Part shown: positions 1 through 64,000 of the stretch, one piece after another | How positions within the stretch are numbered: the first letter of the stretch is position 1 | How the letters are laid out: each line of letters opens with the position of its first letter | Sequence record: NC_055708.1 | Direction: 5' to 3' (one strand) | DNA length: 64,000 nt | From: Enterobacteria phage ATK47 | Notes under the pieces: model-generated | Database searches by the model: none | Told to the model about the DNA's origin: nothing | What the model saw: the letters and a program-made list of their open reading frames with translations, nothing else | Made by a program: the position numbers and the translations under genes

Positions 1-74
1 AGATTCGCGCAATAATTTTTGGATTTTACTCATTGCATTTTTTCCTTATGTGATATAGATTATTTATAAAGATT

Positions 75-104
75 GTTTACAACGTATTTGGTATGTGATA
101 CTAT
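75..104 (+). promoter_or_regulatory. T4-type early promoter
   Basis: GTTTAC (75-80), 18-nt spacer, TG-n-TACTAT (96-104); SD GAGGAG and ATG at 134 downstream. Confidence 0.55.
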
Positions 105-133
105 AGACTTATCAAAACATGAGGAGATTAAAA

Positions 134-400
134 ATGAACAAATTAAACTTTATCCGTACCACACTTTCTAACCTTGACAAAGACATCAAAGCTCTGGTAG
201 AAAAATTTGGTACCAATCCTAACGGTAATGCAGTTAATGCATTGGTTAAGAAATACGAAGCCCTGGCTTATGAAACTGACTTCTGGTGGAACGGTGAATA
301 TTCTACCCATACCAAAGACAAATCTGGTAACTGGCTGAAAATCCAAGAAAATCGTATTGACTTCCGTGATATCATCAACCGTCGTGTCAAAGCAGCGTAA
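134..400 (+). CDS. hypothetical protein (88 aa) co-transcribed with homing endonuclease
   Basis: ORF with SD GAGGAG 8 nt upstream of ATG 134; no recognisable motif. Confidence 0.5.
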   Translation: MNKLNFIRTTLSNLDKDIKALVEKFGTNPNGNAVNALVKKYEALAYETDFWWNGEYSTHTKDKSGNWLKIQENRIDFRDIINRRVKAA

Positions 401-403
401 AAT

Positions 404-1063
404 ATGAATTATTTAATTTACAAAATAACCAATCTCATTAATAACAAGATTTATGTTGGAGCCCATGCCACTACAGATGTTAACGATTCTTATATGGGTT
501 CCGGGGTTAACATAGTAAAATCCATAAAGAAATACGGCTTAGAGAATTTTAAAAAGGAAATCCTTTTCAATTTCGAAACATCTGAAGAGATGTATGCTAA
601 GGAAGCCGAACTAGTTGACGAGGCTTTTGTCATGAGAACAGATACTTATAATGCAGCCTTAGGCGGCAAGGGTAATCCTGTTATAGTAGCTTTACAGGAA
701 CCTGGGTATCGTGAGATGTTATCCGAAAAGACAAAAGCTGGTATGTCTGAAGAAGTTCGGGCCAAAATATCTAAAAAGAAATTAGGTTCTAAAGAATCTA
801 AAGAACATCGAGAAAACAAATCTATAGCAAATAAAAAGTTTTATAAAAATAGAGATTCTCATCTTAAAGGTAGAAAACTATCAGAAGAGCATAAAGCAAA
901 AATTAGAAAGAATTCTAATAAAGGTAAGAAATTTGTATTTGTGGATATTTCTATTAAAGGTCATGAATTTAACCACTACGATTACGCTGCCGAATTCTTT
1001 AACGTATCCGCAAAAACTATAAGAAATTGGATTAATGAACGCGATGATTGTTTTAAGCTATAG
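404..1063 (+). CDS. GIY-YIG homing endonuclease (Seg-like)
   Basis: N-terminal YLIYKITN...KIYVGAH (GIY-YIG signature), lysine-rich linker, C-terminal HTH-like DNA-binding tail (SAKTIRNWINER). Confidence 0.85.
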   Translation: MNYLIYKITNLINNKIYVGAHATTDVNDSYMGSGVNIVKSIKKYGLENFKKEILFNFETSEEMYAKEAELVDEAFVMRTDTYNAALGGKGNPVIVALQEPGYREMLSEKTKAGMSEEVRAKISKKKLGSKESKEHRENKSIANKKFYKNRDSHLKGRKLSEEHKAKIRKNSNKGKKFVFVDISIKGHEFNHYDYAAEFFNVSAKTIRNWINERDDCFKL

Positions 1064-1073
1064 AAACAAGAAT

Positions 1074-1091
1074 GGGAGACCGGAGTCTCCC
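1074..1091. terminator. GC-rich hairpin between convergent genes (GGGAGAC-CGGA-GTCTCCC)
   Basis: Perfect 7-bp stem with tetraloop between endonuclease stop (1063) and gene 23 stop (1121); could serve both strands. Confidence 0.5.
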
Positions 1092-1120
1092 ATAAGGTTA
1101 TGTATTTTATCGTTAAAGCA

Positions 1121-2689
1121 TTAAATTCCTTTAACGTAGACGCGTCTAAAGTAAGCGTTCTTACCAAGGCTGTTCAGGATAGACGGCATACCGGACTGGA
1201 TGCGAGCACCTGGAGCCTGCAGGGAACTTTCAGCAAACGGGTTAACACCGATACCGTAACGAGTTTTAAAGCCCATTACCGGCTGGAAGTTCTTAGGATC
1301 GGAACCACGCAGTGGGGTAAGTGCAACGTAAGGAGCATAGTAAATACCTGCATCCATTTCGTTAGCGCCTTTGTAACCAACGGTGAAGTAATCCTGTTTA
1401 GCATACTGGTCGATGTATACGCGGTATTTACCACCAAGTACACCGGCAAATACAGACTTAGTAGTGTCGGTATTAAAACCAGAAGCCAGACCCTGTGCAG
1501 CGTAAGAAATACCAGTATCAACTGAAGCCAGTACGTTAACTACGTTACGGGAAGCGATAATGAAGTTACCTTCACCACGACCGGTTTGACGAGCAATTTC
1601 AACTGCTTCTTTATCAATCTGGAACAACAGAGATTTAAAGCTTTCACCGGCCCAACGAGCACCACGGATATCAATCGGGTCCTGGAAGTCAAATACACCA
1701 GCTTTAGAACCCGGAGTCAGGGTCATACCAGATTTACCAACCTGTGCCGAGTAGTTAATCCAATCAACAACTTCACGGTTGATTTCTAGCATAATTTCTG
1801 TAGCCAGAATACCGCTCAGTTCAGCATCAGCATCCATACCGTGTACTGCACGGAGGTCTTGTGCCAATTCGATGGAGTAAGCAGCTTTCAGCTGGCGAGA
1901 TTTAGCTTCGATAACTTGTTTATCGATACGGAAGCCCATTTCGTTCCACGGGTTGTCGGTAGAACCGTTGAAACCTTCCTGGAGTTCAGCGATAGAAGTA
2001 GCCATACCTTCAGCGATTTCTACCAGTGCACCAGCTTCCATTTGTTTCTTAACTTCTGCATCTAATTTAGCTGCATCAGTTGCACCAGAATCAAGTGTTA
2101 CGATAGCAGAAGCTTGCAGATATACAGTACCAGTTTCTTGGAAGAAGTGAGTATAGATATCACCTACAACGGTAGTAGTGTCAGCAGCCAGAGCTGGGAA
2201 TTTCTTAGCAGCACCCTGACCAGAGAACATCGCGTCCGGGGCATACATCGGATGGAAAGCTTCTTTAGCGCCAGCAGCGATAGGGTCTTTACCATATACT
2301 GCACGGAGAGCAAATACCTGACCGGTAGGGCTGTTCATAGGCTGAACACCACAAATATCAAAAGCGATCAGATTAGGAATAGCACGACGAACCATACCCA
2401 TAACTGCCGGCCCAATTTGGGTTACTGCACCAGAGGTTTGACCTGCTGCGATGTTCTGAGCATTATAACCGTGGTCACCACCAATTTCAGCTTCGGTCAA
2501 GAAAGAACCAAATGCCTGAGCGATTTTCTCGTCTTTATATTCAGGGGATACTTCGAAATCTTTTTCCTGGTTTTCGAAGATTTTAGCGATAATAGCCTGC
2601 TTGCTATTAGCGATTTCCGGCAGGCCTTCACCTTCCAGCAGTTCTTTCCATTTGTCTACGAGCTGAGCTTTAGTTTTGATAGTAGTCAT
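1121..2689 (-). CDS. 23: major capsid protein gp23
   Basis: 521-aa product near-identical over full length to T4 gp23 as recalled (MTTIKTKA...FRRVYVKGI). Confidence 0.97.
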   Translation of the reverse strand: MTTIKTKAQLVDKWKELLEGEGLPEIANSKQAIIAKIFENQEKDFEVSPEYKDEKIAQAFGSFLTEAEIGGDHGYNAQNIAAGQTSGAVTQIGPAVMGMVRRAIPNLIAFDICGVQPMNSPTGQVFALRAVYGKDPIAAGAKEAFHPMYAPDAMFSGQGAAKKFPALAADTTTVVGDIYTHFFQETGTVYLQASAIVTLDSGATDAAKLDAEVKKQMEAGALVEIAEGMATSIAELQEGFNGSTDNPWNEMGFRIDKQVIEAKSRQLKAAYSIELAQDLRAVHGMDADAELSGILATEIMLEINREVVDWINYSAQVGKSGMTLTPGSKAGVFDFQDPIDIRGARWAGESFKSLLFQIDKEAVEIARQTGRGEGNFIIASRNVVNVLASVDTGISYAAQGLASGFNTDTTKSVFAGVLGGKYRVYIDQYAKQDYFTVGYKGANEMDAGIYYAPYVALTPLRGSDPKNFQPVMGFKTRYGIGVNPFAESSLQAPGARIQSGMPSILNSLGKNAYFRRVYVKGI

Positions 2690-2706
2690 TTGTGTTAACC
2701 TTTAAA

Positions 2707-3519
2707 TTAGAAACGAGATGCGACTTTCGCATATAAACTTACATTAGAATTCTGTTCTACCTGAGTTGTGGTAGTGTCAACTGCTTCGGCAACAAAATTA
2801 AGACCGGCAGCGTCATTGTCAACTGTATTTATACTTTCGGTAATAGCGGCTTCTTCTTTAGTAGAACCTTTAACCATTTCTACAATAGCAGTTAACTTAG
2901 TACCAAATGCGTCAGAATAATCCATACCTTCAACCAGGCCAATAACTTTTTCTTTCTGAGATTCAGTCAGGTCTTTTACGCTTTCATTAATAGCGGTTTC
3001 ACGCTGAACGTAATTGATATATGCATCACGTTTGGTAACTTCTTCGAACAAACGAGCGGTTTCTTCTTTATGTTCGGCCAGCTCTTCTTCCATTTCTGCT
3101 ACAACATCTACAGATTCTTCTGGAACAACAACGTTATGTTCAACAAACAGTTCTTTCAGACCACCAAGCATGGATTCGAACAAATCAGCTTTAATGCCTT
3201 TATCAACTGCGATTTGGTTTTCTGCGAGCCATTCTTTTGCAAGATGGTCTAGGAATTTAGAAGCTTGTTCAGCCAATTTTTTATCAGCTTTCTCTTCAGC
3301 ATCTTCTTTGGCCTTTTCAACTTCTTCTTCAGCCTTTTCGGCGATGGCTTTGATATGAGATTCAGCCAGTTTGACTGCTTCCTGCTTAACGGTGGCTTCG
3401 AATACAGTGCTGAAATTAGCTTTAACGTCCGGAGACAGTTCTACTGATTCGAAAACACTATTAAGAGCAACTGAAGTCTCGATGTTCTGAGCTTCTTTCA
3501 AAAGTTGTTCTTTGATCAT
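2707..3519 (-). CDS. 22: prohead core scaffold protein gp22
   Basis: 270 aa, acidic helical protein, immediately upstream of 23; size and synteny as T4 gp22. Confidence 0.85.
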   Translation of the reverse strand: MIKEQLLKEAQNIETSVALNSVFESVELSPDVKANFSTVFEATVKQEAVKLAESHIKAIAEKAEEEVEKAKEDAEEKADKKLAEQASKFLDHLAKEWLAENQIAVDKGIKADLFESMLGGLKELFVEHNVVVPEESVDVVAEMEEELAEHKEETARLFEEVTKRDAYINYVQRETAINESVKDLTESQKEKVIGLVEGMDYSDAFGTKLTAIVEMVKGSTKEEAAITESINTVDNDAAGLNFVAEAVDTTTTQVEQNSNVSLYAKVASRF

Positions 3520-3549
3520 TTTAGTGTCCTGTGGTTTAGATTACATTAT

Positions 3550-3557
3550 TATTTATA
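3550..3557 (-). promoter_or_regulatory. T4-type late promoter TATAAATA (gene 22)
   Basis: Exact TATAAATA on minus strand 30 nt upstream of gene 22 ATG. Confidence 0.6.
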
Positions 3558-4200
3558 ATGCTTTTAAACTCTCTGCGAGAGCTTTAAATGCTTCGTCAGC
3601 ACTGTTTTTGGTGATTTCCACCGAATTTTCTGATTCTGATTCTGATATTTGTTTAGGAGTAACCCAAGCATCTGGAGCAGAAGGTCCCCATACGGCATCT
3701 ACGCCGACGGTTAATTTAAATCCTTCGTTCACGATACGGTACCCTTTATTGGTGTCGGTTAAAGAACCAAGACCACGAGAGGAAACACCTGGAATCCAAC
3801 CAGCTCGTATATTAGCAGCTAATTTATCGCCGGGACCATGGTCACCTTCAATAATTCTAGCACGTCCATATACATCGTTTCCTTTCCACCACATATCTTC
3901 AATAATGATAGCGGCTTGCATAGGGTCAACATTTGCACGAGGTGGATGGTTTAATTCTCCAAGGGCTTGTTTGGTTGCGACTTGTTCTTTAATATAGTCA
4001 CTTACTGCTTTTTCCAAAACGCGTTTAGGATATAAACGTTTATTTCGGTTAACAACCTCTGCCTGAAGAAAAATACCTTCTATATAAAGCCCTGGTTTTA
4101 AGCCAGAATCTTTTCCATCATGAGATTCCAACATTGGAACGCCATCAATAATCTCACCGGGTTGACCCCAAGTTTCAATAAGTAACTCGGGTTTATTCAT
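3553..4200 (-). CDS. 21: prohead protease gp21
   Basis: 215 aa; position and size as T4 gp21. Confidence 0.85.
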   Translation of the reverse strand: MNKPELLIETWGQPGEIIDGVPMLESHDGKDSGLKPGLYIEGIFLQAEVVNRNKRLYPKRVLEKAVSDYIKEQVATKQALGELNHPPRANVDPMQAAIIIEDMWWKGNDVYGRARIIEGDHGPGDKLAANIRAGWIPGVSSRGLGSLTDTNKGYRIVNEGFKLTVGVDAVWGPSAPDAWVTPKQISESESENSVEITKNSADEAFKALAESLKAL

Positions 4201-4625
4201 TAGCTTAATCCTAATGCTTTACGACGTTTAAGAGCCTTTTTACGCTTACGCAAGCCTTTAACTTGGCCTGAAGGGTTAGCTTTTTTAGCTTTAACGACCT
4301 TACGAGCGATTTGTCTACGTTTTGCTTTAGAAAGACCAGTGGTTTGGAACGCGTTACGTTCACGAGTTTTACGGTCTTTAGTGCGGGTGACTTCACCACG
4401 AGAAGAAACATGTTTAACGATAAACTCATTTAACTGTTCTTCATTAATAATGGAAGCCATTGCAACAGCTAAATCCGTTTCAGTTTCAAGCATGTTCTCG
4501 ATAATAGTATTTATATCGTCAATATCGAGAGCAGAAGACAATGCATCGATTCGGCCCTGTGCTTCAGGAATAAGTGCTTCGACATTTTCGAGTACCAATT
4601 CATAAGATTCAGGGATAAGATACAT
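4200..4625 (-). CDS. 68: prohead core protein gp68
   Basis: 141 aa, same length and position as T4 gp68. Confidence 0.8.
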
Positions 4626-4864
4626 TATTCATCGTCCTCATCATCTTCGTCTTCGTCGTCATCGCCTTCATCAGCGTCGTCTTCCGAAGCTTTAGCTTTC
4701 TTTTCTTCTTCTTCAGGTTCTTCGCCTTCAATCAAAAATTGAGAAGCGATTTCTGCTTTGCGTGCTTCAATCAAACGAACCGCTTTTTCTGCCATTGCAC
4801 TTTCAAAAAACTTTCGAGTAGCAACGAGGTCGTTTGATTTAATAGCTTGAATTAAATCGTCCAT
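4625..4864 (-). CDS. 67: prohead core protein gp67
   Basis: 79 aa with poly-acidic C-terminus ([15 protein letters not shown]); position as T4 gp67. Confidence 0.8.
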
Positions 4865-6435
4865 TAAAAATCCTCTTGTTCTTGGTCGGGGTCTTGGAAA
4901 CGAGCCTCTTTCGACTCTTCTTCAATTTGCTTAGCCTCTTGTTCAATTTCCTCGTCAGACATCTGAAGAATATCTTTCATAGCTGTTCTGTGAGAAATAT
5001 ATTTACCAATAAATGGTTCGGCCATCTGAAGCATATTAATGCGACGCTCCAGAATCTCAGCATCCTTTAATTCCGAGAAATAACTATCCCGATGAAATTT
5101 TATCTTAATATTATTTATTTCATCATTCCACTCATCTTCTGTAATAATTCCTTTAAGAATTAAATTAGTTTTAAGCGGGTCTAGGAATATCTCTTCAAAT
5201 TTATGTTGCAGCTCACGAATAAATTTACCAAATGACAATTCATCTCGTGTAATAGAAGTACCAGCATCAAACTGTATACCACCTTGGTCACTTGGAATAC
5301 GGGTAATAGGAATACGTAAAGCCATATAAAGCGCATTACGGAACCAACGTACATCTTCCATATTTCCAGTATTATCTGCACCTGGTAATGTGTCAACTTC
5401 TGTTACTGCTTTACCATCACGTCGTTGTAACCAATAATCTTCGGTCATCGACATAATATGCTGCTGGTTTTTAATCTTGCCTGTAGTAGCATCATATGCA
5501 ATACGGTTTTTCATCGTATTCATAACATGCTGCATATGTTCTGCTGCTTTTCTTGAAGGCATATTACCTGTATCAACGTACCATACACGACGATCGGGAG
5601 CACGAGTAATACGATAAATTACGACGGCATCTTCAAGAAGTTTTAATTGGTTCGCCGGCTTAATAGCCCGATGCAAATAACCGATGATATTTTTACCACA
5701 ACAATCAACTAAACCAGAATGGGCATAAACAATCGCGGCTTTAGGGATTTTTATTTTTGTGCCAGCTTCATATATGCGGCCATCACAAGCATAAGATTCG
5801 TGTGATGTGTCATAAATGAAATATTCTTTATAACCCTTGACTATTTTAACACCGGCTTCAGTGGTTGTAATAACTTCACGGACATATTGAACTTGACGTG
5901 GGTCTAAACGACGAAGCTCTTTAATACCTTCTTTAGGGCGTTTAGGGTCAATAATTTTATGGAAGAAAATTCGAGAATCTACATACCAACGCCTAAAATG
6001 GTCTGAACCTTTACGTTGGAAAGATAAATGATTCAACACTTCGTTAAATTCATCCAACATCATTGATTTTATATTTGGACTAAATTTTGTGTTGTCTAAA
6101 TTTATAGAAACGACTTCTGTGTCATCTTCATATACGATAGCATCAGAAACTATTTCAGAGACTGCATTATCCACTTCATAGTTCGTCATCAAATTTCTAT
6201 ACGTATCGATTAATTCACGCGTTGATTTGAGCCCTGGTTCTTGGCTACCGAACATTCTCTGAAACATAGCATTATATGTTTGCTGTGCTTCATTTTCAGA
6301 TACTTCGTATTCTTTAGCACCGTCGTCTAATTTTGGTGAGGTGATCGATTCTAAATTTTCTTTTTCTTGGTCTTTGTAATCACGTTCGTCCATTTTTGCC
6401 CATGGAGCAAACAAACTTAAGATATTAAATTTCAT
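4864..6435 (-). CDS. 20: portal vertex protein gp20
   Basis: 523 aa; size and synteny as T4 gp20. Confidence 0.9.
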
Positions 6436-6463
6436 TGTATTCTCCGAATGGGAATTATAGTTA

Positions 6464-6471
6464 TATTTATA
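6464..6471 (-). promoter_or_regulatory. T4-type late promoter TATAAATA (gene 20)
   Basis: Exact TATAAATA on minus strand 28 nt upstream of gene 20 ATG. Confidence 0.6.
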
Positions 6472-6519
6472 TGGACTTCTCCGTCATCACGGGAAGCTGG
6501 GGATTTCTCCCCAACCAGA

Positions 6520-7011
6520 TTATTCCCACCAATCAAGAGCAAGAGTTACTTCGAACGTTTCAATCTCGTTATTACTGTCCCAGTCAAGAGATACTTCACC
6601 AACGTTAGTAGGCCACAAGCCAACAATTTCAACTTCTTTAGTGACCGTTTTAGCATCACGAGCAAATTGACGAACGATAGCAGACTTTTTATATTCAGCA
6701 GGTTTACCACCGGTAATTTCATTACCTTGTCCTGCTGCAATACCTTGCCAATCAACAAATTTCTGACGAATGCTATGAGCATCATCGTTCATTACTGTAA
6801 TAGTCCAATCATCAAATGTACGATCACCAGCCACATTAATTTTACGGTTCATATAAGAAACAGGAACCTTTTCAACGATCGCAGCAGGAAGAGCCGTAGC
6901 ACGACACTGGAAGCTAAAGTTTTGCCCAAGATAAGAGATTTCTACTTCGAACAGGTTAGGGCGAGCGAAATCACCAGATTCGAAGGCACGAGTTACGTCA
7001 TCTACAAACAT
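6520..7011 (-). CDS. 19: tail tube protein gp19
   Basis: 163 aa, identical length and position to T4 gp19. Confidence 0.88.
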   Translation of the reverse strand: MFVDDVTRAFESGDFARPNLFEVEISYLGQNFSFQCRATALPAAIVEKVPVSYMNRKINVAGDRTFDDWTITVMNDDAHSIRQKFVDWQGIAAGQGNEITGGKPAEYKKSAIVRQFARDAKTVTKEVEIVGLWPTNVGEVSLDWDSNNEIETFEVTLALDWWE

Positions 7012-7083
7012 ATTAGCCTCTGTAGTAATATGGGCTTAGGATTAACCGGATGCCCATAGAATTAATTTTTAAACGATATAGTA

Positions 7084-7091
7084 TATTTATA
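7084..7091 (-). promoter_or_regulatory. T4-type late promoter TATAAATA (gene 19)
   Basis: Exact TATAAATA on minus strand between genes 18 and 19. Confidence 0.55.
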
Positions 7092-7092
7092 T

Positions 7093-7110
7093 GGGCTACC
7101 GAAATAGCCC
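7093..7110 (-). terminator. hairpin after gene 18 (GGGCTA-N6-TAGCCC)
   Basis: 6-bp inverted repeat directly 3' of gene 18 stop and 5' of the gene 19 late promoter. Confidence 0.45.
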
Positions 7111-7123
7111 ATCAGGCGTCTTA

Positions 7124-9106
7124 TTAACCACCTACAGCACCAATCAGTTCGTCGAAATCGGCACCAGTTGCTGTTGCTACAAAGTTCAACGTAATATAAT
7201 TTATCGAGCGGGCAGGTTGTAAGTAGAAAGTAGCTACAAATTCATTACGGTCGATAACTGCTGGGGTGTTATTGGTAGTATCACAAACAACTTTAAAGTT
7301 ATATACACCACCGAGAGCTTTAATACCCTGTAGATATTGAGAAGTCTCTGTACGGAAAGAAGAACGGGTAAATGCGTTGTTCAATTCAAACAGGCGATAT
7401 TTAGATGCTGAACCAATGTTCGTTTTAACCATATTGAACAAACGACGAACGTTAATACGGTCAAATGGTGAAGGAACGGAAGTGGCAGTTTTATCACCAT
7501 ACAGAACATATCCGTCACCGCCGGTGCCAGTAACAGGGTTAATAGCTTCCTGATACAAACGATCACGTTGTGGTTGACGAGTTTCAATTGCAAGCTTAAT
7601 AACGTTAAGAATTTGTCCACGGTTATAACCGGCCGGAGACATCCAAGGTTGAGAAATATTGTCTGTGCGAGCACAAAGACCTGCAATATCAGCAGCTAAC
7701 GGAACCCAACGATTCACGTCATTATATTTGTCATATTGATATTTATAGTTACCGTCAATAGCAGCATAAGTAGAACTTACATTAAAGTTATTATCAGTGT
7801 AAGTTCCTGATGCAGTACGCCAATCAACCAGATTATCAACTGCACGATTAACAGGAATACCGACTATAGTTGAACGTGGTGGTGAGCAAAGAACCAAGCA
7901 ATCTTGGCGAGAATCACCAATTGCTACAACATGTTTCTGAACCGTGGAAGCAACTTCTAAAGATTCACCTGCACAAGAACCGGCAATAAACAACTGCGCA
8001 TTAACAGATTCGCGGTCAGCAAACAAATCCCAAGCTTCCATTAAATCACCAGCGTCAACCGTTTCATTAGATGATAAGCCACCACTCAGTTTGATTACGC
8101 CAGAGAAACCTTTTGGCCAACCTTGTGCAGTAGCGAAAATATAATTGCTTGCGCCTTTAGCAAAGAAATCATCAATAAAGATATTACTACCATAAATATC
8201 GCGTTCACCACGTTTAGTAGAAAGAACTACACTCTGGACTACAGCATCGTTACGACGAACGATAATTGCATATTGGTCATCTGTTTGTGGGCCATACCCA
8301 AAGATTGCTTTAGCCGTAGATGCACGAGTACCACCATCAGGATAAATTTTTAACTGGGCTGAAGCACCTTTGTCATAGTCTGCTTTAGATACGATTTCAA
8401 TTTCGAGCTGGTCCCCAAGTTCACCAGGATAAAGAGCAACTACGCCTGGGACACCATATTTTTTAATAGATTCTTGGAAAGTTACAGAAGTAATAGCTTC
8501 TTCAGAAGTTTCAACTTCAGTTAACAGAATACCAGAATCAGTTACGATAGAACCAATTGTAATAACGCCAGAGAGCCCAGAAGAAGAACTGGCTACTTCG
8601 GCGGTCCAGTTAGAACCCAATGCCGGATATTCATTAATTTCTTTTGCACGAGCAATAATTTTACCGGTTGGGATATAAATGTTAAGAATTTTACCATCGA
8701 CATCAACTGAAGTTACATAACCATCTGCTTCAACAGTTTCAGTCAAATACTTAACGATAATTTTATCACCAACCGCATAGTTACTACCAGCAGCAGAGAT
8801 TGTGAATTCAATATTGCCTGCTACAGGAGATGAGTTCTTAGCAGTATCACGATCAACTGCGCGTACAACACGAAGGTCATTACCATATTGAAGGAAGTTC
8901 ATAGCAGACATGAAATAATCTGCTGTATCTGTATTAGGAGTACCAAACATATCAACCAATGCAACTTCATCAGTGATTTGTTTAATCTGGAATGCAGGTC
9001 CCCATTGGAATTTTCCAGCCAGGGCAGCAGTACCAGTGGAGTTATTAACTACAGTACTCTGTACGGTAGTTTCTTTGAGCTCAACGCCCGGAGAGAGAAG
9101 TGCCAT
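7124..9106 (-). CDS. 18: contractile tail sheath protein gp18
   Basis: 660 aa; size and synteny as T4 gp18. Confidence 0.9.
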   Translation of the reverse strand: MALLSPGVELKETTVQSTVVNNSTGTAALAGKFQWGPAFQIKQITDEVALVDMFGTPNTDTADYFMSAMNFLQYGNDLRVVRAVDRDTAKNSSPVAGNIEFTISAAGSNYAVGDKIIVKYLTETVEADGYVTSVDVDGKILNIYIPTGKIIARAKEINEYPALGSNWTAEVASSSSGLSGVITIGSIVTDSGILLTEVETSEEAITSVTFQESIKKYGVPGVVALYPGELGDQLEIEIVSKADYDKGASAQLKIYPDGGTRASTAKAIFGYGPQTDDQYAIIVRRNDAVVQSVVLSTKRGERDIYGSNIFIDDFFAKGASNYIFATAQGWPKGFSGVIKLSGGLSSNETVDAGDLMEAWDLFADRESVNAQLFIAGSCAGESLEVASTVQKHVVAIGDSRQDCLVLCSPPRSTIVGIPVNRAVDNLVDWRTASGTYTDNNFNVSSTYAAIDGNYKYQYDKYNDVNRWVPLAADIAGLCARTDNISQPWMSPAGYNRGQILNVIKLAIETRQPQRDRLYQEAINPVTGTGGDGYVLYGDKTATSVPSPFDRINVRRLFNMVKTNIGSASKYRLFELNNAFTRSSFRTETSQYLQGIKALGGVYNFKVVCDTTNNTPAVIDRNEFVATFYLQPARSINYITLNFVATATGADFDELIGAVGG

Positions 9107-9133
9107 TTTAATTCCTCTTAATTTGCTTTATTT

Positions 9134-11450
<2,317 letters not shown>

Positions 11451-11459
11451 ATTTACCTC

Positions 11460-12284
11460 TTATTGTTTTCTAGGACCAGGAGGGGTTGGTGGAGTCGGGA
11501 TTGGAATATCATGAGTATAAGTTTGTTCAACTTCACCATTCCAATCTTGTGCTTCAACGTCTCTCGGTTTAATTTCTGTATCAACTGATTCAAAAACGCT
11601 GGCGGCTGTTTGAAGGTCTCGTTCGTTAGCATGAAAATCAAGATAAGTCGTTTTAATAAGGCCTTCAGCTGCGCCTACCGGAGGATACATCCATCCATTT
11701 ACTTCAAATGTTAATGACCACTCTAAACGTCGACGGGATAAATTATCACCGTCTATTTGTTCATCCATTGCTGCTGCCATCCATACGACTTTAATATCCC
11801 TTTCAAATGGAATATCCTGCCCATATTGCTCAATCATAGTCGTATTAAAATGCGGCTGAAAATATGGAATAATTTGCTCAACGATTTGGAACATATCATC
11901 TTCATAACGAGTAAAGATGCTCAGTTCAAAAATCATTTTAATTGGTGATGGGTTGTATTGGTCTACAATATCCTTAGTCGATTTACTCAAAAGAGAGTTA
12001 TTCAATATATTCGTTTTAAACGTTGGGTTATAAACGAAATCTACCATTTGAAGATTTATACGTGGTAGAATAGTTTCGACTTTAGCCACATCTTCTTGTG
12101 AGTTTATAGAGGTCCATTTATTAAGTTTCATCATAAAGTGCTCTTTAGATGCATACGTAATAGGAACTCTAATTAATTTATTGCCTGTAGACAATTGACG
12201 GTTAACTTGGATATTTGAAAACAAATCGCCCATCATTGTGATATATCGCCTGAACGACGAGTTGTAAAAATAACCAAACATCAT
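11460..12284 (-). CDS. 15: tail sheath stabiliser/completion protein gp15
   Basis: 274 aa; synteny with T4 gp15. Confidence 0.8.
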   Translation of the reverse strand: MMFGYFYNSSFRRYITMMGDLFSNIQVNRQLSTGNKLIRVPITYASKEHFMMKLNKWTSINSQEDVAKVETILPRINLQMVDFVYNPTFKTNILNNSLLSKSTKDIVDQYNPSPIKMIFELSIFTRYEDDMFQIVEQIIPYFQPHFNTTMIEQYGQDIPFERDIKVVWMAAAMDEQIDGDNLSRRRLEWSLTFEVNGWMYPPVGAAEGLIKTTYLDFHANERDLQTAASVFESVDTEIKPRDVEAQDWNGEVEQTYTHDIPIPTPPTPPGPRKQ

Positions 12285-12333
12285 TTCTCCTAACCGGCCT
12301 TTCGACCGGTGTTTGCTTTATCTTATCTATTTA

Positions 12334-13098
12334 TTAATTCATAAACCCATCGTCAAATGGTGAATTTTGTCTACCACGGTTGTTAACTACTACATACGGC
12401 TCAACGTATTCACTTGCCTCTGAATTGATTTGCTCAACTTCAGAATATTCATCGATATTAATGTCATGGATACCGTCAAGATTTCTAACAGGGTTAAGTT
12501 CCAAGTCACTAAATTCAGGTATATTGATACCTTCATTTTTCTGAAGCACCGGATTGATTTCTTCGCCAGAGTAAATAAACTTGCCTGCAGTAATTTTACG
12601 AATCGCATTTTTACCTACTTGATAGAATGGGTCGTATGGTTCAACCCAGTTAATCTCAAACAAACTGTTGTCCATTGGGAAGTATATTAAATCACCTTCC
12701 TTGGGCTCCTGATTGTTGACCTGGTGTTTGAAAAGACCTGGGTTAATAGATAATGTAACTTCGTCTTGAACTTGCATTCCGAAGTTGCTGAAGAACGATT
12801 TCGCTCCTTCATAACCTTCAAAAGAGTTCAGATATGCAGCAAATTTCCATGCTTTAGTAAATTTATTTTTAAGGTCCTCACCAAAGATAAGGTCCACGGC
12901 AACATATTCACGTGGAACATAAAAACATTCAATACCGCGCATCTGTATGCTTTCTGCCACTAGAACATCGGCTAATGTCTGACTATTCTCATAGTTATTA
13001 AAATTGACAAATGGATTGAGGATTTCGGTCTCATTTGTCTGAGAATACCCACCACGATTTTCTAGTTTGGCGAAAAGATTTTTATCATAAGTTGCCAT
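12334..13098 (-). CDS. 14: neck protein gp14
   Basis: 254 aa; synteny with T4 gp14. Confidence 0.8.
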
Positions 13099-13099
13099 A

Positions 13100-14026
13100 T
13101 TAACCTACCAAAATACCTGCAGGAGGGTCCAGTAAATATAACTCTTCTCGTAAAGCTTCTTTCTCTAAACGGGCTTCTTCAATTAATCGAACACCATCAA
13201 CAGTGACGCCACCGGGTAACATCATACCTTGATGTTTAGCAAGAATTTGTCCATTAAGCTCTTTAGCTAATGCAGTTGCATAATCTTTAACCCAGCGGTT
13301 GTTATATGCGCCTTGTTTAGTTGCAGGATCTTCACCGACTCGTCGTCCGACCAAATTATGGTCTGGATTATCATAACGTTCAGAAATAGACCATGAATCA
13401 CGAGGACCGACCTGACCGTACCCTACTGTATTTCCTACCATCTTATGGGTCTCGATATAAGAGCGAACATACGATTCAACGATAATGACATCTTTCTGTC
13501 TAAAGTTACCCATTACTTTTAATTGCTCGTTTGCAGAGTTAAACCAAAAATCTGGAAGAGGAGCAATCATATCTTGAAGCATACCCATATAAGATACTAA
13601 TTGAGAATAATACCCGAGATCAGCGCCAAAAGCGTTCGGGCCGTAGAATTTACCACAATTACTGCCCATACCACCTGAAACACCAGCCATTCCTAAAAGG
13701 AAATCAGTGAACCATGGATAAGTTGCGTTACCATCCATTGAAGTAATAGAGCCAACGTTTGTTCTTATAATTCTTGTTACAGCAAATACATTAGAACCAC
13801 GCATATCAAATACGCCGTGACGGTATTTTTCTTCGTCATCAACAAAAAATACATGGAAACCTTTATTCAACCCGTCAAAATGGTATTCGCCATAAAGTTC
13901 TAACGCTCGTGAAATACAATCATAAATTTGGTCTGTAGTTAATTCAACATTTACAATAGGAGCGCCTAAACGACGTAATATTACATCCTTTAATTCTTTA
14001 GGGTTTTGTGCATTATAACCTGACAT
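13100..14026 (-). CDS. 13: neck protein gp13
   Basis: 308 aa; synteny with T4 gp13. Confidence 0.8.
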
Positions 14027-14038
14027 ATAAATCCTTTA

Positions 14039-14056
14039 GGGCCCGAAGGCCCTTTT
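14039..14056. other. intercistronic stem-loop GGGCC-CGAA-GGCCC plus T4 between wac and 13
   Basis: Perfect 5-bp GC stem with tetraloop; U-tract on plus strand, so may stop antisense transcription or stabilise late mRNA. Confidence 0.45.
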
Positions 14057-14058
14057 CA

Positions 14059-15507
14059 TTAAGCTGTAGGAAGTTCAACCCATGCACCATCTTTGCGAAC
14101 ATAGAATTTACCGTCTGAAGGAGCATCTTCAATATATCCAGCTTCCTTAAGAGTTTGGATTTCAGCTTCTGCAGCGGCCAAATCAGTTTCAAGAGTAGCA
14201 ATTCTAGAAGTTAAACTATTAATTGTCGTATCATGACTTTTAACTGTAGGCAATATACCTCGTTCTTCAACGGTCGAACCATTTGGGTTGGTGCCATTTA
14301 TAAGAGTATTTAATGTGTTTACAGAACCCTTAATTCCTGTGGAATTAGTCCCAACATCAGTTTGAATGTTCTGAATGTCATTACTCATCCCACTGATAGT
14401 TCCTTCAAGCTCTCGAGTACGATAAAGCAAAGAGCCGTCTGGTTCTGGTTTACCGCCTGAAGCGTCAACACCAACTACGTTATTTAACCATGACACATTA
14501 AAACGCAGTCCTGACGAAGAATCAGAGCCGACAACGGTGTTCAATGCTCCGATAGCATCAGTATTGAGTTTAATACGACCTTGGATTGTAGTAGGCAAAT
14601 CATCAGCGCCAATGGCAGTTTCTACTGTGGTCAAACGAGGTTTAATACCGCCTGATTGATTGAGCTCAAGATTAATGTCGTTTATTGCTGAACTATTCGC
14701 ATTAGTTGTAGTAATAATAGAAGTCGTATTAGGATACCCAATAGACTGTTTAATGCCATCCAAGTCAGCATTTTGACGCGACAAAGTTAAATCAATACCG
14801 GAAAGACGACTAAACACTGGAGTAGTGAAAGAAGTACGAGGTCCCATTTCTTCGCGCAAGTGTTCAACTTCAATAGTTAAAGAGCCGACGTCAGAATCAG
14901 CAAATTTAGTTTCTAAATCAGTTAATCGAACACCATGGTCGACAATTACAGAGCTATTGGTCATAATACGGCGTTTCATACCGGTGCTATCATTTCCTGG
15001 AGTAGGAACCCCATTAATATCTTGACCGGTATATTGTCCTAATTCATTTTTAATCCAAAGCAGGTCATTACGAACCGTTCTATAAACTGAATCTGTTTCC
15101 TGATTATAAACACCAATATCATCAGTATTCGCATCAATATGTTCATTCAAATCATTCAATTCACTGGCATGGGTTTGAACTGTGACTTTAATGACATCGA
15201 TATCTTGGGTGTTCTGGCCTATCTGTGCAAGAGCATCAACATCCCCAGAAACATCTAAAATACCTTGAATAACTTTGATATCTTCATTGGCCGTATTCAA
15301 AGAAGATGCTATAGTTTTAATATTAACATCTAACGCTTCTACGTTACGTTGAACTTCAACAATAGGACGGTTCATTACACCTTCAGAACCGTATTTTGTT
15401 TCAGCACCTGTTATTTCTTCATCGTTTTTAATCCATTCAATACGACTCTGACCCGCGTCTGGCGGGCCGTCAACATATGGTAAATCTACCAGAGATATAT
15501 CAGCCAT
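14059..15507 (-). CDS. wac: fibritin (whisker/neck fibre)
   Basis: 482 aa, coiled-coil rich, C-terminal foldon-like GYIEDAPSDGKFYVRKDGAWVELPTA (T4 foldon recalled as [27 protein letters not shown]). Confidence 0.92.
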   Translation of the reverse strand: MADISLVDLPYVDGPPDAGQSRIEWIKNDEEITGAETKYGSEGVMNRPIVEVQRNVEALDVNIKTIASSLNTANEDIKVIQGILDVSGDVDALAQIGQNTQDIDVIKVTVQTHASELNDLNEHIDANTDDIGVYNQETDSVYRTVRNDLLWIKNELGQYTGQDINGVPTPGNDSTGMKRRIMTNSSVIVDHGVRLTDLETKFADSDVGSLTIEVEHLREEMGPRTSFTTPVFSRLSGIDLTLSRQNADLDGIKQSIGYPNTTSIITTTNANSSAINDINLELNQSGGIKPRLTTVETAIGADDLPTTIQGRIKLNTDAIGALNTVVGSDSSSGLRFNVSWLNNVVGVDASGGKPEPDGSLLYRTRELEGTISGMSNDIQNIQTDVGTNSTGIKGSVNTLNTLINGTNPNGSTVEERGILPTVKSHDTTINSLTSRIATLETDLAAAEAEIQTLKEAGYIEDAPSDGKFYVRKDGAWVELPTA

Positions 15508-17090
15508 TATTTTACCTTAATGATATAGTTTAAAGAAATGTTCCATGGGCGTGTTTCATTTCCAATTAATTCAGGACGATTTAATGTATATTTGGAATTT
15601 CGTTGTGATGCCGGGTCAATTTCATATCCGTCATTGGTGAAGTATGAACGGTTATCCCAGTCAAGTCCTTTACGTGTACCAACAAAATTTGATCTACGGG
15701 TATTACCGAATGCTCCAGAATCATCATGCTCACCAAATCCGCCAGCGTGTTTATGATAAGACATCTGTTGTTTCTGTACTTCACCAACATATCCACCAGT
15801 ACAACCTACACCTAATCTAGGCTTACCAAACTGGTCATTACCATTAACATTTGGATTTGTTAAGTGAGAGCCACGACCTGAGCCACGAACAAATAATCCA
15901 CGCATATCAGGCAAGCCTGGGTTAGAAGAACTACCACCATATCGTGTCCCAATTCTGGAAGCATATACCGGACATTCTGAAGCAGAAACGGTCCCACCAT
16001 GACAGAAGCGCCAGTCAGAACTCGGTAAACTATCTGCAGCCCACATTGTAATAGCGCCAACTGGAAGAATTCGGTCTAATTCATTTTGAGTCACAATACG
16101 ATTGCCTTGAATATAACCACCGGACATATTGACATTGCCCGTTATATTAGCGCCGCCAGAACCAACCGTCAACGTATTATTAATGCGAAGTGTGCCGTTA
16201 ATAGTTTGTCCGCCTCGTTGGTGGATAACATCAGCATTCCAAGCAAGAGCAGAAGAACCATCACCACCTGATTGGCTACCCGCTTGTGTAGTTAAACGAA
16301 CAACTCCACGTAAAGAAGTTGTAGCCCCACGCCCGTTTAATGTTGCGCCGGTCACTACAACTGAAGAGTTGTTACTATTTACTTCAGTCTGTGTCCCTAG
16401 TTTAACGACGCCTTTATTAGTTTCTGATGCTACTGAATTCATAAAGGTATAAGGTGAAATTGCATAGCCTTCACGCAGGGTGCCTTGTTGTGCTTGAGCA
16501 ACTGTAGCCAAACGAACAACACCGGTAATAGATTCGGTGGCGTCACTATTATTTGGAGCAATTTGTGAAATAAGTTTAATTGCTAATTGTTGCGTTTTTA
16601 ACGGAGTCATTGCCGTTGTATCGTCAGAACCAGCTAATGCCGCAGCAGAAGTTGAAATTTTAATTACACCATTTGTTGCTTCTGTTGACACTTTTGTCTG
16701 AAATACATTGTCTATTTTTTGATTCAATTTAAGCGGAGTAATTGATGCATCGTCAATAGTTCCGGTTACTGCTTCATCTTCAGTAGCATAACGAGTTAAG
16801 CCGTATTGAGTTTCGGTTGCATTAGGATATTGTAGACGAGCATTCAGTGATGCCGGAGTAACAGCTTTATTATTATCTAATCCATCAATAACTTCTTGTG
16901 GAGTAGCTATTTGAATAATTCCTGGTGTAGTAGTTGTTGCTTCCGGTACACCATTAACACCTGAAGGAGAAATAGCAGCTAATGCGGCTTGGACATTAGT
17001 GACTGTATCTGGAAAATTCGTCCCCGTAGGGTCGAATTCAACGTAAATGGATTCGTTTGAAACGTGTTGGTATGTATTGTTATTACTCAT
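15507..17090 (-). CDS. 12: short tail fibre protein gp12
   Basis: 527 aa, identical length and position to T4 gp12. Confidence 0.88.
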
Positions 17091-17746
17091 GAGGCTCTCA
17101 CAAAGTGGTAGAAAACGGTAGGAGTATCATGGTTATCAAGAGTAACCGTTTGGGCACCCAATAAATTCCATGTTCCGTATCCGGATTTTGCTTCAGACAA
17201 AATTTCTTGCGAAATTGTTACACCAAACGAAGCATATGTTGGCAACACATGACGTTGGTTATCTAAATATGTCACCTGAAGTTTATTACCTTCAGTTGGA
17301 TGGTCTTTATAAGAAGAAATAGCGATTTGATTAGCAATGGCCTCTTGTAAAGCTATACGAACTTGTGCCGTTAATTCGTTATCAGTCATACCGATTGTTG
17401 CTTTAACGGCAAGTCCAAATACGTTAATAACGACCGGCGTTCCAGTGTCCAAAGTATCGTCGAGAACATCACCGGAAAAAGTCCAATAATCAACTTGTGC
17501 TGCACCTTCAGGCGATACGCCTGAAGTGTTTGTGACAACAGTACCAATATCAGCTCGTGCCATATTATGGACATCATTTATTGCAGATTCTACGTTAGCA
17601 TCATAAAAACCGCGAGCTAACTGAGAAATAGTCACGGAACCTACAGCTTGGTTGTTTAAAACATCGATTTGAGCTGGATTTTTTCTGTAATTCAAAAAAT
17701 CAGCATGACGGGAAATAACTCCCGCCTTTGTATTAAGTACAGTCAT
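17087..17746 (-). CDS. 11: baseplate wedge protein gp11
   Basis: Start set at internal [13 protein letters not shown] (T4 gp11 begins MSLLNNKAGVISR); 219 aa. Confidence 0.88.
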
Positions 17747-19551
17747 TATGCAATCCTTACCCAACGGTATACAGTTATAGATGGCTGAATATTAGTTATA
17801 GAACGTGCTGGAACATGAGATCCATTAGTCTTTGCATGGTCTTCACGATATTTAGTGTAAATAGGACCTTCTGCATCTGGGTCATATTGACAACCGCCTA
17901 TAATTACTGTACCATTATCATCAGAAATAAGAACCTTTTCATCGGTTTGTGTAGCTGGTAAATCAGCATTTTCTAATGTGATAGTTGTTACACCAACGGT
18001 ACCACCTGCGGTATGAGTAGGGTTACCATTGATGTCAAGGTCATTATTATTTAATGCAAAATTAGGATCCGATGCGTCATCATTCCAACCGGCTAATACT
18101 TTGCCTTGTCCCCAAATTTTCCACGAACCAAAACCTAAATAAGTGGCCGGATTATTAGGGTTAACCGCATTTTCGTAAATAGTCCCGACAGGATAAATTG
18201 TATCAAATATTGCTGAGATAGTCGAGAATTCACGTTCATACTTAGGAACAGGTTCTACATTAGGCCATCCAATTTTATCGAAATCGGTTAATGCAACGTC
18301 ACCAGTAATTTCAATGTTAGACCCTTGAGAAACATATTTCTCATCAGCGACATCAAGGATTTCTTCCATTTCAAGAAGAGTTCCTAAATCGTTATTAAAC
18401 CATGTGATGGTAATAATGTCTTGGTCTTCAAATTGACGGTCAAACAGAATTGCGCTAGGGATATTATCAGTGTATTCGATAGCATAATCTGTATACGATT
18501 GAGTCCATGTCCCGCCGAGATTAGCGCATGACTCTTCAGAATCAGCATCCACACCTTCACAACGGAAAATAGGAGTTCCAACAGTACCAGCTAATTCTTG
18601 GAGAATACCATTGAAGCGAACTTCTAATGAATTCGGGTTAGGTGGTTCTGTAGGATTAATACCAAATGCTGTAAATGGAATAGACCTGAACGTACTCAAA
18701 TCAGTGACGTAAATACTTCCGTCAATAGACTTTTTAGCAGTCAATTTACTATCTAAAATGCGAACTTGGCGACGAGTATATGAACTACGCCACTGAGAAA
18801 CACCATCTAGGAATGTCTCAATTTGTACAGTATCCCCAACATTACATGGTTGGCGTAATCTAATATTAAATCCATCAAGTGCAACCAGTTCACCAGGATT
18901 AGCGCCCGGAGAACCAAAATCACTATTATCACTGAATACATCGCCATAATACAATTCGTTGCCACGATGTTTTACTCGAATGTTGTTAACGTTATAAGAG
19001 GTCCCGTTAAAAACATCCATGAAATCGGTCTGACCTTGGGTTTCAACCAGATATTCTCTACGAGCAACATTACTAATGTCAGAGCTAACTATTTTATCAA
19101 TTTGTTTGTTCTTGATGTATTCCCAACGTCCAGGAGCACAATAAACTAATTCTAAATCAGAGAACTGAACGTTAATTTCTACCGGAGATGAAGAACCTTT
19201 AATCGTGTCTCCGTTTGCCGGAATTAAAGTAACAGGGTTAATGTTCCAAGTTGCAAATACATCACGAGCACGAATAACTTTATTATAGTCTGCAATTGTC
19301 CCTTTAGGAAGATTTACCGAAACTCGCCCAGAAGTAGTATTAATTGCATAAGATTTACCCCAAGCGGCCTTAAGATTAAGACCATCAGCCGCATCATAAG
19401 TCTTCCATGCGCCAGCGGCATAAGGAACTTCACCATCACCTAATTCATAATAGATTTCGTCAAAGTTCTCATTTATCTTTTCACCACCTCGACGAAGGTA
19501 ATCGCCTTGTCCGTCATCAACGACGTTACCAATTTTAATATTTTGTTTCAT
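17746..19551 (-). CDS. 10: baseplate wedge protein gp10
   Basis: 601 aa; synteny with T4 gp10. Confidence 0.85.
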
Positions 19552-20423
19552 TATTGAGCGACCCCAATTTTCTGAGTTGAGATAATTTTAACTGCTGAAC
19601 GTAATCCAATAATATCGGATGTAATCGTCATAGTAGCAAAGTTGTTAATAATACTAAAGCTAATATTAGCAATCTCGTCGGTTTCATCTACATTACCAAC
19701 TCGCATTACTGCAAATTCGGTAGAAAGAACTTCTGAGTTAATTGTATCTATTAGAATATTTATTTCGCATGTTTTTATTTTTCTACCGTCGGCGGATTGG
19801 CATGTAACAAGCAATTTCGCCATGTTATAATCCGTGCGATAAAACAGAGGAATAGAAACTGTGTTTCCTGTAAGACTCCAAGTCCCATCTACAGGAGATT
19901 CTTTCTGTCCAAACATGCTATCAGTAGAATAATTCCATACTGAAGTCGGCCCATTAATTTCAACACAACGAAGAACAACATGGGTATAAGGTGTGGAAAT
20001 AACAAGATTATTAAGAACACCTTTAATCGAACCATCGGTTACTTGGATACTTAAAGGATTGTTAACAGAAATAGACCCATTAGAGTTTATGAATTCTACA
20101 GAGTCACCTAATTCAGGACGGTCAATAATAACAATCACACCACCGTCAGAAGCATCAATATCATGCATAGTGCCTGGTTTAATAGGAGTTTGATAATCGG
20201 CCGCCTTTCCTTTTTGATAATAACCTGTGGCATGAATAGTTTGACCTGTAGGTCCGGTTCCATCTGCTACGGCCATTTTACGTTGATCGCCAAATGCATT
20301 GTAAATAGCGTTGATATCGTCATTTATTTTATTACCACCGTCGAATAAGATATCACCTGTTGAGGCATTACCAATTTCGCCGGTATCGATTAATTGTTTA
20401 GGAGTTTGCTTAAAAAATGCCAT
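19551..20423 (-). CDS. 9: baseplate wedge protein gp9
   Basis: 290 aa; synteny with T4 gp9. Confidence 0.85.
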   Translation of the reverse strand: MAFFKQTPKQLIDTGEIGNASTGDILFDGGNKINDDINAIYNAFGDQRKMAVADGTGPTGQTIHATGYYQKGKAADYQTPIKPGTMHDIDASDGGVIVIIDRPELGDSVEFINSNGSISVNNPLSIQVTDGSIKGVLNNLVISTPYTHVVLRCVEINGPTSVWNYSTDSMFGQKESPVDGTWSLTGNTVSIPLFYRTDYNMAKLLVTCQSADGRKIKTCEINILIDTINSEVLSTEFAVMRVGNVDETDEIANISFSIINNFATMTITSDIIGLRSAVKIISTQKIGVAQ

Positions 20424-20455
20424 AATTCTGCCTTTTGTTGTCCGATATTATATTC

Positions 20456-20463
20456 TATTTATA
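20456..20463 (-). promoter_or_regulatory. T4-type late promoter TATAAATA (gene 9)
   Basis: Exact TATAAATA on minus strand 32 nt upstream of gene 9 ATG. Confidence 0.6.
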
Positions 20464-20467
20464 GATA

Positions 20468-20492
20468 CAAAAATGGGAGCCCGAAGGCTCCC
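20468..20492 (-). terminator. rho-independent terminator after gene 8 (GGGAGCC-UUCG-GGCUCCC plus U-tract on minus strand)
   Basis: Perfect 7-bp stem, UUCG tetraloop, followed by AUUUUUG on the coding strand. Confidence 0.65.
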
Positions 20493-20495
20493 TAA

Positions 20496-21500
20496 TTAAA
20501 ACATAAACAAAATGTTAATTTCTTCTGTTTGGTCCATTGCCATAATAACAGGTGGTCGGTTTTCCATATAAATCATTTCACCTGAATGACGTTGCAGGTC
20601 TCTAGGGTCGTAATAATCCTTTTCTGCTTTAACATTAGGGTCATTTGGATTTTTCTTAGCTTCTAATGGGTTTGCGATAATTGATATCTGTCTAAAACCC
20701 TTGTTACCAGGCAAAGCTGCCTCAGGGAAATAAACAGAATCAAAATATGCTTTAAACCGCATCGTATTGGCTTTAACACGGTAAATCAAGCCGTAGTCGT
20801 CTTGTTGCCAAGTTAAGTTATTTTCGTATCCCCAACGCGTAGGGTCTTCTTTAATTTCTTCCGGCCATGGAACTACAAGATATTCATTAGTGCAACGGTT
20901 AATTGACACATCGGCAGGAATCTCATAAAGGTATTCCCAAATATATCCATCACCGGTTTCGATAACCCCATTAGCATCGCCTCTGCCTTCAGGAGGAGAC
21001 ATAGAACGAACAGACGGGGTCCATTTACCACCTAATTTAAGACATTCATCTTTATTATCTAAAGATTCTATTGAACAGAGCCCTACGTCAGGGACGTCTA
21101 AACAACGGTAAATTAACCAACCGGCTCCAACTTCTGTCGCGTTGTACGGAGCAGTATTACATGCGACTATATCGTTAATTCTAAACGTGTAAGGGTCTGG
21201 ATATCGCACATCTCCCCAATCACGTCTAGGAATAACAGAATCTAACATTGAAGGTAAAACTTTAACGGTACCCATCATATGGGTCCACATATCAGTAACA
21301 CCAAGAACAGAATCTGTAGGATAAGGTGGGGCGAAGCCCACCTCATTTTCATTTGACGCCCAAGGCTCTGAACGTCCAAACGTAATATAAATGGAGTTCT
21401 TATCATCTCCATCCCCAACTGAATTATAAAAATTCAGCATTTTCTCTGTTCTAAATTTTGATGTAACTATTGCACGATAGATAACACTTGAATCATTCAT
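20496..21500 (-). CDS. 8: baseplate wedge protein gp8
   Basis: 334 aa, identical length and position to T4 gp8. Confidence 0.85.
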   Translation of the reverse strand: MNDSSVIYRAIVTSKFRTEKMLNFYNSVGDGDDKNSIYITFGRSEPWASNENEVGFAPPYPTDSVLGVTDMWTHMMGTVKVLPSMLDSVIPRRDWGDVRYPDPYTFRINDIVACNTAPYNATEVGAGWLIYRCLDVPDVGLCSIESLDNKDECLKLGGKWTPSVRSMSPPEGRGDANGVIETGDGYIWEYLYEIPADVSINRCTNEYLVVPWPEEIKEDPTRWGYENNLTWQQDDYGLIYRVKANTMRFKAYFDSVYFPEAALPGNKGFRQISIIANPLEAKKNPNDPNVKAEKDYYDPRDLQRHSGEMIYMENRPPVIMAMDQTEEINILFMF

Positions 21501-24500
21501 CTAATTTAACCTGTGGTGGATTCACGGGGTCTCTTGGATTTCCTACATTATCGATTAACCGTTGTTCAACCAAATCTCTAAATCTAGAGAATGTTGTTCC
21601 GGACGCATCAAATAATGGGCTCATCAGTTTACGACGTTCCGATGGAAGTTGACCTTGAAATATGGAGTTATTGTTTTCAGCGTTATAATCTTCAGGCAAT
21701 GGATAATCTTGACCAGCCATAGGGCCTATTTCATATATCGCTTTACCTGTAATAGGGTCAAACTCAACATTTCCTTGTGGGTCTAATTTAGCCACTCGGT
21801 CTGCATATTTAGTCGGTAATCCAGAATCCCACTTATAGTTTTTGTATTTATTAATAATGGTTTCAACATGTTTAAGTGTTAATCCGGTGTTAATAAACAT
21901 TGTGAGAAGGGTAATTGCGATAAATCCAAATCCAACCGGATGAACAAAACGTAATACGTCTGATTTCCAACGAGATGATGGAAGTTTAGATTTAATCTTC
22001 ATTACGTAGTATGCTCTACCACGATTTATGTAATCGATGTTGTTCTGAGAAAGCTCTTTACCTTTAATACCACGAACAATTTCACCTTCAAAACCCGGGA
22101 GTCTTTCAGCTTTAACTTCCTGTCCTTGGATTAAACGACCTAAGAGGTTGTGAATTGTTACAGTCCATTGTAATTTACCTTTAGAGTAACTTCTCTCGAT
22201 ATACGTCACATTACAACGTCCTGTAGCGGTGTATATGGTTTGTCCGACCAAATCTTCTGTCAACGAATCAGATTCAATGATGATATCATATTCGGTCCCG
22301 GAACTAGATTCAATTTCAATTTCAACATCTTCGTTATAAAGCACTTTAAACAAGAATTTATATGACGCTTCAGTTCCTTTAGTTGAATAGAAGTCATAAC
22401 TTCTTGATTCAAAGAAACGAGACACTAAATCGCGTTTTTCGGCGTTTAAGTAAATGTTTCGTTTATAAATCTCAGACCATAAATATTCCCACGCATGTTC
22501 TTCTCGCGGATATTGATTTTTAATAAGATTCAAAAGGTTGTTATAATGGGTCCCATAGCCATCAGAAAGATACTGAATATAAGCCTCGCAGAATGCTTCG
22601 AAGTTTGTATTATCTAAAAGATAAGACTCCGGCATCATTGTAGTGAGCAATGGTCGTAAATCTGGGTCCGCAATGCCGTTCTCTTCTACAGGAGTCCATG
22701 TGGTATCTTTTTCTTGGTTTTGTAACGATGCTGTTAAGAATATATTAGTAGGCTTCCAAATTATAGAAACATTATCTCTAACACGATAACTAAAATCATA
22801 ATAAGAAATAATCTCACCTGATGATTTATAGAAAATCATGCCGGATGCATATTTTTTAAATCCGGTGAAATCTACATTAGGCATCACTATTGTACAGTCA
22901 CCGTCCTTCCAATATTCATGAACTTCACGGTCTGAAGAACTAAGTGGATGATTCTCAATAACCTTAGTGTAAAGTAAATCAGAATAAATTACAACGGCCT
23001 TGTCCGAGTTATTAATCCAACAACGAGTACCAGACTTTCTAGAATAACTAAAGAATGGCTCAGCGTAGTATTCCATTGGTTGGGGAGTGAACGATTCCCA
23101 TTGAGAGTCTTCAGTTGAAATAAATGCCATCATATGATAATGTTTATCAGCCAGCCATTCACGAGGATACTCATATTTAACAGCACCGATTAAACCGTAC
23201 TTGACTTGTGTTTTTGGGTCATCAACAATATCCGATTCTAGAAATTTAAAATTACTAGATGAAATAGATAACTCAACACCATCAGTAGACATACTGGTGT
23301 ACCCTGGTTCAATACGACGGCGTTCTTCTTCAGTATTACCAAACACACGTTTAAATGTGCCAGCATCATGGTCTAGAACGTAAACACCCTTATCAGCAGA
23401 ATCAACAATAGGAGTGGTCCTCGGGTCGTCATTAAGATTAACAACTTCACCGATAATTAGTGCAAATATTTTGCCACCGACAGAATCCATTTTATAGCAA
23501 ACTGCCTTAGGGTTACCTGTGATGTTAAATGTTTCTTGTTCAAACAAACGTTCGGAATATGTCGGAGATAACGGGTCTGAATCAATAGGGGCATTACTAG
23601 TTTTAATAAAACGAACTTTATCTCGAGCAGCAACGTATACATAATCGTCGTTGCAAACGATAGCTTCTGCAATACGTGATACGTTAGCAGGTAATGATGC
23701 GTAGTTACCAAATATTTCTACATCAAATCCTAAATTTAACTGGTCACCAATTTTAGCAAATGTTATATCTTGAGAACTAAATCTCACATCATCAGCAGAC
23801 CAACGAACGTCAGTTGATTTACGGCCGTAAAATAATTTATCATACCCAAGAACATACGTGGTATAACCTGTCTGGTAATACACTGTTCTTGATACAGGGT
23901 ACCCTACACGGTCATTAAACAATTTAACCGATTTCCAGGTTTGTCCCTTATCATTAGAGACTTTAACCACAGGCTGATACCGTTCAAACAAATAAAGAAT
24001 TCCTTCAGATTCCATCAAATAAACACGGTTTATATCATGACACACTTGTTGAATCGAACCTTGAATTTCATGATACTCATTTTCACCAATAATGAAATTT
24101 TTAATAGATGAAATATCCGCATAAGCAGGGCTAAATTGGAATGATTCATTCATTAGAGCTGCCATTATAGTGTCGTTATTAAAATCGACATAAGCCATGT
24201 TGTTATTTGTAAATTTTTCTCTAATAAAAGTGTTAGCCAATTGCATTTCAATCATATGTTGAAATGTATACGCGTTAGTCTGAAATGATTCAAATATTTC
24301 GGTATATACCCAATCGGATCTCTCGAAGCCTTCGGCGGCAGTTGATACACGAATAATATAAGAAGTTAATGGGTCTAAGCTACTTTCGAACCAGTTGCTA
24401 TTAGGAGTATATCCTAAATTTATCCATCTGTAGCTGGCAGGGGGAATTATTTCCCCGTCTGCCGTTTTAGTCTCAGCGATTTCTACGAAATAGTAGAAAT

Positions 24501-24591
24501 TAGCACCAACGTCATCCCAGCGTATTTGAACTTGGTTAGCGGACAACTTGGATATTCTGAGACTTGTGACTGCTGGCGCTTTTACTGTCAT
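21493..24591 (-). CDS. 7: baseplate wedge protein gp7
   Basis: 1032 aa, identical length and position to T4 gp7. Confidence 0.88.
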   Translation of the reverse strand: MTVKAPAVTSLRISKLSANQVQIRWDDVGANFYYFVEIAETKTADGEIIPPASYRWINLGYTPNSNWFESSLDPLTSYIIRVSTAAEGFERSDWVYTEIFESFQTNAYTFQHMIEMQLANTFIREKFTNNNMAYVDFNNDTIMAALMNESFQFSPAYADISSIKNFIIGENEYHEIQGSIQQVCHDINRVYLMESEGILYLFERYQPVVKVSNDKGQTWKSVKLFNDRVGYPVSRTVYYQTGYTTYVLGYDKLFYGRKSTDVRWSADDVRFSSQDITFAKIGDQLNLGFDVEIFGNYASLPANVSRIAEAIVCNDDYVYVAARDKVRFIKTSNAPIDSDPLSPTYSERLFEQETFNITGNPKAVCYKMDSVGGKIFALIIGEVVNLNDDPRTTPIVDSADKGVYVLDHDAGTFKRVFGNTEEERRRIEPGYTSMSTDGVELSISSSNFKFLESDIVDDPKTQVKYGLIGAVKYEYPREWLADKHYHMMAFISTEDSQWESFTPQPMEYYAEPFFSYSRKSGTRCWINNSDKAVVIYSDLLYTKVIENHPLSSSDREVHEYWKDGDCTIVMPNVDFTGFKKYASGMIFYKSSGEIISYYDFSYRVRDNVSIIWKPTNIFLTASLQNQEKDTTWTPVEENGIADPDLRPLLTTMMPESYLLDNTNFEAFCEAYIQYLSDGYGTHYNNLLNLIKNQYPREEHAWEYLWSEIYKRNIYLNAEKRDLVSRFFESRSYDFYSTKGTEASYKFLFKVLYNEDVEIEIESSSGTEYDIIIESDSLTEDLVGQTIYTATGRCNVTYIERSYSKGKLQWTVTIHNLLGRLIQGQEVKAERLPGFEGEIVRGIKGKELSQNNIDYINRGRAYYVMKIKSKLPSSRWKSDVLRFVHPVGFGFIAITLLTMFINTGLTLKHVETIINKYKNYKWDSGLPTKYADRVAKLDPQGNVEFDPITGKAIYEIGPMAGQDYPLPEDYNAENNNSIFQGQLPSERRKLMSPLFDASGTTFSRFRDLVEQRLIDNVGNPRDPVNPPQVKLDE

Positions 24592-26561
24592 TGTGAAATA
24601 GGCTCCAAATCTATAGTTAAGTACTGAGGACGTAAGTCATTTTCGAATACGATTAACGAACCATCCTTTGTAAAAATAATATCATCTGCAGGGTCGGAAT
24701 AAAGTTCAATTGTTTGAACTTCAAAACGGTCTGAAGTGAGGTCAATTTTAGCAATGTTCCAATAAATCGAATCGGCAGGATAATTCACTTCACCAATTGA
24801 ATAGTATTTGTTTCGTCCGTCAGTAACAGTAAGTTTATTAAAATCATTACCTGTATAAGGTTGTATATTTTCGTTTTCAACAACATCACCGTCTGCAAAT
24901 GGACCAATAATAACTTGACCTATGCCACGGTCATTACGGTCAGAAGATACTATGCGAACACCGTATTTAATAGTTTCGTTTGCATTTTCTGGATTAGGTC
25001 TGTGCGAATCAAACGAGAATATATTAGATTCCATCGATCTATCTTTAATCTGATTATTGTATTTAATACCGGCCTCAGGCGTTTTATAGAAGTTTTGTAC
25101 TTCGCGAACCATTTGAATAGTAGCTGAAGAACCAATAATAGAAATATCTGCATCATCGACATAAGTTAGCATTTTAGATTTTGCAAACGATGAGTTAAAA
25201 ATTTCTACATCTTCAATATAATATCGGTCAATTTTATTAATAATTTGCCCTTCAAGATATTGTTCTGATTCTTGGAGTTTATTCAACGCGTATGTAACTT
25301 TGATATTCATTTTGATAAACAAATAATCAGGCGAAATAACAACAGGTGTAATAGTCCCTAAGTTATAATCATTCAAATAGTTTTTGATATCATCACGTTG
25401 GACAGAAGTCAAATACAATCCAGATTTAGGCTTAGCAGCAATATAGGCGTACCCTGGTTTAGATGAATCTGTAAATGTTTGAACCGCTTGAATAATAGAA
25501 CCAAACCGCTCAGAAACGAATGTGTCATAGTCGGAAGCGGTTACACAACGTTGTTGAGTTTCGCGTTTAATTGTGCCTAATTCGCGGATACGTTCAATAT
25601 CTTCAGGGTCACCACCGCCATCGGCCCCGACAAAGTCTGGGTTATTGCTAGGGTTCTCGTTAATATCGATTACCGTGATATTAGCTAATGTATCAGCATA
25701 AGAAAATCCTACAGCACCGTTAGCATCTGCGCCATTAGTAGAAATATACTCAATTACGATTTTAGAACCCTGAACAGGTTTAAGGCCACCAATATAGTTG
25801 GATGTTAACGCGCCTTCTGATGTGTTAATAGAGATTTCGCCTTCACCAAAATAAAATTCGGTGTTCCCATCAACTGTTTCACGCATATAATAGATTGTTG
25901 ACGTAGAACCAGCGTGAACCATCGACTTACGAGTCCAGTTAATCCATTCTGCTCCATCAACGTACAACTTAACCAAATTACGGTCAATGTTCTTATCACG
26001 AATAATGATAGGTTTTAATTTATCAAATGTTAATTCAGTGCGAACAATACGACCCTGAGCTAATCGAAGACGTGGGAAATATTGATTATTTTTGTCTTTA
26101 ACTACAATGACATCTTCAGTAGAAACAAAGTTATACGGGTTAACAGAAGTATCTTTAGCATATGCTAAGAAACGAGTGCCACGTGGAATGGTGATATAGT
26201 TTCTATTTAATGCATCTGTACATGTGAGCATAATTTCTGTTTGTGCTGCTGATTTAGATGAAGGCAGATATCCGTTATCTTGAGCCGCTTGTACAACAGA
26301 GCTACGCAAGTTTGCAGTGCGCATAAAACTTTCATACACTGCGCTATTACTAAACTGTTGGATGTAAAGAGTGTTATATGCTAAAAGGTCGCACAATACG
26401 TTTAAGCGTGAACCTTCAAAATCATAATCAAGAAATTCATTCTGTCCATGGAGCCATTCGATAATGTTTTGTTTGATTTCGGCAAATGTGCCCCCGATAA
26501 AAATCTCGGGAATAGCATTCGCTGTTCGGGTTAATTGATAATTTACAGGAGTGTTTGCCAT
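24588..26561 (-). CDS. 6: baseplate wedge protein gp6
   Basis: Start at internal MANTPVNYQLTRTANAIPEIF, matching the recalled T4 gp6 N-terminus; 657 aa. Confidence 0.9.
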   Translation of the reverse strand: MANTPVNYQLTRTANAIPEIFIGGTFAEIKQNIIEWLHGQNEFLDYDFEGSRLNVLCDLLAYNTLYIQQFSNSAVYESFMRTANLRSSVVQAAQDNGYLPSSKSAAQTEIMLTCTDALNRNYITIPRGTRFLAYAKDTSVNPYNFVSTEDVIVVKDKNNQYFPRLRLAQGRIVRTELTFDKLKPIIIRDKNIDRNLVKLYVDGAEWINWTRKSMVHAGSTSTIYYMRETVDGNTEFYFGEGEISINTSEGALTSNYIGGLKPVQGSKIVIEYISTNGADANGAVGFSYADTLANITVIDINENPSNNPDFVGADGGGDPEDIERIRELGTIKRETQQRCVTASDYDTFVSERFGSIIQAVQTFTDSSKPGYAYIAAKPKSGLYLTSVQRDDIKNYLNDYNLGTITPVVISPDYLFIKMNIKVTYALNKLQESEQYLEGQIINKIDRYYIEDVEIFNSSFAKSKMLTYVDDADISIIGSSATIQMVREVQNFYKTPEAGIKYNNQIKDRSMESNIFSFDSHRPNPENANETIKYGVRIVSSDRNDRGIGQVIIGPFADGDVVENENIQPYTGNDFNKLTVTDGRNKYYSIGEVNYPADSIYWNIAKIDLTSDRFEVQTIELYSDPADDIIFTKDGSLIVFENDLRPQYLTIDLEPISQ

Positions 26562-26569
26562 TTTAATTC

Positions 26570-26863
26570 CTATTTTATAAAGACTTTTGACGAGGCCTGA
26601 GAAACAGTATCCCCGCATGAAATTGGGTCAGCCATTTGAACGGCCTTTTTACCGGTGACGTATACTTTAGATGTACGAGGTTCAGTAACACCTCCATGAG
26701 TCTCGTATGGTTTTTTAATTTCTGTATGAGGTGTTATTTGGTCTCCTGCTACAAGAACAGGAATACCACCGGTGAATACTTTAGATTGAGAAGCGTTAAT
26801 TACCGTAGGAGGCCATGCTTCATGACCTGTTGTAACGCACTGGTCGTAACTTAAGCCAGACAT
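26570..26863 (-). CDS. 5.4: gp5.4 PAAR-like spike tip protein
   Basis: 97 aa from internal [19 protein letters not shown]..., near-identical to recalled T4 gp5.4. Confidence 0.9.
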
Positions 26864-26865
26864 TT

Positions 26866-27381
26866 TTATGGCCTCATATAAACATAGTTTCGTAATTGTT
26901 GTGCCCATTTGCTCCAATTTCCTACTATAGTTTTTGTATAAACCTTAGTAAGAGTTTTTTGTACTGGAGTTGGTGGAGGTTCTGTACCAGAGTCACTTCT
27001 AGAACCGCCTGATGAACTTTCTTCTTGGTAGTTATAAATCATTTCAACCGTATAACTAAACACTTTACGAAGATTCTGAGGAGCTCTCCACAAATATAAC
27101 TGTGTGGATTCATCTTTCGGTAAATCATCCCATGAAGATGCAGTTTTAAAATCATCATTTAATCGATATTTCAATGCATCCGAAGAAAAGCTAAACACAC
27201 TTTCATATGTCCCATATAAACGATTACCATCTACCGTAATGCCTTGTGTTGGTTCATAATCTATTATATTTATTGACACTAAAGTTTCGGACGTTTCTAA
27301 CTGTGGAGTAAAAAGGACGTCAATAGACGCCCCTTCCATGTCTTCTCCTAAGTCGGTATTTAAAGGAAGTATTTGTGCCAT
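26866..27381 (-). CDS. 5.1: gp5.1-position protein
   Basis: 171-aa ORF between 5 and 5.4; assignment by synteny only. Confidence 0.6.
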
Positions 27382-27384
27382 ATA

Positions 27385-29118
27385 TTACCCAATATCAATA
27401 CGAGATCCGTCAACAGTGTATTGTCCTGAAGCTATTGAGCTCATTGTAGACATTGTTTCTGCCCAATCCCCGGCAACAGTCATATCAACATTACCATTAA
27501 CAGTCCATTTAACGTTTCCGTTGACGGTGTAATCATGATTCCCTTCGACCTGAGTTTTAGCATCACCTTTAACAAGAATATCTGCATTTCCGTCAACAAC
27601 TATTTTGATATTACCCTTAACGTAAAGAGTTCCATCACCTTCAACAGTTTTAGTTTGGTTACCACGAATAAAGATTGTGTCATTGCCGTCTATTTGATGG
27701 AGGCGGTCTGCCATGTTATAATATATTTCATTAGCACCAACGTTAACAAGCTTATCGCCAGAAATCAAGAAGTTCCCATCACCATTAGTGATGTCAAAAA
27801 GGTCTTCTACAGTTTTACGAGTACGACGCCCAGACGGAGAAACTTCCTCATATGACCCTGTTGGATGAACTAAGCGATAACGTTCATTACCTGGAGTATC
27901 GTCAAACTCTTGGATATGACCACTTTCTGTTTCCATAGCATGAACGTATGGATACTCACCACGATAACTTGATTCCGGTTCTTTAAAAAGGATACGTGAA
28001 TCTAATGGAACAGGAGGACCAGCAGGGTCTTCTGGATCGGTATTTCTAGTAACTAAATCGGCACCAACTCCTGGTGAAGGCGGCGTTTTAACAGGAACAC
28101 CATATGATTCCATGTTACCGGTTAAAATAATTGTTGTTACACGTGAAGCGCGTCCTTTAGTCTGTTGGAACCATAATGAATCGCGTCCAGATTTGTATGC
28201 AGTTTTCCAATCGCCTGTGGCCATTGCTTTAAGCATAGTATTGAATTTTGCTACACCACCAACGCCCATTTGGAAGCACATGTTTTCTAATGCCATTTGA
28301 CGAGACCTGTTCATTTTAGCATAAACAGGACCTACTTTAGAATTAGAACGAATGTCTTTCTGCATCTTAGCAAGGTCTTTCTCAAATAACGCTGTTGCTT
28401 CTTCTAATGTAATAGTTCCCGGATTTCCTGTTACTTCACGCCCTACTTGATCAGATAACAATTTATTAATTCGAGACATATCTCGGGTTTTTTCCATTAC
28501 GATAAGGTGTCCAATACCTACTGTAGGATACCCGAGATGGTCCCAATACACTTTATCACGAAGTCCTTCGTCACGACGTAACATTTCTGTTATTGTAAAA
28601 TTAGGGTCATCATCTTCCGGAATATTTGCTAAATCTGTATCATCTGGGTTTATACCGTAATCCAAGTTGTTATCTTGAATTACGTTAGAGTTTGAATAAT
28701 AACCAGCTTCACCGCCTTGGTTTAATACGTTCGTATCATTACCTAAACGCCGTGGATACTGGCCTGTCGGGTCTGAAAAACCTTCAAGTCTATTAGGCTT
28801 TTCACGTACAATCCCGCCGTATGTACCAAGTACAATCCCGTTTGTTTTCCATTTGTCTAAGAAATGACCATATACTCGAGTTCCTTCAACAGGACCTGTA
28901 ACAGAACCACCAATACCTGACATTGATGCAGACGTAATAGGTTGAATAACAGTCATCCATGGAAGTTTTTCTGTAGGAATACCTTGTACATCACCTTGTG
29001 CTCTCTGTGCCGGATGAAGTCCAACTACTCGCACTCGAACTCGCCCTTGTTTTAATGGGTCCATTCTGTCCTCGACAACACCCACGAACCAATTAAGGCT
29101 ACTGCTAATCATTTCCAT
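27385..29118 (-). CDS. 5: baseplate hub spike and tail lysozyme gp5
   Basis: 577 aa; internal lysozyme motif DEGLRDKVYWDHLGYPTVGIGHL resembling T4 lysozyme; synteny. Confidence 0.9.
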   Translation of the reverse strand: MEMISSSLNWFVGVVEDRMDPLKQGRVRVRVVGLHPAQRAQGDVQGIPTEKLPWMTVIQPITSASMSGIGGSVTGPVEGTRVYGHFLDKWKTNGIVLGTYGGIVREKPNRLEGFSDPTGQYPRRLGNDTNVLNQGGEAGYYSNSNVIQDNNLDYGINPDDTDLANIPEDDDPNFTITEMLRRDEGLRDKVYWDHLGYPTVGIGHLIVMEKTRDMSRINKLLSDQVGREVTGNPGTITLEEATALFEKDLAKMQKDIRSNSKVGPVYAKMNRSRQMALENMCFQMGVGGVAKFNTMLKAMATGDWKTAYKSGRDSLWFQQTKGRASRVTTIILTGNMESYGVPVKTPPSPGVGADLVTRNTDPEDPAGPPVPLDSRILFKEPESSYRGEYPYVHAMETESGHIQEFDDTPGNERYRLVHPTGSYEEVSPSGRRTRKTVEDLFDITNGDGNFLISGDKLVNVGANEIYYNMADRLHQIDGNDTIFIRGNQTKTVEGDGTLYVKGNIKIVVDGNADILVKGDAKTQVEGNHDYTVNGNVKWTVNGNVDMTVAGDWAETMSTMSSIASGQYTVDGSRIDIG

Positions 29119-29693
29119 TATGCAATCTCCATCTCACGAATCAAATCAGTAATAAACGAGTTTATATCTTCTTTTGCAACAATTTTTATTTTACGAAGTT
29201 TTTCATTATCTAATACTGCAGCTTCATAAATATCTACTGCAGCTAAAGGTCCTTTATATTGTGGATACTTACGAGCTTCATCACCTTTATCGTACCACAC
29301 TAAAGGCTCGTCTGGATATGAAACTAAATTGTAAAATTTCTCACGGTTCTCGTTAATATGATAAAGAATTTGGTCGCCGCCAGCATTAGCATATTTCTGA
29401 ATAGAAGCTTGATACGCTGCTTCCTGAGATGTAATCCAACCATAATACGGGTCGTAGTTATCGTTGCACATCAAAAGAACCCAGTATAATTGCGGGTTGC
29501 CATAAATGATATTCGCTAGTTCTTCAGGACGCGGAGAGCCTTTAATGTAATAAGAACGTAATCTATAATTGGCAGCAACACGCTTAAAGTACTCTTTATA
29601 GTTACGAAATATGTCTGTCATAGGAATAGTAGGTGCATTCTTATCAACTGTTTTAGCACTATATCCTATTGGGTCGAAGAATGTAAATAACAA
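29118..29693 (-). CDS. 53: baseplate wedge protein gp53
   Basis: 191 aa; synteny with T4 gp53. Confidence 0.8.
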   Translation of the reverse strand: MLFTFFDPIGYSAKTVDKNAPTIPMTDIFRNYKEYFKRVAANYRLRSYYIKGSPRPEELANIIYGNPQLYWVLLMCNDNYDPYYGWITSQEAAYQASIQKYANAGGDQILYHINENREKFYNLVSYPDEPLVWYDKGDEARKYPQYKGPLAAVDIYEAAVLDNEKLRKIKIVAKEDINSFITDLIREMEIA

Positions 29694-29720
29694 GATAGTC
29701 TCCTTCCAATATGAAATTGG

Positions 29721-29728
29721 TATAAATA
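29721..29728 (+). promoter_or_regulatory. T4-type late promoter TATAAATA (gene 4)
   Basis: Exact TATAAATA 27 nt upstream of gene 4 ATG. Confidence 0.6.
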
Positions 29729-29735
29729 ATAATAC

Positions 29736-29743
29736 TATTTATA
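29736..29743 (-). promoter_or_regulatory. T4-type late promoter TATAAATA (gene 53)
   Basis: Exact TATAAATA on minus strand, back-to-back with the gene 4 promoter. Confidence 0.6.
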
Positions 29744-29754
29744 AGGAGGACAAC

Positions 29755-30204
29755 ATGGCCTACTCTGGTAAATGGGTCCCAAAAAATTTAAAAAAATACC
29801 GTGGAGACCATACCAAAATAACGTATCGTTCAAACTGGGAAAAATTCTTTTTCGAATGGTTGGATAAAAATCCAGAAATTATTGCATGGGGTAGTGAAAC
29901 AGCAGTAATTCCATATTTTTGTAATGCTGAAGGTAAGAAACGTCGATACTATATGGACATATGGATGAAAGATGCATCAGGTCAAGAGTTCTTTGTAGAA
30001 ATAAAACCAAAGAAAGAAACTCAACCACCTATTAAACCGGTGAATCTTACAACTGCGGCTAAGAAACGTTATATGAATGAAATCTACACGTGGTCTGTGA
30101 ACTGTGACAAATGGAAAGCTGCTTCTGCTGTTGCAGAAAAGAGAAATATAAAATTTCGAGTTCTTACCGAAGACGGACTTAGGAAACTCGGATACAAGGG
30201 GTAA
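29755..30204 (+). CDS. 4: head completion protein gp4
   Basis: 149 aa from ATG 29755 with SD AAGGAGG; synteny (divergent from 53). Confidence 0.85.
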
Positions 30205-30206
30205 TT

Positions 30207-31028
30207 ATGAGCATATTCCAAGTTATATCTGAAGGCGTACAAGCCCCCAAGATTGCTCAGTCTATGAATGAAAGAAAATGGATTGAGATAGGATTAGAAT
30301 ACAAGAAAGCTAAAGAGAAAGGAATCACTGCAAAAGCATTTGCAGAATCAAAAGGAATAAAATACTCGTCGTTTACATCTGCAATGTCTAGATATGCATC
30401 ATCTATTAAGACTGCACAGAAAATTGAAACGCTTGAATCTAAACCTAAAAATAAACTCAATAAGCAAGAACGTCAACTTCTGATGATAAACTCGTTTCGC
30501 AGTTCAATACGAGAAAAGATTAGAAATGAAGGCGCAGCAGTAAACAACAAATCATCTAAGTGGTTTGTTGAAACAATTAAGAAAAGTGTAAAAGGTCATA
30601 AAGTAGTCAAGCCTACGCCAGGCAAAATTTATACTTACGTGTATGATGCTAAACATAAAGATACTCTGCCGTATTGGGACAGATATCCTTTGATTATTTA
30701 TTTAGGATTAGGTAAACATAATTTGATGTACGGGTTAAACTTGCACTATATCCCACCTAAAGCACGTCAACAGTTTCTTGAAGAATTGCTGAAGCAATAC
30801 GCTAGCACAACTACTATTACTAATAACACAAAGTTGAAGATAGACTGGAGCAAGGTGAAAGGATTTCAAGGTGCTGACAAAATGATTAAAGCATACCTGC
30901 CAGGCCACATTAGAGGAACAATAACAGAAATAGCTCCTAAAGACTGGGCTAACATAATCATGTTACCTACTCAGCAGTTTATGTCAAAAGGAAAACGTTT
31001 CTCTGCGAATACTGTTTGGAAATCTTAA
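30207..31028 (+). CDS. 2: DNA end protector protein gp2
   Basis: 273 aa; size and synteny as T4 gp2. Confidence 0.8.
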
Positions 31029-31130
31029 TTCTATTCTCTTCCGTTCTTCTGATATTCTGTTGAACCGGATTAATGGAAGAGACCTAAAACCATTATACTG
31101 CATTTTTATTAAAGCGTTTTTGAGGTGCTT

Positions 31131-31715
31131 ATGACTCGTCCAACGAGACAGATTTTTAACCAAACAAATATAACAAACTTTGTTGTGGATATCCCAGATA
31201 GTACACGAACTTCAGGTTTTGTGCTCAATGCCCAAACGGCTCCATTGCCAGGTGTGAGAATTCCTGTTGTTGAAACTGTGACAGGCACGATGGGGTTAGG
31301 ACGTGCAATGCGTGCAGGCACCACATTTGAATATGACCCTTTTGTTGTACGATTTATAGTTGATGAAGACATGACGTCCTGGATGAACATGTATAAATGG
31401 ATGCTCAGCACTAATAACTATATAACCGGATATAATACTGCCCACTCCGATGGTCCTGAGTTTGTTACTTTGCACATTTTAAACAACAATAAGACAGAAG
31501 TAGTTTTGACGGCAAATTTCTATAAACCATGGATTTCTGATTTGAGTGAAATTGAATTTAGTTACACCGAAGACTCTGACCCTGCCGTTACGTGCGTAGC
31601 AACTATTCACTATGCGTATATGACGATAGAAAAGGATGGTGAAGTCATTGTATCTCAACAACCACGTCAAGCAGTCGAATCTAAATCCATTTCTAGACAC
31701 CCTTCCTTGCGTTAA
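31131..31715 (+). CDS. 3: tail completion protein gp3
   Basis: Start at ATG 31131 (MTRPTRQ...) with SD; synteny with T4 gp3. Confidence 0.75.
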   Translation: MTRPTRQIFNQTNITNFVVDIPDSTRTSGFVLNAQTAPLPGVRIPVVETVTGTMGLGRAMRAGTTFEYDPFVVRFIVDEDMTSWMNMYKWMLSTNNYITGYNTAHSDGPEFVTLHILNNNKTEVVLTANFYKPWISDLSEIEFSYTEDSDPAVTCVATIHYAYMTIEKDGEVIVSQQPRQAVESKSISRHPSLR

Positions 31716-31768
31716 TCGCTTCTAGCTCCGTATGTTATAATCACTCATAAATTATATGAGGAAAACCT

Positions 31769-32503
31769 ATGGAGCTAATCTTTTTAAGTGGCATCAAACG
31801 TAGTGGTAAAGACACTACTGCTGATTACATCAATTCAAACTTTAAATCCGTAAAATACCAATTAGCATATCCAATTAAAGACGCTCTAGCAATAGCCTGG
31901 GGACGTAGGCATGCTGAAAATCCTGATGTATTCACAGAGTTGAAATACGAATACTTTGAAGGCATTGGATACGACCGTGAAACACCATTAAATCTCAATA
32001 AGTTGGATGTTATTGAATTATTGGAAGAAGCGCTAATTTATTTGCAAAGTCAATATTTACCGATTAATAATGTTAAAGTATTATCATCGTTAGAAGGTGG
32101 ATATTCGTATCTAGATATTAAACCATATGAAGCCCTGCGTGAAGCTATAAATAATATCAACGACACATGGTCAATCCGCCGTCTTATGCAAGCCCTCGGT
32201 ACGGATGTTGTCGTTAATTTATTTGACCGTATGTATTGGGTTAAACTTTTTGCATTAAACTATATGGATTATATTGGAAGTGATTTCGATTACTATGTTG
32301 TGACCGATACACGCCAAGTCCATGAAATGGAAACCGCTAGAGCGATGGGTGCTACAGTTATTCATGTGGTTCGCTCTGGTACGGAATCCACCGATAAACA
32401 TATTACAGAAGCTGGGTTGCCTATTGAAGAAGGTGATTTAGTTATTACAAACGACGGCTCTTTAGAAGAGCTTTATTCTAAAATTGAAACAATCTTAAGG
32501 TAA
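31769..32503 (+). CDS. 1: deoxynucleoside monophosphate kinase gp1
   Basis: 244 aa; P-loop GIKRSGKDTTAD; close to recalled T4 gp1. Confidence 0.9.
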   Translation: MELIFLSGIKRSGKDTTADYINSNFKSVKYQLAYPIKDALAIAWGRRHAENPDVFTELKYEYFEGIGYDRETPLNLNKLDVIELLEEALIYLQSQYLPINNVKVLSSLEGGYSYLDIKPYEALREAINNINDTWSIRRLMQALGTDVVVNLFDRMYWVKLFALNYMDYIGSDFDYYVVTDTRQVHEMETARAMGATVIHVVRSGTESTDKHITEAGLPIEEGDLVITNDGSLEELYSKIETILR

Positions 32504-32507
32504 TAAA

Positions 32508-33193
<686 letters not shown>

Positions 33194-33205
33194 TTTTACA
33201 AAACA

Positions 33206-33235
33206 GTTTACATAAGGATGATGGCGTGTTACTAT
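33206..33235 (+). promoter_or_regulatory. T4-type early promoter within palindrome
   Basis: GTTTAC, 18 nt, TACTAT; GGATGAT/ATCATCC inverted repeat flanks the -10. Confidence 0.6.
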
Positions 33236-33269
33236 CATCCTATCAAATAAACGACCTCAAGGAAATAAA

Positions 33270-33557
33270 ATGAAAACCTATAAAGAATTTATATCACCTG
33301 ATGCTAACGTTTCTACTCTGACCGAAGCGACCCTTACTTCCGAAGTTATTAAAGCAAATAAAGGACGTGAGGGTAAACCAATGATTAGTCTGGTTGACGG
33401 CGAAGAAGTAAAAGGTACTGTTTACTTAGGGGATGGATGGTCTGCTAAGAAAGATGGCGCTACTATTGTTATCTCTCCGGCTGAAGAGACTGCACTGTTT
33501 AAAGCTAAGCATATTTCTGTAGCTCAGCTTAAAATTATTGCAAAAACCCTTCTGTAA
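33270..33557 (+). CDS. internal protein with capsid-targeting leader (ipI position)
   Basis: 95 aa; N-terminus MKTYKEFI matches T4 internal-protein CTS consensus MKTYQEFIAE; adjacent to 57B as T4 ipI. Confidence 0.75.
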   Translation: MKTYKEFISPDANVSTLTEATLTSEVIKANKGREGKPMISLVDGEEVKGTVYLGDGWSAKKDGATIVISPAEETALFKAKHISVAQLKIIAKTLL

Positions 33558-33560
33558 GTA

Positions 33561-33590
33561 GTTTACATGCTGATAGGATTATGGTATAGT
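33561..33590 (+). promoter_or_regulatory. T4-type early promoter within palindrome
   Basis: GTTTAC, 18 nt, TATAGT; ATAGGA...TCCTAT inverted repeat. Confidence 0.6.
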
Positions 33591-33620
33591 AGTCCTATCA
33601 AAATTAATTAGGAAAATAAA

Positions 33621-33929
33621 ATGAAAACTTTCAAAGAATTTATCAATGAAGCGGCTGCACCAAAGACATTCGTTATTAATACTCAAGCGAGTCTTGATGA
33701 TGAGTACGCGGATGCAATTCTGAGGTCACTTGCTAAGAACGGCGTTGAAGTATCTGCATCAGACTTTAAGAAAGGGTCTTCCGAGATGTTTATTTCTATA
33801 GTTAAAGGATCTAAAGCTAAGATTAAATCATCATTCGGAGTTGCTCGTACCGATCAAATCGACAGTCATGACTTTAAACAAACCGGCGTTAAACGGCAGA
33901 ATACGATTGCATCACGCGGAATAAAATAG
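33621..33929 (+). CDS. internal protein-like (CTS leader)
   Basis: 102 aa; N-terminus MKTFKEFINE with I-N-E site resembling prohead protease motif. Confidence 0.7.
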   Translation: MKTFKEFINEAAAPKTFVINTQASLDDEYADAILRSLAKNGVEVSASDFKKGSSEMFISIVKGSKAKIKSSFGVARTDQIDSHDFKQTGVKRQNTIASRGIK

Positions 33930-33940
33930 TTTATAAAACC

Positions 33941-33970
33941 GTTTACTTTTAGATAGGGTAGTGATACTAT
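33941..33970 (+). promoter_or_regulatory. T4-type early promoter within palindrome
   Basis: GTTTAC, 18 nt, TG-a-TACTAT; ATAGGGTA...TACCCTAT inverted repeat. Confidence 0.6.
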
Positions 33971-33998
33971 TACCCTATCAACTACTGAGGAGAATAAA

Positions 33999-34184
33999 AT
34001 GAAACGCGCTGAACTGATTCGTAATGTTGCTGTAGTAATTGCTTCAATGGCTTTTAGTTTTTCGATGTTTGTAGGATTCATTTGTGGACTACTGACAACA
34101 ACTGAAAATTCTATCTCATTGGTAGTAGCATTTCTAATCGGTTTAATCGCTATTGTTATGGATAAAATTGCAAAAGGTGAGTAA
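33999..34184 (+). CDS. small membrane protein (61 aa, two hydrophobic helices)
   Basis: SD GAGGAGA; hydrophobic segments VAVVIASMAFSFSMFVGFICGLL and LVVAFLIGLIAIV. Confidence 0.55.
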   Translation: MKRAELIRNVAVVIASMAFSFSMFVGFICGLLTTTENSISLVVAFLIGLIAIVMDKIAKGE

Positions 34185-34185
34185 A

Positions 34186-34548
34186 ATGAAATATCACGTA
34201 TATGCGGATTTTGAAGCAAATCCTTCTAAAGACCCGGATTGTCGTTTATTCCGTAATCCGTTTGATTCAGCAGCTCAAGCATGGGCCTGGATTAAAACTT
34301 GTACTCCTTCTTACACTTTCTTTGAAGTGGTAGATGATAATGGTGTTTTGCATCCAGAACCTACAGAAACTATTAATTTCCTTCTGTTTGCTGGTTATGA
34401 CTGTTATCCTCTTGGTGGTATTGACGACCTTGTTGCTACAGGAAAAACTGTTGAAGCTCTTCGCGAAATTTATAAAAACGCAGAAGAAAATTTTGACTGG
34501 TATCATATTGTTGATGCTCATACCTTTGAAGTGGTGGAACATTCATGA
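34186..34548 (+). CDS. hypothetical protein (120 aa)
   Basis: ATG 34186 with SD AGGTGAG; ORF in operon context. Confidence 0.55.
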   Translation: MKYHVYADFEANPSKDPDCRLFRNPFDSAAQAWAWIKTCTPSYTFFEVVDDNGVLHPEPTETINFLLFAGYDCYPLGGIDDLVATGKTVEALREIYKNAEENFDWYHIVDAHTFEVVEHS

Positions 34549-34835
34549 TTCTTTATGCTAAGGTAAAATCCGTTGAGAATGGATATGAAAGCGATCAACG
34601 TGCAGCTAAAGCACTAGTCGATTACTATGGTATTTTGACCCACTTTGAAGTTGAAAAGGTTTACGTCGACCGTTCATCTTCACAGGTTAAATTACTTTGG
34701 GAAGACCGCAAATTTAATAGTGTGAACTTTGATTTCTTTATTGAAACAGAAAAAGGTCCTCTTGAATATGATATTTTCAAGAATCCTTTAAATCTTGAAT
34801 GTATTGAGTATAATTACATTAATATGGTACGGTGA
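34545..34835 (+). CDS. hypothetical protein (96 aa)
   Basis: Overlapping ATGA junction with upstream gene. Confidence 0.55.
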   Translation: MILYAKVKSVENGYESDQRAAKALVDYYGILTHFEVEKVYVDRSSSQVKLLWEDRKFNSVNFDFFIETEKGPLEYDIFKNPLNLECIEYNYINMVR

Positions 34836-34839
34836 GTAA

Positions 34840-35355
34840 ATGAATATTTGTTTAGGCAGTACAATTCCTAAGGGTTATGTAATTGATGTCACTACCTATG
34901 AAAATGACGGGGACAACTATAAAACCAAAACATTGTTTGAAGTGGAAGAGCATGAGCTCCAACAGTTTAAATATCTCTTGAAGAAATTTAAGAGTCGTCA
35001 TTCCAGCACTAAAGCTGAACGTTACTGTGGTAATACACCATTCAGTGACTGCTCGCTTATTATCTACGAATATCTGGTTGAAGGGCTGTTCTCAGACCAA
35101 CTCCGACCAGAATTTATTAAAAAGGTCTTTGGCATCGAAGTAGACCTTGGTGATAAATCTGAAGAAGACGAAGCCCGCGTATTCGACCTGTTCTTTGTGA
35201 AAGGCGATGAGATATCTCAAGGACTTATTGATATTCTTGGCTATGCTTCTGAATACTATGATTACGATTTCTTGCGTGTAGTTGAACGTGTCGAATTTGC
35301 TTATATTGAAGAAGAAATTGTTTTGCCAACTGTTAAAATGATTGATTTGCTTTAA
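34840..35355 (+). CDS. hypothetical protein (171 aa)
   Basis: SD GGTGAG; acidic ORF. Confidence 0.55.
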   Translation: MNICLGSTIPKGYVIDVTTYENDGDNYKTKTLFEVEEHELQQFKYLLKKFKSRHSSTKAERYCGNTPFSDCSLIIYEYLVEGLFSDQLRPEFIKKVFGIEVDLGDKSEEDEARVFDLFFVKGDEISQGLIDILGYASEYYDYDFLRVVERVEFAYIEEEIVLPTVKMIDLL

Positions 35356-35434
35356 GAATTATGTGTTATTATTAATTCATACCCTCTATTACCAAAGGTG
35401 CTCTAAAGTGCCTTTCATAATAGAAAGTTATTAA

Positions 35435-35509
35435 GGCCCTGTAGCTCAATGGGAGAGCTGTCAGCTCATAACTGATAGGTAGCTGGATCGAAACCAGCCA
35501 GGGTCACCA
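35435..35509 (+). tRNA. tRNA, anticodon CAT (Met, or Ile2 if lysidine-modified as in T4 tRNA-Ile)
   Basis: Cloverleaf folded by hand: acceptor GGCCCTG/CAGGGTC, D-stem GCTC/GAGC, anticodon loop CTCATAA, T-stem GCTGG/CCAGC, encoded CCA. Confidence 0.8.
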
Positions 35510-35512
35510 ATT

Positions 35513-35589
<77 letters not shown>

Positions 35590-35607
35590 ACTTCAAGTGA
35601 GGAAAAT

Positions 35608-35952
35608 ATGAAAGGTAATATTTATCTGGTAGTTCATGATTTAACGTTTTATTTTAACGAACAGGATACAGTTATTTCCGACCGGTTGATTAATTCATTA
35701 TATCAACACGCTGATTACGTTTATTTCCAAAATGAATTTGGCCATTGGAAGTTTCTTAAAAACCGTTCCGGGTTAACTAGTTTTGAATACTTTGACCGTA
35801 AAGACCTTTTAAACGAAATCCCATTGCAACATCGGTTCCAGAAACGCGAATCACTATACTATTGTCGCCATATACCAAATGCTGAATGTGTTTATGAAGC
35901 GATTAATCTATGGCGTCGGCGTCGAGAGCAAATTGATGATATGCCAAAATAA
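35608..35952 (+). CDS. hypothetical protein (114 aa) downstream of tRNAs
   Basis: SD GAGGAAA 4 nt from tRNA end, ATG 35608; could alternatively be non-coding. Confidence 0.45.
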   Translation: MKGNIYLVVHDLTFYFNEQDTVISDRLINSLYQHADYVYFQNEFGHWKFLKNRSGLTSFEYFDRKDLLNEIPLQHRFQKRESLYYCRHIPNAECVYEAINLWRRRREQIDDMPK

Positions 35953-36264
35953 GAAGCCGGGTCGCTACCGGCAAGTCGTCGGACTGATGTTCCCTGAGTA
36001 AGGACTGGTCTTAATAAATCTTTATGATTTGTTAATATCCCCTTACATCACAGCAGAAACGGCGCACAAAATTATCGATTCGAGGAAATATCTTTGCCGT
36101 AATCCGAGTAGCGTTTTTGACGGAACGTTCGGATATGGTCGAGATATGGCCTTTTAAAAATATTGAGTAGCGTCAACTGCTTAATAACCAGGTTCAAATC
36201 CCGGCGTTTCGTACAAACACTTGCCTTAGCAGGTGGAACCCCGACAAGGTTGCCGCAAGGCTTA
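35953..36264 (+). ncRNA. candidate stable structured RNA (position analogous to T4 species 1/2 RNAs)
   Basis: About 310 nt without ORF, GC-balanced with several local inverted repeats and a T-loop-like GGTTCAAATCC, ending at a terminator. Confidence 0.3.
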
Positions 36265-36290
36265 GCCCCTTCCGAAAGGTTGGGGCTTTT
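36265..36290 (+). terminator. rho-independent terminator
   Basis: GCCCC...GGGGC stem with GAAA loop followed by TTTT. Confidence 0.65.
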
Positions 36291-36335
36291 GGCATAATAA
36301 TAAATAGATAAGTTAATTAACTTAGGAAAAGCAAC

Positions 36336-36800
36336 ATGAAATCATACGCTGAATTTTTGACTGAACAATCTAGTTCAGATGTAAAAGCCGCTGCGATTGC
36401 AGCAATTCAAGCAGGTAAATATTCTTACAAAGACGCCTCTGATGAAGAACGTTTCCGTTTTATTAGAGATTTTAAAGCCGAAGGTTTTACTAATGCTAAT
36501 ACTGTTAGCCGAGTTTTTAAAAGCCTAGCTGCATCAGGTGAATTGTTCCAGAAAGCTACAGGTAAAGCACCTGCGCCAAAAACAGACCCTAAAGCAGCTC
36601 AAGAAAAAAATATCGCCAAAGGAATTATTTCTAAGTATGAAGCAATTCTTAAAGAGCTTTTAGTAATCAAAACAGAAGGCCAGAAACTGGCACGAGCACA
36701 TAGCTTCAAAGATAATCCTCACGCTCATAGCCTTGAGTATGTTGAAGATATCCAAAAACTTATTAAAGACCGTATCTGGTCTGCTAAACAAATTAAATAA
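36336..36800 (+). CDS. internal protein-like (CTS leader)
   Basis: 154 aa; N-terminus MKSYAEFLTE matches CTS pattern. Confidence 0.7.
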   Translation: MKSYAEFLTEQSSSDVKAAAIAAIQAGKYSYKDASDEERFRFIRDFKAEGFTNANTVSRVFKSLAASGELFQKATGKAPAPKTDPKAAQEKNIAKGIISKYEAILKELLVIKTEGQKLARAHSFKDNPHAHSLEYVEDIQKLIKDRIWSAKQIK

Positions 36801-36806
36801 TAGAAT

Positions 36807-36835
36807 GCCCCTTCCTTATGGTTGGGGCCTTTTGG
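36807..36835 (+). terminator. rho-independent terminator (repeat copy 2)
   Basis: GCCCCTTCCTTATGGTTGGGGC followed by CTTTTGG. Confidence 0.65.
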
Positions 36836-36866
36836 TATCTAGGGCATAAAAATATTTCATAAAGAT

Positions 36867-36895
36867 GTTTACTTCTTCCCTAGATGTGTTACTAT
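36867..36895 (+). promoter_or_regulatory. T4-type early promoter
   Basis: GTTTAC, 17 nt, TG-t-TACTAT. Confidence 0.6.
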
Positions 36896-36923
36896 AGATT
36901 TATCAACCACAGAGGAAAATATT

Positions 36924-37427
36924 ATGAGTCTTTACACTGAACTGAATAAAAAATCTGAAGAATCTGCTGAAACTATTTTTAAAAACGTGCAAAAGCGTAT
37001 TTTGGAAAAGATGTACGATGCAGCATCTAAAGGTGAAAAATCTTGCCGGTTTCCGATGAGGTGTTCTTCTGATTTATGCGCAAATACTATTGAATGGCTG
37101 GAAAGTGAAGGTCTTACGGTAGAGAAAAACCCGGCGACTTCTATTGACAGTGAATCATATATTAGTATTTCTTGGGATAAATCAAGGGTAGAAGAGAAAG
37201 ATGGTGATTGGGTTGTAGATGTTAAAACTTCTGATGGTGGACGTTCTGTTGAAGTTTCAGCTGTAGTTAAAGGTACCCACGGACAAAGGACTTGGGGTTG
37301 GGGTGGTGAAGAAAAAGAAATTGTTCTTAGTGTGATTGCAAGGTCTACTAGCAATAAAATTGCCCAGAGCATCATCTATGCTGCATGTATCGAAGCTGGA
37401 AAAATTTGCAAAATTAAAAATAAATGA
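36924..37427 (+). CDS. hypothetical protein (167 aa)
   Basis: SD GAGGAAA; ORF. Confidence 0.6.
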   Translation: MSLYTELNKKSEESAETIFKNVQKRILEKMYDAASKGEKSCRFPMRCSSDLCANTIEWLESEGLTVEKNPATSIDSESYISISWDKSRVEEKDGDWVVDVKTSDGGRSVEVSAVVKGTHGQRTWGWGGEEKEIVLSVIARSTSNKIAQSIIYAACIEAGKICKIKNK

Positions 37428-37456
37428 TGTACAAACACCATGGACGGTGTTACTAT
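37427..37456 (+). promoter_or_regulatory. T4-type early promoter (variant -35 ATGTAC)
   Basis: ATGTAC, 18 nt, TG-t-TACTAT; overlaps stop of upstream gene. Confidence 0.5.
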
Positions 37457-37485
37457 AGACCTATCAAATCAAGAGGAGAAACAAA

Positions 37486-37713
37486 ATGGCTAAAGTTAGT
37501 ATTGATGTCGTTGATTATGAATACACAGAAGAAGTTATTCGCAACCGTCACCCTGAAGTTCGTATCGATTCAGTACAAGATTCCAAGTTCTGGACAACTG
37601 AGCTTAATCTGAGTGGTCCTTATGAAGCTGTTAAGAAGTTCATGGTTGAAGAATACTGCGAAGGAATGCACCCGGAAGACGCCAAGTTTTATGTCAATTT
37701 GATTAAAAAATAA
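37486..37713 (+). CDS. hypothetical protein (75 aa)
   Basis: SD GAGGAGA. Confidence 0.6.
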   Translation: MAKVSIDVVDYEYTEEVIRNRHPEVRIDSVQDSKFWTTELNLSGPYEAVKKFMVEEYCEGMHPEDAKFYVNLIKK

Positions 37714-37742
37714 TTTACAAACTCTTGAGAGCAGAGTATAAT
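37713..37742 (+). promoter_or_regulatory. early promoter within palindrome
   Basis: ATTTAC, 18 nt, TATAAT; GAGAGC...GCTCTC inverted repeat flanks the -10. Confidence 0.55.
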
Positions 37743-37783
37743 GCTCTCATTGGATAATAAACCACCAATTGAAAGGTAATAAT

Positions 37784-38377
37784 ATGAACACACTGAAGAA
37801 ACTTGTTGAATTCATCCGCACTAAACTGGGTACTGCTATGGCTAAAAATCTGACTGTCGAAGAACAGTATAACGCAGCTGCAGATAAGTTGATTACCCAA
37901 ATCAAAGAACTAAAAACGGCTTCTGTTAAATCTATTAATGAAGAAAAACGTATTCGCGAACTTGTTAATGAAAAGAACAAGCAAGCCGCTTCTAAGGAAC
38001 GTGAAATTCGTAAGCTCCTGGCTGAAGGACAAGATGTTACCATGCATGCTAAGCTTGGTCTTCTGTATCGTCGAACTGCCGAACAACTTAATACAAAAGC
38101 TGACGGGTATGCCGCTATGCGAATTGAAATTGCTCGTAAGGTGGTTGAACTTGATGATGCTCGTCAGAACCTGGCAATCAAACTCGAATACATTCGTGAA
38201 ACTCGAGCAGCCAATGCCCTTGGTATCTCTACGGCTGATGATGTAATTGAAATCGCTGCACTGACTAAGGTTGATATCGAAGACACTCTGACTCGTGTTG
38301 AAACGTTCAATGGCACTCCAGCTGGTGTCGAAACCACTTCTGCTGATGTACAAGAATATATTAACTCTTTGAAATAA
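37784..38377 (+). CDS. coiled-coil protein (197 aa)
   Basis: ATG 37784 with SD; heptad-rich helical sequence. Confidence 0.6.
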
Positions 38378-38385
38378 AATAATAC

Positions 38386-38407
38386 GGAGGACTCCGGTCC
38401 TCCTTTT
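38386..38407 (+). terminator. rho-independent terminator
   Basis: GGAGGAC-TCCG-GTCCTCC followed by TTTT. Confidence 0.7.
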
Positions 38408-38426
38408 GGATAATAAAGGAGTTAAC

Positions 38427-39029
38427 ATGCGAAACCAAAATAATGATATTGACTCAATGTTCGAAGAGTTCCGAGATAAGGTAAATCCACCTACGTCCTT
38501 AGTTGATTCATTACGATATGTTGCAACCGGACGTAAATGGTACTGGTCGTCTTCTTATGAGACCACCGAGAAAACGGCTAGCCATAGCAGAAAATCTTTA
38601 TTAGCCCCAGGTATTATGATTCATGATATCGGAGCTATTGCTAAACTAGTTGCAGACCATGATATTAGATTCACTGATTTCGTTGCTCCTACGTGGTCTG
38701 TTTGTTGTTTAAACACTGAATGGGAATATATCAGCGAACGCTCTGAAGATTATTATGGTTTTAGAGATAAGCTTCTGAGGTCTAATATGTTTTATATCGA
38801 TACAGAAGTTCTAGTCGATAATAAAAAATATTACTTTACGTTAATCATCGATTCTGAAACTATGTATGAAGGCAAGCCTTTGCTTAAAAGAGTTGATGCT
38901 TTAAGTGCTATTGATGCGCTTTATGAAACTATGGTTGTTAGTCCTAATTTCACTAACAATTTAATCCTTGAGCAATTTATTATGGAATGTAGAGAATATG
39001 TCAAAGCCAACCCTATACATGCCAAGTAA
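38427..39029 (+). CDS. hypothetical protein (200 aa) with C-terminal FIMECR motif
   Basis: ATG 38427 with SD AAGGAG; C-terminus LILEQFIMECREY. Confidence 0.6.
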   Translation: MRNQNNDIDSMFEEFRDKVNPPTSLVDSLRYVATGRKWYWSSSYETTEKTASHSRKSLLAPGIMIHDIGAIAKLVADHDIRFTDFVAPTWSVCCLNTEWEYISERSEDYYGFRDKLLRSNMFYIDTEVLVDNKKYYFTLIIDSETMYEGKPLLKRVDALSAIDALYETMVVSPNFTNNLILEQFIMECREYVKANPIHAK

Positions 39030-39393
39030 GCCCTGGGCGTATGAATACAAGCGTAAATTAATCCCAAATGAAGTACTATTTGGCCCTATTTTAGCTTTAG
39101 CATTTTTAATCTTTATGATTATAGGAGCTGTTTTAGATTCTAGTGAAGTTATATCGTCTGATGCAGCATTTTCATTAATGTTCGTCGCACCACTTATTGT
39201 ACCGTTTTTATTAATGCCTATTAATTGGGCGGGATATTGGCACCAAGGCCGTCATCACAGAGCCCGATTAAGAGAATGGAAAGTTCAGTGCGCAAAAGCC
39301 CAAGCTCAGTATGATGAAGCTGTTAAAAAGTATGAATATGAAGAAGCTATGGAATTCGTTAAGGAAATAAGATGCAAAAGCCTCAACTCTTAA
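38998..39393 (+). CDS. small membrane protein (131 aa), two TM helices
   Basis: Weak RBS, overlaps upstream gene by 32 nt; hydrophobic helices; C-terminus EFVKEIRCK. Confidence 0.5.
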   Translation: MSKPTLYMPSKPWAYEYKRKLIPNEVLFGPILALAFLIFMIIGAVLDSSEVISSDAAFSLMFVAPLIVPFLLMPINWAGYWHQGRHHRARLREWKVQCAKAQAQYDEAVKKYEYEEAMEFVKEIRCKSLNS

Positions 39394-39731
39394 CCGTATG
39401 GCCTTCTCTTGGTGAGAACATTCTAATTTTTATTATGAGTATTGGCATGGGATTTGCCTTTGGATTAGTTGGATTTCTTATTGACGGCGTTGTGTTAGGA
39501 TTTATAGGGAACACTGGTGGATTCACAGACCAATGGCAGGACTTACGGTATACCCAAGCCTTTGCATCCATCGCATCATTTTGTACTGTAGTCTATTTTT
39601 ACTACGATTTTATAAACCACAACAAGAAAAATAAAAAGGTTTACGCTTCTCAAATGATTAGTTATAATGAACTCCTAGCTAGACGTGAAAATGAAACAAT
39701 CGAAAACTTTATTAAGGAATGTAGAAAATGA
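39372..39731 (+). CDS. small membrane protein (119 aa) ending ENFIKECRK
   Basis: SD AAGGAA; two hydrophobic helices; conserved C-terminal tail. Confidence 0.6.
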   Translation: MQKPQLLTVWPSLGENILIFIMSIGMGFAFGLVGFLIDGVVLGFIGNTGGFTDQWQDLRYTQAFASIASFCTVVYFYYDFINHNKKNKKVYASQMISYNELLARRENETIENFIKECRK

Positions 39732-40033
39732 GTAAGATTATTGAAATTAAAGTACCAGAGTTTAATGATGCCAAATCCGCTTCAGATGCAATTTATAAAC
39801 TTCTGAATCAAGCTGAACGTATCGAAGAAGAAGCAACAAAGATCGCAGACCAATATGCCGTATCATTTTCTGTAGGTGATTATGGTAGTGGTCGTACTTA
39901 TTATCCTAAGGGTGAAATCGTATCCCAGTGGATGAAAGATGAAATTGAAAATAATGGCGGCGATGTTAAGCGTGAAGGTAATGGATACGTTATTACTGAA
40001 GGTGCTTGGGTTTCGTCTTCTGCGTTGTGCTAA
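39728..40033 (+). CDS. tandem paralogue A (101 aa), C-terminal GAWVSSSALC
   Basis: SD AAGGAA overlapping previous stop; shares YG-x-G-x-TY and GxWVxSSxxC with next two genes. Confidence 0.65.
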   Translation: MSKIIEIKVPEFNDAKSASDAIYKLLNQAERIEEEATKIADQYAVSFSVGDYGSGRTYYPKGEIVSQWMKDEIENNGGDVKREGNGYVITEGAWVSSSALC

Positions 40034-40042
40034 GGAATCATT

Positions 40043-40315
40043 ATGTCTAAAGAACAAACCGAACTGGCTGAAGCTGTAGCAAAAATCTATGCAGCTATTG
40101 AGGCTGCCAAAGAAATTGCTGATAAACAAAACACAACATTCGACTTGTATCCAGCTTATGGTATGGGTGGAACCTATCATTCACCAGGACATCTTAAAGC
40201 CGATCTTGAACGTTGTACAAAAAACGGTTATGCCGAATGGGCTGACGTTTACCAATACGACTACAACCTGAGCCTCGAAACTGGTGGTTGGGTCGCATCT
40301 TCTCACACTTGCTAA
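40043..40315 (+). CDS. tandem paralogue B (90 aa), C-terminal GGWVASSHTC
   Basis: Junction TGCTAAGGAA-N5-ATG shared with paralogue A. Confidence 0.65.
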   Translation: MSKEQTELAEAVAKIYAAIEAAKEIADKQNTTFDLYPAYGMGGTYHSPGHLKADLERCTKNGYAEWADVYQYDYNLSLETGGWVASSHTC

Positions 40316-40324
40316 GGAAACAAT

Positions 40325-40522
40325 ATGTCTCGTGAATTAGATTGTGCTGTACGTACGGCAGTAGCTGCTCTGGAAAACCTGTTCCAAATTGCAACAGAAG
40401 AACGCGAAGAAGTTACATTATGGATTGAAGATAACGCAGGTCTGAATCTCCAGGACGCGATCTCATTATCCCACAATAGTATCACTGTTCAAGGCTGGGT
40501 ATCATCTAGTTATTCTTGCTAA
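40325..40522 (+). CDS. tandem paralogue C (65 aa), C-terminal QGWVSSSYSC
   Basis: Same junction sequence and C-terminal motif as A and B. Confidence 0.6.
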   Translation: MSRELDCAVRTAVAALENLFQIATEEREEVTLWIEDNAGLNLQDAISLSHNSITVQGWVSSSYSC

Positions 40523-40526
40523 AACA

Positions 40527-40556
40527 GTTTACAACAAGATAGGGCTATGTTATAGT
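40527..40556 (+). promoter_or_regulatory. T4-type early promoter within palindrome
   Basis: GTTTAC, 18 nt, TG-t-TATAGT; ATAGGGCTA...TAGTCCTAT inverted repeat. Confidence 0.6.
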
Positions 40557-40584
40557 AGTCCTATCAAAACAAATGGAGTCCACA

Positions 40585-40824
40585 ATGATTTATTACGAAA
40601 GTATCGGAACCAAAGTGGTTGGTAAAACCATTACTCGTGAAAAGTTTGCAAAGATATTCGATATGCGTTATAAAAAATCTGAACACAAAGGCATCCGATT
40701 CGAAGATGCGCACTGTACAATTTGCCCTTATAATGAAGACATAAACGGTACAATCGTTCCATTGGTAGAGGCTTCACATGATGACCTCTGGGATGAATAT
40801 AATATCGCATGTCGTGAAATTTAA
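40585..40824 (+). CDS. hypothetical protein (79 aa)
   Basis: ATG 40585 preceded by GGAG; His and Cys residues near the C-terminus (possible metal site). Confidence 0.5.
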   Translation: MIYYESIGTKVVGKTITREKFAKIFDMRYKKSEHKGIRFEDAHCTICPYNEDINGTIVPLVEASHDDLWDEYNIACREI

Positions 40825-40852
40825 GTTAATGAATTAATCCGAGGAAAATATT

Positions 40853-41809
40853 ATGATGTTAGTTATTGGTTCTCGTGCACTTCACTATCACGGTCTTATT
40901 GATTCTAGCGCTATTAAAAATAGTGATTGGGACTTTATTGCGGACCAAGGTTCTTGGAATGTATTCAAAAATCAAATGATGGGTGTATATGTTCACCAAG
41001 ATAACCCTGATGTCCAAGTTTTCAAATGCTTCCATAACGGACGCGAAACTCATTTTGAAGCATACATCGTTCCGGCTATCACTAACGTTCGCGAACTAGT
41101 CGGTGAACTCACTCCTGAAGATTTCACGTCTTCTTATGACCTTTTAAAATACGCCAAGAAAAATTTGACTAAAGACCGTTTGAACGGGTTTTACTGGGCA
41201 ACTCCTGAGATATGTCTTGCAATTAAGATGTCTCATCGTTTCAAGAAAAATAATCCATTCTTTTTAAAGACTATGAACCATATTCAGTATCTTCGTGGTA
41301 AAGGTGTTACACTGAACGATGAACTTACTGAAATTATGCTGAAACGCCAGAAAGAAACCTTGAATTATGCTCACCCAGTTCTTGACACTTCTAAAAGTGC
41401 GTTCTTTAAAGATGACATCTATACATATGACCATGATACTATTCATGAAGCCATTGCACTAACAGACCGTCCAGCGTATACATTTTATATGAAAGATGGT
41501 TCTGAAGTCATGACCTCACGCGAGAAGTTCGAATCATTACCAGAAATGGTCAAATTGGCCGGCGTATACGAAGAATCATGTGTACTAGCGTTAGAACGTT
41601 CTCAGATTCCTAATAACTTTGAAATCCATCCACGTGATAGTTTTATGATGGCCCTTGAAAAGGTCTGCACATCAATCACATCAGGATGGTTCCGTGAGTT
41701 CGCTTGGGAAAATTATAGCAAAGTAGTAAGTATGTACCAAAGCTTAGGACACGACGATTACGTCAAGCGTTTCAAACAAAACTTTCATATGGTAAAACCT
41801 TTCAAATAA
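40853..41809 (+). CDS. Pol-beta-fold nucleotidyltransferase-like protein (318 aa)
   Basis: N-terminal VIGSRALHYHG...NSDWDFIAD fits the hG[GS]-x(9-13)-D-x-[DE] NTase signature; rest uncharacterised. Confidence 0.45.
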   Translation: MMLVIGSRALHYHGLIDSSAIKNSDWDFIADQGSWNVFKNQMMGVYVHQDNPDVQVFKCFHNGRETHFEAYIVPAITNVRELVGELTPEDFTSSYDLLKYAKKNLTKDRLNGFYWATPEICLAIKMSHRFKKNNPFFLKTMNHIQYLRGKGVTLNDELTEIMLKRQKETLNYAHPVLDTSKSAFFKDDIYTYDHDTIHEAIALTDRPAYTFYMKDGSEVMTSREKFESLPEMVKLAGVYEESCVLALERSQIPNNFEIHPRDSFMMALEKVCTSITSGWFREFAWENYSKVVSMYQSLGHDDYVKRFKQNFHMVKPFK

Positions 41810-41822
41810 TTTCACAAAACAG

Positions 41823-41851
41823 TTTACAAGGTCTGTAGTTGTTGATACTAT
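41823..41851 (+). promoter_or_regulatory. T4-type early promoter within palindrome
   Basis: GTTTAC, 17 nt, TG-a-TACTAT; GGTCT...AGACC inverted repeat. Confidence 0.6.
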
Positions 41852-41889
41852 AGACCTATCAAAACAAATGAGTGAATGGAGATATAAAA

Positions 41890-42090
41890 ATGACTACTTT
41901 GAATAAACGTTTCGGTAAAGCTAAACCTGGTTGTGCAGCAGAACGTCGTTATGTTTTCGCTCAGTTAGAAGATGTAGAGTATCAGATTAATCAAGTTCAC
42001 ATTACTGGTATCGAGCCTATGTGTGGCCTTGAAGCTCTTCGTGAAGTTCGTGATGGGTATCGTCGTGACATCGAAGAAATGTCAAAATAA
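41890..42090 (+). CDS. hypothetical protein (66 aa)
   Basis: ATG 41890 preceded by GGAGA. Confidence 0.5.
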   Translation: MTTLNKRFGKAKPGCAAERRYVFAQLEDVEYQINQVHITGIEPMCGLEALREVRDGYRRDIEEMSK

Positions 42091-42120
42091 GTGTACAAAC
42101 TGATAGGACTATGTTATAGT
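42091..42120 (+). promoter_or_regulatory. T4-type early promoter within palindrome (variant -35 GTGTAC)
   Basis: GTGTAC, 18 nt, TG-t-TATAGT; ATAGGACTA...TAGTCCTAT inverted repeat. Confidence 0.6.
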
Positions 42121-42148
42121 AGTCCTATTAAAACATGAGGAGAATATT

Positions 42149-42454
42149 ATGAAATTAGGCGAAACCAACCGAATTGGTCTTTTAACAATATTTGTATCAC
42201 TTTTTTACGCAGCTCTTTCTGTTGCAGTATTACAAAAGGCTTACAGTATGGATGGTGTTCCTGGTTTTGTATTCTTATCGCCGTTTTTGCTATTCGTTGG
42301 AGCATTGTTATTATATGCCACGACTAGTTTCGACCATAACGTCTGGGTCAATTATAAATGTAAATTGTCTGAAGAAGAACACGCAGAAGCTCGTAAAAAA
42401 GCTATTGAATCTACCAATCTAGAAAATTTCATTAAAGAATGTCGAGGAAAATAA
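42149..42454 (+). CDS. small membrane protein (101 aa) ending NFIKECRGK
   Basis: SD GAGGAGA; two hydrophobic helices; conserved C-terminal tail. Confidence 0.6.
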   Translation: MKLGETNRIGLLTIFVSLFYAALSVAVLQKAYSMDGVPGFVFLSPFLLFVGALLLYATTSFDHNVWVNYKCKLSEEEHAEARKKAIESTNLENFIKECRGK

Positions 42455-42455
42455 T

Positions 42456-43142
42456 ATGAATAGTTCTAAAGTGTTTAATAGTCAAGCTCGTGCAGTAGGT
42501 GGTTTTGCTCATGCGATTAAAAATGACCAGATTAAAAACGAGCCTATGTTCTTTAATTGCGATTTGAATTTTGCTTTTGATAACGGCGGTCCAATTACTC
42601 GTAGCTTTATCCAAAATCTCCCTGACGATTGGAAAGACTCGGATGTAGTATTTGATTCACGAGTCCATATGCTGATGCCTGGTTGGTATCCTGCTATTCC
42701 TGGTTATCACCATGATGACGTACCACGCCCGGATATTCCGGTTGGTCAACATTTTATTACTGCAGGACAACCTGACTATGACAATCCTCGCTATTTGTCT
42801 GAACATATTCTTGGTCTTGTTAACGCTGATGTGTGTCCTACTCATTTTGCAACAGGAACTGCAGAGTTCAGTCAGATTCCTGATGGCGAACTTATCTATC
42901 GCCAGTGTCACAAAGAAGTCCTCGAAAAAATTGAAAAAGGTGAACTAGAGAAATGGGAAGCTCCAGATCGTACTCTTCTTCAGTTTGATTGGCAAACATG
43001 GCACACTGGTTCTCGTGCAATTAGTAATGGATGGCGTTGGTTCGGACGTGTATCTCGTAATACAGACCGAGTTAAAAAGATTACCAATGAAATTCGTGTC
43101 AATGCTCAAGTTTATCTGGAATTCCCTATGGAAGGCTGGTAA
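42456..43142 (+). CDS. putative 2OG-Fe(II) oxygenase-like protein (228 aa)
   Basis: H85-x-D87 ... H183 ... R198-x-S200 spacing fits the 2OG oxygenase facial triad plus RxS 2OG-binding motif; not verified. Confidence 0.35.
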   Translation: MNSSKVFNSQARAVGGFAHAIKNDQIKNEPMFFNCDLNFAFDNGGPITRSFIQNLPDDWKDSDVVFDSRVHMLMPGWYPAIPGYHHDDVPRPDIPVGQHFITAGQPDYDNPRYLSEHILGLVNADVCPTHFATGTAEFSQIPDGELIYRQCHKEVLEKIEKGELEKWEAPDRTLLQFDWQTWHTGSRAISNGWRWFGRVSRNTDRVKKITNEIRVNAQVYLEFPMEGW

Positions 43143-43633
43143 TGATTAACAAAACATATTGGTCTAATATAGACGATGGCAACGAAGGTATTTCGTACTA
43201 TTCAGTGGATTGGACAGGATGTCCATCCTACTTAGTGAAACGTATTTGCCAAGAATTTAAAATCGACCAGCCAGCAGGTATTATCGTGAACAGATACATT
43301 AATGGATATCAACCTATCGATGAAGTAATACGAACAACTCAAGCTGAGCTTGAAAAGTTTTTCAATAAGTGCCAATGGATAACAGGATGGATTATATTTG
43401 TACCGTCGGTATGGTTTTTCAGTACTAAGGTGAGTTCTTTCGGATTTGTTGATATTATTGCTATCTTATTAGCATCTAGTATCGTAAGTGTTGTTGGTGG
43501 CATCATTGGCGGCGGTACCGCCGCCATCATTATTAATCTTATTAAAAGTAGTTTACAAGAACATAAAGACAAGATAAAAGCCAAGAATAATGAAGTTGAA
43601 CGTTTTATTACCGAATGCAGGAATTTGAGATGA
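43142..43633 (+). CDS. membrane protein (163 aa) ending ERFITECRNLR
   Basis: C-terminal hydrophobic helices and conserved tail; ATGA overlap with neighbours. Confidence 0.6.
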   Translation: MINKTYWSNIDDGNEGISYYSVDWTGCPSYLVKRICQEFKIDQPAGIIVNRYINGYQPIDEVIRTTQAELEKFFNKCQWITGWIIFVPSVWFFSTKVSSFGFVDIIAILLASSIVSVVGGIIGGGTAAIIINLIKSSLQEHKDKIKAKNNEVERFITECRNLR

Positions 43634-43866
43634 GTATAGCAATTTACATTAAATCAGAATCATGTGATAGTTATCTGTACACATATGATAAAGATGTGTC
43701 AGAAGAAAAAATCAAAGACGACCTTAATACGGACCTTGATATGTTCTGTCCTATTGCAGATTACAAACTTGCGGTCTCTAATAGTGAAAGTCCATCTAAA
43801 GAAACGCGCATTGAAGAATTTATGTCTGAATTAATGGCCAAATCATGGGACCGAGATGATGAGTAA
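43630..43866 (+). CDS. hypothetical acidic protein (78 aa)
   Basis: ATG 43630 overlapping previous stop. Confidence 0.55.
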   Translation: MSIAIYIKSESCDSYLYTYDKDVSEEKIKDDLNTDLDMFCPIADYKLAVSNSESPSKETRIEEFMSELMAKSWDRDDE

Positions 43867-44314
43867 GAAAAATAAAGTGAAAGAGCTATCAGCCGGTATT
43901 ATTTTCCTTACCGAAGATAAAGAGTTATTCATGGGGCGTGTAACTGGTTCTCGTCCTAAAGGTGCATTAACTCATCGGTGGGATATTCCTAAAGGCCGTG
44001 TCGAACCTGGCGAATCTCCTATTGAAGCCGCTATTCGTGAATGCGAAGAAGAAACTGGGTTTACACAATATGACCCTGCCTTCCTGAAAGACCTAGGTGA
44101 ACATCATTACTCAGACAATAAGAATATTCATCTGTTCCTATATACCATCCCTGTAGAGCACGAGCAATTCAGAAACAGTGTTTGTAATTCCTATCATACA
44201 TTCCAAGACGGACGACAGATTCCTGAATTTGATGCATTCGCTTTAATTAAACCTTCTCAATGGGAATATGTAATGGGCAAATCGTTATATAAGGTGCTCA
44301 CTACCCTCCTATAA
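43856..44314 (+). CDS. nudE: Nudix hydrolase
   Basis: Nudix box GRVEPGESPIEAAIRECEEETGF; immediately upstream of lysozyme as T4 e.1. Confidence 0.85.
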   Translation: MMSKKNKVKELSAGIIFLTEDKELFMGRVTGSRPKGALTHRWDIPKGRVEPGESPIEAAIRECEEETGFTQYDPAFLKDLGEHHYSDNKNIHLFLYTIPVEHEQFRNSVCNSYHTFQDGRQIPEFDAFALIKPSQWEYVMGKSLYKVLTTLL

Positions 44315-44320
44315 GTAATA

Positions 44321-44348
44321 AATACCTCCTATAAACGTGGGAGGTATT
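44321..44348 (+). promoter_or_regulatory. SD-sequestering hairpin with late-promoter-like element for lysozyme gene
   Basis: AATACCTCC / GGAGGTATT 9-bp stem pairs the SD; AATAAATA (44317-44324) and TATAAACG in the loop region. Confidence 0.6.
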
Positions 44349-44837
44349 ATGAATATATTTGAAATGCTTCGTAATGACGAAGGTCTTAGACTGACTTTAT
44401 ACAAAGACACTGAAGGCTTTTGGACGATTGGCATAGGCCATTTAGTAACAAAGAACCCGTCTTTAGCCGTAGCTAAAGCTGAACTTGACAGAATGATCGG
44501 CCGTAAATGCAACGGTACAATTACCCTTGATGAGGCTGAAAAGCTATTTAATGAAGACGTTGATAAAGCTGTCCGCGGAATCTTGGGTAATGCTAAACTT
44601 AAACCGGTATATGATTCTTTAGATGCAGTTCGTCGGTGTGCATTGGTCAATATGGTCTTCCAAATGGGTGTAGCAGGAGTCGCCGGTTTTACTAATTCTC
44701 TTCGTATGCTTAAACAGAAACGTTGGGATGAAGCGGCAGTAAATCTAGCTCAATCTAAATGGTATCGTCAGACACCTAATCGCGCGAAACGCGTAATCTC
44801 AACATTTAAAACAGGAACTTGGAAAGCGTATATATGA
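44349..44837 (+). CDS. e: lysozyme (endolysin)
   Basis: [31 protein letters not shown]; about 85 percent identical to T4 lysozyme as recalled. Confidence 0.97.
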
Positions 44838-45115
44838 AAACATATAGTGAATTTTTATCAGAATCTATTCTTAACGAAGCTACTGACACATTTGCAACTA
44901 AGCTAGGTGCAGCTTTGGTTGAAGCTGAAAGTCTATTAGCACGTATTTCTGAACTTGCTAGTAAGATAGATACTCGCAAATTTGAACGTACCAGCGATAT
45001 CGCTAAGCTTGAAGCCTTGTTGCGTATGTGCGATAAACCAGAAGAAATCGCTAAGAACGGCTCGCTGATGAAACAACGTCTTGAAAAATATATTTCAGGC
45101 GCTTCAGAAAAATAG
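44834..45115 (+). CDS. internal protein-like (CTS leader)
   Basis: 93 aa from ATG 44834; N-terminus [15 protein letters not shown]. Confidence 0.7.
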
Positions 45116-45116
45116 T

Positions 45117-45146
45117 GTTTACTTCCTCCAAGGGTTTTGATACTAT
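45117..45146 (+). promoter_or_regulatory. T4-type early promoter for denV, spanned by anti-SD hairpin
   Basis: GTTTAC, 18 nt, TG-a-TACTAT; TTCCTCCAAG (45123-45132) is perfect complement of SD region CTTGGAGGAA (45161-45170). Confidence 0.6.
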
Positions 45147-45173
45147 ACATTCATCAACTACTTGGAGGAAATT

Positions 45174-45587
45174 ATGACTCGTATCAATTTAACACTTGTT
45201 TCTGAACTGTCCGACCAACATCTTATGGCTGAGTATCGTGAATTACCACGCGTATTTGGTGCAGTCCGTAAACATGTTCAAAACGGTAAACGTGTAAAGG
45301 ATTTTAAAATCTCTCCAACATTTATCTTAGGCACAGGTCACGTAACATTCTTTTACGACAAACTCGAATTTTTACGTTTACGTCAAATCGAGCTAATCGC
45401 TGAATGTTTGAAACGTGGTTTCAAAATCAAGGACACGACAGTCCAGGATATTTCCGACATCCCTGCCGAATTTCGTAATAATTATGTCCCGTCCGAAGCG
45501 TCCATTGCGATAAGTCAAGCACGCTTAGATGAAAAAATTGCTCAACGTCCGACTTGGTACAAATACTATGGTAAATCAATTTACTAA
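45174..45587 (+). CDS. denV: endonuclease V (pyrimidine dimer DNA glycosylase)
   Basis: [34 protein letters not shown]; near-identical to recalled T4 endo V. Confidence 0.97.
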
Positions 45588-45594
45588 GGAAAAA

Positions 45595-45924
45595 ATGAAA
45601 ACATATCAAGAGTTTATCACTGAAGTTACATTATCTGCGGAACAGAAAGCTGCTATCGAAGAAAGTAAAAATCCCAAAGTAACATATAAAGTAAATAGTA
45701 AAGGCGTTTTTGATGGCTTGGTTCAAGACCCTGAATTGAAAAAAGCTCTTTCTAAAACTAATGCGTACTTTGCTCCTAAATTTAACACAGCCGGTGTACT
45801 TATTGGATTGGATGTATTCAACTCTAAAGGTGTTCTATCTAATGCCTTTGGCTATGCCGCTAACAAAATTACCAAAGCCGCATGGGAATCCAATACCAAA
45901 CAAGCTCAAAAGCCTAGAGTATAA
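45595..45924 (+). CDS. internal protein-like (CTS leader)
   Basis: 109 aa from ATG 45595; N-terminus MKTYQEFITE. Confidence 0.7.
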   Translation: MKTYQEFITEVTLSAEQKAAIEESKNPKVTYKVNSKGVFDGLVQDPELKKALSKTNAYFAPKFNTAGVLIGLDVFNSKGVLSNAFGYAANKITKAAWESNTKQAQKPRV

Positions 45925-46030
45925 TTCTTGTCTAATAAAGGGAAACGCAACCTCTCCTTATGAACGTCGAGTCCTCTGAGTGATGTACCTTTTCCAACCT
46001 GTAATAAGGTCGAGCGCAATGCGGTAATGG

Positions 46031-46060
46031 GTTTACATAGCGAGTCGAAGGACCTAACAT
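46031..46060 (+). promoter_or_regulatory. possible early promoter (weak -10)
   Basis: GTTTAC, 18 nt, TAACAT. Confidence 0.3.
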
Positions 46061-46096
46061 GTGCCACGGAATGGCCCAAACCTTAAGAGAAATAAT

Positions 46097-46636
46097 ATGA
46101 GAACATTTTTAACTGGACCTTATCTATCCCTGATGAATGCTTTTACACACCATTCTGATGCTAGAGTAGAAGAAATTTGTAAGAACGGTTATATCCCACC
46201 ATTTGAAGACGTACTCAAGCAGTACTGTACACTTCGTTTAGACGGCGGCAGACAATCAGGTAAATCAATTGCTGTGACTAACTTTGCTGCTAATTGGCTG
46301 TACGATGGTGGAACAGTTATTATTCTTTCTAATACTTCAGCTTATGCTAAAATTTCTGCTGGCAACATTGAAAAAGAATTTTCTCGTTATTCTAGCGACA
46401 ATATTCGATTCCGTTTATTTACTGATTCTGTCCGTAGTTTTATTGGCAATGAAGGTTCTAAATTCCGTGGATTAACGCTTTCTCGTATTCTGTATATAAT
46501 TGACGAGCCTATTAAAGCTCCTGATATGGATAAGATTTACAATGTCCATATTAAAACAGTACAGTACTGCTGCAAAAGCAAATATTGCATCGGCGGTAAT
46601 TCTCGTCCTCAATTTTTTGTGATTGGAATGCAATGA
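46097..46636 (+). CDS. small P-loop NTPase-like protein (179 aa)
   Basis: Walker A-like GGRQSGKS and Walker B-like ILYIIDEP. Confidence 0.5.
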   Translation: MRTFLTGPYLSLMNAFTHHSDARVEEICKNGYIPPFEDVLKQYCTLRLDGGRQSGKSIAVTNFAANWLYDGGTVIILSNTSAYAKISAGNIEKEFSRYSSDNIRFRLFTDSVRSFIGNEGSKFRGLTLSRILYIIDEPIKAPDMDKIYNVHIKTVQYCCKSKYCIGGNSRPQFFVIGMQ

Positions 46637-46941
46637 TGACCACTATTGAAGTTTTTGAATATTGTTATAACAGCCCAGTATGCAATAAAAGGGCTCTTGT
46701 AGAAAATTATGAGATTTACCATTTTAAACCTAAACGATATCGTTTGACTAAAGGCCCGTTCGCAGGGCAGCAGGTTCTTTGTACTGCTCCTAATGCACGG
46801 TTGATGACTAGTATTCCGCATTTCAAAATGGAATTTATTGATGGGCCATTTAAGGGATTAATCACTCAAAGTTTAATGGCGTTTAATTCCGACCCATTTT
46901 TGATTAAAGAAAAATCTTGGATAAATTTATTTTCTAATTGA
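46633..46941 (+). CDS. hypothetical protein (102 aa)
   Basis: ATGA overlap with upstream P-loop gene. Confidence 0.5.
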   Translation: MMTTIEVFEYCYNSPVCNKRALVENYEIYHFKPKRYRLTKGPFAGQQVLCTAPNARLMTSIPHFKMEFIDGPFKGLITQSLMAFNSDPFLIKEKSWINLFSN

Positions 46942-46947
46942 GGTTAT

Positions 46948-47310
46948 ATGAAAGCATATCAAATTCTTGAAGGTGAACATAAAGGCACTATTTATTTTGA
47001 AGACTGTACTCAAGCCCGGATTATTGTCTCTAAGACTTTTAAAGAAGACGCTATTGTAGATCCAGAAATTTTCTACGGTTTGAATGCTCGTGAAATTGAA
47101 ATTGAACATCAACCTAAAGTTAAAATTGAAGGTGGTCAACACCTGAACGTTAACGTTCTGCGTCGCGAAACTCTGGAAGATGCAGTTAAGCATCCAGAAA
47201 AATATCCGCAGCTGACCATCCGTGTATCCGGTTATGCAGTTCGCTTTAACTCTCTGACTCCGGAACAGCAGCGCGACGTTATCGCTCGTACCTTTACCGA
47301 GAGTCTATAA
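46948..47310 (+). CDS. autonomous glycyl radical cofactor (GrcA/YfiD-like)
   Basis: C-terminal [25 protein letters not shown] glycyl-radical motif. Confidence 0.85.
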
Positions 47311-47534
47311 TGGCTAAATTGATTATAGAAGGGTCTGAAGATGTTTTAAAATGTTTTGCCGCCTGGTTTAGTTGCTCAGGCGAGCAATCATTCATTGAAG
47401 CATTTAGAATGGGTGATATTACTGGAAACTATCCGACAACTGATATCACTGTACGTGGATATGGTATTAATGAGCCTATCCAATTGGTCGAATATGACCT
47501 TGCCACAGATGAGGAAATTCCTTATGTCGATTGA
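47310..47534 (+). CDS. hypothetical protein (74 aa)
   Basis: SD GAGAG; ATGA junction. Confidence 0.5.
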   Translation: MAKLIIEGSEDVLKCFAAWFSCSGEQSFIEAFRMGDITGNYPTTDITVRGYGINEPIQLVEYDLATDEEIPYVD

Positions 47535-47790
47535 AGATATTAAAGGCTACAAGCCACATACCGACGATAAAATCAGTAAAGTGAACGCTATTAAAGATGC
47601 AGAAGTCCGTCTTGGATTGATGTTTGATGCTCTGATTGAAGAAGCATATATCTTAAAAGAAAATGAAACAGAGCAACAAACCAAAGAAGATATGGATGCA
47701 GTGCAGGCTCTTAAGTATGCTAAGCAACATCTAAAAGAAGCTAGTATGTGGGCTTGTCGTGCGGTATTTCAACCAGAGGAAAAATACTAA
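47524..47790 (+). CDS. hypothetical protein (88 aa)
   Basis: ATG 47524 with SD GAGGAAA. Confidence 0.5.
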
Positions 47791-48089
47791 TGGCTCAAAT
47801 CCTATCAGGCTTTGGAACTCATTATGAAGCATCTCGACGCATAACTGAAAGCAATCCTTTTGGCCTTGTTCCGAAGCACAAGAAAATTCAAAGCCTTGAT
47901 GACTTTGAGAATCGCCTATGGGCCCTCTTTAATGAGTACAAGGCATATCTGAAAGAAGACGCTGACGATTGTCTTGAAGAAGATGAGATTGCGTATTACG
48001 AACAACGCCTTGAACAGCTCAAGAACTTCCACCAGGTTCGTGACGAAGTATCTAAAGCAGTTAAAAAGTTAATTCCTTTCAAAGAGTAG
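47790..48089 (+). CDS. hypothetical protein (99 aa)
   Basis: ATG 47790 with SD GAGGAAA. Confidence 0.55.
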
Positions 48090-48117
48090 TTTACTTCTCC
48101 TCTAGTTGTGTTACTAT
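48089..48117 (+). promoter_or_regulatory. T4-type early promoter for regB, spanned by 14-bp anti-SD hairpin
   Basis: GTTTAC, 17 nt, TG-t-TACTAT; TTCTCCTCTAGTTG (48095-48108) is perfect complement of CAACTAGAGGAGAA (48126-48139) containing the SD. Confidence 0.65.
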
Positions 48118-48145
48118 AGACCTGTCAACTAGAGGAGAAATCAAA

Positions 48146-48604
48146 ATGACTATCAATTCAGACGTTTTTATCCGCCGCAATAAACTCCGTCGAATCTTTG
48201 AAACGGAGTTCCGCAAAATAAATGCCAGTATAAAAGATGCTGCAAAGTCTCTTGGACTACCAGGCTTTCATATCAAGTATTCTCAACATCTCTTAGATCG
48301 TGCCATCCAGAGAGAAATAGATGAGAATTACGTTTTTGAATTATTTCGTAAAGTAAAAAATCATGTTAAAGAAGTTGCAGAATTTTTATCAATGCCGGCA
48401 CGTCCAGATGTTGATGAAGATTTTGTCGAAGGTGTAGAATATCGCCCAGGCCGTTTAGAAATAACTGATGGAAATCTTTGGTTAGGACTTACAGTTTGTC
48501 GCGAAAATCCGGCATTCAAAATGAAGACTCTTCAATGCAGAATGGCTATTATTAACAATAAACGACTACCAGGAAAAGCTTCTAAAGCAGTGATTAAAAT
48601 CTAG
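48146..48604 (+). CDS. regB: RegB endoribonuclease
   Basis: MTINSDVFIRRNKLRR...YSQHLLDRAIQREIDE; near-identical to recalled T4 RegB. Confidence 0.95.
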   Translation: MTINSDVFIRRNKLRRIFETEFRKINASIKDAAKSLGLPGFHIKYSQHLLDRAIQREIDENYVFELFRKVKNHVKEVAEFLSMPARPDVDEDFVEGVEYRPGRLEITDGNLWLGLTVCRENPAFKMKTLQCRMAIINNKRLPGKASKAVIKI

Positions 48605-48612
48605 AGGTAAAC

Positions 48613-49155
48613 ATGAGAAAAGCACTACTCGCTGGTCTATTTGCTCTTTCATTATCAGCACATAGCTCCGAGCATACTTTTAGTAATGTCCAACTCGATA
48701 ACTTGAATTATGCTTATCAGTTTGGGGAACAGTTTTCTAAGGATGGAAAATTTAAAACGCATGAAAATATGCATAAGAAAGGACTTGGATACATAATGGC
48801 CGCAATACTATGGCAGGAATCATCTGCTGGTATTAATCTTAAAGATAAGAAAGGTCACCATGCGTATGGAATGTTCCAAAATTATCTACCAACAATGAGG
48901 GCAAGAATTAACCAGCTTGGTTATAATATGACTGATGCCCAAATTAAGAAAATGCTATCTAAGCGGTCTAATTCAACCAGATGGGCTTATATCGAATTTT
49001 CTTATTGGTTAAATATACATAATGGGGATATAAGAAAAGCTATATCCTCATACAATGCGGGATGGAAGACAAGTGCTGGAAGTAAATATGCTTCTGAAGT
49101 CCTAGAAAAGGCTAATTACCTTAAATCAAATAAACTACTGGAAATAAAAGAATGA
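48613..49155 (+). CDS. secreted lytic transglycosylase-like protein (SLT domain)
   Basis: N-terminal signal peptide (LLAGLFALSLSAHS); motifs WQESS, YGMFQ, SYNAGW resembling SLT family E-S / GLMQ / AYNxG. Confidence 0.55.
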   Translation: MRKALLAGLFALSLSAHSSEHTFSNVQLDNLNYAYQFGEQFSKDGKFKTHENMHKKGLGYIMAAILWQESSAGINLKDKKGHHAYGMFQNYLPTMRARINQLGYNMTDAQIKKMLSKRSNSTRWAYIEFSYWLNIHNGDIRKAISSYNAGWKTSAGSKYASEVLEKANYLKSNKLLEIKE

Positions 49156-49499
49156 CCAAAATGTTAGCTTTAATAGTTGGCTTGGTTTCATTTAACGCTC
49201 TTGCTAATACTACATATACTGATGTAACGGAGTATACAAACAGAACGGCGTCTGATTATTGTGGTAAAAGTCAAGAGTGTAAAGTAGATTTTTCACAAAA
49301 ATTGTTATATGCGTATAAAGACGGAGAAAAAGATGGGGCGTCTAGTAGGTTCAAGGCGTCTACCTTAATTAAAAGATACTATAAAAAATGGCAAATATTA
49401 GAATGCTCGGTGGCGGAACCTAAAGATAAGGCAGCATGCAATTCTATGGTGGACCGCCTAGTTGACTCTTATACTAGAGGACTTGCAGCAAGTGATTAA
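49152..49499 (+). CDS. secreted Cys-containing protein (115 aa)
   Basis: Signal peptide MLALIVGLVSFNALA; four Cys in mature part. Confidence 0.55.
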   Translation: MTKMLALIVGLVSFNALANTTYTDVTEYTNRTASDYCGKSQECKVDFSQKLLYAYKDGEKDGASSRFKASTLIKRYYKKWQILECSVAEPKDKAACNSMVDRLVDSYTRGLAASD

Positions 49500-49959
49500 A
49501 AACTATATCAAGGGCGATATTGTCGCCCTGTTTTCTAAAGGTAATAATATTGCTCATGGGTGTAATTGTTTTCATACAATGGGCGCCGGTGTGGCAGGAC
49601 AATTAGCAAAGGCTTATCCAAAAATTCTGGAAGCCGATAAACTTCAAACCGAATTCGGAGACGAGTCTAAACTCGGGACTTATTCGGTTTATGAAAAATA
49701 TTTTAAGACCCATAAAGCTTATTGCTTTAATCTTTATACGCAGTTTGAGCCGGGACCTAATTTTGAGTACTCTGCTTTAATGAATTGTATAATAGAATTA
49801 AATGAATTTGGAAAGAATAAGATAACAAAGCCTGTAATTTATATGCCAAGAATTGGTGCAGGTATTGGTGGTGGAAACTGGGATGTCATCGAAGAGATTT
49901 TAGATACGTATTCCACTAAACTAGAAATTGTGATTGTTGATTGGGAACCGTTATTATGA
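49492..49959 (+). CDS. macro-domain-like protein
   Basis: GDIV...IAHGCNCFHTMGAGVAGQLAKAYP and PRIGAGIGGGNWDVIEEIL resemble macrodomain motifs; start GTG 49492 proposed (ORF track start TTG 49462). Confidence 0.45.
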   Translation: MIKNYIKGDIVALFSKGNNIAHGCNCFHTMGAGVAGQLAKAYPKILEADKLQTEFGDESKLGTYSVYEKYFKTHKAYCFNLYTQFEPGPNFEYSALMNCIIELNEFGKNKITKPVIYMPRIGAGIGGGNWDVIEEILDTYSTKLEIVIVDWEPLL

Positions 49960-50168
49960 ATATACATTATCCACATCCATATGATCCAAAGAATAAGGCA
50001 GTAATTATTCGTCAATGGGAACGCATTTGTCGTACTAAATGTCCAATTAATAGTCCACATGATGTAGATAAAGACTACATCGGAACATTCGTTGAATATA
50101 CCTTTATTGATAAGAAAGGCCGTAAACAACATGTAGAAGAATATTGCTTAAAGGTGACATGGCTATGA
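49956..50168 (+). CDS. hypothetical protein (70 aa)
   Basis: ATG 49956 overlapping previous stop. Confidence 0.5.
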   Translation: MNIHYPHPYDPKNKAVIIRQWERICRTKCPINSPHDVDKDYIGTFVEYTFIDKKGRKQHVEEYCLKVTWL

Positions 50169-50371
50169 GTCAAACAAAAATTCTTACAGGTGCTAAATGC
50201 GAAAAATGCGAATGGCCTGTAGTTTTTGCTTTATGCAATGACGAAATGGCTTGTGATTTTGATTATTGGTGTTACTGTTCGAACAAAGGTTGTAGCAATC
50301 ATAAAGGTGAAGGGTTTTACTCAGGATTTTACCCTTACCCAGATTTCGTTAAAGAAGGTGAACCTAAATGA
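50165..50371 (+). CDS. Cys-rich small protein (68 aa)
   Basis: Nine Cys in CEKCEW...CNDEMACDFDYWCYCSNKGC; SD AAGGTGA. Confidence 0.5.
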   Translation: MSQTKILTGAKCEKCEWPVVFALCNDEMACDFDYWCYCSNKGCSNHKGEGFYSGFYPYPDFVKEGEPK

Positions 50372-50550
50372 AATTGACTAAAGAAGAGAAAACTAAACTG
50401 TTTGAACTTATCCATGACCTATTGGATGAGCAAGCAGCCACCAATGCGTATGATGAATATGCTCCTTTGACGGACGAAGAATATCAAGCATTGTTGGAAT
50501 CATTTGACAGGAAAGAACAAGAACTCATTGACTACGTGAATTCGTTATGA
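50368..50550 (+). CDS. hypothetical acidic protein (60 aa)
   Basis: SD AAGGTGA; ATGA junction. Confidence 0.5.
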   Translation: MKLTKEEKTKLFELIHDLLDEQAATNAYDEYAPLTDEEYQALLESFDRKEQELIDYVNSL

Positions 50551-50732
50551 TTACTCGCCAACAGAAAGAAGAAATAATTTATTTGTCTAATGAAATACGG
50601 TTAGCAGAACAAGCTTATGAATGGGAACATTCATCGTATTTCTCGTCTAAACTGGCAAAACAACTTGCAACACAAGAATTGGAAGATGCTCAAAAAGCAT
50701 TGGATGATTATTTAGAACGAATTACCGAATAA
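50547..50732 (+). CDS. hypothetical protein (61 aa)
   Basis: ATGA junction. Confidence 0.45.
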   Translation: MITRQQKEEIIYLSNEIRLAEQAYEWEHSSYFSSKLAKQLATQELEDAQKALDDYLERITE

Positions 50733-50740
50733 GGACTCTT

Positions 50741-51322
50741 ATGGCTAGTTTAATTTTTACATATGCCGCTATGAACGCTGGTAAGTCTGCTTCATTACTT
50801 ACTGCTGCACATAACTATAAAGAACGTGGCATGGGTGTATTAGTTCTTAAACCGGCTATTGATACTCGTGATTCAAAAGGTGAAATAGTCTCTCGTATTG
50901 GTATTCGTCAGGATGCCAATATAATTACAAAAGACATGGATATCTTTGAATTCTATAAATGGGCTGCAGCACAAAAGGATATTCACTGTGTATTTGTTGA
51001 CGAAGCTCAGTTCTTAACTACTGAAAAGGTGTATCAACTTAGTCGTATTGTTGACGTATACAATGTGCCGGTAATGGCATATGGACTACGAACAGATTTT
51101 AAAGGTAATCTATTTGAAGGTTCTCAAGCATTAATGGCTATTGCCGATAAGCTTGTTGAACTTAAAGGTGTCTGTCATTGCGGTAAAAAGGCCACAATGG
51201 TAGCTAGAGTCACGGAAGACGGACTTCCAATTACAGATGGCAGTCAAATTGAAATTGGTGATACCGATAGATACGTGTCATTATGCCGGAAGCATTGGAA
51301 TGATTTGACAGGGTTGTTATAA
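50741..51322 (+). CDS. tk: thymidine kinase
   Basis: MASLIFTYAAMNAGKSASLL...; near-identical to recalled T4 Tk. Confidence 0.95.
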   Translation: MASLIFTYAAMNAGKSASLLTAAHNYKERGMGVLVLKPAIDTRDSKGEIVSRIGIRQDANIITKDMDIFEFYKWAAAQKDIHCVFVDEAQFLTTEKVYQLSRIVDVYNVPVMAYGLRTDFKGNLFEGSQALMAIADKLVELKGVCHCGKKATMVARVTEDGLPITDGSQIEIGDTDRYVSLCRKHWNDLTGLL

Positions 51323-51325
51323 ATA
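51318..51325 (+). promoter_or_regulatory. T4-type late promoter TATAAATA
   Basis: Exact TATAAATA overlapping tk stop, 25 nt upstream of next ATG. Confidence 0.5.
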
Positions 51326-51349
51326 CTAATATCTAACCAAGAGGTATAT

Positions 51350-51562
51350 ATGCAGCAATTAAACGAAAGACAACTTCGTAATCTTACTGTAACCCAATTG
51401 GATGAAATCCGAAGAGAATTAGGACATTCTATTTCTCATTTAAACGAGGATATCCGTCAAACTGGTTCTAAAGCTGATTATACACGCAAGCGCAAGCTGG
51501 AAAAATACCTCGCAGATGTTAAGGCCGTCCAAAGGCGAAAAATAAATACTGGCCAAAATTAA
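51350..51562 (+). CDS. hypothetical basic protein (70 aa)
   Basis: SD AGAGGTA. Confidence 0.55.
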
Positions 51563-51574
51563 CAGGAGGCCTAT

Positions 51575-51877
51575 ATGGCCTTAAGAGCGATAGCTGTCAT
51601 GGCGATGCTGGGGTTTTTTGCAGCAACAACTCCTATCGTTGGTACTGCACATATTGACCCATATTTTGATAACTTTATGGAATCAGGGATTAAAAACGTA
51701 TATACTTTGTTTGAAATTCAAAATGTCGAGAATTCTGAAAAATTCTATAAGTATATGGCAAAGCATTACAAAAATAGCCCCTGTGATGATGCATTTGAAT
51801 GTCATGAACAAGGCATAAAAACTGCCAGACAATTTGCTGAGTTCATGAAAATAAAATTAGAGCCTACATCTATCTAA
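51575..51877 (+). CDS. rI: lysis inhibition antiholin RI
   Basis: MALRAIAVMAMLGFF...DPYFDNFMESGIKNVYTLFE; close to recalled T4 RI. Confidence 0.9.
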   Translation: MALRAIAVMAMLGFFAATTPIVGTAHIDPYFDNFMESGIKNVYTLFEIQNVENSEKFYKYMAKHYKNSPCDDAFECHEQGIKTARQFAEFMKIKLEPTSI

Positions 51878-51883
51878 TTTACT

Positions 51884-51913
51884 AGCCCCTTCCTTATGGT
51901 TGGGGCTTTTTGG
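51884..51913 (+). terminator. rho-independent terminator (repeat copy 3)
   Basis: GCCCCTTCCTTATGGTTGGGGC plus TTTTTGG; identical core to 36807 copy. Confidence 0.65.
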
Positions 51914-51923
51914 CATTTAACAG

Positions 51924-51952
51924 TTTACTTCTCCTTGAGATGTGTTATAGTA
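51924..51952 (+). promoter_or_regulatory. T4-type early promoter
   Basis: GTTTAC, 17 nt, TG-t-TATAGT; TTCTCCT after -35 complementary to SD AGGAGAA. Confidence 0.6.
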
Positions 51953-51978
51953 GTCCTTACTTACTAGAGGAGAACGTT

Positions 51979-52158
51979 ATGACACGTAAAGAAAAGATTT
52001 CTAAGTTGATGTTTTTGATTGAAGAGTACGCTAATGCGGTATCTGATTGGGAAAATGCTCATGGTTGCGAAGATGGAGACATCGACATTAACAGAGCTAT
52101 GAAAAAGATGGCCGACGCTCACACCGAATTGCAAATGTATGTTAACGAGATTATGTGA
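51979..52158 (+). CDS. hypothetical protein (59 aa)
   Basis: SD GAGGAGA. Confidence 0.5.
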   Translation: MTRKEKISKLMFLIEEYANAVSDWENAHGCEDGDIDINRAMKKMADAHTELQMYVNEIM

Positions 52159-52165
52159 GGATATT

Positions 52166-52372
52166 ATGCTTTACGATTATACTGGAAAATCTGAAGACGG
52201 TGTGCTTGAACTTTTACCTGAAAGCGCTGAAGATGATGATATGGTGGCAATGTTTTGTAAAAATGGTCCTGGGGATAAGGGATGGATTTATCTTCGCCAA
52301 GAAAATGACCTAATTGTTTTAGACCCAAAACAAGTTGAAGAACTTTATCAACATTTAAAACACAATCGGTAG
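52166..52372 (+). CDS. hypothetical acidic protein (68 aa)
   Basis: ATG 52166 with SD GAGGA. Confidence 0.5.
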   Translation: MLYDYTGKSEDGVLELLPESAEDDDMVAMFCKNGPGDKGWIYLRQENDLIVLDPKQVEELYQHLKHNR

Positions 52373-52401
52373 TTTACATCTTGGTAGGACTATGTTATAG
52401 T
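52373..52401 (+). promoter_or_regulatory. T4-type early promoter within palindrome
   Basis: GTTTAC, 17 nt, TG-t-TATAGT; GGTAGGACTA...TAGTCCTACC inverted repeat. Confidence 0.6.
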
Positions 52402-52429
52402 AGTCCTACCAAAACAAACGGAGAACAAA

Positions 52430-52540
52430 ATGAAACTTTTGCTTATCGCTTATGTTGTAGTACAATACAATTATCCGATGTTTACTTATAACATGGTAAA
52501 CGGCATAGTGAATCTTATTGAAACGAGTATGGTAAAATGA
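52430..52540 (+). CDS. possible hydrophobic micro-protein (36 aa)
   Basis: ATG with SD GGAGAA right after promoter; below the 60-aa ORF track cutoff. Confidence 0.35.
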   Translation: MKLLLIAYVVVQYNYPMFTYNMVNGIVNLIETSMVK

Positions 52541-52716
52541 CCCGTGAACAAGCTAATAAATTGATGGACCTTATCCGTGACCTACGTGAAGCCGATTCAG
52601 ATTTGAATGATGTAGCTTATCACGCGGTAAATGATAACGGAGACTTTTATGAAAATCAGGTTGATGCGTGCCAGAATGCTTTGGTGAATTTTGTTGAAAC
52701 TTTAATTGGTGAATAA
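52537..52716 (+). CDS. hypothetical acidic protein (59 aa)
   Basis: ATGA overlap with previous; below ORF track cutoff. Confidence 0.4.
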   Translation: MTREQANKLMDLIRDLREADSDLNDVAYHAVNDNGDFYENQVDACQNALVNFVETLIGE

Positions 52717-52717
52717 T

Positions 52718-53248
52718 ATGAAAATTGTAATTGAAACAACCGAGTTGTTTGGTGATTTATGTATCGAAAAACGTGGTTATGCTTACGTTCTGACACAAGA
52801 AGATGATTCTGTTACTATTCTTCCTATGGAACTGGACAAGATTTTGAAACTCAATCCGCCAGGCCATGCATCTGTAATTAACATCGATGAAGACCTTCAA
52901 GTTCGTTTTTATCACGGTCTTTATAGTGGGGTTAATATCGAAACAGAAGATGAATGCCTTTCTATCAATAATTGGAAAACATTCGTCACTAAGGTGAAAG
53001 AATTAATGGAATCTGAAATAGCCAAAAAGGCCAAACTTCAATGGGCTAAATGCCGTAATGCTTTTATTACAAATCAGGACCGCCCTGACTATACAACGGT
53101 CCTAGGCGTTAATCCTTCTTATGAAGATGGCGATGTTGTAGTTATTCGTCAAATTGATGACCTTCGTCAACATATCGTTACATTAGACAAAGATGAAGCA
53201 GTTGCTCTTAAAGCTTATCTCGATTCTATTATCCCAACTTTGAAATAA
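52718..53248 (+). CDS. hypothetical protein (176 aa)
   Basis: ATG 52718 with SD GGTGA. Confidence 0.6.
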   Translation: MKIVIETTELFGDLCIEKRGYAYVLTQEDDSVTILPMELDKILKLNPPGHASVINIDEDLQVRFYHGLYSGVNIETEDECLSINNWKTFVTKVKELMESEIAKKAKLQWAKCRNAFITNQDRPDYTTVLGVNPSYEDGDVVVIRQIDDLRQHIVTLDKDEAVALKAYLDSIIPTLK

Positions 53249-53257
53249 GGAATTATT

Positions 53258-53731
53258 ATGATTATCAATGAAAACTCTTGGCACTTTAAAATTTATGCCG
53301 CGTTCAATAGTACATGGAATCGTCCGAAAACGTTGTGTGCTTATTTTTGGAAAACGTTAATCCCGGTATTGGCTGTTTCAATTATTGGATTTGCGATTTT
53401 AGCAGCAGTCACAATCATTGGCCAGGAAATTTTAACTAAATTCTTTGTTTTTAGCAGTCTATGGACATTAGTTCCAGCCTCAATTGGTGTAGGCATTTTA
53501 ATTGTAGCAGTCATGGCTTTTATTGCTACCGGGTTAGTAATTGGTCCGTCTTGGTTGTTAGACAAATATAACGACAGAAAATATTATAAAGAAATTGAGC
53601 TCATTGCGCAAAACCAAGAACGAATTAAAAATGGACTTGAGCCTATTGAACGTAAGAAATCATTAATAGGTGAATACCTTAAAGCTCGTAAAGAAAAAGT
53701 CTGTCCTACTCTTGAATATAAGGCTAAATGA
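53258..53731 (+). CDS. polytopic membrane protein (157 aa)
   Basis: Three to four hydrophobic helices; SD AAGGAA. Confidence 0.6.
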   Translation: MIINENSWHFKIYAAFNSTWNRPKTLCAYFWKTLIPVLAVSIIGFAILAAVTIIGQEILTKFFVFSSLWTLVPASIGVGILIVAVMAFIATGLVIGPSWLLDKYNDRKYYKEIELIAQNQERIKNGLEPIERKKSLIGEYLKARKEKVCPTLEYKAK

Positions 53732-54717
53732 TGAAAACAATTATGAAAGGCTACTTTGGTAGCCACCTTTATGGAACGTCTACTCCTGAATCTGACGTCG
53801 ATTTTAAAGAAATTTATGTCCCTCATGCTCGTGATATTTTGACCGGTAACGTTAAAGAACATATGAGCAAGAACACGAATAACACATCTTCTAAGAACAC
53901 AAAAGACGACGTAGACCATGAGTTGTATAGTCTAAAATATTTCTTTAAACTAGCTGCGGATGGTGAAACCGTCGCATTAGATATGCTTCATACTCCACCA
54001 AGTCTAGTAGTTAAATCTGATTTGCCTGATGTATGGAAGTATATTCAAGATAACAGGTCTCGTTTCTATACCACTAACATGAAATCTTATTTAGGGTACG
54101 TCCGTAAGCAAGCTTCTAAATACGGTGTCAAGGGTTCTCGACTGGCTGTTCTTCGTCAAGCCCTTAAACGTTCTAATGAATGGGGACAATACTTTGATAA
54201 TGGTGCAGTAATTCGTTTATCACATATGAAGAATGTTCTACCTGTAGGTGAATTTGCTTCATGGGTTGAAACCGAAAACGAGAAAACAGGTAAGCAAACA
54301 TTCTATAGTCTGTTAGACCGTAAATTCCAAGACACGTTAACCAATAAAGAGTTCAATGCTATCCTGGTTAAACTGGAAGAGAACTATGGTGAACGTGCTC
54401 GTAAAGCAGAAGCTAACGAAGGTATTGACTGGAAAGCATTGAGTCATGCATGTCGTGGTGGACTTCAATTATTGGAAATTTACAAAACCGGCGACCTGGT
54501 TTACCCACTTCAGGATGCTCCATTTATTCTCGATGTTAAGCTTGGTAAACATACGTTTAAAACTGTACAAGAATTCCTAGAAGATATCGTTGACCAAGTT
54601 GAACATGCGTCAGAACAAGCTGCCAAGAATGGTATGCAACAAAAAGTAGATACGAGTTTCTGGGATGATTTCCTTGAGCAAGTCTATCTCGAAAATCATA
54701 ATTCTTACTATAAATAA
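53728..54717 (+). CDS. nucleotidyltransferase-domain protein (329 aa)
   Basis: N-terminal GYFGSHLYGTSTPESDVDF matches minimal-NTase signature GS-x(9)-SDhDh; about 230-aa helical C-terminal extension. Confidence 0.5.
   Translation: MMKTIMKGYFGSHLYGTSTPESDVDFKEIYVPHARDILTGNVKEHMSKNTNNTSSKNTKDDVDHELYSLKYFFKLAADGETVALDMLHTPPSLVVKSDLPDVWKYIQDNRSRFYTTNMKSYLGYVRKQASKYGVKGSRLAVLRQALKRSNEWGQYFDNGAVIRLSHMKNVLPVGEFASWVETENEKTGKQTFYSLLDRKFQDTLTNKEFNAILVKLEENYGERARKAEANEGIDWKALSHACRGGLQLLEIYKTGDLVYPLQDAPFILDVKLGKHTFKTVQEFLEDIVDQVEHASEQAAKNGMQQKVDTSFWDDFLEQVYLENHNSYYK
54709..54716 (+). promoter_or_regulatory. T4-type late promoter TATAAATA
   Basis: Exact TATAAATA overlapping NTase stop, 32 nt upstream of ATG 54749. 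Confidence 0.5.
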
Positions 54718-54748
54718 GTAGATAAATAACCCTTAACTTGAGGTAAAT

Positions 54749-55009
54749 ATGAAAAAATTAGCAATTGGTTTATTCGCAGTAATGATGGCATTCTCTGTTG
54801 GTGCTACCACAGGAGCTGGTGGTAACCAGTCTTCTGGGCCTTCCAACGGTTCGGTAAATGCATCACATTCTCAGGGTATTGAGAATATCAAATCGAGCTA
54901 TATTAATAGCACTGCCGGACAAGCAACTGAAGCATGGTCAAAGGGTCGAGTAGTTACACGCTCCGTATTCTGTGATATGCCTAATTATGTTGCTAAGTGC
55001 GATAAGTAA
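54749..55009 (+). CDS. secreted Gly/Ser-rich small protein (86 aa)
   Basis: Signal peptide MKKLAIGLFAVMMAFSVGA; two Cys near C-terminus. Confidence 0.6.
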   Translation: MKKLAIGLFAVMMAFSVGATTGAGGNQSSGPSNGSVNASHSQGIENIKSSYINSTAGQATEAWSKGRVVTRSVFCDMPNYVAKCDK

Positions 55010-55023
55010 ATGTGGGGACCTTC

Positions 55024-55043
55024 GGGTCCCTTTAGGGGGTCAA
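55024..55043 (+). terminator. rho-independent terminator
   Basis: GGGGACC-TTCG-GGTCCC followed by TTT. Confidence 0.7.
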
Positions 55044-55060
55044 AATATTTTTAAAAAGTA

Positions 55061-55089
55061 GTGTACATGCTTTTAGGATATGATACTAT
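55061..55089 (+). promoter_or_regulatory. T4-type early promoter (variant -35 GTGTAC)
   Basis: GTGTAC, 17 nt, TG-a-TACTAT. Confidence 0.55.
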
Positions 55090-55127
55090 AGACCTATCGA
55101 AACGAAATGAGTAAATTGGAGAATAAA

Positions 55128-56108
55128 ATGTTCAACGTTCAAATCAAAAAAGGTATCTATCGTAATAACGAAATCTCTGGTTCTTATGTTGCCACAAAGA
55201 CATGGTTCCCGGCAAAGCTTAATCCTGAATGTTCCCACTTAGGTGATGGTAAAATTTTCGTTATGATTGATGGTTCTGAACGTGGAGTATGGGTCTTCAA
55301 ATCAGACATCGTAATGGAAGGAGTTGAGACGTCACCAGTTGCAGTTGTTGAAAGCACTGAAGATATGAAAACTCGTATCAACAAACGCTTTAAAGTAATG
55401 AACATGATGACGAATGGCATTATTGATGGCAAAATTCGTTCACTCATTATTTCAGGTGCAGCTGGTATTGGTAAGACGTATTCTCTGGATAAAGCACTTA
55501 ATAATGCTAATGATAATGGTTTCATCAAATACAAAAGCATTAATGGTAAAATCTCCGGTATTGGCCTTTACGAACAACTTTGGCTCAACCGTGATGAAGA
55601 CAGCGTTCTCTTAATCGATGACGTTGACGTATTCTCAGATATGGACATCCTGAACCTTCTTAAAGCAGCATTAGATACCGGAGATAAACGCAAAGTTTGT
55701 TGGAGCACTGCGTCATCTTATCTCGAGGATAAGGGTATTGATAAAGAATTTGAGTTTGAAGGTACTATCGTTTTCATTACAAACGTTGATATCGATAAAG
55801 AGTTAGAACGGGGTTCGAAACTTGCTCCACACCTTCAAGCTTTAGTATCTCGTTCAGTGTATCTCGACCTTGGAGTACACTCTAATGAAGAGATTATGGT
55901 TCGAGTTGAAGATGTAATATTATCTACTGATATGATGCAGAAACGTGGCTTGACTGATGCTGAAACGTATAAAGCATTGTCCTGGATGAAGGCTAATGTA
56001 TCTCGTCTTCGCAATGTATCATTACGTACGGCTCTTTATGTAGCAGATTTTATTTCAACCGATAAAGATGGTTGGGAGGAAATCTCCGAAGTAACTTTAC
56101 TGAAATAA
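55128..56108 (+). CDS. AAA+ family ATPase (326 aa)
   Basis: Walker A ISGAAGIGKT, Walker B VLLIDDVD, sensor-like FITN; start at ATG 55128 with SD GGAGA. Confidence 0.7.
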   Translation: MFNVQIKKGIYRNNEISGSYVATKTWFPAKLNPECSHLGDGKIFVMIDGSERGVWVFKSDIVMEGVETSPVAVVESTEDMKTRINKRFKVMNMMTNGIIDGKIRSLIISGAAGIGKTYSLDKALNNANDNGFIKYKSINGKISGIGLYEQLWLNRDEDSVLLIDDVDVFSDMDILNLLKAALDTGDKRKVCWSTASSYLEDKGIDKEFEFEGTIVFITNVDIDKELERGSKLAPHLQALVSRSVYLDLGVHSNEEIMVRVEDVILSTDMMQKRGLTDAETYKALSWMKANVSRLRNVSLRTALYVADFISTDKDGWEEISEVTLLK

Positions 56109-56123
56109 GCTTATAGGAAGTTC

Positions 56124-56167
56124 TGAGGTAACAAAAGCCATAAAGATGAATAATCATATGGCTTACC
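56124..56167 (+). other. long imperfect hairpin in intergenic region
   Basis: GAGGTAA/TTACCTC plus GCCATA/TATGGC arms (13 bp with 5-nt bulge) around 13-nt loop. Confidence 0.4.
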
Positions 56168-56245
56168 TCAAAGAAGGACACCAGGAACCTACTGAGGGCA
56201 TAGAAATATTTAAAATAATGATGTACAAATCAAAGAGGATATGTT

Positions 56246-56533
56246 ATGGATTTTATGCAAAAAATTAAAGCCGCAGTCGAACTCTATGCTCATCGTATGG
56301 TTAGTTCTACGATGCAATATAGCGAGGAGGTTCGCCAGGACTCTTCCTTGAAAGGAAAAACTAAAGCCTTAATTACCTTAGATCGTTTGCAAAAGAATGC
56401 CATAGAGATGCTCCAGTACGACAAGGGTGTATATAAGAAAGAACAGGAAGAGAAACTTAAATCTGAAAAATTACAAAAAATCCCGAAGTCGGTTTGGTTC
56501 AGTGGAAAAAATACCGAAAAAAGTTTCTTTTAG
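56246..56533 (+). CDS. hypothetical protein (95 aa)
   Basis: SD AGAGGA. Confidence 0.55.
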   Translation: MDFMQKIKAAVELYAHRMVSSTMQYSEEVRQDSSLKGKTKALITLDRLQKNAIEMLQYDKGVYKKEQEEKLKSEKLQKIPKSVWFSGKNTEKSFF

Positions 56534-56535
56534 TT

Positions 56536-56564
56536 GTTTACAAGGTCTATGGTTATGTTATTAT
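56536..56564 (+). promoter_or_regulatory. T4-type early promoter within palindrome
   Basis: GTTTAC, 17 nt, TG-t-TATTAT; GGTCTAT...ATAGACC inverted repeat. Confidence 0.6.
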
Positions 56565-56591
56565 AGACCTATCAACTACTGGAGGTAAAAC

Positions 56592-57119
56592 ATGAACGCT
56601 AAAGATATTTTCAACCTGGTAAATTATAACGACGGTAAATTTAAATCTGAAGCACAAAGCAAGTTCTTTAATGACGTTGCTTATGGTAACGAGATTACCG
56701 TAGATGGAGGTCAGATTTTCAAATCTCGCTGGAATTGGATTGTTATCATCGATTCAGTTGGAATTGTGGAAGTCTACAAAAACACTAACAAAAACCGTAC
56801 ATTATTCTGGTCTCGTGAAACTAACGAGCAGTACAAAAAGGATAAAGCATCTCGTTTATCCAAAGTAACCCAGGAAGATATCGAGTTTATTAAGAAAGAT
56901 ATCGAGATGTACGAAAATTTAATCGCTGAAGACCAGGCAGTACTCGATAAGTTTGATGAAATTAAAGCTTCTCGTGAAATCCCTGACTTCATGAAAGAAA
57001 CAGTAAACGAACGATACGCTCTCACTTCAGAACGTATTGCAAACTATACAAAACAGAAAGCAGAACGTATTAGTACTCTTCGGAAATTTGAAGAACGTTT
57101 AAAGACGGTTCACGCATAA
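56592..57119 (+). CDS. hypothetical protein (175 aa)
   Basis: SD GGAGGT. Confidence 0.6.
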   Translation: MNAKDIFNLVNYNDGKFKSEAQSKFFNDVAYGNEITVDGGQIFKSRWNWIVIIDSVGIVEVYKNTNKNRTLFWSRETNEQYKKDKASRLSKVTQEDIEFIKKDIEMYENLIAEDQAVLDKFDEIKASREIPDFMKETVNERYALTSERIANYTKQKAERISTLRKFEERLKTVHA

Positions 57120-57120
57120 A

Positions 57121-57146
57121 CGCTTTACCCAAGGACGGGTTATAAT
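57121..57146 (+). promoter_or_regulatory. candidate middle (MotA-box-like) promoter
   Basis: CGCTTTA (resembles MotA box TGCTTtA) 13 nt upstream of TATAAT (57141-57146). Confidence 0.35.
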
Positions 57147-57181
57147 GGTTTTGAGTTCCAATTCAATCTGAGGAAATAGTT

Positions 57182-58177
57182 ATGAGCATTACATCTGATG
57201 CGATAAAACATGAAATTAACGGTTTATGTGCTTCACAGATTAAAGTGTGGTTTAAAGACCATAATGATCGCAGAGCGCTTAATTATGAACGAATTGCTAT
57301 CCAAGTTCATCAATTACTGGTTAGTAAATTTGATTTTCATATGCCGTCTGAAATCTATACTAATCTACCGCGAGCGCTTATTAAAGCGTGTAAAGGCTAC
57401 GGAAAATCAATGGCTGACGGAATCTTCAGCGCGCTGAATAAACTTAACGTTCTGTCGATGATTAACTCTAACAATATCCTGCGTAATCTAGGACGTACTG
57501 ATTTGTTCGGTCGTGAACAGTGTAAAATGCCTTTGAAACGGATTGTTGCTCATCTTAACGAGAACCAAACACGTTTTATGGCCGTAACAGCACGTTTACA
57601 AATGGGCCTAGATCGTCAGATGAACTTTAAAACTCATCCACGTTATTCAGGTTCAACAGACTTTTATAAATGTGAGCTTCAAAAGGTTGGTGGTAAAACT
57701 GTCTTAGTAGTTCGTGTAACGTTTGAAGGACGACGTCAAGGATATTTTGACATAATCGGCTCTGGTCTTAAACATTGTGGATTTATCGACGAAGTTGATA
57801 TCAAGCGAGACGGCATTGGATACCGTATTGGGTATGTTTGTACTCTTAAAGAAGAGATTTCAGGACCAGCTCCAGGACTAAAAGACGTTAGATATAAAGA
57901 CGAGCTCGTTGAAGAAATAAAAGAAGTTGAATATGATATCAACCAAGAAGATGCTCTTAAAGACCTTATTGATGAACTGAACCAAGATGTTATTCCTGTT
58001 CAGAAATTTGAATCAAAACATGCTGAGCAAATCAAATACTTTGAAGCTTTGATTAACGAACTTAATGTAACTATTCAACAGACTGACGATGAAATCTCAC
58101 GATTAGCAGGCTTAAACGGTAAAAATAAAACAGAACGAGCTAATCTTATTCAAGTAGTAAAACTTCTTAAGGAATGA
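57182..58177 (+). CDS. hypothetical protein (331 aa) with C-terminal coiled coil; array member 1
   Basis: SD GAGGAAA; last about 60 aa heptad-rich. Confidence 0.65.
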   Translation: MSITSDAIKHEINGLCASQIKVWFKDHNDRRALNYERIAIQVHQLLVSKFDFHMPSEIYTNLPRALIKACKGYGKSMADGIFSALNKLNVLSMINSNNILRNLGRTDLFGREQCKMPLKRIVAHLNENQTRFMAVTARLQMGLDRQMNFKTHPRYSGSTDFYKCELQKVGGKTVLVVRVTFEGRRQGYFDIIGSGLKHCGFIDEVDIKRDGIGYRIGYVCTLKEEISGPAPGLKDVRYKDELVEEIKEVEYDINQEDALKDLIDELNQDVIPVQKFESKHAEQIKYFEALINELNVTIQQTDDEISRLAGLNGKNKTERANLIQVVKLLKE

Positions 58178-58206
58178 TGTACAACCAAGGATGGTTGGAG
58201 TATAAT
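58177..58206 (+). promoter_or_regulatory. early promoter (ATGTAC, 18 nt, TATAAT)
   Basis: Shares 24-nt core ACAACCAAGGAYGGTTGGAGTATAAT with promoter at 59197. Confidence 0.6.
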
Positions 58207-58232
58207 AAATTTTTCAACATGAGGAATATAAA

Positions 58233-59192
58233 ATGGCTTTTATTACACGTAGAGAACTTATCAAAGAATTTACCTCGAACGCATATACTCCAGGACCTAA
58301 TCCTATCCGTATGCCTGTAAAGACTCCTGAAGAGATTGAGGAAATCTGTTCATATTATGGGATTACTTCTCGTATGTTTACCCAATTTGAATGCGTTACT
58401 AACACACCCGTTAAAGAGTTCATTAAAAATGGTGAGTTCAGCCGTTTATTGGCCAAACAGAAACTTCGTAATTTTTGTATTGGCGGTGAAGGTCAATATT
58501 TCGCTAAGCAGTTCCGGAATAACCTTAACAATCTGATGGCCATTGCTTCTCGTATTCGTCCTCAAGCAATTAACATGAAACATTTGAAATATACTTACGA
58601 TAAGTTAGAAATCATGGTTATCAGTGAGAACGAGTTCACTCTTACGTATAAACCTAAGAATGATAACGTTGCTCGTGTATTCCACCAAGCGTTGGAAGTT
58701 TTAGGTGATAATATCCACCAGATTAAAGCAATTTATTCTCGTGAGCTTAATATTATCGACCCTATCAAGAATAAGGGCCATATCGCTATCCAGGCTCGTG
58801 TATCTATTGGTAAAAAGGTTCCTGCACCATGGTGGCACAAAGACTCTGAATATTATCAAAATCTTAAAAAGGAAAATGCAACATTTGAAGCGTCAATTAC
58901 TGCAACCCCAATTGGTAATGCTGAAGTTCTAGGTTCATATTCTACTTCGGGTAAATCAATGTTTAAAGGTTTGCCAAATGTGTGCAAACTGTCTGCAGTA
59001 AAACTAAATGTTTCTAATGACCTTCTTCCGGTCGAAGATTACCATTACAATCAAATCAAGGCCACTATGGACCAACTGTCTGTTGAACTTGACAAAGCAC
59101 AAGCTAAGCTTCGTGATGCTCAAAGTGTTGTAACGAATCTCCAGTTGCAGTACTCTAAACTTTTTAACGCAATGAATGCATTAAAATCATAA
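58233..59192 (+). CDS. hypothetical protein (319 aa) with C-terminal coiled coil; array member 2
   Basis: SD GAGGAA; C-terminal heptad-rich tail. Confidence 0.65.
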   Translation: MAFITRRELIKEFTSNAYTPGPNPIRMPVKTPEEIEEICSYYGITSRMFTQFECVTNTPVKEFIKNGEFSRLLAKQKLRNFCIGGEGQYFAKQFRNNLNNLMAIASRIRPQAINMKHLKYTYDKLEIMVISENEFTLTYKPKNDNVARVFHQALEVLGDNIHQIKAIYSRELNIIDPIKNKGHIAIQARVSIGKKVPAPWWHKDSEYYQNLKKENATFEASITATPIGNAEVLGSYSTSGKSMFKGLPNVCKLSAVKLNVSNDLLPVEDYHYNQIKATMDQLSVELDKAQAKLRDAQSVVTNLQLQYSKLFNAMNALKS

Positions 59193-59196
59193 AACG

Positions 59197-59226
59197 GTTT
59201 ACAACCAAGGACGGTTGGAGTATAAT
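59197..59226 (+). promoter_or_regulatory. early promoter (GTTTAC, 18 nt, TATAAT)
   Basis: Same conserved core as promoter at 58177. Confidence 0.6.
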
Positions 59227-59254
59227 GAATCTATCTTAACGAGAGGAAAATATT

Positions 59255-60205
59255 ATGACACGTTCACATTACATTGAATACTTTGCCGGGCTTATCGCTA
59301 ACGTTCATGCTCAGCGCGCTACTGGTGCACTAGGATTTGATGTTCCACACCGAGATGTAGTAAGTGGTATTCTTCGCGATTTTGGTACATACACAGGCCA
59401 AGAAAATCATATCTGTAAAGATACTCAAAATGCATATTCTCATTCATTAGGGACGCTGCTTCAATGGTTCAAACGTTCTCGTTTATTATCTTCTACTGTA
59501 GCTCGCGATAACATTAAAAACTTTATGAAGCCGAGCTTTATTAAATCTGTGACATCTAAAACCGATTTGGTTGAATTCACTATTGTTAATGATGTTAAAA
59601 AGACTCATTTGGCTGATTGGTTATCTACCATTCCTGAAACTAAATTTGCTGATAAATTTGCTTGTGAATTCAATAACCAAGTGAATATGCTTTTTAAACA
59701 TTCTCGTAAATTATTCACGGGCGGTGATGGTCGTACAAATAAAGTTCATGTTAAAGATTGGGTTACTGCAGTATTCAAACCGACCGGTAATGGTAACGCA
59801 TCATTATCAATTGATATCCAGGTTCCTTATTACTACTCACGTAATCTCGGTACCATGAAAGCCGAAGAAATTAATAAGCACAACAAAACCGTTCGTTCAT
59901 TGTCTTATAAACTTATTACATTGTTAGAGACTATGGATGTTGTTGAAACGTTCGACGAATCCGAAGATAACGGTTCAATGTTATACAGTTCTCGTACCAG
60001 AATTAAGCTGAAGAACCCTAACGAGTATAAACTTAAGACTATTAAAGAACCTAAAGTAGAAAAAGTTGACAACTTGAGCGAAGAACGTGAATACCTCAAA
60101 TCTCGTCTGAAAGAAGTCGAAGCCCAGATTAAAGAACAAACTAAATCGTTAAAAGCTCTTAATGCGAAAGCGGATGGTTTACGAAATGCCATTGAGGTTT
60201 TATAA
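59255..60205 (+). CDS. hypothetical protein (316 aa) with C-terminal coiled coil; array member 3
   Basis: SD GAGGAAA; C-terminal EEREYLKSRLKEVEAQIKEQTKSLKALNAKADGLRNAIEVL. Confidence 0.65.
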   Translation: MTRSHYIEYFAGLIANVHAQRATGALGFDVPHRDVVSGILRDFGTYTGQENHICKDTQNAYSHSLGTLLQWFKRSRLLSSTVARDNIKNFMKPSFIKSVTSKTDLVEFTIVNDVKKTHLADWLSTIPETKFADKFACEFNNQVNMLFKHSRKLFTGGDGRTNKVHVKDWVTAVFKPTGNGNASLSIDIQVPYYYSRNLGTMKAEEINKHNKTVRSLSYKLITLLETMDVVETFDESEDNGSMLYSSRTRIKLKNPNEYKLKTIKEPKVEKVDNLSEEREYLKSRLKEVEAQIKEQTKSLKALNAKADGLRNAIEVL

Positions 60206-60510
60206 TGAAACTACGTCTTTTAGAGGATATTGATATGAACACTAATCACAGCTTGGTTAAGTTTATTGACGATAGTTCAAAGATTGAATTTGTTCAGCGA
60301 GATAAAATCCACGGTGAAGAAGAGTTCGTTCCTCCAGCATGGAACGAAATCATGAAAATGGTTGAACGACGTGAAAATGCTGCCAAATCGGCAGCAAAAC
60401 ACCCATGTCCGGAATGTGGAACTATCCAAGTCCAACTGGTTAACTGGACCACTGATAACTTGAAATTGAAATGCCGTAAATGCTTCCACAATTTTGAGAG
60501 AACATTATAA
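60205..60510 (+). CDS. zinc-ribbon protein (101 aa)
   Basis: C-terminal CPECG-x(17)-CRKC four-Cys motif. Confidence 0.6.
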   Translation: MKLRLLEDIDMNTNHSLVKFIDDSSKIEFVQRDKIHGEEEFVPPAWNEIMKMVERRENAAKSAAKHPCPECGTIQVQLVNWTTDNLKLKCRKCFHNFERTL

Positions 60511-60923
60511 TGAGATATAGCCTTCGTTGTTTTATCGCAGCTTTAGTTTTTGCTATTATTCCATTCATTTGGAACAGCCAGAATACTTACATGGAAACTA
60601 AAGTAATTCCTGTGGAGGTAGTGGAATTAATCTCAGGACAATCTACAGGAAAATATTCTAAATTGGAATTTATTGCAGTCTATAAAGATGAGCAAGGACG
60701 AGTTTTTGACAGGCGTGTATCGCCATCGTTTTATACGCTTCTGAATAAAGGTGATACGATAGCTATAGAAATTCGTGAGATGGATATCAAACAAACTACT
60801 AAAGATAACTTGATTTGGTTCTTTGGTACAGTGTTGTTGGTTTCTATCTGTATCACAGGTTTTATTACATGTATTGTATTTGGCGTTGCATATTTAATCG
60901 ATGAAAGGAAAAATAATGTTTAA
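60510..60923 (+). CDS. membrane protein (137 aa)
   Basis: N- and C-terminal hydrophobic helices. Confidence 0.55.
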   Translation: MRYSLRCFIAALVFAIIPFIWNSQNTYMETKVIPVEVVELISGQSTGKYSKLEFIAVYKDEQGRVFDRRVSPSFYTLLNKGDTIAIEIREMDIKQTTKDNLIWFFGTVLLVSICITGFITCIVFGVAYLIDERKNNV

Positions 60924-61179
60924 AGTGTACGGGTACGACTCTACTATTCATAAATGCATTTATTGCGATAATGCGAAACGATTGCTGACTGTTAAGAAAC
61001 AGCCATTCGAATTCATTAATGTTATGCCGGAAAAAGGTGTTTTTGATGATGAGAAAATTGCTGAGCTTCTGGCTAAGCTTGGACGTGAAACACATGTTGG
61101 ATTGACGATGCCTCAGGTGTTTGCTCCTGACGGAAGTCACATTGGTGGATTTGACCAACTACGAGAATATTTTAAATGA
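60916..61179 (+). CDS. nrdC: glutaredoxin (NrdC)
   Basis: MFKVYGYDSTIHKCIYCDNAKRLL; near-identical to recalled T4 NrdC; CxxC active site. Confidence 0.95.
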   Translation: MFKVYGYDSTIHKCIYCDNAKRLLTVKKQPFEFINVMPEKGVFDDEKIAELLAKLGRETHVGLTMPQVFAPDGSHIGGFDQLREYFK

Positions 61180-61472
61180 GTATTGATTTAACTTTCCCTG
61201 GCCCTTATGACCAGGGTGAATTAGAAGCTTTATTATATCAAGAAATGTGCTCTCGTGCCAAGAACGATATTCAGTATGCTATCGATAATCCATGGGGCGA
61301 ATTTCGAGTAATGATGGGTAATCGAATCATCGGTGTCCAATGGCGATTCGTTGGCCTTGAGCCTGAGGACTATGAAGAAAACGAGCACGGTGACTGGATT
61401 CCCGTTGGTGAATATCACTGGGAATACGGTGGTCCTGATTTTGAAGTCTCTTGTTCATGGGTAGAACAATAA
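61176..61472 (+). CDS. hypothetical protein (98 aa)
   Basis: ATGA overlap with nrdC. Confidence 0.55.
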   Translation: MSIDLTFPGPYDQGELEALLYQEMCSRAKNDIQYAIDNPWGEFRVMMGNRIIGVQWRFVGLEPEDYEENEHGDWIPVGEYHWEYGGPDFEVSCSWVEQ

Positions 61473-61490
61473 CCTGCGAGAAAATTTTAA

Positions 61491-61847
61491 ATGACATATT
61501 CATTAAATCTTAAAGATTTCCAGGATGTATACGAAGTTTGTGCCAATGAACTTGGTCCTGATGCTCCAACTATTATTGAAGTTTTAAATGTGCTACCTTC
61601 AACATTAGCTTACGAAGCCAAATCATGGGGATGGAACGACACTGTCGTTCGTGATGACCTTTACATCCTGATGAACGATATGATTGTTAAAAAGGCAGAA
61701 CCGGTTGCACCAATGGTTACCATTACCGTTGAAGAATATAATCGCCTGCAAGCCATTGAAGAGCTTCTGTGGAACATTGAATGTGACCTGCCGTCAGGGC
61801 TAGAATCCTGGATTGATTATGAAGAGCTCAATAAACTCCGGGGTTAA
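61491..61847 (+). CDS. hypothetical protein (118 aa)
   Basis: ORF in operon context, weak SD. Confidence 0.55.
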   Translation: MTYSLNLKDFQDVYEVCANELGPDAPTIIEVLNVLPSTLAYEAKSWGWNDTVVRDDLYILMNDMIVKKAEPVAPMVTITVEEYNRLQAIEELLWNIECDLPSGLESWIDYEELNKLRG

Positions 61848-61975
61848 ACCGTGGTATTCTGCTCGATGGGAGACTGTCGAGCCAGACGTTGAAACGGTTT
61901 ACAACGACGAAGAACCATGTTATGATGAACCTTCAATAAATGAATTAATTGATATGGAAATGGGAAGAGATTATT

Positions 61976-62146
61976 ATGCAAGTTAAATTATTGTACCGTT
62001 TATTAAAAAACGGCAAACATGATTGGTATTTGCTTATTAAAACCGATCCGAATTTTTTCTCTGGACAACCATTTACAGTTCGTCCTACTAAACGTCAGCT
62101 TCGCAAAGCTAAACGTTCTCATCGTAACTTTTATAGAGAATATTGA
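61976..62146 (+). CDS. small basic protein (56 aa), paralogue of 62571 ORF
   Basis: ATG 61976 with SD GGGAAGAG; shares KNG-x3-W...RPTKR-x-hR-x2-KR-x-HR-x-FY with 62571 ORF. Confidence 0.45.
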   Translation: MQVKLLYRLLKNGKHDWYLLIKTDPNFFSGQPFTVRPTKRQLRKAKRSHRNFYREY

Positions 62147-62147
62147 T

Positions 62148-62561
62148 ATGAATATTTCTGAAACTCGCGGTAAATGGTTCAAGATTGTTAAAGAAGATGA
62201 AGAACTACAAGTCAAGTTTCCTGAATTAAAGAAAGGAACAATCATCAAGGTAATTGGTACTACTACCGAAGATGGTTATGGCGACCATGGCATTATCGAA
62301 GTGATGTTGAACACAGGTGAGAAACTTTGCATCTATGACCGTGATACTTCTCTTTGGTGCTTCTGGGAATCCCATTCAATAGATGAACTCGAAGAAATTG
62401 ACCAAGTAGTTTGTGATGGTGGACTTGGCGAATTCGAAGGTGAACGTATTTCTTATGCTTTAGCTAAATTAGCTGGTCAAGAAAATAATGACGGTTATGA
62501 AGGTAATCTGATGCAAGCCGCAGCGGAATACATTGAATACTTAGAAAGACGTTTAAGTTAA
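62148..62561 (+). CDS. hypothetical acidic protein (137 aa)
   Basis: Flanked by the two small basic paralogues. Confidence 0.55.
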   Translation: MNISETRGKWFKIVKEDEELQVKFPELKKGTIIKVIGTTTEDGYGDHGIIEVMLNTGEKLCIYDRDTSLWCFWESHSIDELEEIDQVVCDGGLGEFEGERISYALAKLAGQENNDGYEGNLMQAAAEYIEYLERRLS

Positions 62562-62570
62562 AGGTTTATT

Positions 62571-62750
62571 ATGAAAACTGAACTATTTTATGGTGAAAGA
62601 AAAAATGGGCAAAAATCCTGGAAATTTATTATGATTGGGGCCCCAAACAATCCAAATATGAGGACTTCAATTATTTCAGAAACTCGTCCTACTAAAAGAA
62701 TGATTCGTCAGTATAAGCGTTTCCATCGAGACTTTTATAACGTTTACTAA
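62571..62750 (+). CDS. small basic protein (59 aa), paralogue of 61976 ORF
   Basis: SD AAAGG; below ORF track cutoff; conserved RPTKR...FY motif. Confidence 0.45.
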   Translation: MKTELFYGERKNGQKSWKFIMIGAPNNPNMRTSIISETRPTKRMIRQYKRFHRDFYNVY

Positions 62751-62752
62751 AT

Positions 62753-62760
62753 TATAAATA
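62753..62760 (+). promoter_or_regulatory. T4-type late promoter TATAAATA (gene 49)
   Basis: Exact TATAAATA 29 nt upstream of gene 49 ATG. Confidence 0.6.
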
Positions 62761-62783
62761 CCCTTATCTATTTAAGGTAAGGG
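62761..62783 (+). promoter_or_regulatory. SD-occluding hairpin upstream of gene 49
   Basis: CCCTTA / TAAGGG 6-bp stem, 11-nt loop; right arm is the SD region 6 nt before ATG. Confidence 0.5.
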
Positions 62784-62789
62784 TTTATC

Positions 62790-63263
62790 ATGTTATTATC
62801 AGGCGCAAAATATAAAGAAGAAAAACAAAAATTTTATGATGCACAGAACGGTAAGTGTCCTATTTGCCACCGTGAATTAGACCCTGATGTTCAAGGTAAC
62901 CATCTTGACCATGACCACGAATTAAAAGGGCCAAAAGCCGGTAGAGTTCGTGGTTTACTATGTAACCTGTGCAATGCAGCAGAAGGTCAAATGAAGCATA
63001 AGTTCAACCGTTCCGGTTTGAAAGGTCAAAACGTTGACTACTTAGAATGGCTTGAAGCTCTTCTTGCTTATTTGAAACAAGATTATTCTGATAATAATAT
63101 CCATCCTAATTTTGTTCCGGATAAAACTAAAGAGTTCTCAAGACTAGGTAAAGAGGAAATGATGACCGAGATGCTTCAAAGAGGATTTGAATATAATGAA
63201 TCTGATACTAAAACACAATTAATAGCTTCATTCAAAAAGCAGCTTAGAAAGAGTTTAAAATGA
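62790..63263 (+). CDS. 49: endonuclease VII (Holliday junction resolvase)
   Basis: MLLSGAKYKEEKQKFYDAQNGKCPICHREL...; near-identical to recalled T4 gp49. Confidence 0.95.
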   Translation: MLLSGAKYKEEKQKFYDAQNGKCPICHRELDPDVQGNHLDHDHELKGPKAGRVRGLLCNLCNAAEGQMKHKFNRSGLKGQNVDYLEWLEALLAYLKQDYSDNNIHPNFVPDKTKEFSRLGKEEMMTEMLQRGFEYNESDTKTQLIASFKKQLRKSLK

Positions 63264-64000
63264 AAATTGAAAAAGAAATTGAAGGATTAATTTATAAAAC
63301 TAATAAAGATCTTTTGAACGAGAATGCTAATAAAGATTCTCGTGTTTTTCCAACTCAACGGGACCTTATGGCTGGTATTGTGTCTAAGCACATTGCCAAA
63401 AATATGGTCCCGTCTTTTATTATGAATGCGCATGAAAGCGGAATCATTCATATGCATGATATTGATTATTCTCCTGCTCTTCCATTTACTAATTGCTGTT
63501 TAGTCGATTTAAAGGGGATGCTTGAGAATGGATTTAAATTAGGCAATGCTCAAATTGAAACGCCTAAATCGATTGGTGTTGCTACTGCAATTATGGCACA
63601 AATTACTGCACAAGTTGCTTCCCATCAATACGGCGGAACGACTTTTGCTAATGTAGATAAAGTACTTTCTCCTTATGTTAAACGCACCTATGCAAAACAT
63701 ATTGAGGATGCAGAAAAATGGCAAATCGCTGATGCGTTGAATTATGCTCAATCCAAAACAGAAAAAGATGTCTATGACGCATTCCAAGCTTATGAATATG
63801 AAGTAAATACTCTCTTTAGTTCAAACGGACAAACGCCTTTTGTAACAATTACATTTGGTACTGGAACTGATTGGACCGAACGAATGATTCAGAAGGCAAT
63901 TCTTAAAAACCGCATTAAAGGTCTTGGTCGTGATGGAATAACTCCTATTTTCCCTAAACTTGTTATGTTTGTCGAAGAGGGTGTTAATCTTTATAAAGAC
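63260..64000 (+). CDS. nrdD: anaerobic ribonucleoside-triphosphate reductase, 5' part (runs off window)
   Basis: MKIEKEIEGLIYKTNKDLLNENANKDSRVFPTQRDLMAG...; matches recalled T4 NrdD N-terminus. Confidence 0.93.
   Translation, partial: MKIEKEIEGLIYKTNKDLLNENANKDSRVFPTQRDLMAGIVSKHIAKNMVPSFIMNAHESGIIHMHDIDYSPALPFTNCCLVDLKGMLENGFKLGNAQIETPKSIGVATAIMAQITAQVASHQYGGTTFANVDKVLSPYVKRTYAKHIEDAEKWQIADALNYAQSKTEKDVYDAFQAYEYEVNTLFSSNGQTPFVTITFGTGTDWTERMIQKAILKNRIKGLGRDGITPIFPKLVMFVEEGVNLYKD

Follow-up and report, generated by a model that had tools for sequence, protein, structure and literature searches.

A Shine-Dalgarno-masking hairpin inside the early promoter cassette of denV: a candidate transcript-origin-dependent translational switch in T4-like phages

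Background

In bacteriophage T4, the genes e, soc, 49 and I-TevI are known to have a sequestered Shine-Dalgarno (SD) sequence, and the block is relieved by a gene-proximal promoter (PMC3014915, PMC2988022). A close comparison for the denV element described below is e. As predicted for denV, the SD of e (and also that of soc, 49 and 25/26) is sequestered in a hairpin of upstream-initiated transcripts. The gene-proximal promoter is located in the region of the 5' arm, and its transcripts lack this arm and are translated (PMC3014915). With the e hairpin, lysozyme synthesis in T4 is about 100-fold lower (PMC3014915). Similar hairpins over the ribosome-binding site (RBS), likewise relieved by a proximal promoter, are found at the low-dose nuclease genes I-TevI, I-TevII, I-TevIII, segB and mobE of Aeh1 (PMC2988022). 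DenV and RegB, whose genes are compared with this group here, are nucleases too.

The denV element differs from these systems in its timing. According to PMC2988022, the RBS-hairpin mechanism is known exclusively from late genes that are part of long polycistronic messages, whereas denV and regB are both early at the level of RNA and of protein. The internal promoter of e is a late (gp55) promoter, an arrangement that blocks early translation of a late gene. That of denV, in contrast, is a sigma-70 early promoter in front of an early gene, and the RNAs predicted to be silenced are read-through or late ones. Also unlike e, the denV hairpin has a long loop (28 nt) that holds the -10 element and the predicted transcription start (+1).

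A second related group are the promoter-early stem-loop (PeSL) cassettes of T4-type phages, which mediate gene shuffling (PMC2839356, PMC4122927). Like the denV element, a PeSL is a composite module of early promoter, stem-loop, SD and ATG that is repeated in hyperplastic regions and found at recombination junctions. The promoter consensus of the T4/PST PeSLs is TTTACW N17 TAYWAT (PMC4122927). In RB49, the stems are located between -35 and -10 or over -10, and the stem-loops reduced the expression of a downstream lacZ gene like a strong terminator (PMC2839356). The published PeSL stems differ from the denV stem in being local and free of the SD; they are read as terminators or attenuators and, for PST/T4, are drawn just upstream of the promoter.

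The sequences preceding ipIII, ipII, denV and orf61.9 (regB) in T4 were reportedly described by Valerie et al. in 1986 as capable of forming stable stem-loops. If this is correct, the T4 denV hairpin was already noticed then. In PMC3014915, denV is not mentioned among the translationally sequestered genes.

Here, a window of 64,000 nt from Enterobacteria phage ATK47 (NC_055708.1) was analyzed around its denV gene. With 100% identity, the region matches Enterobacteria phage ATK48, which is a Mosigvirus and RB69-like member of the T4 subfamily, and is referred to by the latter name below.

Results

Gene order and transcription around denV

The regulated gene, denV (45174-45587, plus strand; phrog_1183, E = 3e-62), encodes endonuclease V, a pyrimidine-dimer glycosylase. 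Upstream of it on the same strand are nudE (43856-44314), the lysozyme gene e (44349-44837) and, as the immediately preceding cistron, an internal head protein gene (44834-45115; phrog_3499, E = 2e-46). Downstream follows a small gene (45595-45924, plus strand), the product of which begins with an MKTYQEF capsid-targeting-like motif. The gene preceding denV varies by phage and can be ipII, e or another internal-protein gene. In an ATGA at 44834-44837, the stop codon of e and the start codon of the internal head protein gene overlap, which suggests that these two genes are translationally coupled.

On the plus strand, no canonical TATAAATA late promoter is present from 32153 to 51318, so that late messages for the internal-protein-like genes flanking denV probably traverse denV. 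A generic terminator scan found no terminator-like site between e and denV. In T4, denV is classified as early RNA and early protein, as is regB, and its immediate upstream neighbors e, ipIII and ipII are classified as early RNA and late protein (PMC9697503 supplement); RNA therefore probably traverses the T4 region early. Within 43500-48500, Rfam gave no match at E <= 1.

The SD-sequestering hairpin of e itself, AATACCTCC/GGAGGTATT, is located at 44321-44348 and has a predicted stability of -14.5 kcal/mol. In the ATK48 GenBank record it is annotated as a 'putative terminator' (ARNold). This label is probably wrong, and it exemplifies how annotation pipelines can mislabel SD hairpins of this kind as terminators.

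Hairpin and promoter geometry

The first-pass annotation had read from the sequence that TTCCTCCAAG (45123-45132) is complementary to CTTGGAGGAA (45161-45170) and that both form a perfect 10-bp stem spanning the -10 element. The analysis bears this out: the inverted repeat is perfectly Watson-Crick paired over 10 bp, and its arms are 28 nt apart. All elements of the cassette are on the plus strand. The -35 element GTTTAC of a T4-type early (sigma-70) promoter is located at 45117-45122, as judged from the T4/PST PeSL consensus and from its conservation at all T4-like denV loci. The 5' arm, which acts as anti-SD in the predicted fold and is assigned by complementarity and folding, follows directly 3' of GTTTAC and fills the proximal part of the promoter spacer. 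The hairpin loop encloses the extended -10 element TGa-TACTAT (45138-45146) and the transcription start, which is predicted from promoter geometry 7 nt after the -10 element, at 45153 (+/- 1-2 nt). The 3' arm contains the denV SD; its core GGAGG (45164-45168) ends 5 nt before the denV ATG (45174-45176).

Relative to the predicted +1, the 5' arm is located at -21 to -30, and the leader starting at +1 comprises about 21 nt without this arm. Because the 5' arm is 21-30 nt upstream of plausible start sites, the denV helix is possible only in RNAs that are initiated further upstream.

The promoter can be written as GTTTAC-N18-TACTAT with a TGn extension or, equivalently, as TTTACT-N17-TACTAT, which fits the PeSL consensus. 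Since it agrees with the E. coli consensus at only 8 of 12 positions, a generic sigma-70 scan omits it, and the promoter call rests on the T4-type consensus together with its conservation. In the record of Yersinia phage fPS-65, a predicted early promoter is annotated at the corresponding denV site; the T4 reference records contain no promoter features.

RNA folding and chance expectation

RNA spanning the whole cassette (45105-45190) folds with -19.8 kcal/mol (z = -2.95), and the SD is fully paired. The RNA beginning at the predicted start (45153-45215) reaches -4.6 kcal/mol and is less structured than its shuffled counterparts (z = +1.35). The probability of the SD being unpaired is 0.00 in the long RNA (-100 to +30) compared with 0.3-0.4 in the short RNA. 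The isolated hairpin has a stability of -18.2 kcal/mol (z = -5.3), and RNAfold adds four further pairs to the helix across one bulge. According to de Smit and van Duin, SD hairpins of such stability are said to cut initiation by orders of magnitude. With regard to stability, the denV hairpin ranges between those of regB (-20.7 kcal/mol) and e in the same phage and is thus more stable than the phage's own e hairpin.

Dinucleotide shuffling of the 70 nt upstream of denV produced a perfect stem of 10 bp or more with the translation-initiation region (TIR) in 0.26% of the trials. Around 0.3 such stems are therefore expected per approximately 108 gene starts, and the denV stem taken alone is only moderately unusual. 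Among the 108 putative gene starts in the window it ranks second (10 bp), behind regB (14 bp) and ahead of e (9 bp), while all others have stems of at most 8 bp. Since the e hairpin is the T4 paradigm established by experiment, it provides this ranking with an internal positive control.

In ATK48, the denV stem consists of Watson-Crick pairs only, and sense and antisense strands fold equally well. Across relatives, a folding advantage of the sense strand was not significant (Wilcoxon p = 0.13); all large differences favor the sense strand.

Conservation of SD masking in T4-like phages

denV loci were gathered from IMG/VR and from GenBank phages. The SD is masked in the read-through RNA at every T4-like locus examined that has a GTTTAC-type promoter (unpaired probability approximately 0-0.2, with 0.39 in one case), and in the promoter-initiated RNA of such loci it is freed (0.3-0.7). 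The GTTTAC -35 element is kept at all T4-like denV loci, and at every one examined the masking segment is located upstream of +1. The arms themselves differ between phages: the pair is TCTCCTGTAG/CTACAGGAGA in T4, TCTCCGTTTG/CAAACGGAGA at locus L012, TCTCCTGTG/CACAGGAGA at locus L031 and TCTCCGTGTTGATG/CATCAACATGGAGA in Citrobacter phage Ursula. In close relatives of ATK48, the segment from -35 to ATG carries substitutions only in the loop and the distal spacer and none in the arms.

Covariation between the arms was scored on a fitted alignment in which the CTCC and GGAG cores were set manually as anchors; MAFFT, applied to the segment from -35 to ATG, placed the arms out of register. The score is 0.415, compared with 0.154 for shuffles (reached by 0 of 500) and 0.07-0.16 for slid registers, where the sequences are related by descent and the counts are not true probabilities. 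Each of the five pairs adjoining the invariant CTCC/GGAG core occurs as three to five standard pair types. Similarly, the duplex between promoter and TIR has -16.0 kcal/mol when both come from the same phage and -10.3 kcal/mol in cross-phage combinations (reached by 0 of 5000 permutations, which, given the shared descent of the sequences, is not a true probability either).

These patterns bear on a possible role at the DNA level. As an operator or a cruciform, the inverted repeat could modulate the promoter, for instance in early-promoter shut-off. The repeat does bracket the -10 element, and the mechanism of early-promoter shut-off is not completely understood (PMC3014915). However, the arms differ among phages while their complementarity is kept, which points to a folded single strand and not to a sequence-specific site in double-stranded DNA. 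A 28-nt loop disfavors cruciform extrusion, and the U.G wobbles found in relatives pair only in the sense-strand RNA. A DNA-level role is thus considered highly improbable.

A second architecture was found in phages of other genera (X20, phiR1-RT, PM2, EnC07 and others). In these phages the 5' arm overlaps the 3' half of the -10 element and extends to +1, as in TATGATGTCTTCC/GGAGGACATCATG, which includes U.G wobbles; the SD is masked. As in the first architecture, the 5' arm is absent from the promoter's own transcript.

The position of the arm relative to the upstream gene is relevant to translational coupling. Under this explanation, denV would stay closed on the polycistronic RNA until a ribosome finishing the upstream internal-protein gene melts the hairpin, and the amount of DenV would follow that of upstream translation. 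At the loci with the arm in the spacer, a stop codon indeed precedes the 5' arm by 5-10 nt; in the window, the stop codon of the internal head protein gene (45113-45115) does so by 7 nt. The mRNA helicase site of the ribosome is located about 11 nt past the first P-site nucleotide. With 7 nt between stop codon and stem, a ribosome pausing at the stop codon would thus reach no further than the first pair or two. In the second architecture, the 5' arm is approximately 25-35 nt past the stop codon and out of reach, yet SD masking is still conserved. Coupling is therefore regarded as improbable.

Complementarity that arose by chance and was inherited by descent without function has in its favor the roughly 0.3 stems expected from shuffling per 108 gene starts. 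Against it, differing arms keep perfect pairing across genera, and the second architecture reaches the same outcome, so that this explanation is hardly credible. Taken as sequence evidence, the compensatory arms and the two architectures support selection for exactly this SD pairing.

Unrelated denV carriers do not show masking of the SD. At the jumbo-phage loci (L026, L028, L032 and L034; e.g. 121Q and K64-1) the SD is unmasked, and a GC-rich terminator hairpin with a T-run is located approximately 60-30 nt before the denV ATG, where it overlaps the TTGAC -35 element of a sigma-70 promoter. This terminator is an alternative insulation of denV from upstream transcription.

With respect to gene annotation, the denV start annotated in IME08 (L087 286-300) is apparently 15 nt upstream of the conserved ATGACTCGT start that is used by all relatives.

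Early promoter cassettes elsewhere in the window

The plus strand of the window contains 16 early-promoter cassettes of the GTTTAC type. A stable hairpin enclosing the -10 element is found in 10 of them (z <= -1.75, in eight cases <= -2.8); the cassette at 51923 is counted among the ten on structural grounds, with a z-score of only -0.53. The SD is captured in three of the 16 cassettes, namely those of denV, of regB and of a 59-aa ORF at 51979. The remaining seven of the ten hairpins are local and leave the SD free (plus strand, starts at 33206, 33561, 33941, 40527, 41822, 52372 and 56536). These seven have an inverted repeat of 11-13 bp with z-scores from -1.75 to -5.5; the 5' arm is located in the spacer and the 3' arm extends from the end of the -10 element to about +4, e.g. 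GATAGGGTA...TACCCTATC. In this layout they resemble PeSL stem-loops. Since seven other early cassettes build a hairpin without the SD, its capture at denV is not forced by lack of space.

In the regB promoter and leader (48089-48148), the SD is masked by a perfect 14-bp stem of TTCTCCTCTAGTTG (48095-48108) and CAACTAGAGGAGAA (48126-48139), with the masking arm in regB's own promoter spacer. T4 regB (L092 575-525, minus strand) has the pair TTTTCCTCTTGAC/GTTAAGAGGAGAA with 13 bp, including two G.U pairs. The predicted regB pairing is conserved with compensation between ATK48 and T4. By eye, the ATK48 regB cassette closely resembles the T4 denV cassette. The third SD-capturing cassette (51923-51981) precedes the 59-aa ORF (phrog_2758). 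Here, TTCTCCT pairs with AGGAGAA, and an alternative pairing involves a segment adjoining the -10 element; the unpaired probability of the SD is 0.01 in read-through RNA compared with 0.48 in promoter-initiated RNA.

The parallel to regB drawn in the first-pass annotation is thus corroborated, as the same SD-capturing design is present at regB of both the window and T4. Its further proposal of a general mechanism has to be narrowed. The structural logic is right where the SD is captured, with the 5' arm upstream of the promoter start and the SD buried, but this applies to three of 16 cassettes only, and seven hairpins leave the SD free. The SD-capturing design is recurrent, not universal.

Upstream of regB, 355 nt lack annotation in the ATK48 record and are filled by an ORF at 47748-48089 (113 aa from a GTG start). 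Its TAG stop codon overlaps the G of the regB -35 element. The ORF may be an unannotated vs.3-like gene.

The regB locus is also informative on whether the helix shields the denV SD from the RegB endoribonuclease. This enzyme cleaves GGAG within early SD sequences and is inhibited by secondary structure (PMC1702504), so that a helix hiding the GGAG could protect long messages that traverse denV, e.g. towards the downstream internal-protein-like gene. The lack of a TATAAATA motif between e and the gene downstream of denV, with late RNA probably crossing denV, would fit this explanation. However, the T4 denV GGAG is resistant to RegB in vivo even on its own, unstructured transcript, which has been attributed to the sequence 3' of GGAG (PMC1702504). 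In ATK48, this 3' context, GGAGGAAATTA, fits the motif GGAGRAYARAA (PMC1702504) only partly, as positions 5, 6, 8 and 11 match and positions 7, 9 and 10 differ. Moreover, regB has the same hairpin and yet its SD is efficiently cut (PMC3014915). In this respect the two genes differ: as part of its autoregulation, RegB also cleaves the SD of its own gene, whereas the SD of T4 denV is resistant. Shielding from RegB is accordingly very improbable as the reason for the denV helix.

Relation to PeSL cassettes

The denV cassette shows hallmarks of PeSLs. It comprises a promoter of the consensus type (TTTACT N17 TACTAT) followed by an SD (GGAGG) and ATG, and a stem-loop with its 5' arm in the promoter spacer. 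It also recurs in the genome and coincides with breakpoints of gene content, as seen from the 16 cassettes, the homology junction at -35 and the variable upstream gene. In contrast to the published PeSLs, the SD itself forms the 3' arm at denV, and the stem lacks a terminator-like U-tract downstream. In terms of sequence features, the denV element is a special version of the PeSL-like promoter stem-loop cassettes.

The hairpin may be a generic PeSL-type stem-loop that serves attenuation or termination, 3'-end stabilization of upstream messages or homology for cassette recombination, with the inclusion of the SD being incidental. Several observations are in line with this. A stable -10-enclosing hairpin is present in 10 of 16 early cassettes and does not touch the SD in seven, similar cassettes occur at T4 ipII and ipIII, and the RB49 stem-loops act on lacZ like a strong terminator, with PeSLs shuffling genes (PMC2839356, PMC4122927). 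ATK48 becomes homologous to T4-type phages precisely from the denV -35 element onwards, and the denV cassette of fPS-65 matches the T4 ipIII cassette. On the other hand, the terminator scan does not report the stem and the U-tract is missing. All T4-like denV loci examined capture the SD, and they do so in two architectures, though hairpins free of the SD exist in the same genome. The recombination and translational roles are also not mutually exclusive. An attenuator or recombination role is plausible for the hairpin class, but it leaves the consistent capture of the SD at denV unexplained, and as the explanation of the denV element it is judged rather unlikely. Since SD-free promoter hairpins are common in the genome, the class as a whole may nevertheless have another primary function.

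As a primary explanation, an intrinsic terminator was down-weighted as well.

In fPS-65, denV follows directly after e, and its denV cassette (L003 599-662) is nearly equal to the T4 ipIII cassette (L094 1600-1517, minus strand). This layout is consistent with a cassette-to-cassette recombination that would have removed ipIII and ipII.

Discussion

The reading favored here, which we consider likely but by no means certain, is that the denV element is a transcript-origin-dependent translational switch inside an early-promoter cassette. RNAs that come from upstream, either as early read-through or as late lysozyme and internal head protein messages, would carry both arms. In such RNAs, a hairpin of about -18 kcal/mol would bury the denV SD, and ribosomes would not start on denV. 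RNA polymerase at the denV sigma-70 early promoter would start about 20 nt downstream of the 5' arm, and the resulting short message, with its ribosome-binding site free and unstructured, would be translated. The synthesis of DenV would thereby depend on its own early promoter, which is active only briefly, and would be shielded from upstream transcription. For this phage, promoter activity, start site, read-through RNAs and the translational block are all inferred. The most direct effect of the element would be to silence denV on read-through and late messages, because the helix can form only in upstream-initiated RNAs and buries the SD there. The T4 omics classification, according to which RNA would cross the region early, is compatible with the switch.

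The principle of such a switch is not new, as it is the textbook T4 mechanism of e, soc, 49 and I-TevI; the denV version uses an early promoter. In common with this class, the denV SD is paired in a stable helix of the upstream-initiated RNA according to folding, and in both architectures the sequence geometry provides a proximal promoter whose transcript lacks the 5' arm. A late internal promoter and a late gene, as in the known members, are not found at denV, a difference that is arguably inessential to the mechanism.

Regarding the purpose, DenV and RegB are both nucleases, and regB has been described as needing tight regulation (PMC3014915), which suggests dose limitation. A broader and much more tentative idea is that promoter-embedded stem-loops are a general early-promoter device of the T-even phages that senses transcript origin, as their folding is possible only in RNAs reading through the promoter. 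The SD-capturing versions at denV, regB and the small ORF would then reveal the purpose of the class: each early cassette would gain translational autonomy, and the synthesis of nucleases in particular would be limited to the brief burst from their own promoter. PeSL stem-loops, so far seen as terminators and recombination sites, would be re-read as RNA-level insulators, and the interchangeability of the two architectures would indicate that the device was re-invented repeatedly.

The naturally occurring compensatory variants and the two architectures constitute a ready-made mutant series for denV. If the switch is real, RBS hairpins relieved by an internal promoter would be extended from late to early genes. 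It would also explain how an early repair nuclease encoded between abundantly transcribed head-protein genes escapes overproduction from read-through and late messages. For at least a subset of PeSL-like promoter stem-loops, the role of which is still debated, a testable function would be available.

Follow-up and report, generated by a model that had tools for sequence, protein, structure and literature searches.

We analysed a 64,000-nucleotide stretch of the Enterobacteria phage ATK47 genome (sequence record NC_055708.1), called the window here, with attention to the start of its regB gene. The regB region is 100% identical to that of phage ATK48, where the gene is annotated as regB. Most of the records matching this region carry names of Escherichia or Shigella phages; we take them to be RB69-type Mosigviruses. 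The features at the locus are tightly spaced (Table 1). The upstream ORF ends in a TAG (48087-48089) whose last base is also the first of the regB -35 element, and 22 of the 29 positions just upstream of that element (48060-48088) are A or T. The -35 element and the extended -10 element are those of a T4-type early promoter, with a spacer of 16 nt counted from TTTACT; the gap between GTTTAC and TGT-TACTAT is filled exactly by the left arm of an inverted repeat. Across 19 regB upstream regions from different genera, GTTTAC and TGnTAnnnT are conserved, TTTAC being invariant and the first G present in 18. A simple sigma-70 scan does not list this promoter, which scores 8 of the 12 hexamer positions against a threshold of 9. 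The geometry of the promoter predicts a leader of 22 nt, GUCAACUAGAGGAGAAAUCAAA, that begins 2 nt before the right arm of the repeat. The predicted start lies 16 nt downstream of the end of the left arm, in agreement with the original prediction, which had placed that arm upstream of the transcription start.

Table 1. Features of the regB locus, related cassettes in the window, and regB stems of other T4-like phages (left arm / right arm)
Feature	Position	Strand	Sequence	Remarks
Upstream ORF, 99 aa, gene at the vs.3 position	47790-48089	+		PHROG phrog_2037 (annotated as unknown function)
-35 element, T4-type early promoter	48089-48094	+	GTTTAC	Matches T4/PST PeSL consensus TTTACW N17 TAYWAT (PMC4122927)
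Left arm (anti-SD)	48095-48108	+	TTCTCCTCTAGTTG	Fills early-promoter spacer; covaries with right arm across lineages
Extended -10 plus -10 hexamer	48109-48117	+	TGT plus TACTAT	TGnTAnnnT invariant in regB upstream regions
Predicted regB transcription start	48124	+		Seventh nt after -10; from promoter geometry
Right arm	48126-48139	+	CAACTAGAGGAGAA	Holds SD GAGGAG (48132-48137) and RegB-type GGAG (48134-48137)
regB coding sequence	48146-48604	+		152 aa plus stop; Pfam PF10715 REGB_T4, E=1.9e-69
denV anti-SD cassette	45123-45132 / 45161-45170	+	TTCCTCCAAG / CTTGGAGGAA	Predicted to mask SD
DUF7438 gene anti-SD cassette	gene at 51979	+		Predicted to mask SD
regB stem, window (Mosigvirus)			TTCTCCTCTAGTTG / CAACTAGAGGAGAA	14 bp, perfect
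regB stem, T4			TTTTCCTCTTGACTG / CAGTTAAGAGGAGAA	Two G.U pairs
regB stem, STML-198 type (L014)			TTTCTCCTCTTTATG / CATAAAGAGGAGAAA	15 bp, perfect
regB stem, JS98 and VR5 (Dhakavirus)			ATCTCCTGTAG / CTACAGGAGAT	
regB stem, KM16 (Moonvirus)			TCTCCTGTAAG / CTTACAGGAGA	
regB stem, ZX14 (Kanagawavirus)			ATCTCCTTTTAGT / ACTAAAAGGAGAT	
regB stem, X20 and Virsaitis27 (Winklervirus)			ATCCTCATTTG / CAAATGAGGAT	SD is GAGGAT
regB stem, MHG19			TCCTTTGGTT / AATCAAAGGA	

The inverted repeat at the regB Shine-Dalgarno sequence

The two arms had been claimed to form a perfect 14-bp complement that includes the regB Shine-Dalgarno (SD) sequence, and the coordinates and sequence bear this out. The left arm is the exact reverse complement of the right arm, the arms are 17 nt apart, and six of the 14 pairs are G-C. 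Between the SD and the ATG at 48146 lie 8 nt. With imperfect pairing allowed, the repeat grows to 19 nt (48090-48108 with 48126-48144, 89%), and most of the hairpin loop is made up of the -10 stretch. In the predicted RNA fold of 48060-48180, the hairpin dominates (MFE -25 kcal/mol, z = -2.87), and the SD is wholly paired in both the MFE and the centroid structures. No covariance model of Rfam 15 matched positions 47000-49000 at E values up to 1.

Both arms are of low complexity, one CT-rich and the other GA-rich, as would be expected if the repeat had arisen by chance or as a by-product of a purine-rich SD and a pyrimidine-rich spacer. However, it is the sole perfect inverted repeat of at least 14 nt with a loop of 3-40 nt in the window, where 0.015 are expected by chance (3 in 200 shuffles of 500-nt blocks). 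Moreover, the stem has undergone compensatory changes in about 10 genera, and the spacer of an early promoter pairs better with the region downstream of it than with the downstream regions of other promoters, as described below. A chance origin is effectively refuted, and we give it next to no weight.

Stem-loops within early promoters have been described as promoter-early stem-loop cassettes (PeSLs), for RB49 and phi1 and later for T4 and PST and for KVP40 and nt-1. In these intergenic cassettes, an AT-rich stretch leads into a sigma-70-type early promoter, a stem-loop occupies the promoter spacer or extends over the -10, and an SD and ATG follow (Arbiol et al. 2010, PMC2839356; Comeau et al. 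2014, PMC4122927). A PeSL stem-loop of RB49 reduced expression of a downstream lacZ about as much as a strong terminator, and this role was proposed for the class (Arbiol et al. 2010, PMC2839356). The regB element matches the PeSL architecture, so that the hairpin might be a transcription attenuator or terminator insulating the regB unit, with its pairing to the SD incidental. We rejected an intrinsic (Rho-independent) terminator, since the stem is followed by AAATCAAAATGA, with no T-run, and the terminator scan found nothing at this site. The RB49 stems that were tested are typically polyG/polyC (PMC2839356), in contrast to the base composition of the regB stem. T4 early transcripts also normally extend through downstream early promoters. 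Finally, the left arm tracks the SD of each lineage, which would be needless for a pure terminator. We consider attenuation an unlikely function of the hairpin.

Variation of the stem among T4-like phages

Our comparison drew on regB loci in annotated phage records and in IMG/VR contigs, with the 75-100 nt 5' of each start examined. The hairpin architecture recurs, with differing stems, in Tequatro-, Mosig-, Dhaka-, Moon-, Kanagawa-, Winkler- and Gelderland-type phages and in MHG19 (Table 1). Phage sb4 is also in the set with a regB hairpin. Weaker forms occur in Jiaoda- and Karamvirus, where the structure is composite: a short outer anti-SD pairing surrounds an inner GGGCCAT/ATGGCCC or GGGCTAT/ATAGCCC stem, and the two inner stems differ from each other by a compensatory change. 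The left arm follows the local SD variant, be it GAGGAT in Winklervirus, AAGGAG in ZX14 or AAAGGAGT in MHG19.

A plain MAFFT alignment of the regions from -35 to ATG left the SDs out of register and was unusable for counting pairs. In an alignment of 14 distinct lineages with the arms in register and a constant linker, both sides change in 14 of the 15 pairs, the lineages being related and the register having been picked to maximise pairing, which biases the percentage paired upward. Two-sided changes account for 52 cells of this alignment, against 19.6 +/- 3.2 after shuffling (none of 500 shuffles reached 52) and 6-14 in controls with the partner shifted by 1-3 columns. Without selection for pairing, it would be hard to explain such a variety of pair types and a left arm that tracks its own SD. 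Since the stem sequences differ among genera while the pairing is kept, the regB stem is real and clearly under selection.

Masking is not obligatory for regB, because the hairpin was not found in the upstream regions inspected from TH55 (Gaprivervirus), Krischvirus and Aeromonas phages, and in Marfavirus a stem lies over the -10 and excludes the SD. The Krischvirus regB has no proximal promoter.

Anti-SD spacers at other early promoters

A pattern scan for T4-type early promoters found 13 in the window, all on the + strand, and in most of them an inverted repeat flanks the -10. The window has three distinct perfect repeats of at least 10 nt, and each sits in an early promoter. When each spacer was paired with the 30 nt downstream of its own promoter, the mean predicted duplex energy was -12.25 kcal/mol, versus -7.88 kcal/mol for cross pairings (permutation p<5e-5), and regB has the strongest such duplex in the window (-23.2 kcal/mol). 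The complete T4 genome behaves in the same way. There, 32 early-type promoters, defined by pattern only because the RefSeq T4 record has no promoter features, all lie on the early-gene strand, with values of -10.94 for own versus -6.62 for cross pairings (p<5e-5). With ad hoc cut-offs for the promoter classes and gene names assigned from coordinates, nine of the 32 have anti-SD spacers (motB.2, nrdC.8, mobD.5, regB, denV, alt.-3, 30.8, alc and ndd.4); in eight others a clamp covers the -10 and stops short of the SD, and 15 have weak pairing or none. By our own classification, anti-SD spacers occur at 3 of the 13 early-type promoters in the window. The motif CTCC or CCTC is found in 6 of 32 T4 spacers against a background of 3.3% (p=5e-4), and in 3 of 13 window spacers against 2.8% (p=0.005).

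These comparisons bear on the logic of the masking. The original prediction had implied a rationale specific to regB, resting on RegB cleavage within GGAG. This did not hold: the same design occurs at denV, at the DUF7438 gene and at the nine T4 promoters, most GGAG SDs of early genes in the window are unmasked, and denV is masked. We therefore rejected a regB-specific link to the masking of GGAG. The putative masking hairpin is one of a class of early-promoter cassettes and does not belong to regB alone.

The same distribution weighs on the idea that the hairpin serves RNA protection or stability, by hiding GGAG from RegB in polycistronic RNA or by acting as a barrier to 3' exonucleases. RegB requires a single-stranded GGAG, and structure is protective (PMC3014915, PMC1702504); in regB, the GGAG lies midway in the 14-bp helix. 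Under such protection, RegB autoregulation would spare the messages of neighboring genes from severing and destabilisation. This function would overlap with the masking of the SD that we favor below, and does not exclude it. However, RegB protection is not the general reason for the design, because T4 denV shares it although the denV SD is reported to be RegB-resistant for sequence reasons (PMC1702504); the unmasked GGAG SDs behind most other early promoters of the window also argue against it. As the main function of the hairpin, protection is rather unlikely.

The cassettes are not tied to one gene. The T4 denV cassette (GTTTACATCTCCTGTAGG...CTACAGGAGAA) is identical to the VR5 regB cassette at 49 of 51 positions, so that one cassette is common to different genes. 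In Mosigvirus, mosaic junctions lie 0-10 nt before the -35: similarity begins at window positions 48079-48089 in about 80 of 154 related records, and about half of the related Mosigvirus genomes have a different gene at the vs.3 position. In the STML-198 group, a gene-replacement junction lies 8 nt upstream of GTTTAC. Such a pattern would suit a repeat that acts in duplex or extruded DNA, whether as a recombination linker, as a site bound by a protein in the shuffling of cassettes, or by tuning promoter activity or shut-off. A DNA-binding protein was speculated on by the PeSL authors (PMC2839356), and how early promoters are shut off is said to be incompletely understood (PMC3014915). Yet the arms vary freely among lineages and promoters while their complementarity is kept, which fits base pairing better than the recognition of one set sequence, and recombination between cassettes requires only the conserved promoter blocks, for which the repeat is unnecessary. 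The non-Watson-Crick positions inside the stems are mostly G.T on the sense strand (5 G.T versus 1 A.C, p=0.22; few and non-independent), an excess that is only suggestive of a sense-strand structure and so weighs weakly against a role in DNA. We regard action at the DNA level as quite improbable.

A broader reading of the class is that spacer anti-SDs are general, mobile "translational insulators" in T-even phages, present at about one-quarter of early-type promoters. We offer this tentatively and with less than even confidence. If it were true, each such gene would be translated only from the RNA of its own promoter, its output uncoupled from read-through of tandem units, and the PeSL stem-loops of the anti-SD subclass would act on translation and not on termination.

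Transcript origin and relation to known systems

Since the left arm lies inside the promoter, a transcript from the regB promoter itself cannot contain it. The original prediction that the SD is free in promoter-proximal RNA is supported by predicted accessibility: opening the region from SD to AUG (-14 to +3) would cost 15.3 kcal/mol in RNA initiated upstream (taken to start 120 nt upstream), versus 4.7 kcal/mol in RNA from the regB promoter. The corresponding values for T4 are 16.0 (long RNA) and 4.9 kcal/mol, and predicted gaps of 7-17 kcal/mol are obtained in 11 lineages. RNA that reads through into regB is to be expected, because the denV promoter, the nearest early-type promoter upstream, lies at 45117, the genes between 45174 and 48089, all on the + strand, leave little space between them, and that interval holds no strong promoter-like signal in promoter scans and only one weak terminator-like match (46592-46607). 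The late promoter motif TATAAATA is absent from 44800-48150.

We propose that the hairpin would form only in RNA initiated upstream of the regB promoter, for example at the denV promoter. In such read-through RNA, the 14-bp helix would bury the regB SD and its GGAG, blocking 30S binding and likewise RegB cleavage at this site. In RNA from the regB promoter, the left arm would be missing and the leader open, so that the message could be both translated and cleaved by RegB. RegB synthesis would thus depend on the regB promoter, with no build-up from read-through; in T4 this promoter is of the typical early kind and is turned off 2-3 min after infection (PMC3014915). The regB element would then belong to the PeSLs, compact early-promoter cassettes that move by recombination; in a subset of these, the promoter spacer doubles as an anti-SD. 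Origin-dependent masking of the regB SD is in our judgment the best explanation, and probably the correct one, with the transcription start, the read-through RNA and the effects on translation and cleavage all inferred. Thus, the proposed coupling of regB translation to transcript origin stands on structural grounds (promoter geometry, covariation and a predicted gap of about 10 kcal/mol), while the logic peculiar to regB does not.

The helix could be opened briefly during co-transcriptional translation, or by a ribosome that terminates at the stop codon upstream. We set aside translational coupling through a ribosome at the upstream TAG, because a ribosome footprint at 48087-48089 would reach only the first 2-3 pairs of the stem; in addition, the distance from the upstream stop to the stem varies among lineages.

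The rule for cleavage by RegB with S1, derived with T4 RegB, calls for a single-stranded GGAG and, after it, an A-rich stretch of 7 nt with A at positions 6, 8, 10 and 11, a pyrimidine at 7 and no C at 9 (Durand et al. 2006, PMC1702504). In the window, the regB GGAG is followed by AAAUCAA: positions 6, 10 and 11 are A, as in this T4 RegB-derived rule, whereas 7 is A, 8 is U and 9 is C. Sister Mosigvirus regB loci have A at position 9 after GGAG.

RegB inactivates many early messages, and reviews stress tight limits on its production. If our reading is true, masking in cis would add a third layer to regB control, beside promoter shut-off and self-cleavage, and would explain the silence of regB on read-through RNA. 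More generally, the comparisons across phages and promoters suggest a role as anti-SD masks for some of the early-promoter stem-loops that have until now been called terminators or recombination linkers in T4-like phages. With promoter, insulator and ribosome-binding site (RBS) in about 60 nt, the cassette would also be a compact natural design of possible use in synthetic biology.

Both ingredients of this proposal are already known, namely PeSL cassettes and origin-dependent translation through RBS hairpins, the latter a textbook T4 mechanism. What would be modestly new is that spacers double as anti-SDs in roughly one-quarter of T-even early-type promoters, which would reinterpret part of the PeSL class. 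A full-text literature search that covered neither the original reports on regB nor the T4 genome review of 2003 returned no description of the regB stem.

The closest structural relatives are the PeSLs. Like them, regB has a T4-group early promoter, an AT-rich stretch, a stem-loop with its 5' arm in the spacer, an SD and an ATG, with the -10 in the loop and 14 perfect pairs. The regB cassette sits at gene-replacement junctions, as published PeSLs do, and G-T stem pairs are remarked on in the published examples. The difference lies in function: the published role is that of a terminator or attenuator and recombination linker, whereas the 3' arm at regB is the SD itself and has no T-run. The text of the two PeSL papers makes no mention of regB, translation or SD masking (PMC2839356, PMC4122927).

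In function, the proposed element resembles the hairpins of T4 genes e, soc, 49 and I-TevI, in which the SD and/or AUG lies in a helix whose 5' arm is upstream of an internal start, so that translation is efficient only from the internal-promoter RNA, with a 100-fold effect for gene e (PMC3014915). At regB, too, the SD is in a predicted helix in upstream-initiated RNA, and the internal-promoter RNA lacks the 5' arm. However, the internal promoter of those genes is late and the result is a temporal delay, whereas that of regB is early, with the 5' arm inside its spacer, and the hairpin is predicted to confine expression to the immediate-early burst and to insulate regB from early units upstream. 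The regB element is therefore not a strict member of this group, as the defining late promoter is absent, and regB does not appear in the list of such hairpin genes in the review (PMC3014915).

Two further systems are related. The RBSs of the free-standing homing endonuclease genes mobE of Aeh1 and segB of T4 are described in the same review as sequestered by a hairpin (PMC3014915); there as at regB, a T4-like phage gene for a nuclease that could do harm would have its RBS masked by a local hairpin. Those genes encode homing endonucleases, however, and the review text consulted does not mention a covarying anti-SD in a promoter spacer. RegB is also known to cut its own SD and to be inhibited by secondary structure (PMC3014915). 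This autoregulation (Ruckman 1989 and Piesiniene 2004, as summarised in PMC3014915) acts at a leader GGAG that is, according to the same review, conserved and cleaved in T4-related phages, including RB69. The hairpin involves the same GGAG in the same leader. Autoregulation, however, acts in trans through the protein, whereas the hairpin would act in cis and decide which transcripts are translated and cleaved.

Early promoters and anti-SD cassettes of the window

A pattern scan of the window identified 13 T4-type early promoters, all on the plus strand (see table), and in most of them the -10 box is flanked by an inverted repeat. Own-versus-cross pairing was significant for these promoters. 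In addition to regB, two genes of the window stand behind a promoter whose spacer arm is complementary to the downstream Shine-Dalgarno sequence (SD), that is, an anti-SD: denV and a gene encoding a 59-residue DUF7438 protein (51979-52158). The perfect 12-nt inverted repeat listed last among the window features is of a different type, comprising a clamp on the -10 of an early promoter that leaves the SD free. Because neither arm extends past the predicted start site, any role in RNA would be confined to read-through transcripts.

Early-promoter features of the window and anti-SD promoters of T4
Feature	Coordinates	Strand	Details
Early promoters, first seven	75, 33206, 33561, 33941, 36867, 40527, 41822	+	GTTTAC N13-16 TGnTAnnnT
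Early promoters, last six	45117, 48089, 51923, 52372, 56536, 61897	+	GTTTAC N13-16 TGnTAnnnT
Inverted repeat around -10	promoter 33941	+	GATAGGGTA/TACCCTATC
Inverted repeat around -10	promoter 40527	+	GATAGGGCT/AGTCCTATC
denV anti-SD	45123-45132 / 45161-45170		TTCCTCCAAG/CTTGGAGGAA; perfect 10 nt, left arm in spacer
Third anti-SD cassette	51923-51981		TTCTCCTTGAG/CTAGAGGAGAA; one mismatch, one G.T
Perfect 12-nt inverted repeat	52381-52392 / 52401-52412		within TTGGTAGGACT/AGTCCTACCAA
T4 anti-SD promoters (NC_000866)	8218, 53943, 58780, 62797, 65413, 123093, 130310, 136336, 166807	-	

The GGAG context of regB

The seven nucleotides 3' of the regB GGAG are AAAUCAA (48138-48144), which places a C at position 9, where the sister Mosigvirus loci (L005-L007) have an A. 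C is absent from this position among the T4 substrates that are cleaved efficiently (Durand et al., PMC1702504). The efficiency of RegB self-cleavage may be different in ATK47.

Mosaic junctions and divergent regB hairpins

Of 154 related phage genomes, about 80 show similarity to the window that starts at 48079-48089, a mosaic junction at which the gene upstream of regB is swapped and the promoter-hairpin-regB unit is retained. The STML-198 group has a comparable junction 8 nt upstream of GTTTAC (L014:1435). The promoter-hairpin-SD cassettes of T4 denV (L036) and Dhakavirus VR5 regB (L034:536-590) are identical at 49 of 51 positions; one cassette serves different genes in different phages.

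The regB promoter of Klebsiella phage AmPh_EK29 (Marfavirus, L026:950-1010) carries another hairpin over the -10, GTGTAGGAGTA/TACTTCTACAC, with GGAG within the 5' arm and the SD outside the 3' arm. Upstream of regB in Yersinia phage phiR1-RT (L023:717-777), a spacer anti-SD is absent; there, the SD/AUG region AAGGAGAATATTATG is instead able to form pairs with CATGATATTAT...ACTCTT, which comprises the -10 region and a few nucleotides beyond it. The predicted cost of opening the SD-to-AUG stretch is 11.9 kcal/mol in upstream-initiated RNA versus 3.9 kcal/mol in RNA from the phage's own promoter, and this pairing may be an alternative route to equal masking.

Comparison with T4 and the PeSL class

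In T4, the spacer is complementary to its own SD at 9 of 32 early promoters, as defined by pattern. By coordinates, we assigned these nine to motB.2, nrdC.8, mobD.5, regB, denV, alt.-3, 30.8, alc and ndd.4, and several of the spacers equal that of regB in strength (-20 to -23 kcal/mol). T4 denV has the same design as denV of the window but different arms, ATCTCCTGTAG/CTACAGGAGA. The window early promoters with an inverted repeat match the published promoter-early stem-loop (PeSL) class of T4-like phages (PMC2839356, PMC4122927).

Follow-up and report, generated by a model that had tools for sequence, protein, structure and literature searches.

Background

Family-1 lytic transglycosylases and related GH23 enzymes, such as Slt70, MltE/EmtA, Pseudomonas aeruginosa Slt and MltD, combine four sequence motifs (I-IV) and a single catalytic Glu with a helical lysozyme-like fold and periplasmic targeting, and they lack a conserved second carboxylate where g-type lysozymes have their accessory Asp residues. 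The family-1 motifs, including the motif Y-x3-V, were reportedly defined by Blackburn and Clarke. GH23 or lysozyme-like domains that attack the sacculus at stages other than lysis are also found in T7 gp16 (N-terminal lytic transglycosylase domain), phi6 P5 and T4 gp5, which are delivered with the particle for entry. Enzymes of the lysozyme fold are in turn controlled by small exported inhibitors, some with two disulfides, of the DUF1311/LprI, Ivy and PliG/MliC types, and T4 Spackle (gp61.3) is described in two reports as a small, early, helical, periplasmic, signal-peptide-bearing muramidase modulator (PMC7677548, PMC7650644). The target of Spackle is the gp5 brought in by superinfecting phage, and the genes of the two are not neighbors.

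The vs locus of phage T4 is said to specify a 10-kDa factor that binds cytoplasmic valyl-tRNA synthetase (ValRS; Mueller and Marchin, 1975/1977), and the documented activity of the T4 protein (Vs or 'tau'; PHROG 1256, Pfam PF26829) is cytoplasmic. The adjacent gene, vs.1, is catalogued as encoding an 'uncharacterized 20.7 kDa protein' (UniProt P13311; PHROG 600). A resemblance of vs.1 to SLT enzymes has been in print since 2003-2006 and is not new here; in T4, it was noted as marginal similarity only (Nolan 2006; PMC1524935). The comparative data presented below suggest that vs.1 and vs probably form an early, translationally coupled pair that is directed to the periplasm and remodels the cell wall, and this periplasmic reading of Vs contradicts its annotation as a cytoplasmic ValRS modifier.

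Identity and context of the two genes

The DNA analyzed, a stretch of 64,000 nucleotides (the window), is T-even phage DNA (Mosigvirus, ATK48-like) with 100% DNA identity to phage ATK48. The locus comprises the following features:

48089..48117, + strand: GTTTAC-N17-TACTAT, probably a promoter of the T4 early type, located 5' of regB and read from the sequence
48146..48604, + strand: regB (Pfam REGB_T4, E=1.9e-69), context; same order in T4
48613..49155, + strand: vs.1 ortholog, 180-aa precursor (PHROG 600, E=2.6e-66 over residues 1-178)
49152..49155, + strand: ATGA, in which the stop of vs.1 overlaps the start of vs, read from the sequence as indicating translational coupling
49152..49499, + strand: vs ortholog, 115-aa precursor (PHROG 1256, E=5e-35)
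49492..49959, + strand: tk.4/adfM macro-domain gene (Pfam Macro, E=2.2e-6; PHROG 335), context

A preliminary description of this DNA had reported the two ORFs directly downstream of regB, and both are real with the boundaries given there. It had missed that both are catalogued in T4, as vs.1 and vs, the latter being its "secreted Cys-protein"; as genes, the two are ordinary and already known. Vs.1 of T4 is approximately 82% identical to that of the window, syntenic and materially no different, with the same length, position, signal peptide and motifs. T4 Vs is the ortholog of the window's Vs by sequence (67% identity) and synteny; the ORF is annotated as vs in KT184310.1, and close homologues carry PF26829. 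The order regB-vs.1-vs-tk.4, with vs.1 directly 3' of regB and 5' of vs, is common to the window and T4, and synteny extends to phages VR26 and F48. The ORF pair is not a chance occurrence, as 2059 phage records contain Vs.1-like genes and 794 contain Vs-like genes, and as both T4 proteins have been assigned a temporal class at the protein level by time-resolved omics (early RNA, middle protein; PMC9697503 supplement).

RegB is probably the first gene of an early transcription unit regB-vs.1-vs-tk.4. The candidate promoter upstream of regB was missed by a sigma-70 consensus scan, whose hit count was at chance level, and a terminator scan, likewise at chance level, returned no terminator-like site between regB and the start of tk.4. 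Counts of the RegB site GGAG in the window were below the shuffle expectation, and GGAG occurs in neither of the Shine-Dalgarno sequences of vs.1 and vs. The start codon of tk.4/adfM is probably a GTG overlapping vs by 8 nt, as suggested by the N-termini of its homologues (MI.KYIKGDIVALF); in T4, Tk.4 is the anti-DarTG2 protein AdfM (bioRxiv 10.1101/2025.11.20.689424). NCBIfam and PADLOC searches yielded no matches.

Vs.1 as a GH23-type protein

Vs.1 of the window matched Pfam SLT (PF01464) with E=7.8e-4 and 19.4 bits, below the gathering threshold of 21.3. Among diverse relatives, 22 of 23 matched the same family at E<=0.01 (best 1.3e-7), and PF01464 is precomputed on many Vs.1 homologues. 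The putative active-site motifs are located as follows:

48811..48825, + strand: lytic transglycosylase motif I, WQESS, residues 67-71 (E69 and S71 invariant in 120 sequences)
48817-48819, + strand: Glu69, predicted catalytic acid within motif I
48865..48882, + strand: motif II, YGMFQN, residues 85-90, equivalent to GLMQ (G86, Q89 and N90 invariant in 120 sequences)
49048..49065, + strand: motif III, SYNAGW, residues 146-151, equivalent to AYNxG (Y147, N148 and G150 invariant in 120 sequences)
49087..49101, + strand: motif IV, Y159-A-S-E-V163, i.e., Y-x3-V (Y159 invariant, V163 conserved to at least 90%)

The first three motifs, which had been listed earlier as WQESS, YGMFQ and SYNAGW, are indeed present in that order; the fourth was absent from that list. 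By hhalign, E69 was placed opposite E505 of the E. coli Slt70 precursor (E478 of the mature enzyme) and motif II was aligned with SGLMQ; the probability of this alignment of the Vs.1 profile with a single-sequence template was negligible, and it was used for residue correspondence only. Goose-type lysozymes possess accessory Asp residues in the stretch that matches E69-G86 of Vs.1. No conserved second carboxylate occurs between these two positions in the alignment of 120 Vs.1 homologues, as in the family-1 enzymes, and E128 is the only invariant acid besides E69.

The AlphaFold2 (AF2) model of Vs.1 has a pLDDT of 90. When this model was compared with the PDB by Foldseek, the top 34 matches were all enzymes of the lysozyme-like fold, with probabilities of up to 1.0: the first 20 belonged to GH23 (g-type lysozyme, GH23 chitinase, MltD and Slt), followed by phi6 P5, T7 gp16, destabilase, GH19 chitinases and fungal muramidases. 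These matches are weak (E>=0.011, TM 0.35-0.53), and sequence searches of the PDB with single proteins and family profiles gave nothing significant for either Vs.1 or Vs. Vs.1 resembles the family-1 enzymes in its motifs, its single predicted catalytic Glu, its fold and its predicted targeting to the periplasm, but differs from them by a very divergent sequence, a minimal single domain of approximately 160 aa, a family-specific N-terminal helix (F23, Q27, N30, A34 and G38 conserved), the extra invariant Glu128 and by being phage-encoded and expressed early. We consider it very probable that Vs.1 is an exported GH23-type protein, and the preliminary reading of the first ORF as an SLT-type protein of this kind, early and with its catalytic Glu kept, holds, export being predicted.

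As judged from the conserved residues, Vs.1 is also likely to be catalytically active. The protein could instead be a catalytically dead derivative of the SLT fold that binds peptidoglycan or glycan, e.g., as a sensor or anchor. The marginal sequence similarity to bona fide lytic transglycosylases would fit such a role, as would the fact that an activity of Vs.1 has never been reported, but across 120 sequences, with identities to the query as low as 39%, neither the catalytic Glu nor any of the four motifs varies, a pattern characteristic of active sites. A loss of catalysis is therefore considered very unlikely.

Export signals of Vs.1 and Vs

Signal peptides were scored by a crude home-made heuristic that requires a positive n-region, a hydrophobic h-region of 8-15 residues and small residues at -3/-1. 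Two candidates lie at the locus:

48613..48666, + strand: Vs.1 signal peptide, residues 1-18, MRKALLAGLFALSLSAHS, positive by the heuristic (predicted cleavage after A16 or S18)
49152..49205, + strand: Vs signal peptide, residues 1-18, MTKMLALIVGLVSFNALA, followed by NTTY, positive by the heuristic (predicted cleavage ALA|NT)

The heuristic was positive for Vs.1 and Vs, but for only 5 of the 97 non-overlapping ORFs of the window, one of which is rI. It was also positive in 113 of 120 Vs.1 homologues, most or all of the seven failures looking N-terminally truncated or mis-started, and in all 39 Vs homologues (26/26 and 13/13), in line with the earlier assignment of a signal peptide to both ORFs. 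In Vs, signal-peptide character is kept while the N-terminal sequence drifts. In the Vs.1 alignment, conservation is lower in the N-terminal columns (0.46) than elsewhere (0.66), and residues 1-20 of the Vs.1 model have a pLDDT of 55-58, compared to more than 90 for the domain; for residues 1-20 of Vs, the values are 46-53. Likely cleavage sites of Vs.1 are AHS|SE or LSA|HS. For T4, the candidate mature N-termini are SEHTFSNVQLDNMR or HSSEHTF... for Vs.1 and, with a predicted cleavage at ASA|S, SADTSYTEIR or DTSYTEIR for Vs.

In Vs of the CC31 group, i.e., Enterobacter phage CC31 and 32 related records (33), the signal peptidase I site is replaced by a lipobox, LSGC. With [LVI][ASTVI][GAS]C required where the h-region ends, the lipobox sequence MKKLFVLLVV(V/F)ALSGC was found in the Vs homologues L060-L062 and L064; the window's own Vs has no lipobox. 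His-tagged full-length T4 Vs was insoluble in the E. coli cytoplasm (PMC8076793). Going by these N-termini, Vs is highly likely to be exported.

The N-terminal segment of Vs.1 might also act as a signal-anchor-release (SAR) domain, so that Vs.1 would be an auxiliary, membrane-tethered lysis enzyme that is freed when the holin collapses the membrane potential and adds to gp e. The h-region ALLAGLFALSLSA is rich in Ala, Gly and Ser like SAR domains, rI is found near the two genes in T-evens and directly adjoins them in Acinetobacter phage ZZ1, and 'some role in cell lysis' has been proposed (Nolan 2006; PMC1524935). On the other hand, the uncharged stretch spans 16 residues only and is followed by good -3/-1 sites that are plausible for signal peptidase I, and vs.1 is expressed early and non-essential. 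The lysis genetics of T4 are explained by e, t and the spanins, and we know of no reported need for vs.1. In addition, T4 rI, once called a SAR protein, has an experimentally cleavable signal peptide (PMC8385771). A SAR-type function of Vs.1 thus appears highly improbable, and we favor Vs.1 as an enzyme with a cleaved signal peptide.

Linkage of vs to vs.1

In 55 distinct pairs, the spacing between vs.1 and vs ranged from -8 to +7 nt. Across the loci surveyed, vs was always accompanied by vs.1 immediately upstream: 83 loci had both genes, 14 had vs.1 only and none had vs only, the vs.1-like genes without vs being found in Aeromonas phages, Ackermannviridae and others. The pair is kept from Tevenvirinae to Acinetobacter Twarogvirinae, where identity between Vs proteins falls to 20-27%. 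The idea that the two ORFs constitute one envelope-directed module is borne out by this conserved overlap or adjacency across Straboviridae and by the signal peptide on both. That Vs works together with Vs.1 is, in our estimate, somewhat better than an even chance.

Fold, cysteines and relatives of Vs

The AF2 model of Vs (pLDDT 83.5) consists of four helices (residues 12-37, 41-64, 69-85 and 90-114), with a Cys pair at each of two helical hairpins:

49260..49280, + strand: Cys37-x5-Cys43, flanking the helix1-helix2 loop (invariant in 26 sequences; putative disulfide)
49404..49439, + strand: Cys85-x10-Cys96, flanking the helix3-helix4 loop (C96 invariant; putative disulfide)

C85 is present in all sequences as well, offset by an alignment gap, and the four Cys noted previously for the second ORF (C37, C43, C85 and C96) accordingly occur in 26 of 26 diverse homologues.

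Foldseek, sequence and profile searches identified no informative structural or sequence relative of Vs, and its biochemical role is therefore a guess. An exhaustive HMMER search with Vs against 1.84 billion representatives returned 7 clusters only. Six consisted of Vs-like sequences or pieces of them, and the seventh was a repetitive 378-aa protein that matched marginally, so that no bacterial relative lends Vs a function. Vs shares with the exported inhibitors of lysozyme-fold enzymes its small size, its predicted export and its possible two disulfides, and LprI-family proteins are helical with a loosely similar Cys...Cys-L-N-x-x-Y pattern. A lead to DUF1311/LprI from Foldseek (rank 29, E=6) was not supported: 0/26 Vs members matched PF07007 at E<=10, and hhalign of Vs against E. 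coli YecT gave a probability of 5.7%. The YecT relatives retrieved by a genome scan were all close copies from Escherichia, their number being insufficient for a profile. In function, Vs is best compared with Spackle, although no sequence or fold relationship between the two was detected.

Fitness data from T4

Published transposon data are available for T4 (HIDEN-SEQ; bioRxiv 10.1101/2025.11.20.689424). In LB, mean insertion counts were 26.6 for vs and 22.6 for vs.1, while regB, vs.3-vs.7, tk.3 and tk.4, the eight genes flanking the pair, had 130-770; insertions in both genes are thus approximately 10-fold under-represented relative to most of their neighbors. In M9, vs displayed a log2FC of -2.19 (padj 0), the strongest depletion of any T4 gene in minimal medium, and vs.1 a log2FC of -0.87 (p=0.0055, padj 0.155). 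The vs.1 effect, which is non-significant after correction, could be due to polarity on vs. The role of ValRS modification is stated as unknown in the same preprint.

Vs might instead serve solely to inhibit Vs.1 in the periplasm or to confer immunity to it, comparable to Spackle for the gp5 lysozyme or to Ivy, PliG and LprI. It would then hold the transglycosylase silent up to a late stage of infection, or shield the infected cell while Vs.1 is active at another place. An enzyme gene followed by a small-protein gene with overlapping stop and start would suit such a pair, as would the one-sided dependence of Vs on Vs.1 (14 loci with vs.1 only, none with vs only). The higher cost in M9 of losing vs than of insertions in vs.1 is also what one would expect if the enzyme does harm when unrestrained. 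The weak pattern likeness to DUF1311/LprI (a Cys pair followed by L-D/N-x-x-Y) points in the same direction, but neither the hhalign comparison with YecT, a Pfam LprI member, nor the Pfam LprI search of the Vs members bears it out, and the approximately equal cost of insertions in either gene in LB fits a positive partnership as well. A dedicated inhibitor is therefore regarded as rather unlikely.

A possible early wall-remodelling step

The broader reading of vs.1-vs as a wall-remodelling pair would involve the following steps. The Vs.1 precursor of 20.6 kDa would leave the cytoplasm through Sec and yield a basic mature protein of approximately 18.7 kDa with a single GH23/SLT-type domain, the complete family-1 motif set and Glu69 as single catalytic acid. 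Prior to lysis, it would most likely attack the host sacculus from the periplasm, cutting its MurNAc-GlcNAc bonds. Vs would be co-translated via the overlapping ATGA and then exported, in some phages with a lipid anchor, to give a mature protein of approximately 11 kDa with four helices, in which each helical hairpin is probably stapled by a disulfide. Vs may regulate or inhibit Vs.1 or serve as its targeting subunit, acting on it or jointly with it, and together they may remodel peptidoglycan locally without lysing the cell, which would raise phage fitness, most visibly in minimal medium.

Vs.1 may be likened to T7 gp16, phi6 P5 and T4 gp5, but, in contrast to these, it carries its own predicted Sec signal and is not known as a virion protein. 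The data lend no support to a specific role in superinfection control or in DNA entry, both of which had been suggested; being made after infection, the enzyme could not assist the entry of the DNA of its own phage.

The valyl-tRNA synthetase annotation

An exported Vs fits poorly with a ValRS-binding factor encoded at the vs locus. The annotation might be right and sufficient: Vs would then be at least partly cytoplasmic and bind host ValRS, its hydrophobic N-terminus would be an inefficient export signal or part of the ValRS interface, and its adjacency to vs.1 would reflect operon packing. The ORF has long been annotated as vs, and binding of the T4 factor to ValRS is backed by biochemical work (references in PMC8076793). 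The early regions of T-evens are also dense with overlapping unrelated genes, tk.4 overlapping vs as well, and the strongest phenotype of T4 vs occurs in minimal medium, where amino acids and tRNA charging are limiting (bioRxiv 10.1101/2025.11.20.689424).

Several observations speak against this explanation and point to the periplasm. Signal-peptide character is retained in 39/39 relatives despite sequence drift, the canonical lipobox of the CC31 group would make no sense in a cytoplasmic protein, four conserved Cys are positioned at the hairpin loops, and vs never occurs without vs.1. Bacterial ValRS is conserved, and the divergence of Vs among phages, down to 20-27% identity, argues against a conserved ValRS interface. 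A purely annotation-based account, with Vs acting on ValRS next to an unrelated vs.1, is therefore considered unlikely. The functional label, which has been copied into hundreds of phage genomes, is contradicted by this comparative evidence, i.e., the universal signal peptide, the lipobox variant, the Cys pairs, the obligate overlap with vs.1 and the shared fitness cost.

We tentatively propose as a possibility that the 'valyl-tRNA synthetase modifier' ORF encodes an exported, disulfide-stapled partner or regulator of Vs.1 within an early peptidoglycan-remodelling module of most Straboviridae. Vs would then not be cytoplasmic, or not only so, and be lipid-anchored in some phages, and the previously unrecognised Vs.1-Vs module would determine phage fitness in nutrient-poor conditions, which offers a concrete and testable alternative explanation for the minimal-medium phenotype of vs. 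If true, T-even phages, among the best-studied viruses, would possess an overlooked early, regulated step of cell-wall remodelling. The ValRS label itself might then go back to a mis-assigned genetic vs locus, a binding artefact arising after lysis or a moonlighting activity of Vs.

Genomic context and expression of vs.1 and vs

The gene order regB, 180-aa ORF, 115-aa ORF and macro-domain gene in the window is the T4 order regB - vs.1 - vs - tk.4, with both ORFs present directly downstream of regB as previously described:

48089-48117, predicted T4-early-type promoter (GTTTAC at 48089-48094, N17, TACTAT at 48112-48117)
48146-48604, regB
48613-49155, + strand, vs.1 ortholog (180 aa; PHROG 600, E=2.6e-66; about 82% identity to T4 Vs.1)
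49152-49499, + strand, vs ortholog (115 aa; PHROG 1256, 'valyl tRNA synthetase modifier', E=5e-35; 67% identity to T4 Vs)
49492-49959, tk.4 ortholog, the macro-domain gene, recently named AdfM in T4

Around vs.1-vs the window matches Enterobacteria phage ATK48 (Mosigvirus, T-even group) at 100% identity, and the vs.1 stop overlaps the vs start codon (ATGA, 49152-49155). Judged by the window sequence and the N-termini of homologues, the most likely tk.4 start is GTG 49492, which gives an 8-nt overlap with vs, and not the mechanically listed TTG 49462. The matching record, GenBank KT184310.1, carries this gene (49492-49959) without any annotation; in T4, AdfM is an anti-DarTG2 factor (bioRxiv 10.1101/2025.11.20.689424).

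Genes resembling vs.1 were found in 2059 phage records and genes resembling vs in 794, and in time-resolved omics of T4 both products were assigned a protein-level temporal class, with early RNA and middle protein (PMC9697503 supplement). Both are genuine genes, and the 'secreted Cys-protein' of the preliminary description is vs. A contribution to entry of the phage's own DNA, also proposed there, is excluded by timing.

Upstream of regB, a perfect 14-bp stem was found at 48095-48139 (RNA MFE -21.6 kcal/mol, z=-4.2; none of 200 shuffles equally stable). Its 3' arm includes the regB Shine-Dalgarno GGAG (48134-48137), while its 5' arm overlaps the predicted promoter, so that the hairpin would form solely in read-through RNA from upstream; in such RNA it would mask the regB ribosome site and the RegB cleavage motif. 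The early cluster upstream of regB also includes the Vs.6 ortholog (46948-47310, PHROG 1209), labelled 'pyruvate formate-lyase' in ATK48 and GrcA-like 'autonomous glycyl radical cofactor' in T4 RefSeq.

Vs.1 is probably an SLT/GH23-type protein

The SLT resemblance of vs.1 is already published: six vs.1 orthologues were described as sharing it by Nolan et al. 2006, who also refer to PSI-BLAST matches obtained earlier for T4 (PMC1524935). A literature search for a functional study of vs.1 found none. All three SLT motifs noted earlier are present, together with a fourth, Y159-x3-V163, and residues E69, S71, G86, Q89, N90, Y147, N148, G150 and Y159 are unchanged across 120 sequences (down to 39% identity with the query). 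The window protein itself scores 19.4 bits against Pfam SLT (threshold 21.3); 22 of 23 diverse relatives match this family (best E=1.3e-7). With the Vs.1 AF2 model (pLDDT 90), all top 34 Foldseek matches have a lysozyme-like fold (probability up to 1.0, E at least 0.011, TM about 0.5); ranks 1-20 are GH23 proteins (goose-type lysozyme, GH23 chitinase, MltD, Slt), followed by phi6 P5, T7 gp16, destabilase, GH19 chitinases and fungal muramidases.

Alignment to the Slt70 C-domain by hhalign, which has negligible probability with a single-sequence template and is therefore taken for residue correspondence alone, places E69 opposite precursor E505 (mature catalytic E478) and YGMFQ opposite SGLMQ. 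A second conserved carboxylate was sought between E69 and G86 of the Vs.1 homologues and none was found, which resembles lytic transglycosylases and differs from goose-type lysozymes, which employ additional Asp residues. Two features are specific to the family: Glu128, a further invariant residue, and an N-terminal helix with conserved positions (F23, Q27, N30, A34, G38). As the active-site motifs are invariant, it is improbable that Vs.1 has become a catalytically dead binding module.

Both proteins carry predicted signal peptides

Signal peptides, previously proposed for both proteins, were assessed by a crude home-made heuristic (n/h/c-region and -3/-1 rule). Vs.1 and Vs both passed, with predicted cleavage of Vs.1 between MRKALLAGLFALSLSAHS and SE or between LSA and HS, and of Vs between MTKMLALIVGLVSFNALA and NT. 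Just 5 of 97 non-overlapping window ORFs pass, among them rI, for which cleavage of the signal peptide has been demonstrated (PMC8385771). The heuristic also passes 113/120 Vs.1 homologues, most or all of the seven others being apparently N-terminally truncated or mis-started, and 39/39 Vs homologues. In both AF2 models residues 1-20 have a pLDDT of about 50 and the remainder is confident. That Vs.1 is an SAR-type auxiliary lysin is very unlikely.

Another two small ORFs pass. The one at 54749-55009 (86 aa, PHROG 2243) has two Cys and a mature part rich in Gly and Ser; the one at 42149-42454 (101 aa, PHROG 9798) is weakly similar to a membrane-protein PHROG.

Vs fits poorly with a cytoplasmic location

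Every member of the Vs family has a signal-peptide-like N-terminus, whose sequence drifts freely with its character retained. In 33 phage records of the CC31/Karamvirus group, a canonical lipobox, MKKLFVLLVVVALSGC, replaces the SPase-I-type end, and in four loci of the Enterobacter phage CC31 group (L060-L062, L064) the N-terminus reads MKKLFVLLVV(V/F)ALSGC; these genes are still labelled 'vs' or 'valyl-tRNA synthetase modifier'. The four Cys described for the 115-aa ORF are retained in 26/26 aligned diverse relatives, three in invariant columns and the fourth displaced by an alignment gap. The AF2 model (pLDDT 83.5; helices 12-37, 41-64, 69-85 and 90-114) locates them at two hairpin loops, where Cys pairs could staple each helical hairpin. 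Among 1.84 billion representatives, Vs matched just seven clusters, six of which consist of sequences similar to Vs or of fragments, and a PDB sequence search returned nothing significant; Vs is without an informative relative.

According to PMC8076793, which cites Mueller & Marchin 1975/1977, Vs binds host valyl-tRNA synthetase (ValRS), a modification whose biological role the HIDEN-SEQ authors call unknown (bioRxiv 10.1101/2025.11.20.689424). Expression of His-tagged full-length T4 Vs in the cytoplasm of E. coli yielded insoluble protein (PMC8076793). The calculated mass is 11.0 kDa after predicted cleavage versus 12.9-13.1 kDa for the precursor. The purified 'tau' factor is reportedly about 10 kDa. 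Because of the signal-peptide-like N-terminus, CC31 lipobox, four Cys, insolubility and mature mass, Vs fits a cytoplasmic protein poorly, and we regard it as unlikely that Vs is a cytoplasmic ValRS modifier whose linkage to vs.1 is incidental. We give somewhat less than an even chance to a mis-assigned or moonlighting vs that is part of an early periplasmic module for wall remodelling.

vs is linked to vs.1

HMMs for the two families were run over 97 loci drawn from IMG/VR and from GenBank phages. Of these, 83 have both genes, 14 have vs.1 alone (Aeromonas T4-like phages, one Kuttervirus and uncultivated contigs) and none has vs alone; therefore Vs depends on Vs.1 and not vice versa, as would be expected if Vs were an accessory subunit, a regulator or an inhibitor. 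Across 55 distinct pairs the vs start lies at -8 to +7 nt relative to the vs.1 stop, and the pair reaches Acinetobacter Twarogvirinae, with Vs identity of merely 20-27%. An inhibitor or immunity protein specific to Vs.1, similar to Spackle or LprI, would show this one-way dependence. We consider this reading doubtful; Vs failed the LprI/DUF1311 membership test.

Many non-T-even Straboviridae carry a third exported protein after vs, where T-evens carry tk.4: PHROG 4957, a signal-peptide protein of 130-148 aa with the mature N-terminus 'AWE..PGYPE'. Copies in related phage loci gathered for comparison are:

L005, 3276-3707
L058, 3369-3803
L075, 3351-3797
L070, 1832-2224

In Acinetobacter phage ZZ1, vs.1, vs, PHROG 4957, PHROG 6298 and rI are contiguous, all with signal or anchor sequences.

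Proposed function and T4 fitness data

We somewhat favor a model in which vs.1 and vs encode an early exported wall-remodelling pair. The genes regB, vs.1, vs and tk.4 would probably be transcribed early from the promoter upstream of regB, and vs.1 and vs translated as a coupled pair whose products are both exported. Mature Vs.1 would cut glycan strands from the periplasmic side via Glu69, mature Vs, soluble or lipid-anchored and possibly disulfide-bonded, would bind or control it, and the outcome may be limited wall remodelling benefiting infection, most visible in slow-growing cells. The preliminary observation is real and was correctly described, its genes being already catalogued; our analysis adds evidence for vs as an exported partner of vs.1, at odds with its universal annotation, a conflict that is cheap to test.

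In T4 HIDEN-SEQ data (bioRxiv 10.1101/2025.11.20.689424), vs.1 and vs are both non-essential. Mean insertion counts in liquid LB were 22.6 for vs.1 and 26.6 for vs, versus 130-770 for eight flanking genes (regB, vs.3-vs.7, tk.3 and tk.4). In M9 glucose vs was the most depleted T4 gene (log2FC -2.19, padj 0), and vs.1 followed the same trend (log2FC -0.87, p=0.0055, padj 0.155). This fitness cost, common to vs.1 and vs as against their neighbours, is consistent with a joint function, although vs.1 insertions may instead act by polarity on vs; the minimal-medium phenotype is compatible with a role in translation or in the envelope alike. A comparable case is the T7 gp16 transglycosylase, reportedly of importance chiefly when the cell wall is highly cross-linked.

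Insertions in T4 regB, adjacent to the depleted vs.1 and vs, were enriched in minimal medium (log2FC +1.17, p=0.049, not significant after correction), and in M9 those in nrdA, nrdB and td were likewise relatively enriched (bioRxiv 10.1101/2025.11.20.689424, Ext. Data Table 6, sheet S8).

Follow-up and report, generated by a model that had tools for sequence, protein, structure and literature searches.

The window analysed here, a stretch of 64,000 nt of DNA from Enterobacteria phage ATK47 (NC_055708.1), contains a short ORF whose product resembles macrodomains, the proteins that bind or hydrolyse ADP-ribose. The question raised by this locus is what such a protein does for the phage: whether it erases ADP-ribose and from which molecule, and whether it is an antitoxin of the DarG family or a macrodomain of a different type. 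A preliminary description, made from the sequence, had proposed two roles for this ORF, namely the reversal of an ADP-ribosylation-based defence, for example the DarT-type modification of DNA, or the tuning of the phage's own ADP-ribosyltransferases.

The gene and its orthology to T4 tk.4

The ORF, hereafter the macro gene, lies on the + strand and, as read from the sequence, extends from a GTG start codon at 49492 to a TGA stop codon at 49957–49959; these 155 codons and the ORF list agree with the preliminary placement of a ~155-aa protein at 49492–49959. A TTG at 49462, which would add 10 residues to the N-terminus from inside the upstream gene vs, was also considered and rejected. The GTG was preferred because the alignment places it exactly on the ATG of T4 tk.4, because a Shine-Dalgarno-like GAGGA (49477–49481, + strand), identical to that found upstream of the T4 ATG, is located 11 nt 5′ of it, within the 3′ end of vs, and because the same start is used in the annotation of O157 typing phage 3, a near-identical sister.

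The 5′ neighbour vs, encoding the valyl-tRNA synthetase modifier (49152–49499, + strand; annotation of KT184310 and T4, ORF list), shares 8 nt at its stop with the start of the macro gene, and the ATG of the 3′ neighbour tk.3 (49956–50168, + strand; annotation and Pfam DUF7202, PF23832, 1.6e-38) overlaps the TGA by 4 nt (ATGA), so that the three genes are packed as one translationally coupled unit. Farther out, Pfam matches identify RegB at 48146–48604 (PF10715, 1.9e-69) and the thymidine kinase Tk at 50741–51322 (PF00265, 7e-57), which confirms that the gene belongs, as had been proposed, to the regB-tk interval. The 3.5 kb around the macro ORF are 100% identical to the record of phage ATK48 (KT184310, genus Mosigvirus) and 98.6–99.2% identical to many sister phages; the positions of the tRNAs lead to the same offset relative to KT184310. 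In KT184310 no CDS is reported between vs and tk.3, leaving the macro gene uncalled, and two ORFs neighbouring it are missing as well; this annotation can now be corrected for the gene and for both neighbours. The records of the sister phages name the product “macro domain protein,” “phosphatase” or “Poa1p-like family protein.”

The macro gene is the ortholog of T4 tk.4, also known as adfM; its family has been known to be a macrodomain family since the annotation of the T4 genome. The macro protein (155 aa, Pfam Macro) shares 84% identity with T4 Tk.4 (NP_049723; 130/154 identical residues, no gaps, E 6e-104). The two have the same length, the same place between vs and tk.3, the same start position and all the residues that are invariant in the family, while they differ in the start codon (GTG in the macro gene, ATG in T4 tk.4), in the overlap with vs (8 nt vs 4 nt in T4), in one glycine-rich segment (GIGGGNW vs GIGKGNW in T4) and in the genus of the phage, Mosigvirus for the macro gene and Tequatrovirus for T4. 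The gene order regB-vs.1-vs-tk.4-tk.3...tk is common to T4, ATK48, O157tp3 and KMB42, and in Gelderlandvirus and Jiaodavirus the regB-tk order is kept with one ORF inserted. In comparison with T4 tk.4, the macro gene shows a dN/dS of 0.07, with synonymous sites near saturation (dS 1.24), and is, therefore, under strong purifying selection. Relatives of the macro protein were detected by tblastn in 2798 of 50,697 phage records, from phages of many host genera, a spread that agrees with a survey reporting Macro domains for 41% of myoviruses (PMC9503650).

Within the macro ORF, at its 5′ end, a G+C-rich hairpin followed by a U-run (GGGCGAUAUUGUCGCCC; 49511–49529, + strand) gave a terminator-like match. 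The 27-nt block at this site is identical in T4, ATK48 and KMB42, and the hairpin folds better than shuffled sequences (z-score –2.5). Nevertheless, a conserved RNA element was set aside, as no covariation was detected at these positions and the hairpin is missing in more distant relatives; we report it as a passing observation, with a putative and unproven role.

Macrodomain fold and active site

The macro protein matches Pfam Macro (PF01661) with 28.3 bits, above the gathering score of 22, at an E of 1.9e-6 (profile positions 2–117 of 118), and PHROG 335 with an E of 4.7e-67. A single-sequence search of the PDB retrieved BT_1257 from Bacteroides thetaiotaomicron (6.5e-11) and yeast Poa1p (1e-8), together with SCO6735 from Streptomyces coelicolor, DarG and TARG1; with the profile of the family, built from 53 relatives, the values were 8e-17 for BT_1257, 7e-16 for TARG1, 2e-14 for SCO6735, 2e-13 for Poa1p and 4e-13 for DarG. 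The AlphaFold2 model, calculated with the family alignment as input (pLDDT 95.8, pTM 0.91), has the three-layer α/β fold of macrodomains, and the first matches obtained with Foldseek against the PDB are TARG1, Poa1p, DarG, BT_1257 and SCO6735, the top fold matches being macrodomains only. Taken as a whole, this signal exceeds chance by a wide margin. The preliminary assignment to the macrodomains is, hence, borne out by the Pfam score and by the family-profile matches to solved structures, and the predicted structure gives this fold rather than an unrelated one.

All of the motifs on which that assignment had been based are present in the protein, namely G8-D9-I10, IAHGCNC at residues 20–26, MGAGVAGQLAKAYP at 30–43 and PRIGAGIGGGNWDVIEEIL at 119–137. 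They had been likened, however, to the MacroD-type “NAAN...GGGV,” and this part of the description did not stand, since H-G-C-N-C is the TARG1/ALC1-like version of the motif: the macro protein is a macrodomain of the TARG1/ALC1-like class and not of the MacroD class. The first active-site motif, H22-G23-C24-N25-C26, recognized in the family alignment and in solved homologs, is encoded at 49555–49569 (+ strand), and the alignment locates at 49582–49590 (+ strand) the codons of G31-A32-G33, the GxG loop, which has been described as part of the ADP-ribose cleft (PMC9503650). The codons of N80-L81-Y82-T83-Q84 are found at 49729–49743 (+ strand), and those of P119-R-I-G-A-G-I-G-G-G-N-W130, the glycine-rich second phosphate-binding loop aligned to GCGLDRLQW of TARG1, at 49846–49881 (+ strand). 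In the 53 family members C26, G33, A35, D49, L61, G62, N80, Y82, T83, Q84, P119, I121, G122, G124 and W130 are invariant, and conservation reaches 90% or more at H22, G23, C24 and N25; G31, G33, P119 and G122 are invariant also across the eight macrodomains of the multiple alignment described below.

The type of active site is indicated by Gln84. In a multiple alignment of eight macrodomains, whose homolog sequences were taken from the outputs of the PDB searches, Q84 is aligned with K80 of DarG (the lysine of the FPTK motif), with Q85 of SCO6735 and with the Gln of NMIGQ in BT_1257, while in the profile alignment it corresponds to K84 of TARG1. The numbering of the SCO6735 construct reproduces the published residues H24, V25, N27, K34, Q85, K89 and K93, and the register of the alignment is thereby confirmed. 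SCO6735 is a stand-alone macrodomain that reverses the thymidine ADP-ribosylation made by DarT both in vitro and in cells; its activity is abolished by the mutation Q85A, and the Gln at this position sets SCO6735 and the ALC1 homologs apart from TARG1 and DarG (PMC9411070).

SCO6735 and BT_1257 are, like the macro protein, stand-alone ALC1-like macrodomains consisting of a single domain, with a Gln at the catalytic position and no toxin partner, and H24 and N27 in the first motif of SCO6735 correspond to H22 and N25 of the macro protein. On the other hand, the motifs HGCNC and NxYTQ of the macro protein are replaced by HxCND and NMIGQ in SCO6735 and BT_1257. In addition, the mobile loop that follows the Gln is 5–6 residues shorter in the macro protein than in SCO6735 and is devoid of Lys89 and Lys93 (QFEPGPNFEY vs QHGMKTGSKGAPVRY), Lys34 of SCO6735 is substituted by Ala32, and Val25, at the Val/Ile position after the motif His, by the Gly23 conserved at ≥90% in the family. 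As the macro protein is without these features, which serve SCO6735 in its action on DNA, the mechanism of the latter may not transfer exactly.

The top match in the Foldseek search is human TARG1 (OARD1; 3.8e-10), which is also matched by the family profile over the full length (E 7e-16) and which, like SCO6735, reverses DarT marks on DNA (PMC9411070). However, the Lys84/Asp125 dyad of TARG1 is not found in the macro protein, in which these positions are taken by Gln84 and, in the profile alignment, by Gly126. Judging from the aligned sequences, the macro protein represents a third flavour of active site, in which a Gln-type chemistry would be combined with a loop of DarG/TARG1 length. In practical terms, the catalytically dead control for proteins of the Tk.4 type would be Q84A or N25A and not a lysine mutant.

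Membership of the DarG family was also considered, and was rejected on several grounds. The macro protein scores 31.9 bits with the NCBIfam DarG equivalog NF048014, whose cut-off is 250, and the match to the DarG profile of PADLOC (9e-9) involves the macro part only; the C-terminal DarT-binding domain of DarG is absent from the 155-aa protein, the matches being limited to positions 4–146 of DarG profiles of 329–338 positions. Furthermore, Gln84 replaces Lys80, the catalytic lysine of Taq DarG (PMC9411070), and no darT was found by annotation and Pfam scan next to the macro gene, whose neighbours are vs and tk.3.

Probable counter-defence against DarTG2 and alternative functions

The function of T4 tk.4 has been addressed genetically in recent studies. 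T4 lacking both adfA and adfN, the latter being gene 30.3, which encodes a NADAR enzyme countering DarTG1, is still resistant to DarTG2, and a further factor was predicted (PMC11825919). In a T4 transposon library (Tn-seq) grown on a DarTG2 host, tk.4 was the single significant match, and a clean tk.4 knockout made T4 sensitive to DarTG2, leading to the renaming of the gene as adfM, for anti-DarT factor macrodomain; the authors infer that the removal of ADP-ribose from DNA by T4 AdfM “seems likely” (bioRxiv 10.1101/2025.11.20.689424, November 2025). These Tn-seq and deletion data, obtained on an ortholog with 84% identity, support the leading idea of the preliminary description, the reversal of DarT-type DNA modification, which is, then, right but not new, as it had already been published for T4 tk.4. 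The macro protein is probably a single-domain TARG1/ALC1-like macrodomain enzyme, ortholog of Tk.4/AdfM, whose most likely task is the counter-defence against DarTG2 by hydrolysis. In this assignment, the activity would be the same as that of the T4 ortholog, from which it is transferred, and we infer that hydrolysis, rather than the binding of the toxin, would protect the phage.

In the mechanism that can be proposed, the DarTG2 system of the host would release the toxin DarT2, which would attach ADP-ribose to thymidines of single-stranded phage DNA, blocking its replication. The macro protein would bind the ADP-ribose by means of the GxG loop and of the glycine-rich PRIGAGIGGG loop, and would then hydrolyse the thymidine-ribose bond, yielding free ADP-ribose and restoring replicable DNA. 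As proposed for SCO6735, Q84, together with H22 and N25, may hold the distal ribose and a water molecule in place, and catalysis would proceed without the lysine on which DarG and TARG1 rely. The substrates of the macro protein may extend beyond DarT2 marks, since enzymes of this macrodomain class have further targets, namely Asp/Glu-ADPr on proteins, O-acetyl-ADPr, ADPr-1″-phosphate and phosphate-linked nucleic-acid ADPr (PMC9411070; PMC9503650).

A second phage protein, gp104 of PhiKZ, has also been named AdfM (Cell Rep 2026, PMC13309987); like T4 Tk.4 it is a single macrodomain countering DarTG2, it clears DNA of DarT2 marks in vitro, and it is imported into the phage nucleus. The mutation N23A weakened its activity (PMC13309987), and this Asn, corresponding to N25 of the macro protein, is conserved in both lineages. 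The sequence of gp104, which we obtained by translating the construct reported in PMC13309987, is clearly DarG-like, with an E of 9e-25 to M. tuberculosis DarG and the lysine motif FPTK. BLASTP of the macro protein against gp104 aligned 23 residues only, and a common lineage of the two proteins was rejected on the basis of this short alignment and of the DarG-like character of gp104. T-even phages do not have a phage-nucleus compartment. Thus, the name AdfM covers two unrelated lineages that converged on the same counter-defence, and its use for both the Gln-type T4 Tk.4 and the DarG-like, Lys-type PhiKZ gp104 could mislead homology-based annotation.

Alternatively, the macro protein might protect the phage chiefly by binding to DarT2 and inhibiting this toxin, with hydrolysis being secondary or absent. 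Catalytically dead mutants of SCO6735 (Q85A), DarG (K80A) and TARG1 (K84A) inhibit DarT in vitro, SCO6735 most strongly (PMC9411070), and protection without hydrolysis is possible, since the inhibition by dead SCO6735 occurs by binding. However, the C-terminal domain with which DarG binds its toxin is missing from the macro protein, and no DarT was seen beside the bacterial relatives among the 25 most frequent neighbour families. Moreover, H22, N25, Q84 and the glycine loops of the active site are strictly kept in the phage and bacterial relatives, which argues for catalysis and makes it unlikely, in our opinion, that blocking of the toxin is the main mode of protection.

According to its historical annotation, the protein would instead be a Poa1p-like ADP-ribose-1″-phosphate phosphatase, clearing a by-product of RNA 2′-phosphotransferase reactions; this label is found in PHROG 335 and in the reference annotation of T4 (“phosphatase; contains A1pp phosphatase motif”), and an H-x-C-N-C motif is common to Poa1p and the macro protein. 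Of the residues probed in the Poa1p structures according to their PDB titles (H23, S30 and F152), H23 is aligned to H22 and S30 to T29. Yet the name derives from a domain-level transfer based on similarity to Poa1p and not from an assay, Poa1p does not have the invariant Gln (FTSSFGG vs LYTQFEPG in the macro protein), and no enzyme of the Tpt1/KptA type, able to supply this substrate, turned up near the macro gene. As the phenotype of the T4 knockout is also DarTG2-specific (bioRxiv 10.1101/2025.11.20.689424), a phosphatase function seems very unlikely.

It has also to be considered that ADP-ribose may be erased from proteins, either against ART-based attacks by the host or to tune the marks made by the phage's own Alt, ModA and ModB. 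The Alt and Mod enzymes modify arginine, and in the literature considered Arg-ADPr is not reported among the substrates of macrodomains of this class; the reversal of the phage's own arginine modifications by such an enzyme is unlikely. It is true that T-even phages encode ADP-ribosyltransferases (PMC9503650) and that TARG1 and SCO6735 also de-modify proteins (PMC9411070), but no defect was reported for the T4 mutant in the absence of DarTG2 (bioRxiv 10.1101/2025.11.20.689424). The macro gene, in addition, is unlinked to the alt and mod genes. The second role put forward in the preliminary description, the tuning of the phage's own ADP-ribosyltransferases, is without support, and the erasure of protein marks as a whole appears highly improbable.

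Finally, DarTG2 might be one of several targets of an enzyme acting on other immune ADP-ribose chemistry, such as CmdTAC-like RNA ADP-ribosylation or ADPr-derived signals (e.g., the gcADPR of Thoeris), in keeping with the proposal that soluble ADPr derivatives and nucleic-acid marks are among the targets of macro domains (PMC9503650), with the expectation of the AdfN authors that some counter-defences detoxify other ADP-ribosylations of DNA and RNA (PMC11825919) and with the very wide distribution of the family in phages, but SCO6735 is inactive on 2′-OH RNA ADP-ribosylation and we attach hardly any probability to this explanation. For 5′-phosphate-linked ADP-ribosylation, SCO6735 is inactive according to the results of the paper that gives the 2′-OH RNA finding, while the opposite is stated in its discussion.

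Stand-alone bacterial relatives

Scanning one genome per bacterial species revealed 256 relatives of the macro protein, and the best 80 loci were inspected. A recognisable ORF was present at 78 of these best 80 loci, nearly always of ~150 aa and with the HGCNC motif, and N-x-Y-T-Q was found in 72 of the 78. The genes flanking them are of a mixed housekeeping nature, including, for example, aspartate-semialdehyde dehydrogenase, PLP enzymes and, in Hyphomicrobiaceae, the arrangement ileS-macro-lspA. The 95 same-strand neighbours scanned comprise 59 Pfam families, and DarT is none of the 25 most frequent among them; a rare DarT neighbour is possible.

The Gln type of the active site and the existence of stand-alone bacterial relatives bear on where phages got the tk.4 gene: with the data on these relatives, a derivation from stand-alone bacterial macrodomains would fit better than one from a DarG antitoxin, and is kept as a lead on the origin of the gene. 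It can be speculated further, with the odds rather against it, that proteins of the Tk.4 type form a separate and widespread clade of stand-alone macrodomains, characterized by HGCNC, N-x-Y-T-Q, the catalytic Gln and the short mobile loop, rather than being orphan DarG antitoxins; the bacterial members might serve in a general repair of base-linked ADP-ribose in nucleic acids, and the phage copy might be a broad-spectrum eraser. If this were true, the phage copy would defeat several ADP-ribosylating defences, beyond DarTG2.

In three Ruegeria genomes and in two Bacteroidales MAGs, the relative is accompanied by a NADAR gene that overlaps its start; this bacterial NADAR-Macro pair mirrors AdfN and AdfM of T4, which in the phage are unlinked.

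Bacterial contexts of Tk.4-like macrodomain genes

Among the bacterial loci that carry a Tk.4-like macrodomain gene (the best 80 of 256 relatives), those of three Ruegeria genomes and two Bacteroidales MAGs have a NADAR gene (PF08719, 2e-37 to 5e-53) overlapping the macrodomain gene start, at L034 2523-3447, L051 2444-3447, L068 2472-3447, L037 2511-3441 and L073 2520-3441. This two-eraser cassette parallels the T4 pair AdfN and AdfM, and the family of T4 gp30.3 (AdfN) weakly matches one of the cassette NADARs. The DarT toxin family was not found among the 25 most frequent of the 59 neighbour families (95 same-strand neighbours, Pfam).

A different setting is seen in L015, L027, L036 and L038, belonging to Hyphomicrobiaceae and related Alphaproteobacteria: the gene immediately upstream of the macrodomain gene encodes a class I tRNA synthetase (4 of the 95 scanned neighbours). 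At two of these loci, L015 and L038, the macrodomain gene is directly followed by lspA, the signal peptidase II gene, and thus appears to be inserted into a presumed ileS-lspA operon, a setting of housekeeping genes only. In T4, tk.4 is likewise preceded by vs, the valyl-tRNA synthetase modifier gene, a likeness that is probably coincidental.

A hairpin in the macrodomain gene and its phage neighbours

At 20 nt into the macrodomain ORF there is a G+C-rich hairpin (GGGCGAUAUUGUCGCCC; window 49511-49529, in the region 49475-49537) with a U-run after it. The 27-nt hairpin block has the same sequence in T4, ATK48 and KMB42, although synonymous sites elsewhere in the gene are near saturation, and in the MFE fold (z -2.5) the Shine-Dalgarno region of the gene is also paired with the U-run. 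The hairpin shows no covariation and is absent from Gelderlandvirus, Jiaodavirus and Acinetobacter relatives; it may act in translation or attenuation, or may be the footprint of a recombination event.

About 5 kb upstream lies nudE (T4 e.1; window about 43856-44314, KT184310 36360-36818), encoding a Nudix hydrolase active on ADP-ribose; purely as speculation, NudE could consume the ADP-ribose freed by the macrodomain. The adjoining vs (window 49152-49499) is reported, in the same preprint that defines adfM (bioRxiv 10.1101/2025.11.20.689424), to show the strongest depletion of any T4 gene in minimal medium. Since vs has a minimal-medium phenotype and adfM a DarTG2 phenotype, these translationally coupled neighbours have unrelated conditional phenotypes.

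Nomenclature and uncalled ORFs

The name AdfM has been given in two independent papers to macrodomains of different lineages (PMC13309987; bioRxiv 10.1101/2025.11.20.689424): PhiKZ gp104 is DarG-like with a catalytic Lys, whereas T4 Tk.4 is of the Gln type, and BLASTP aligns only 23 residues of gp104 with the ATK48 Tk.4 ortholog.

In KT184310, the deposited ATK48 record, three ORFs within window 49492-50732 lack a call: the macrodomain gene (49492-49959), a Phage_zn_bind ORF (50165-50371; PF23895, 3.5e-29) and a second DUF7438 ORF, a tk.1/tk.2-like paralog (50547-50732). One DUF7438 copy is apparently absent from most sister Mosigviruses, whose alignment covers only 95% of the 3.5 kb around the macrodomain gene and which have a single ORF of this size before tk.
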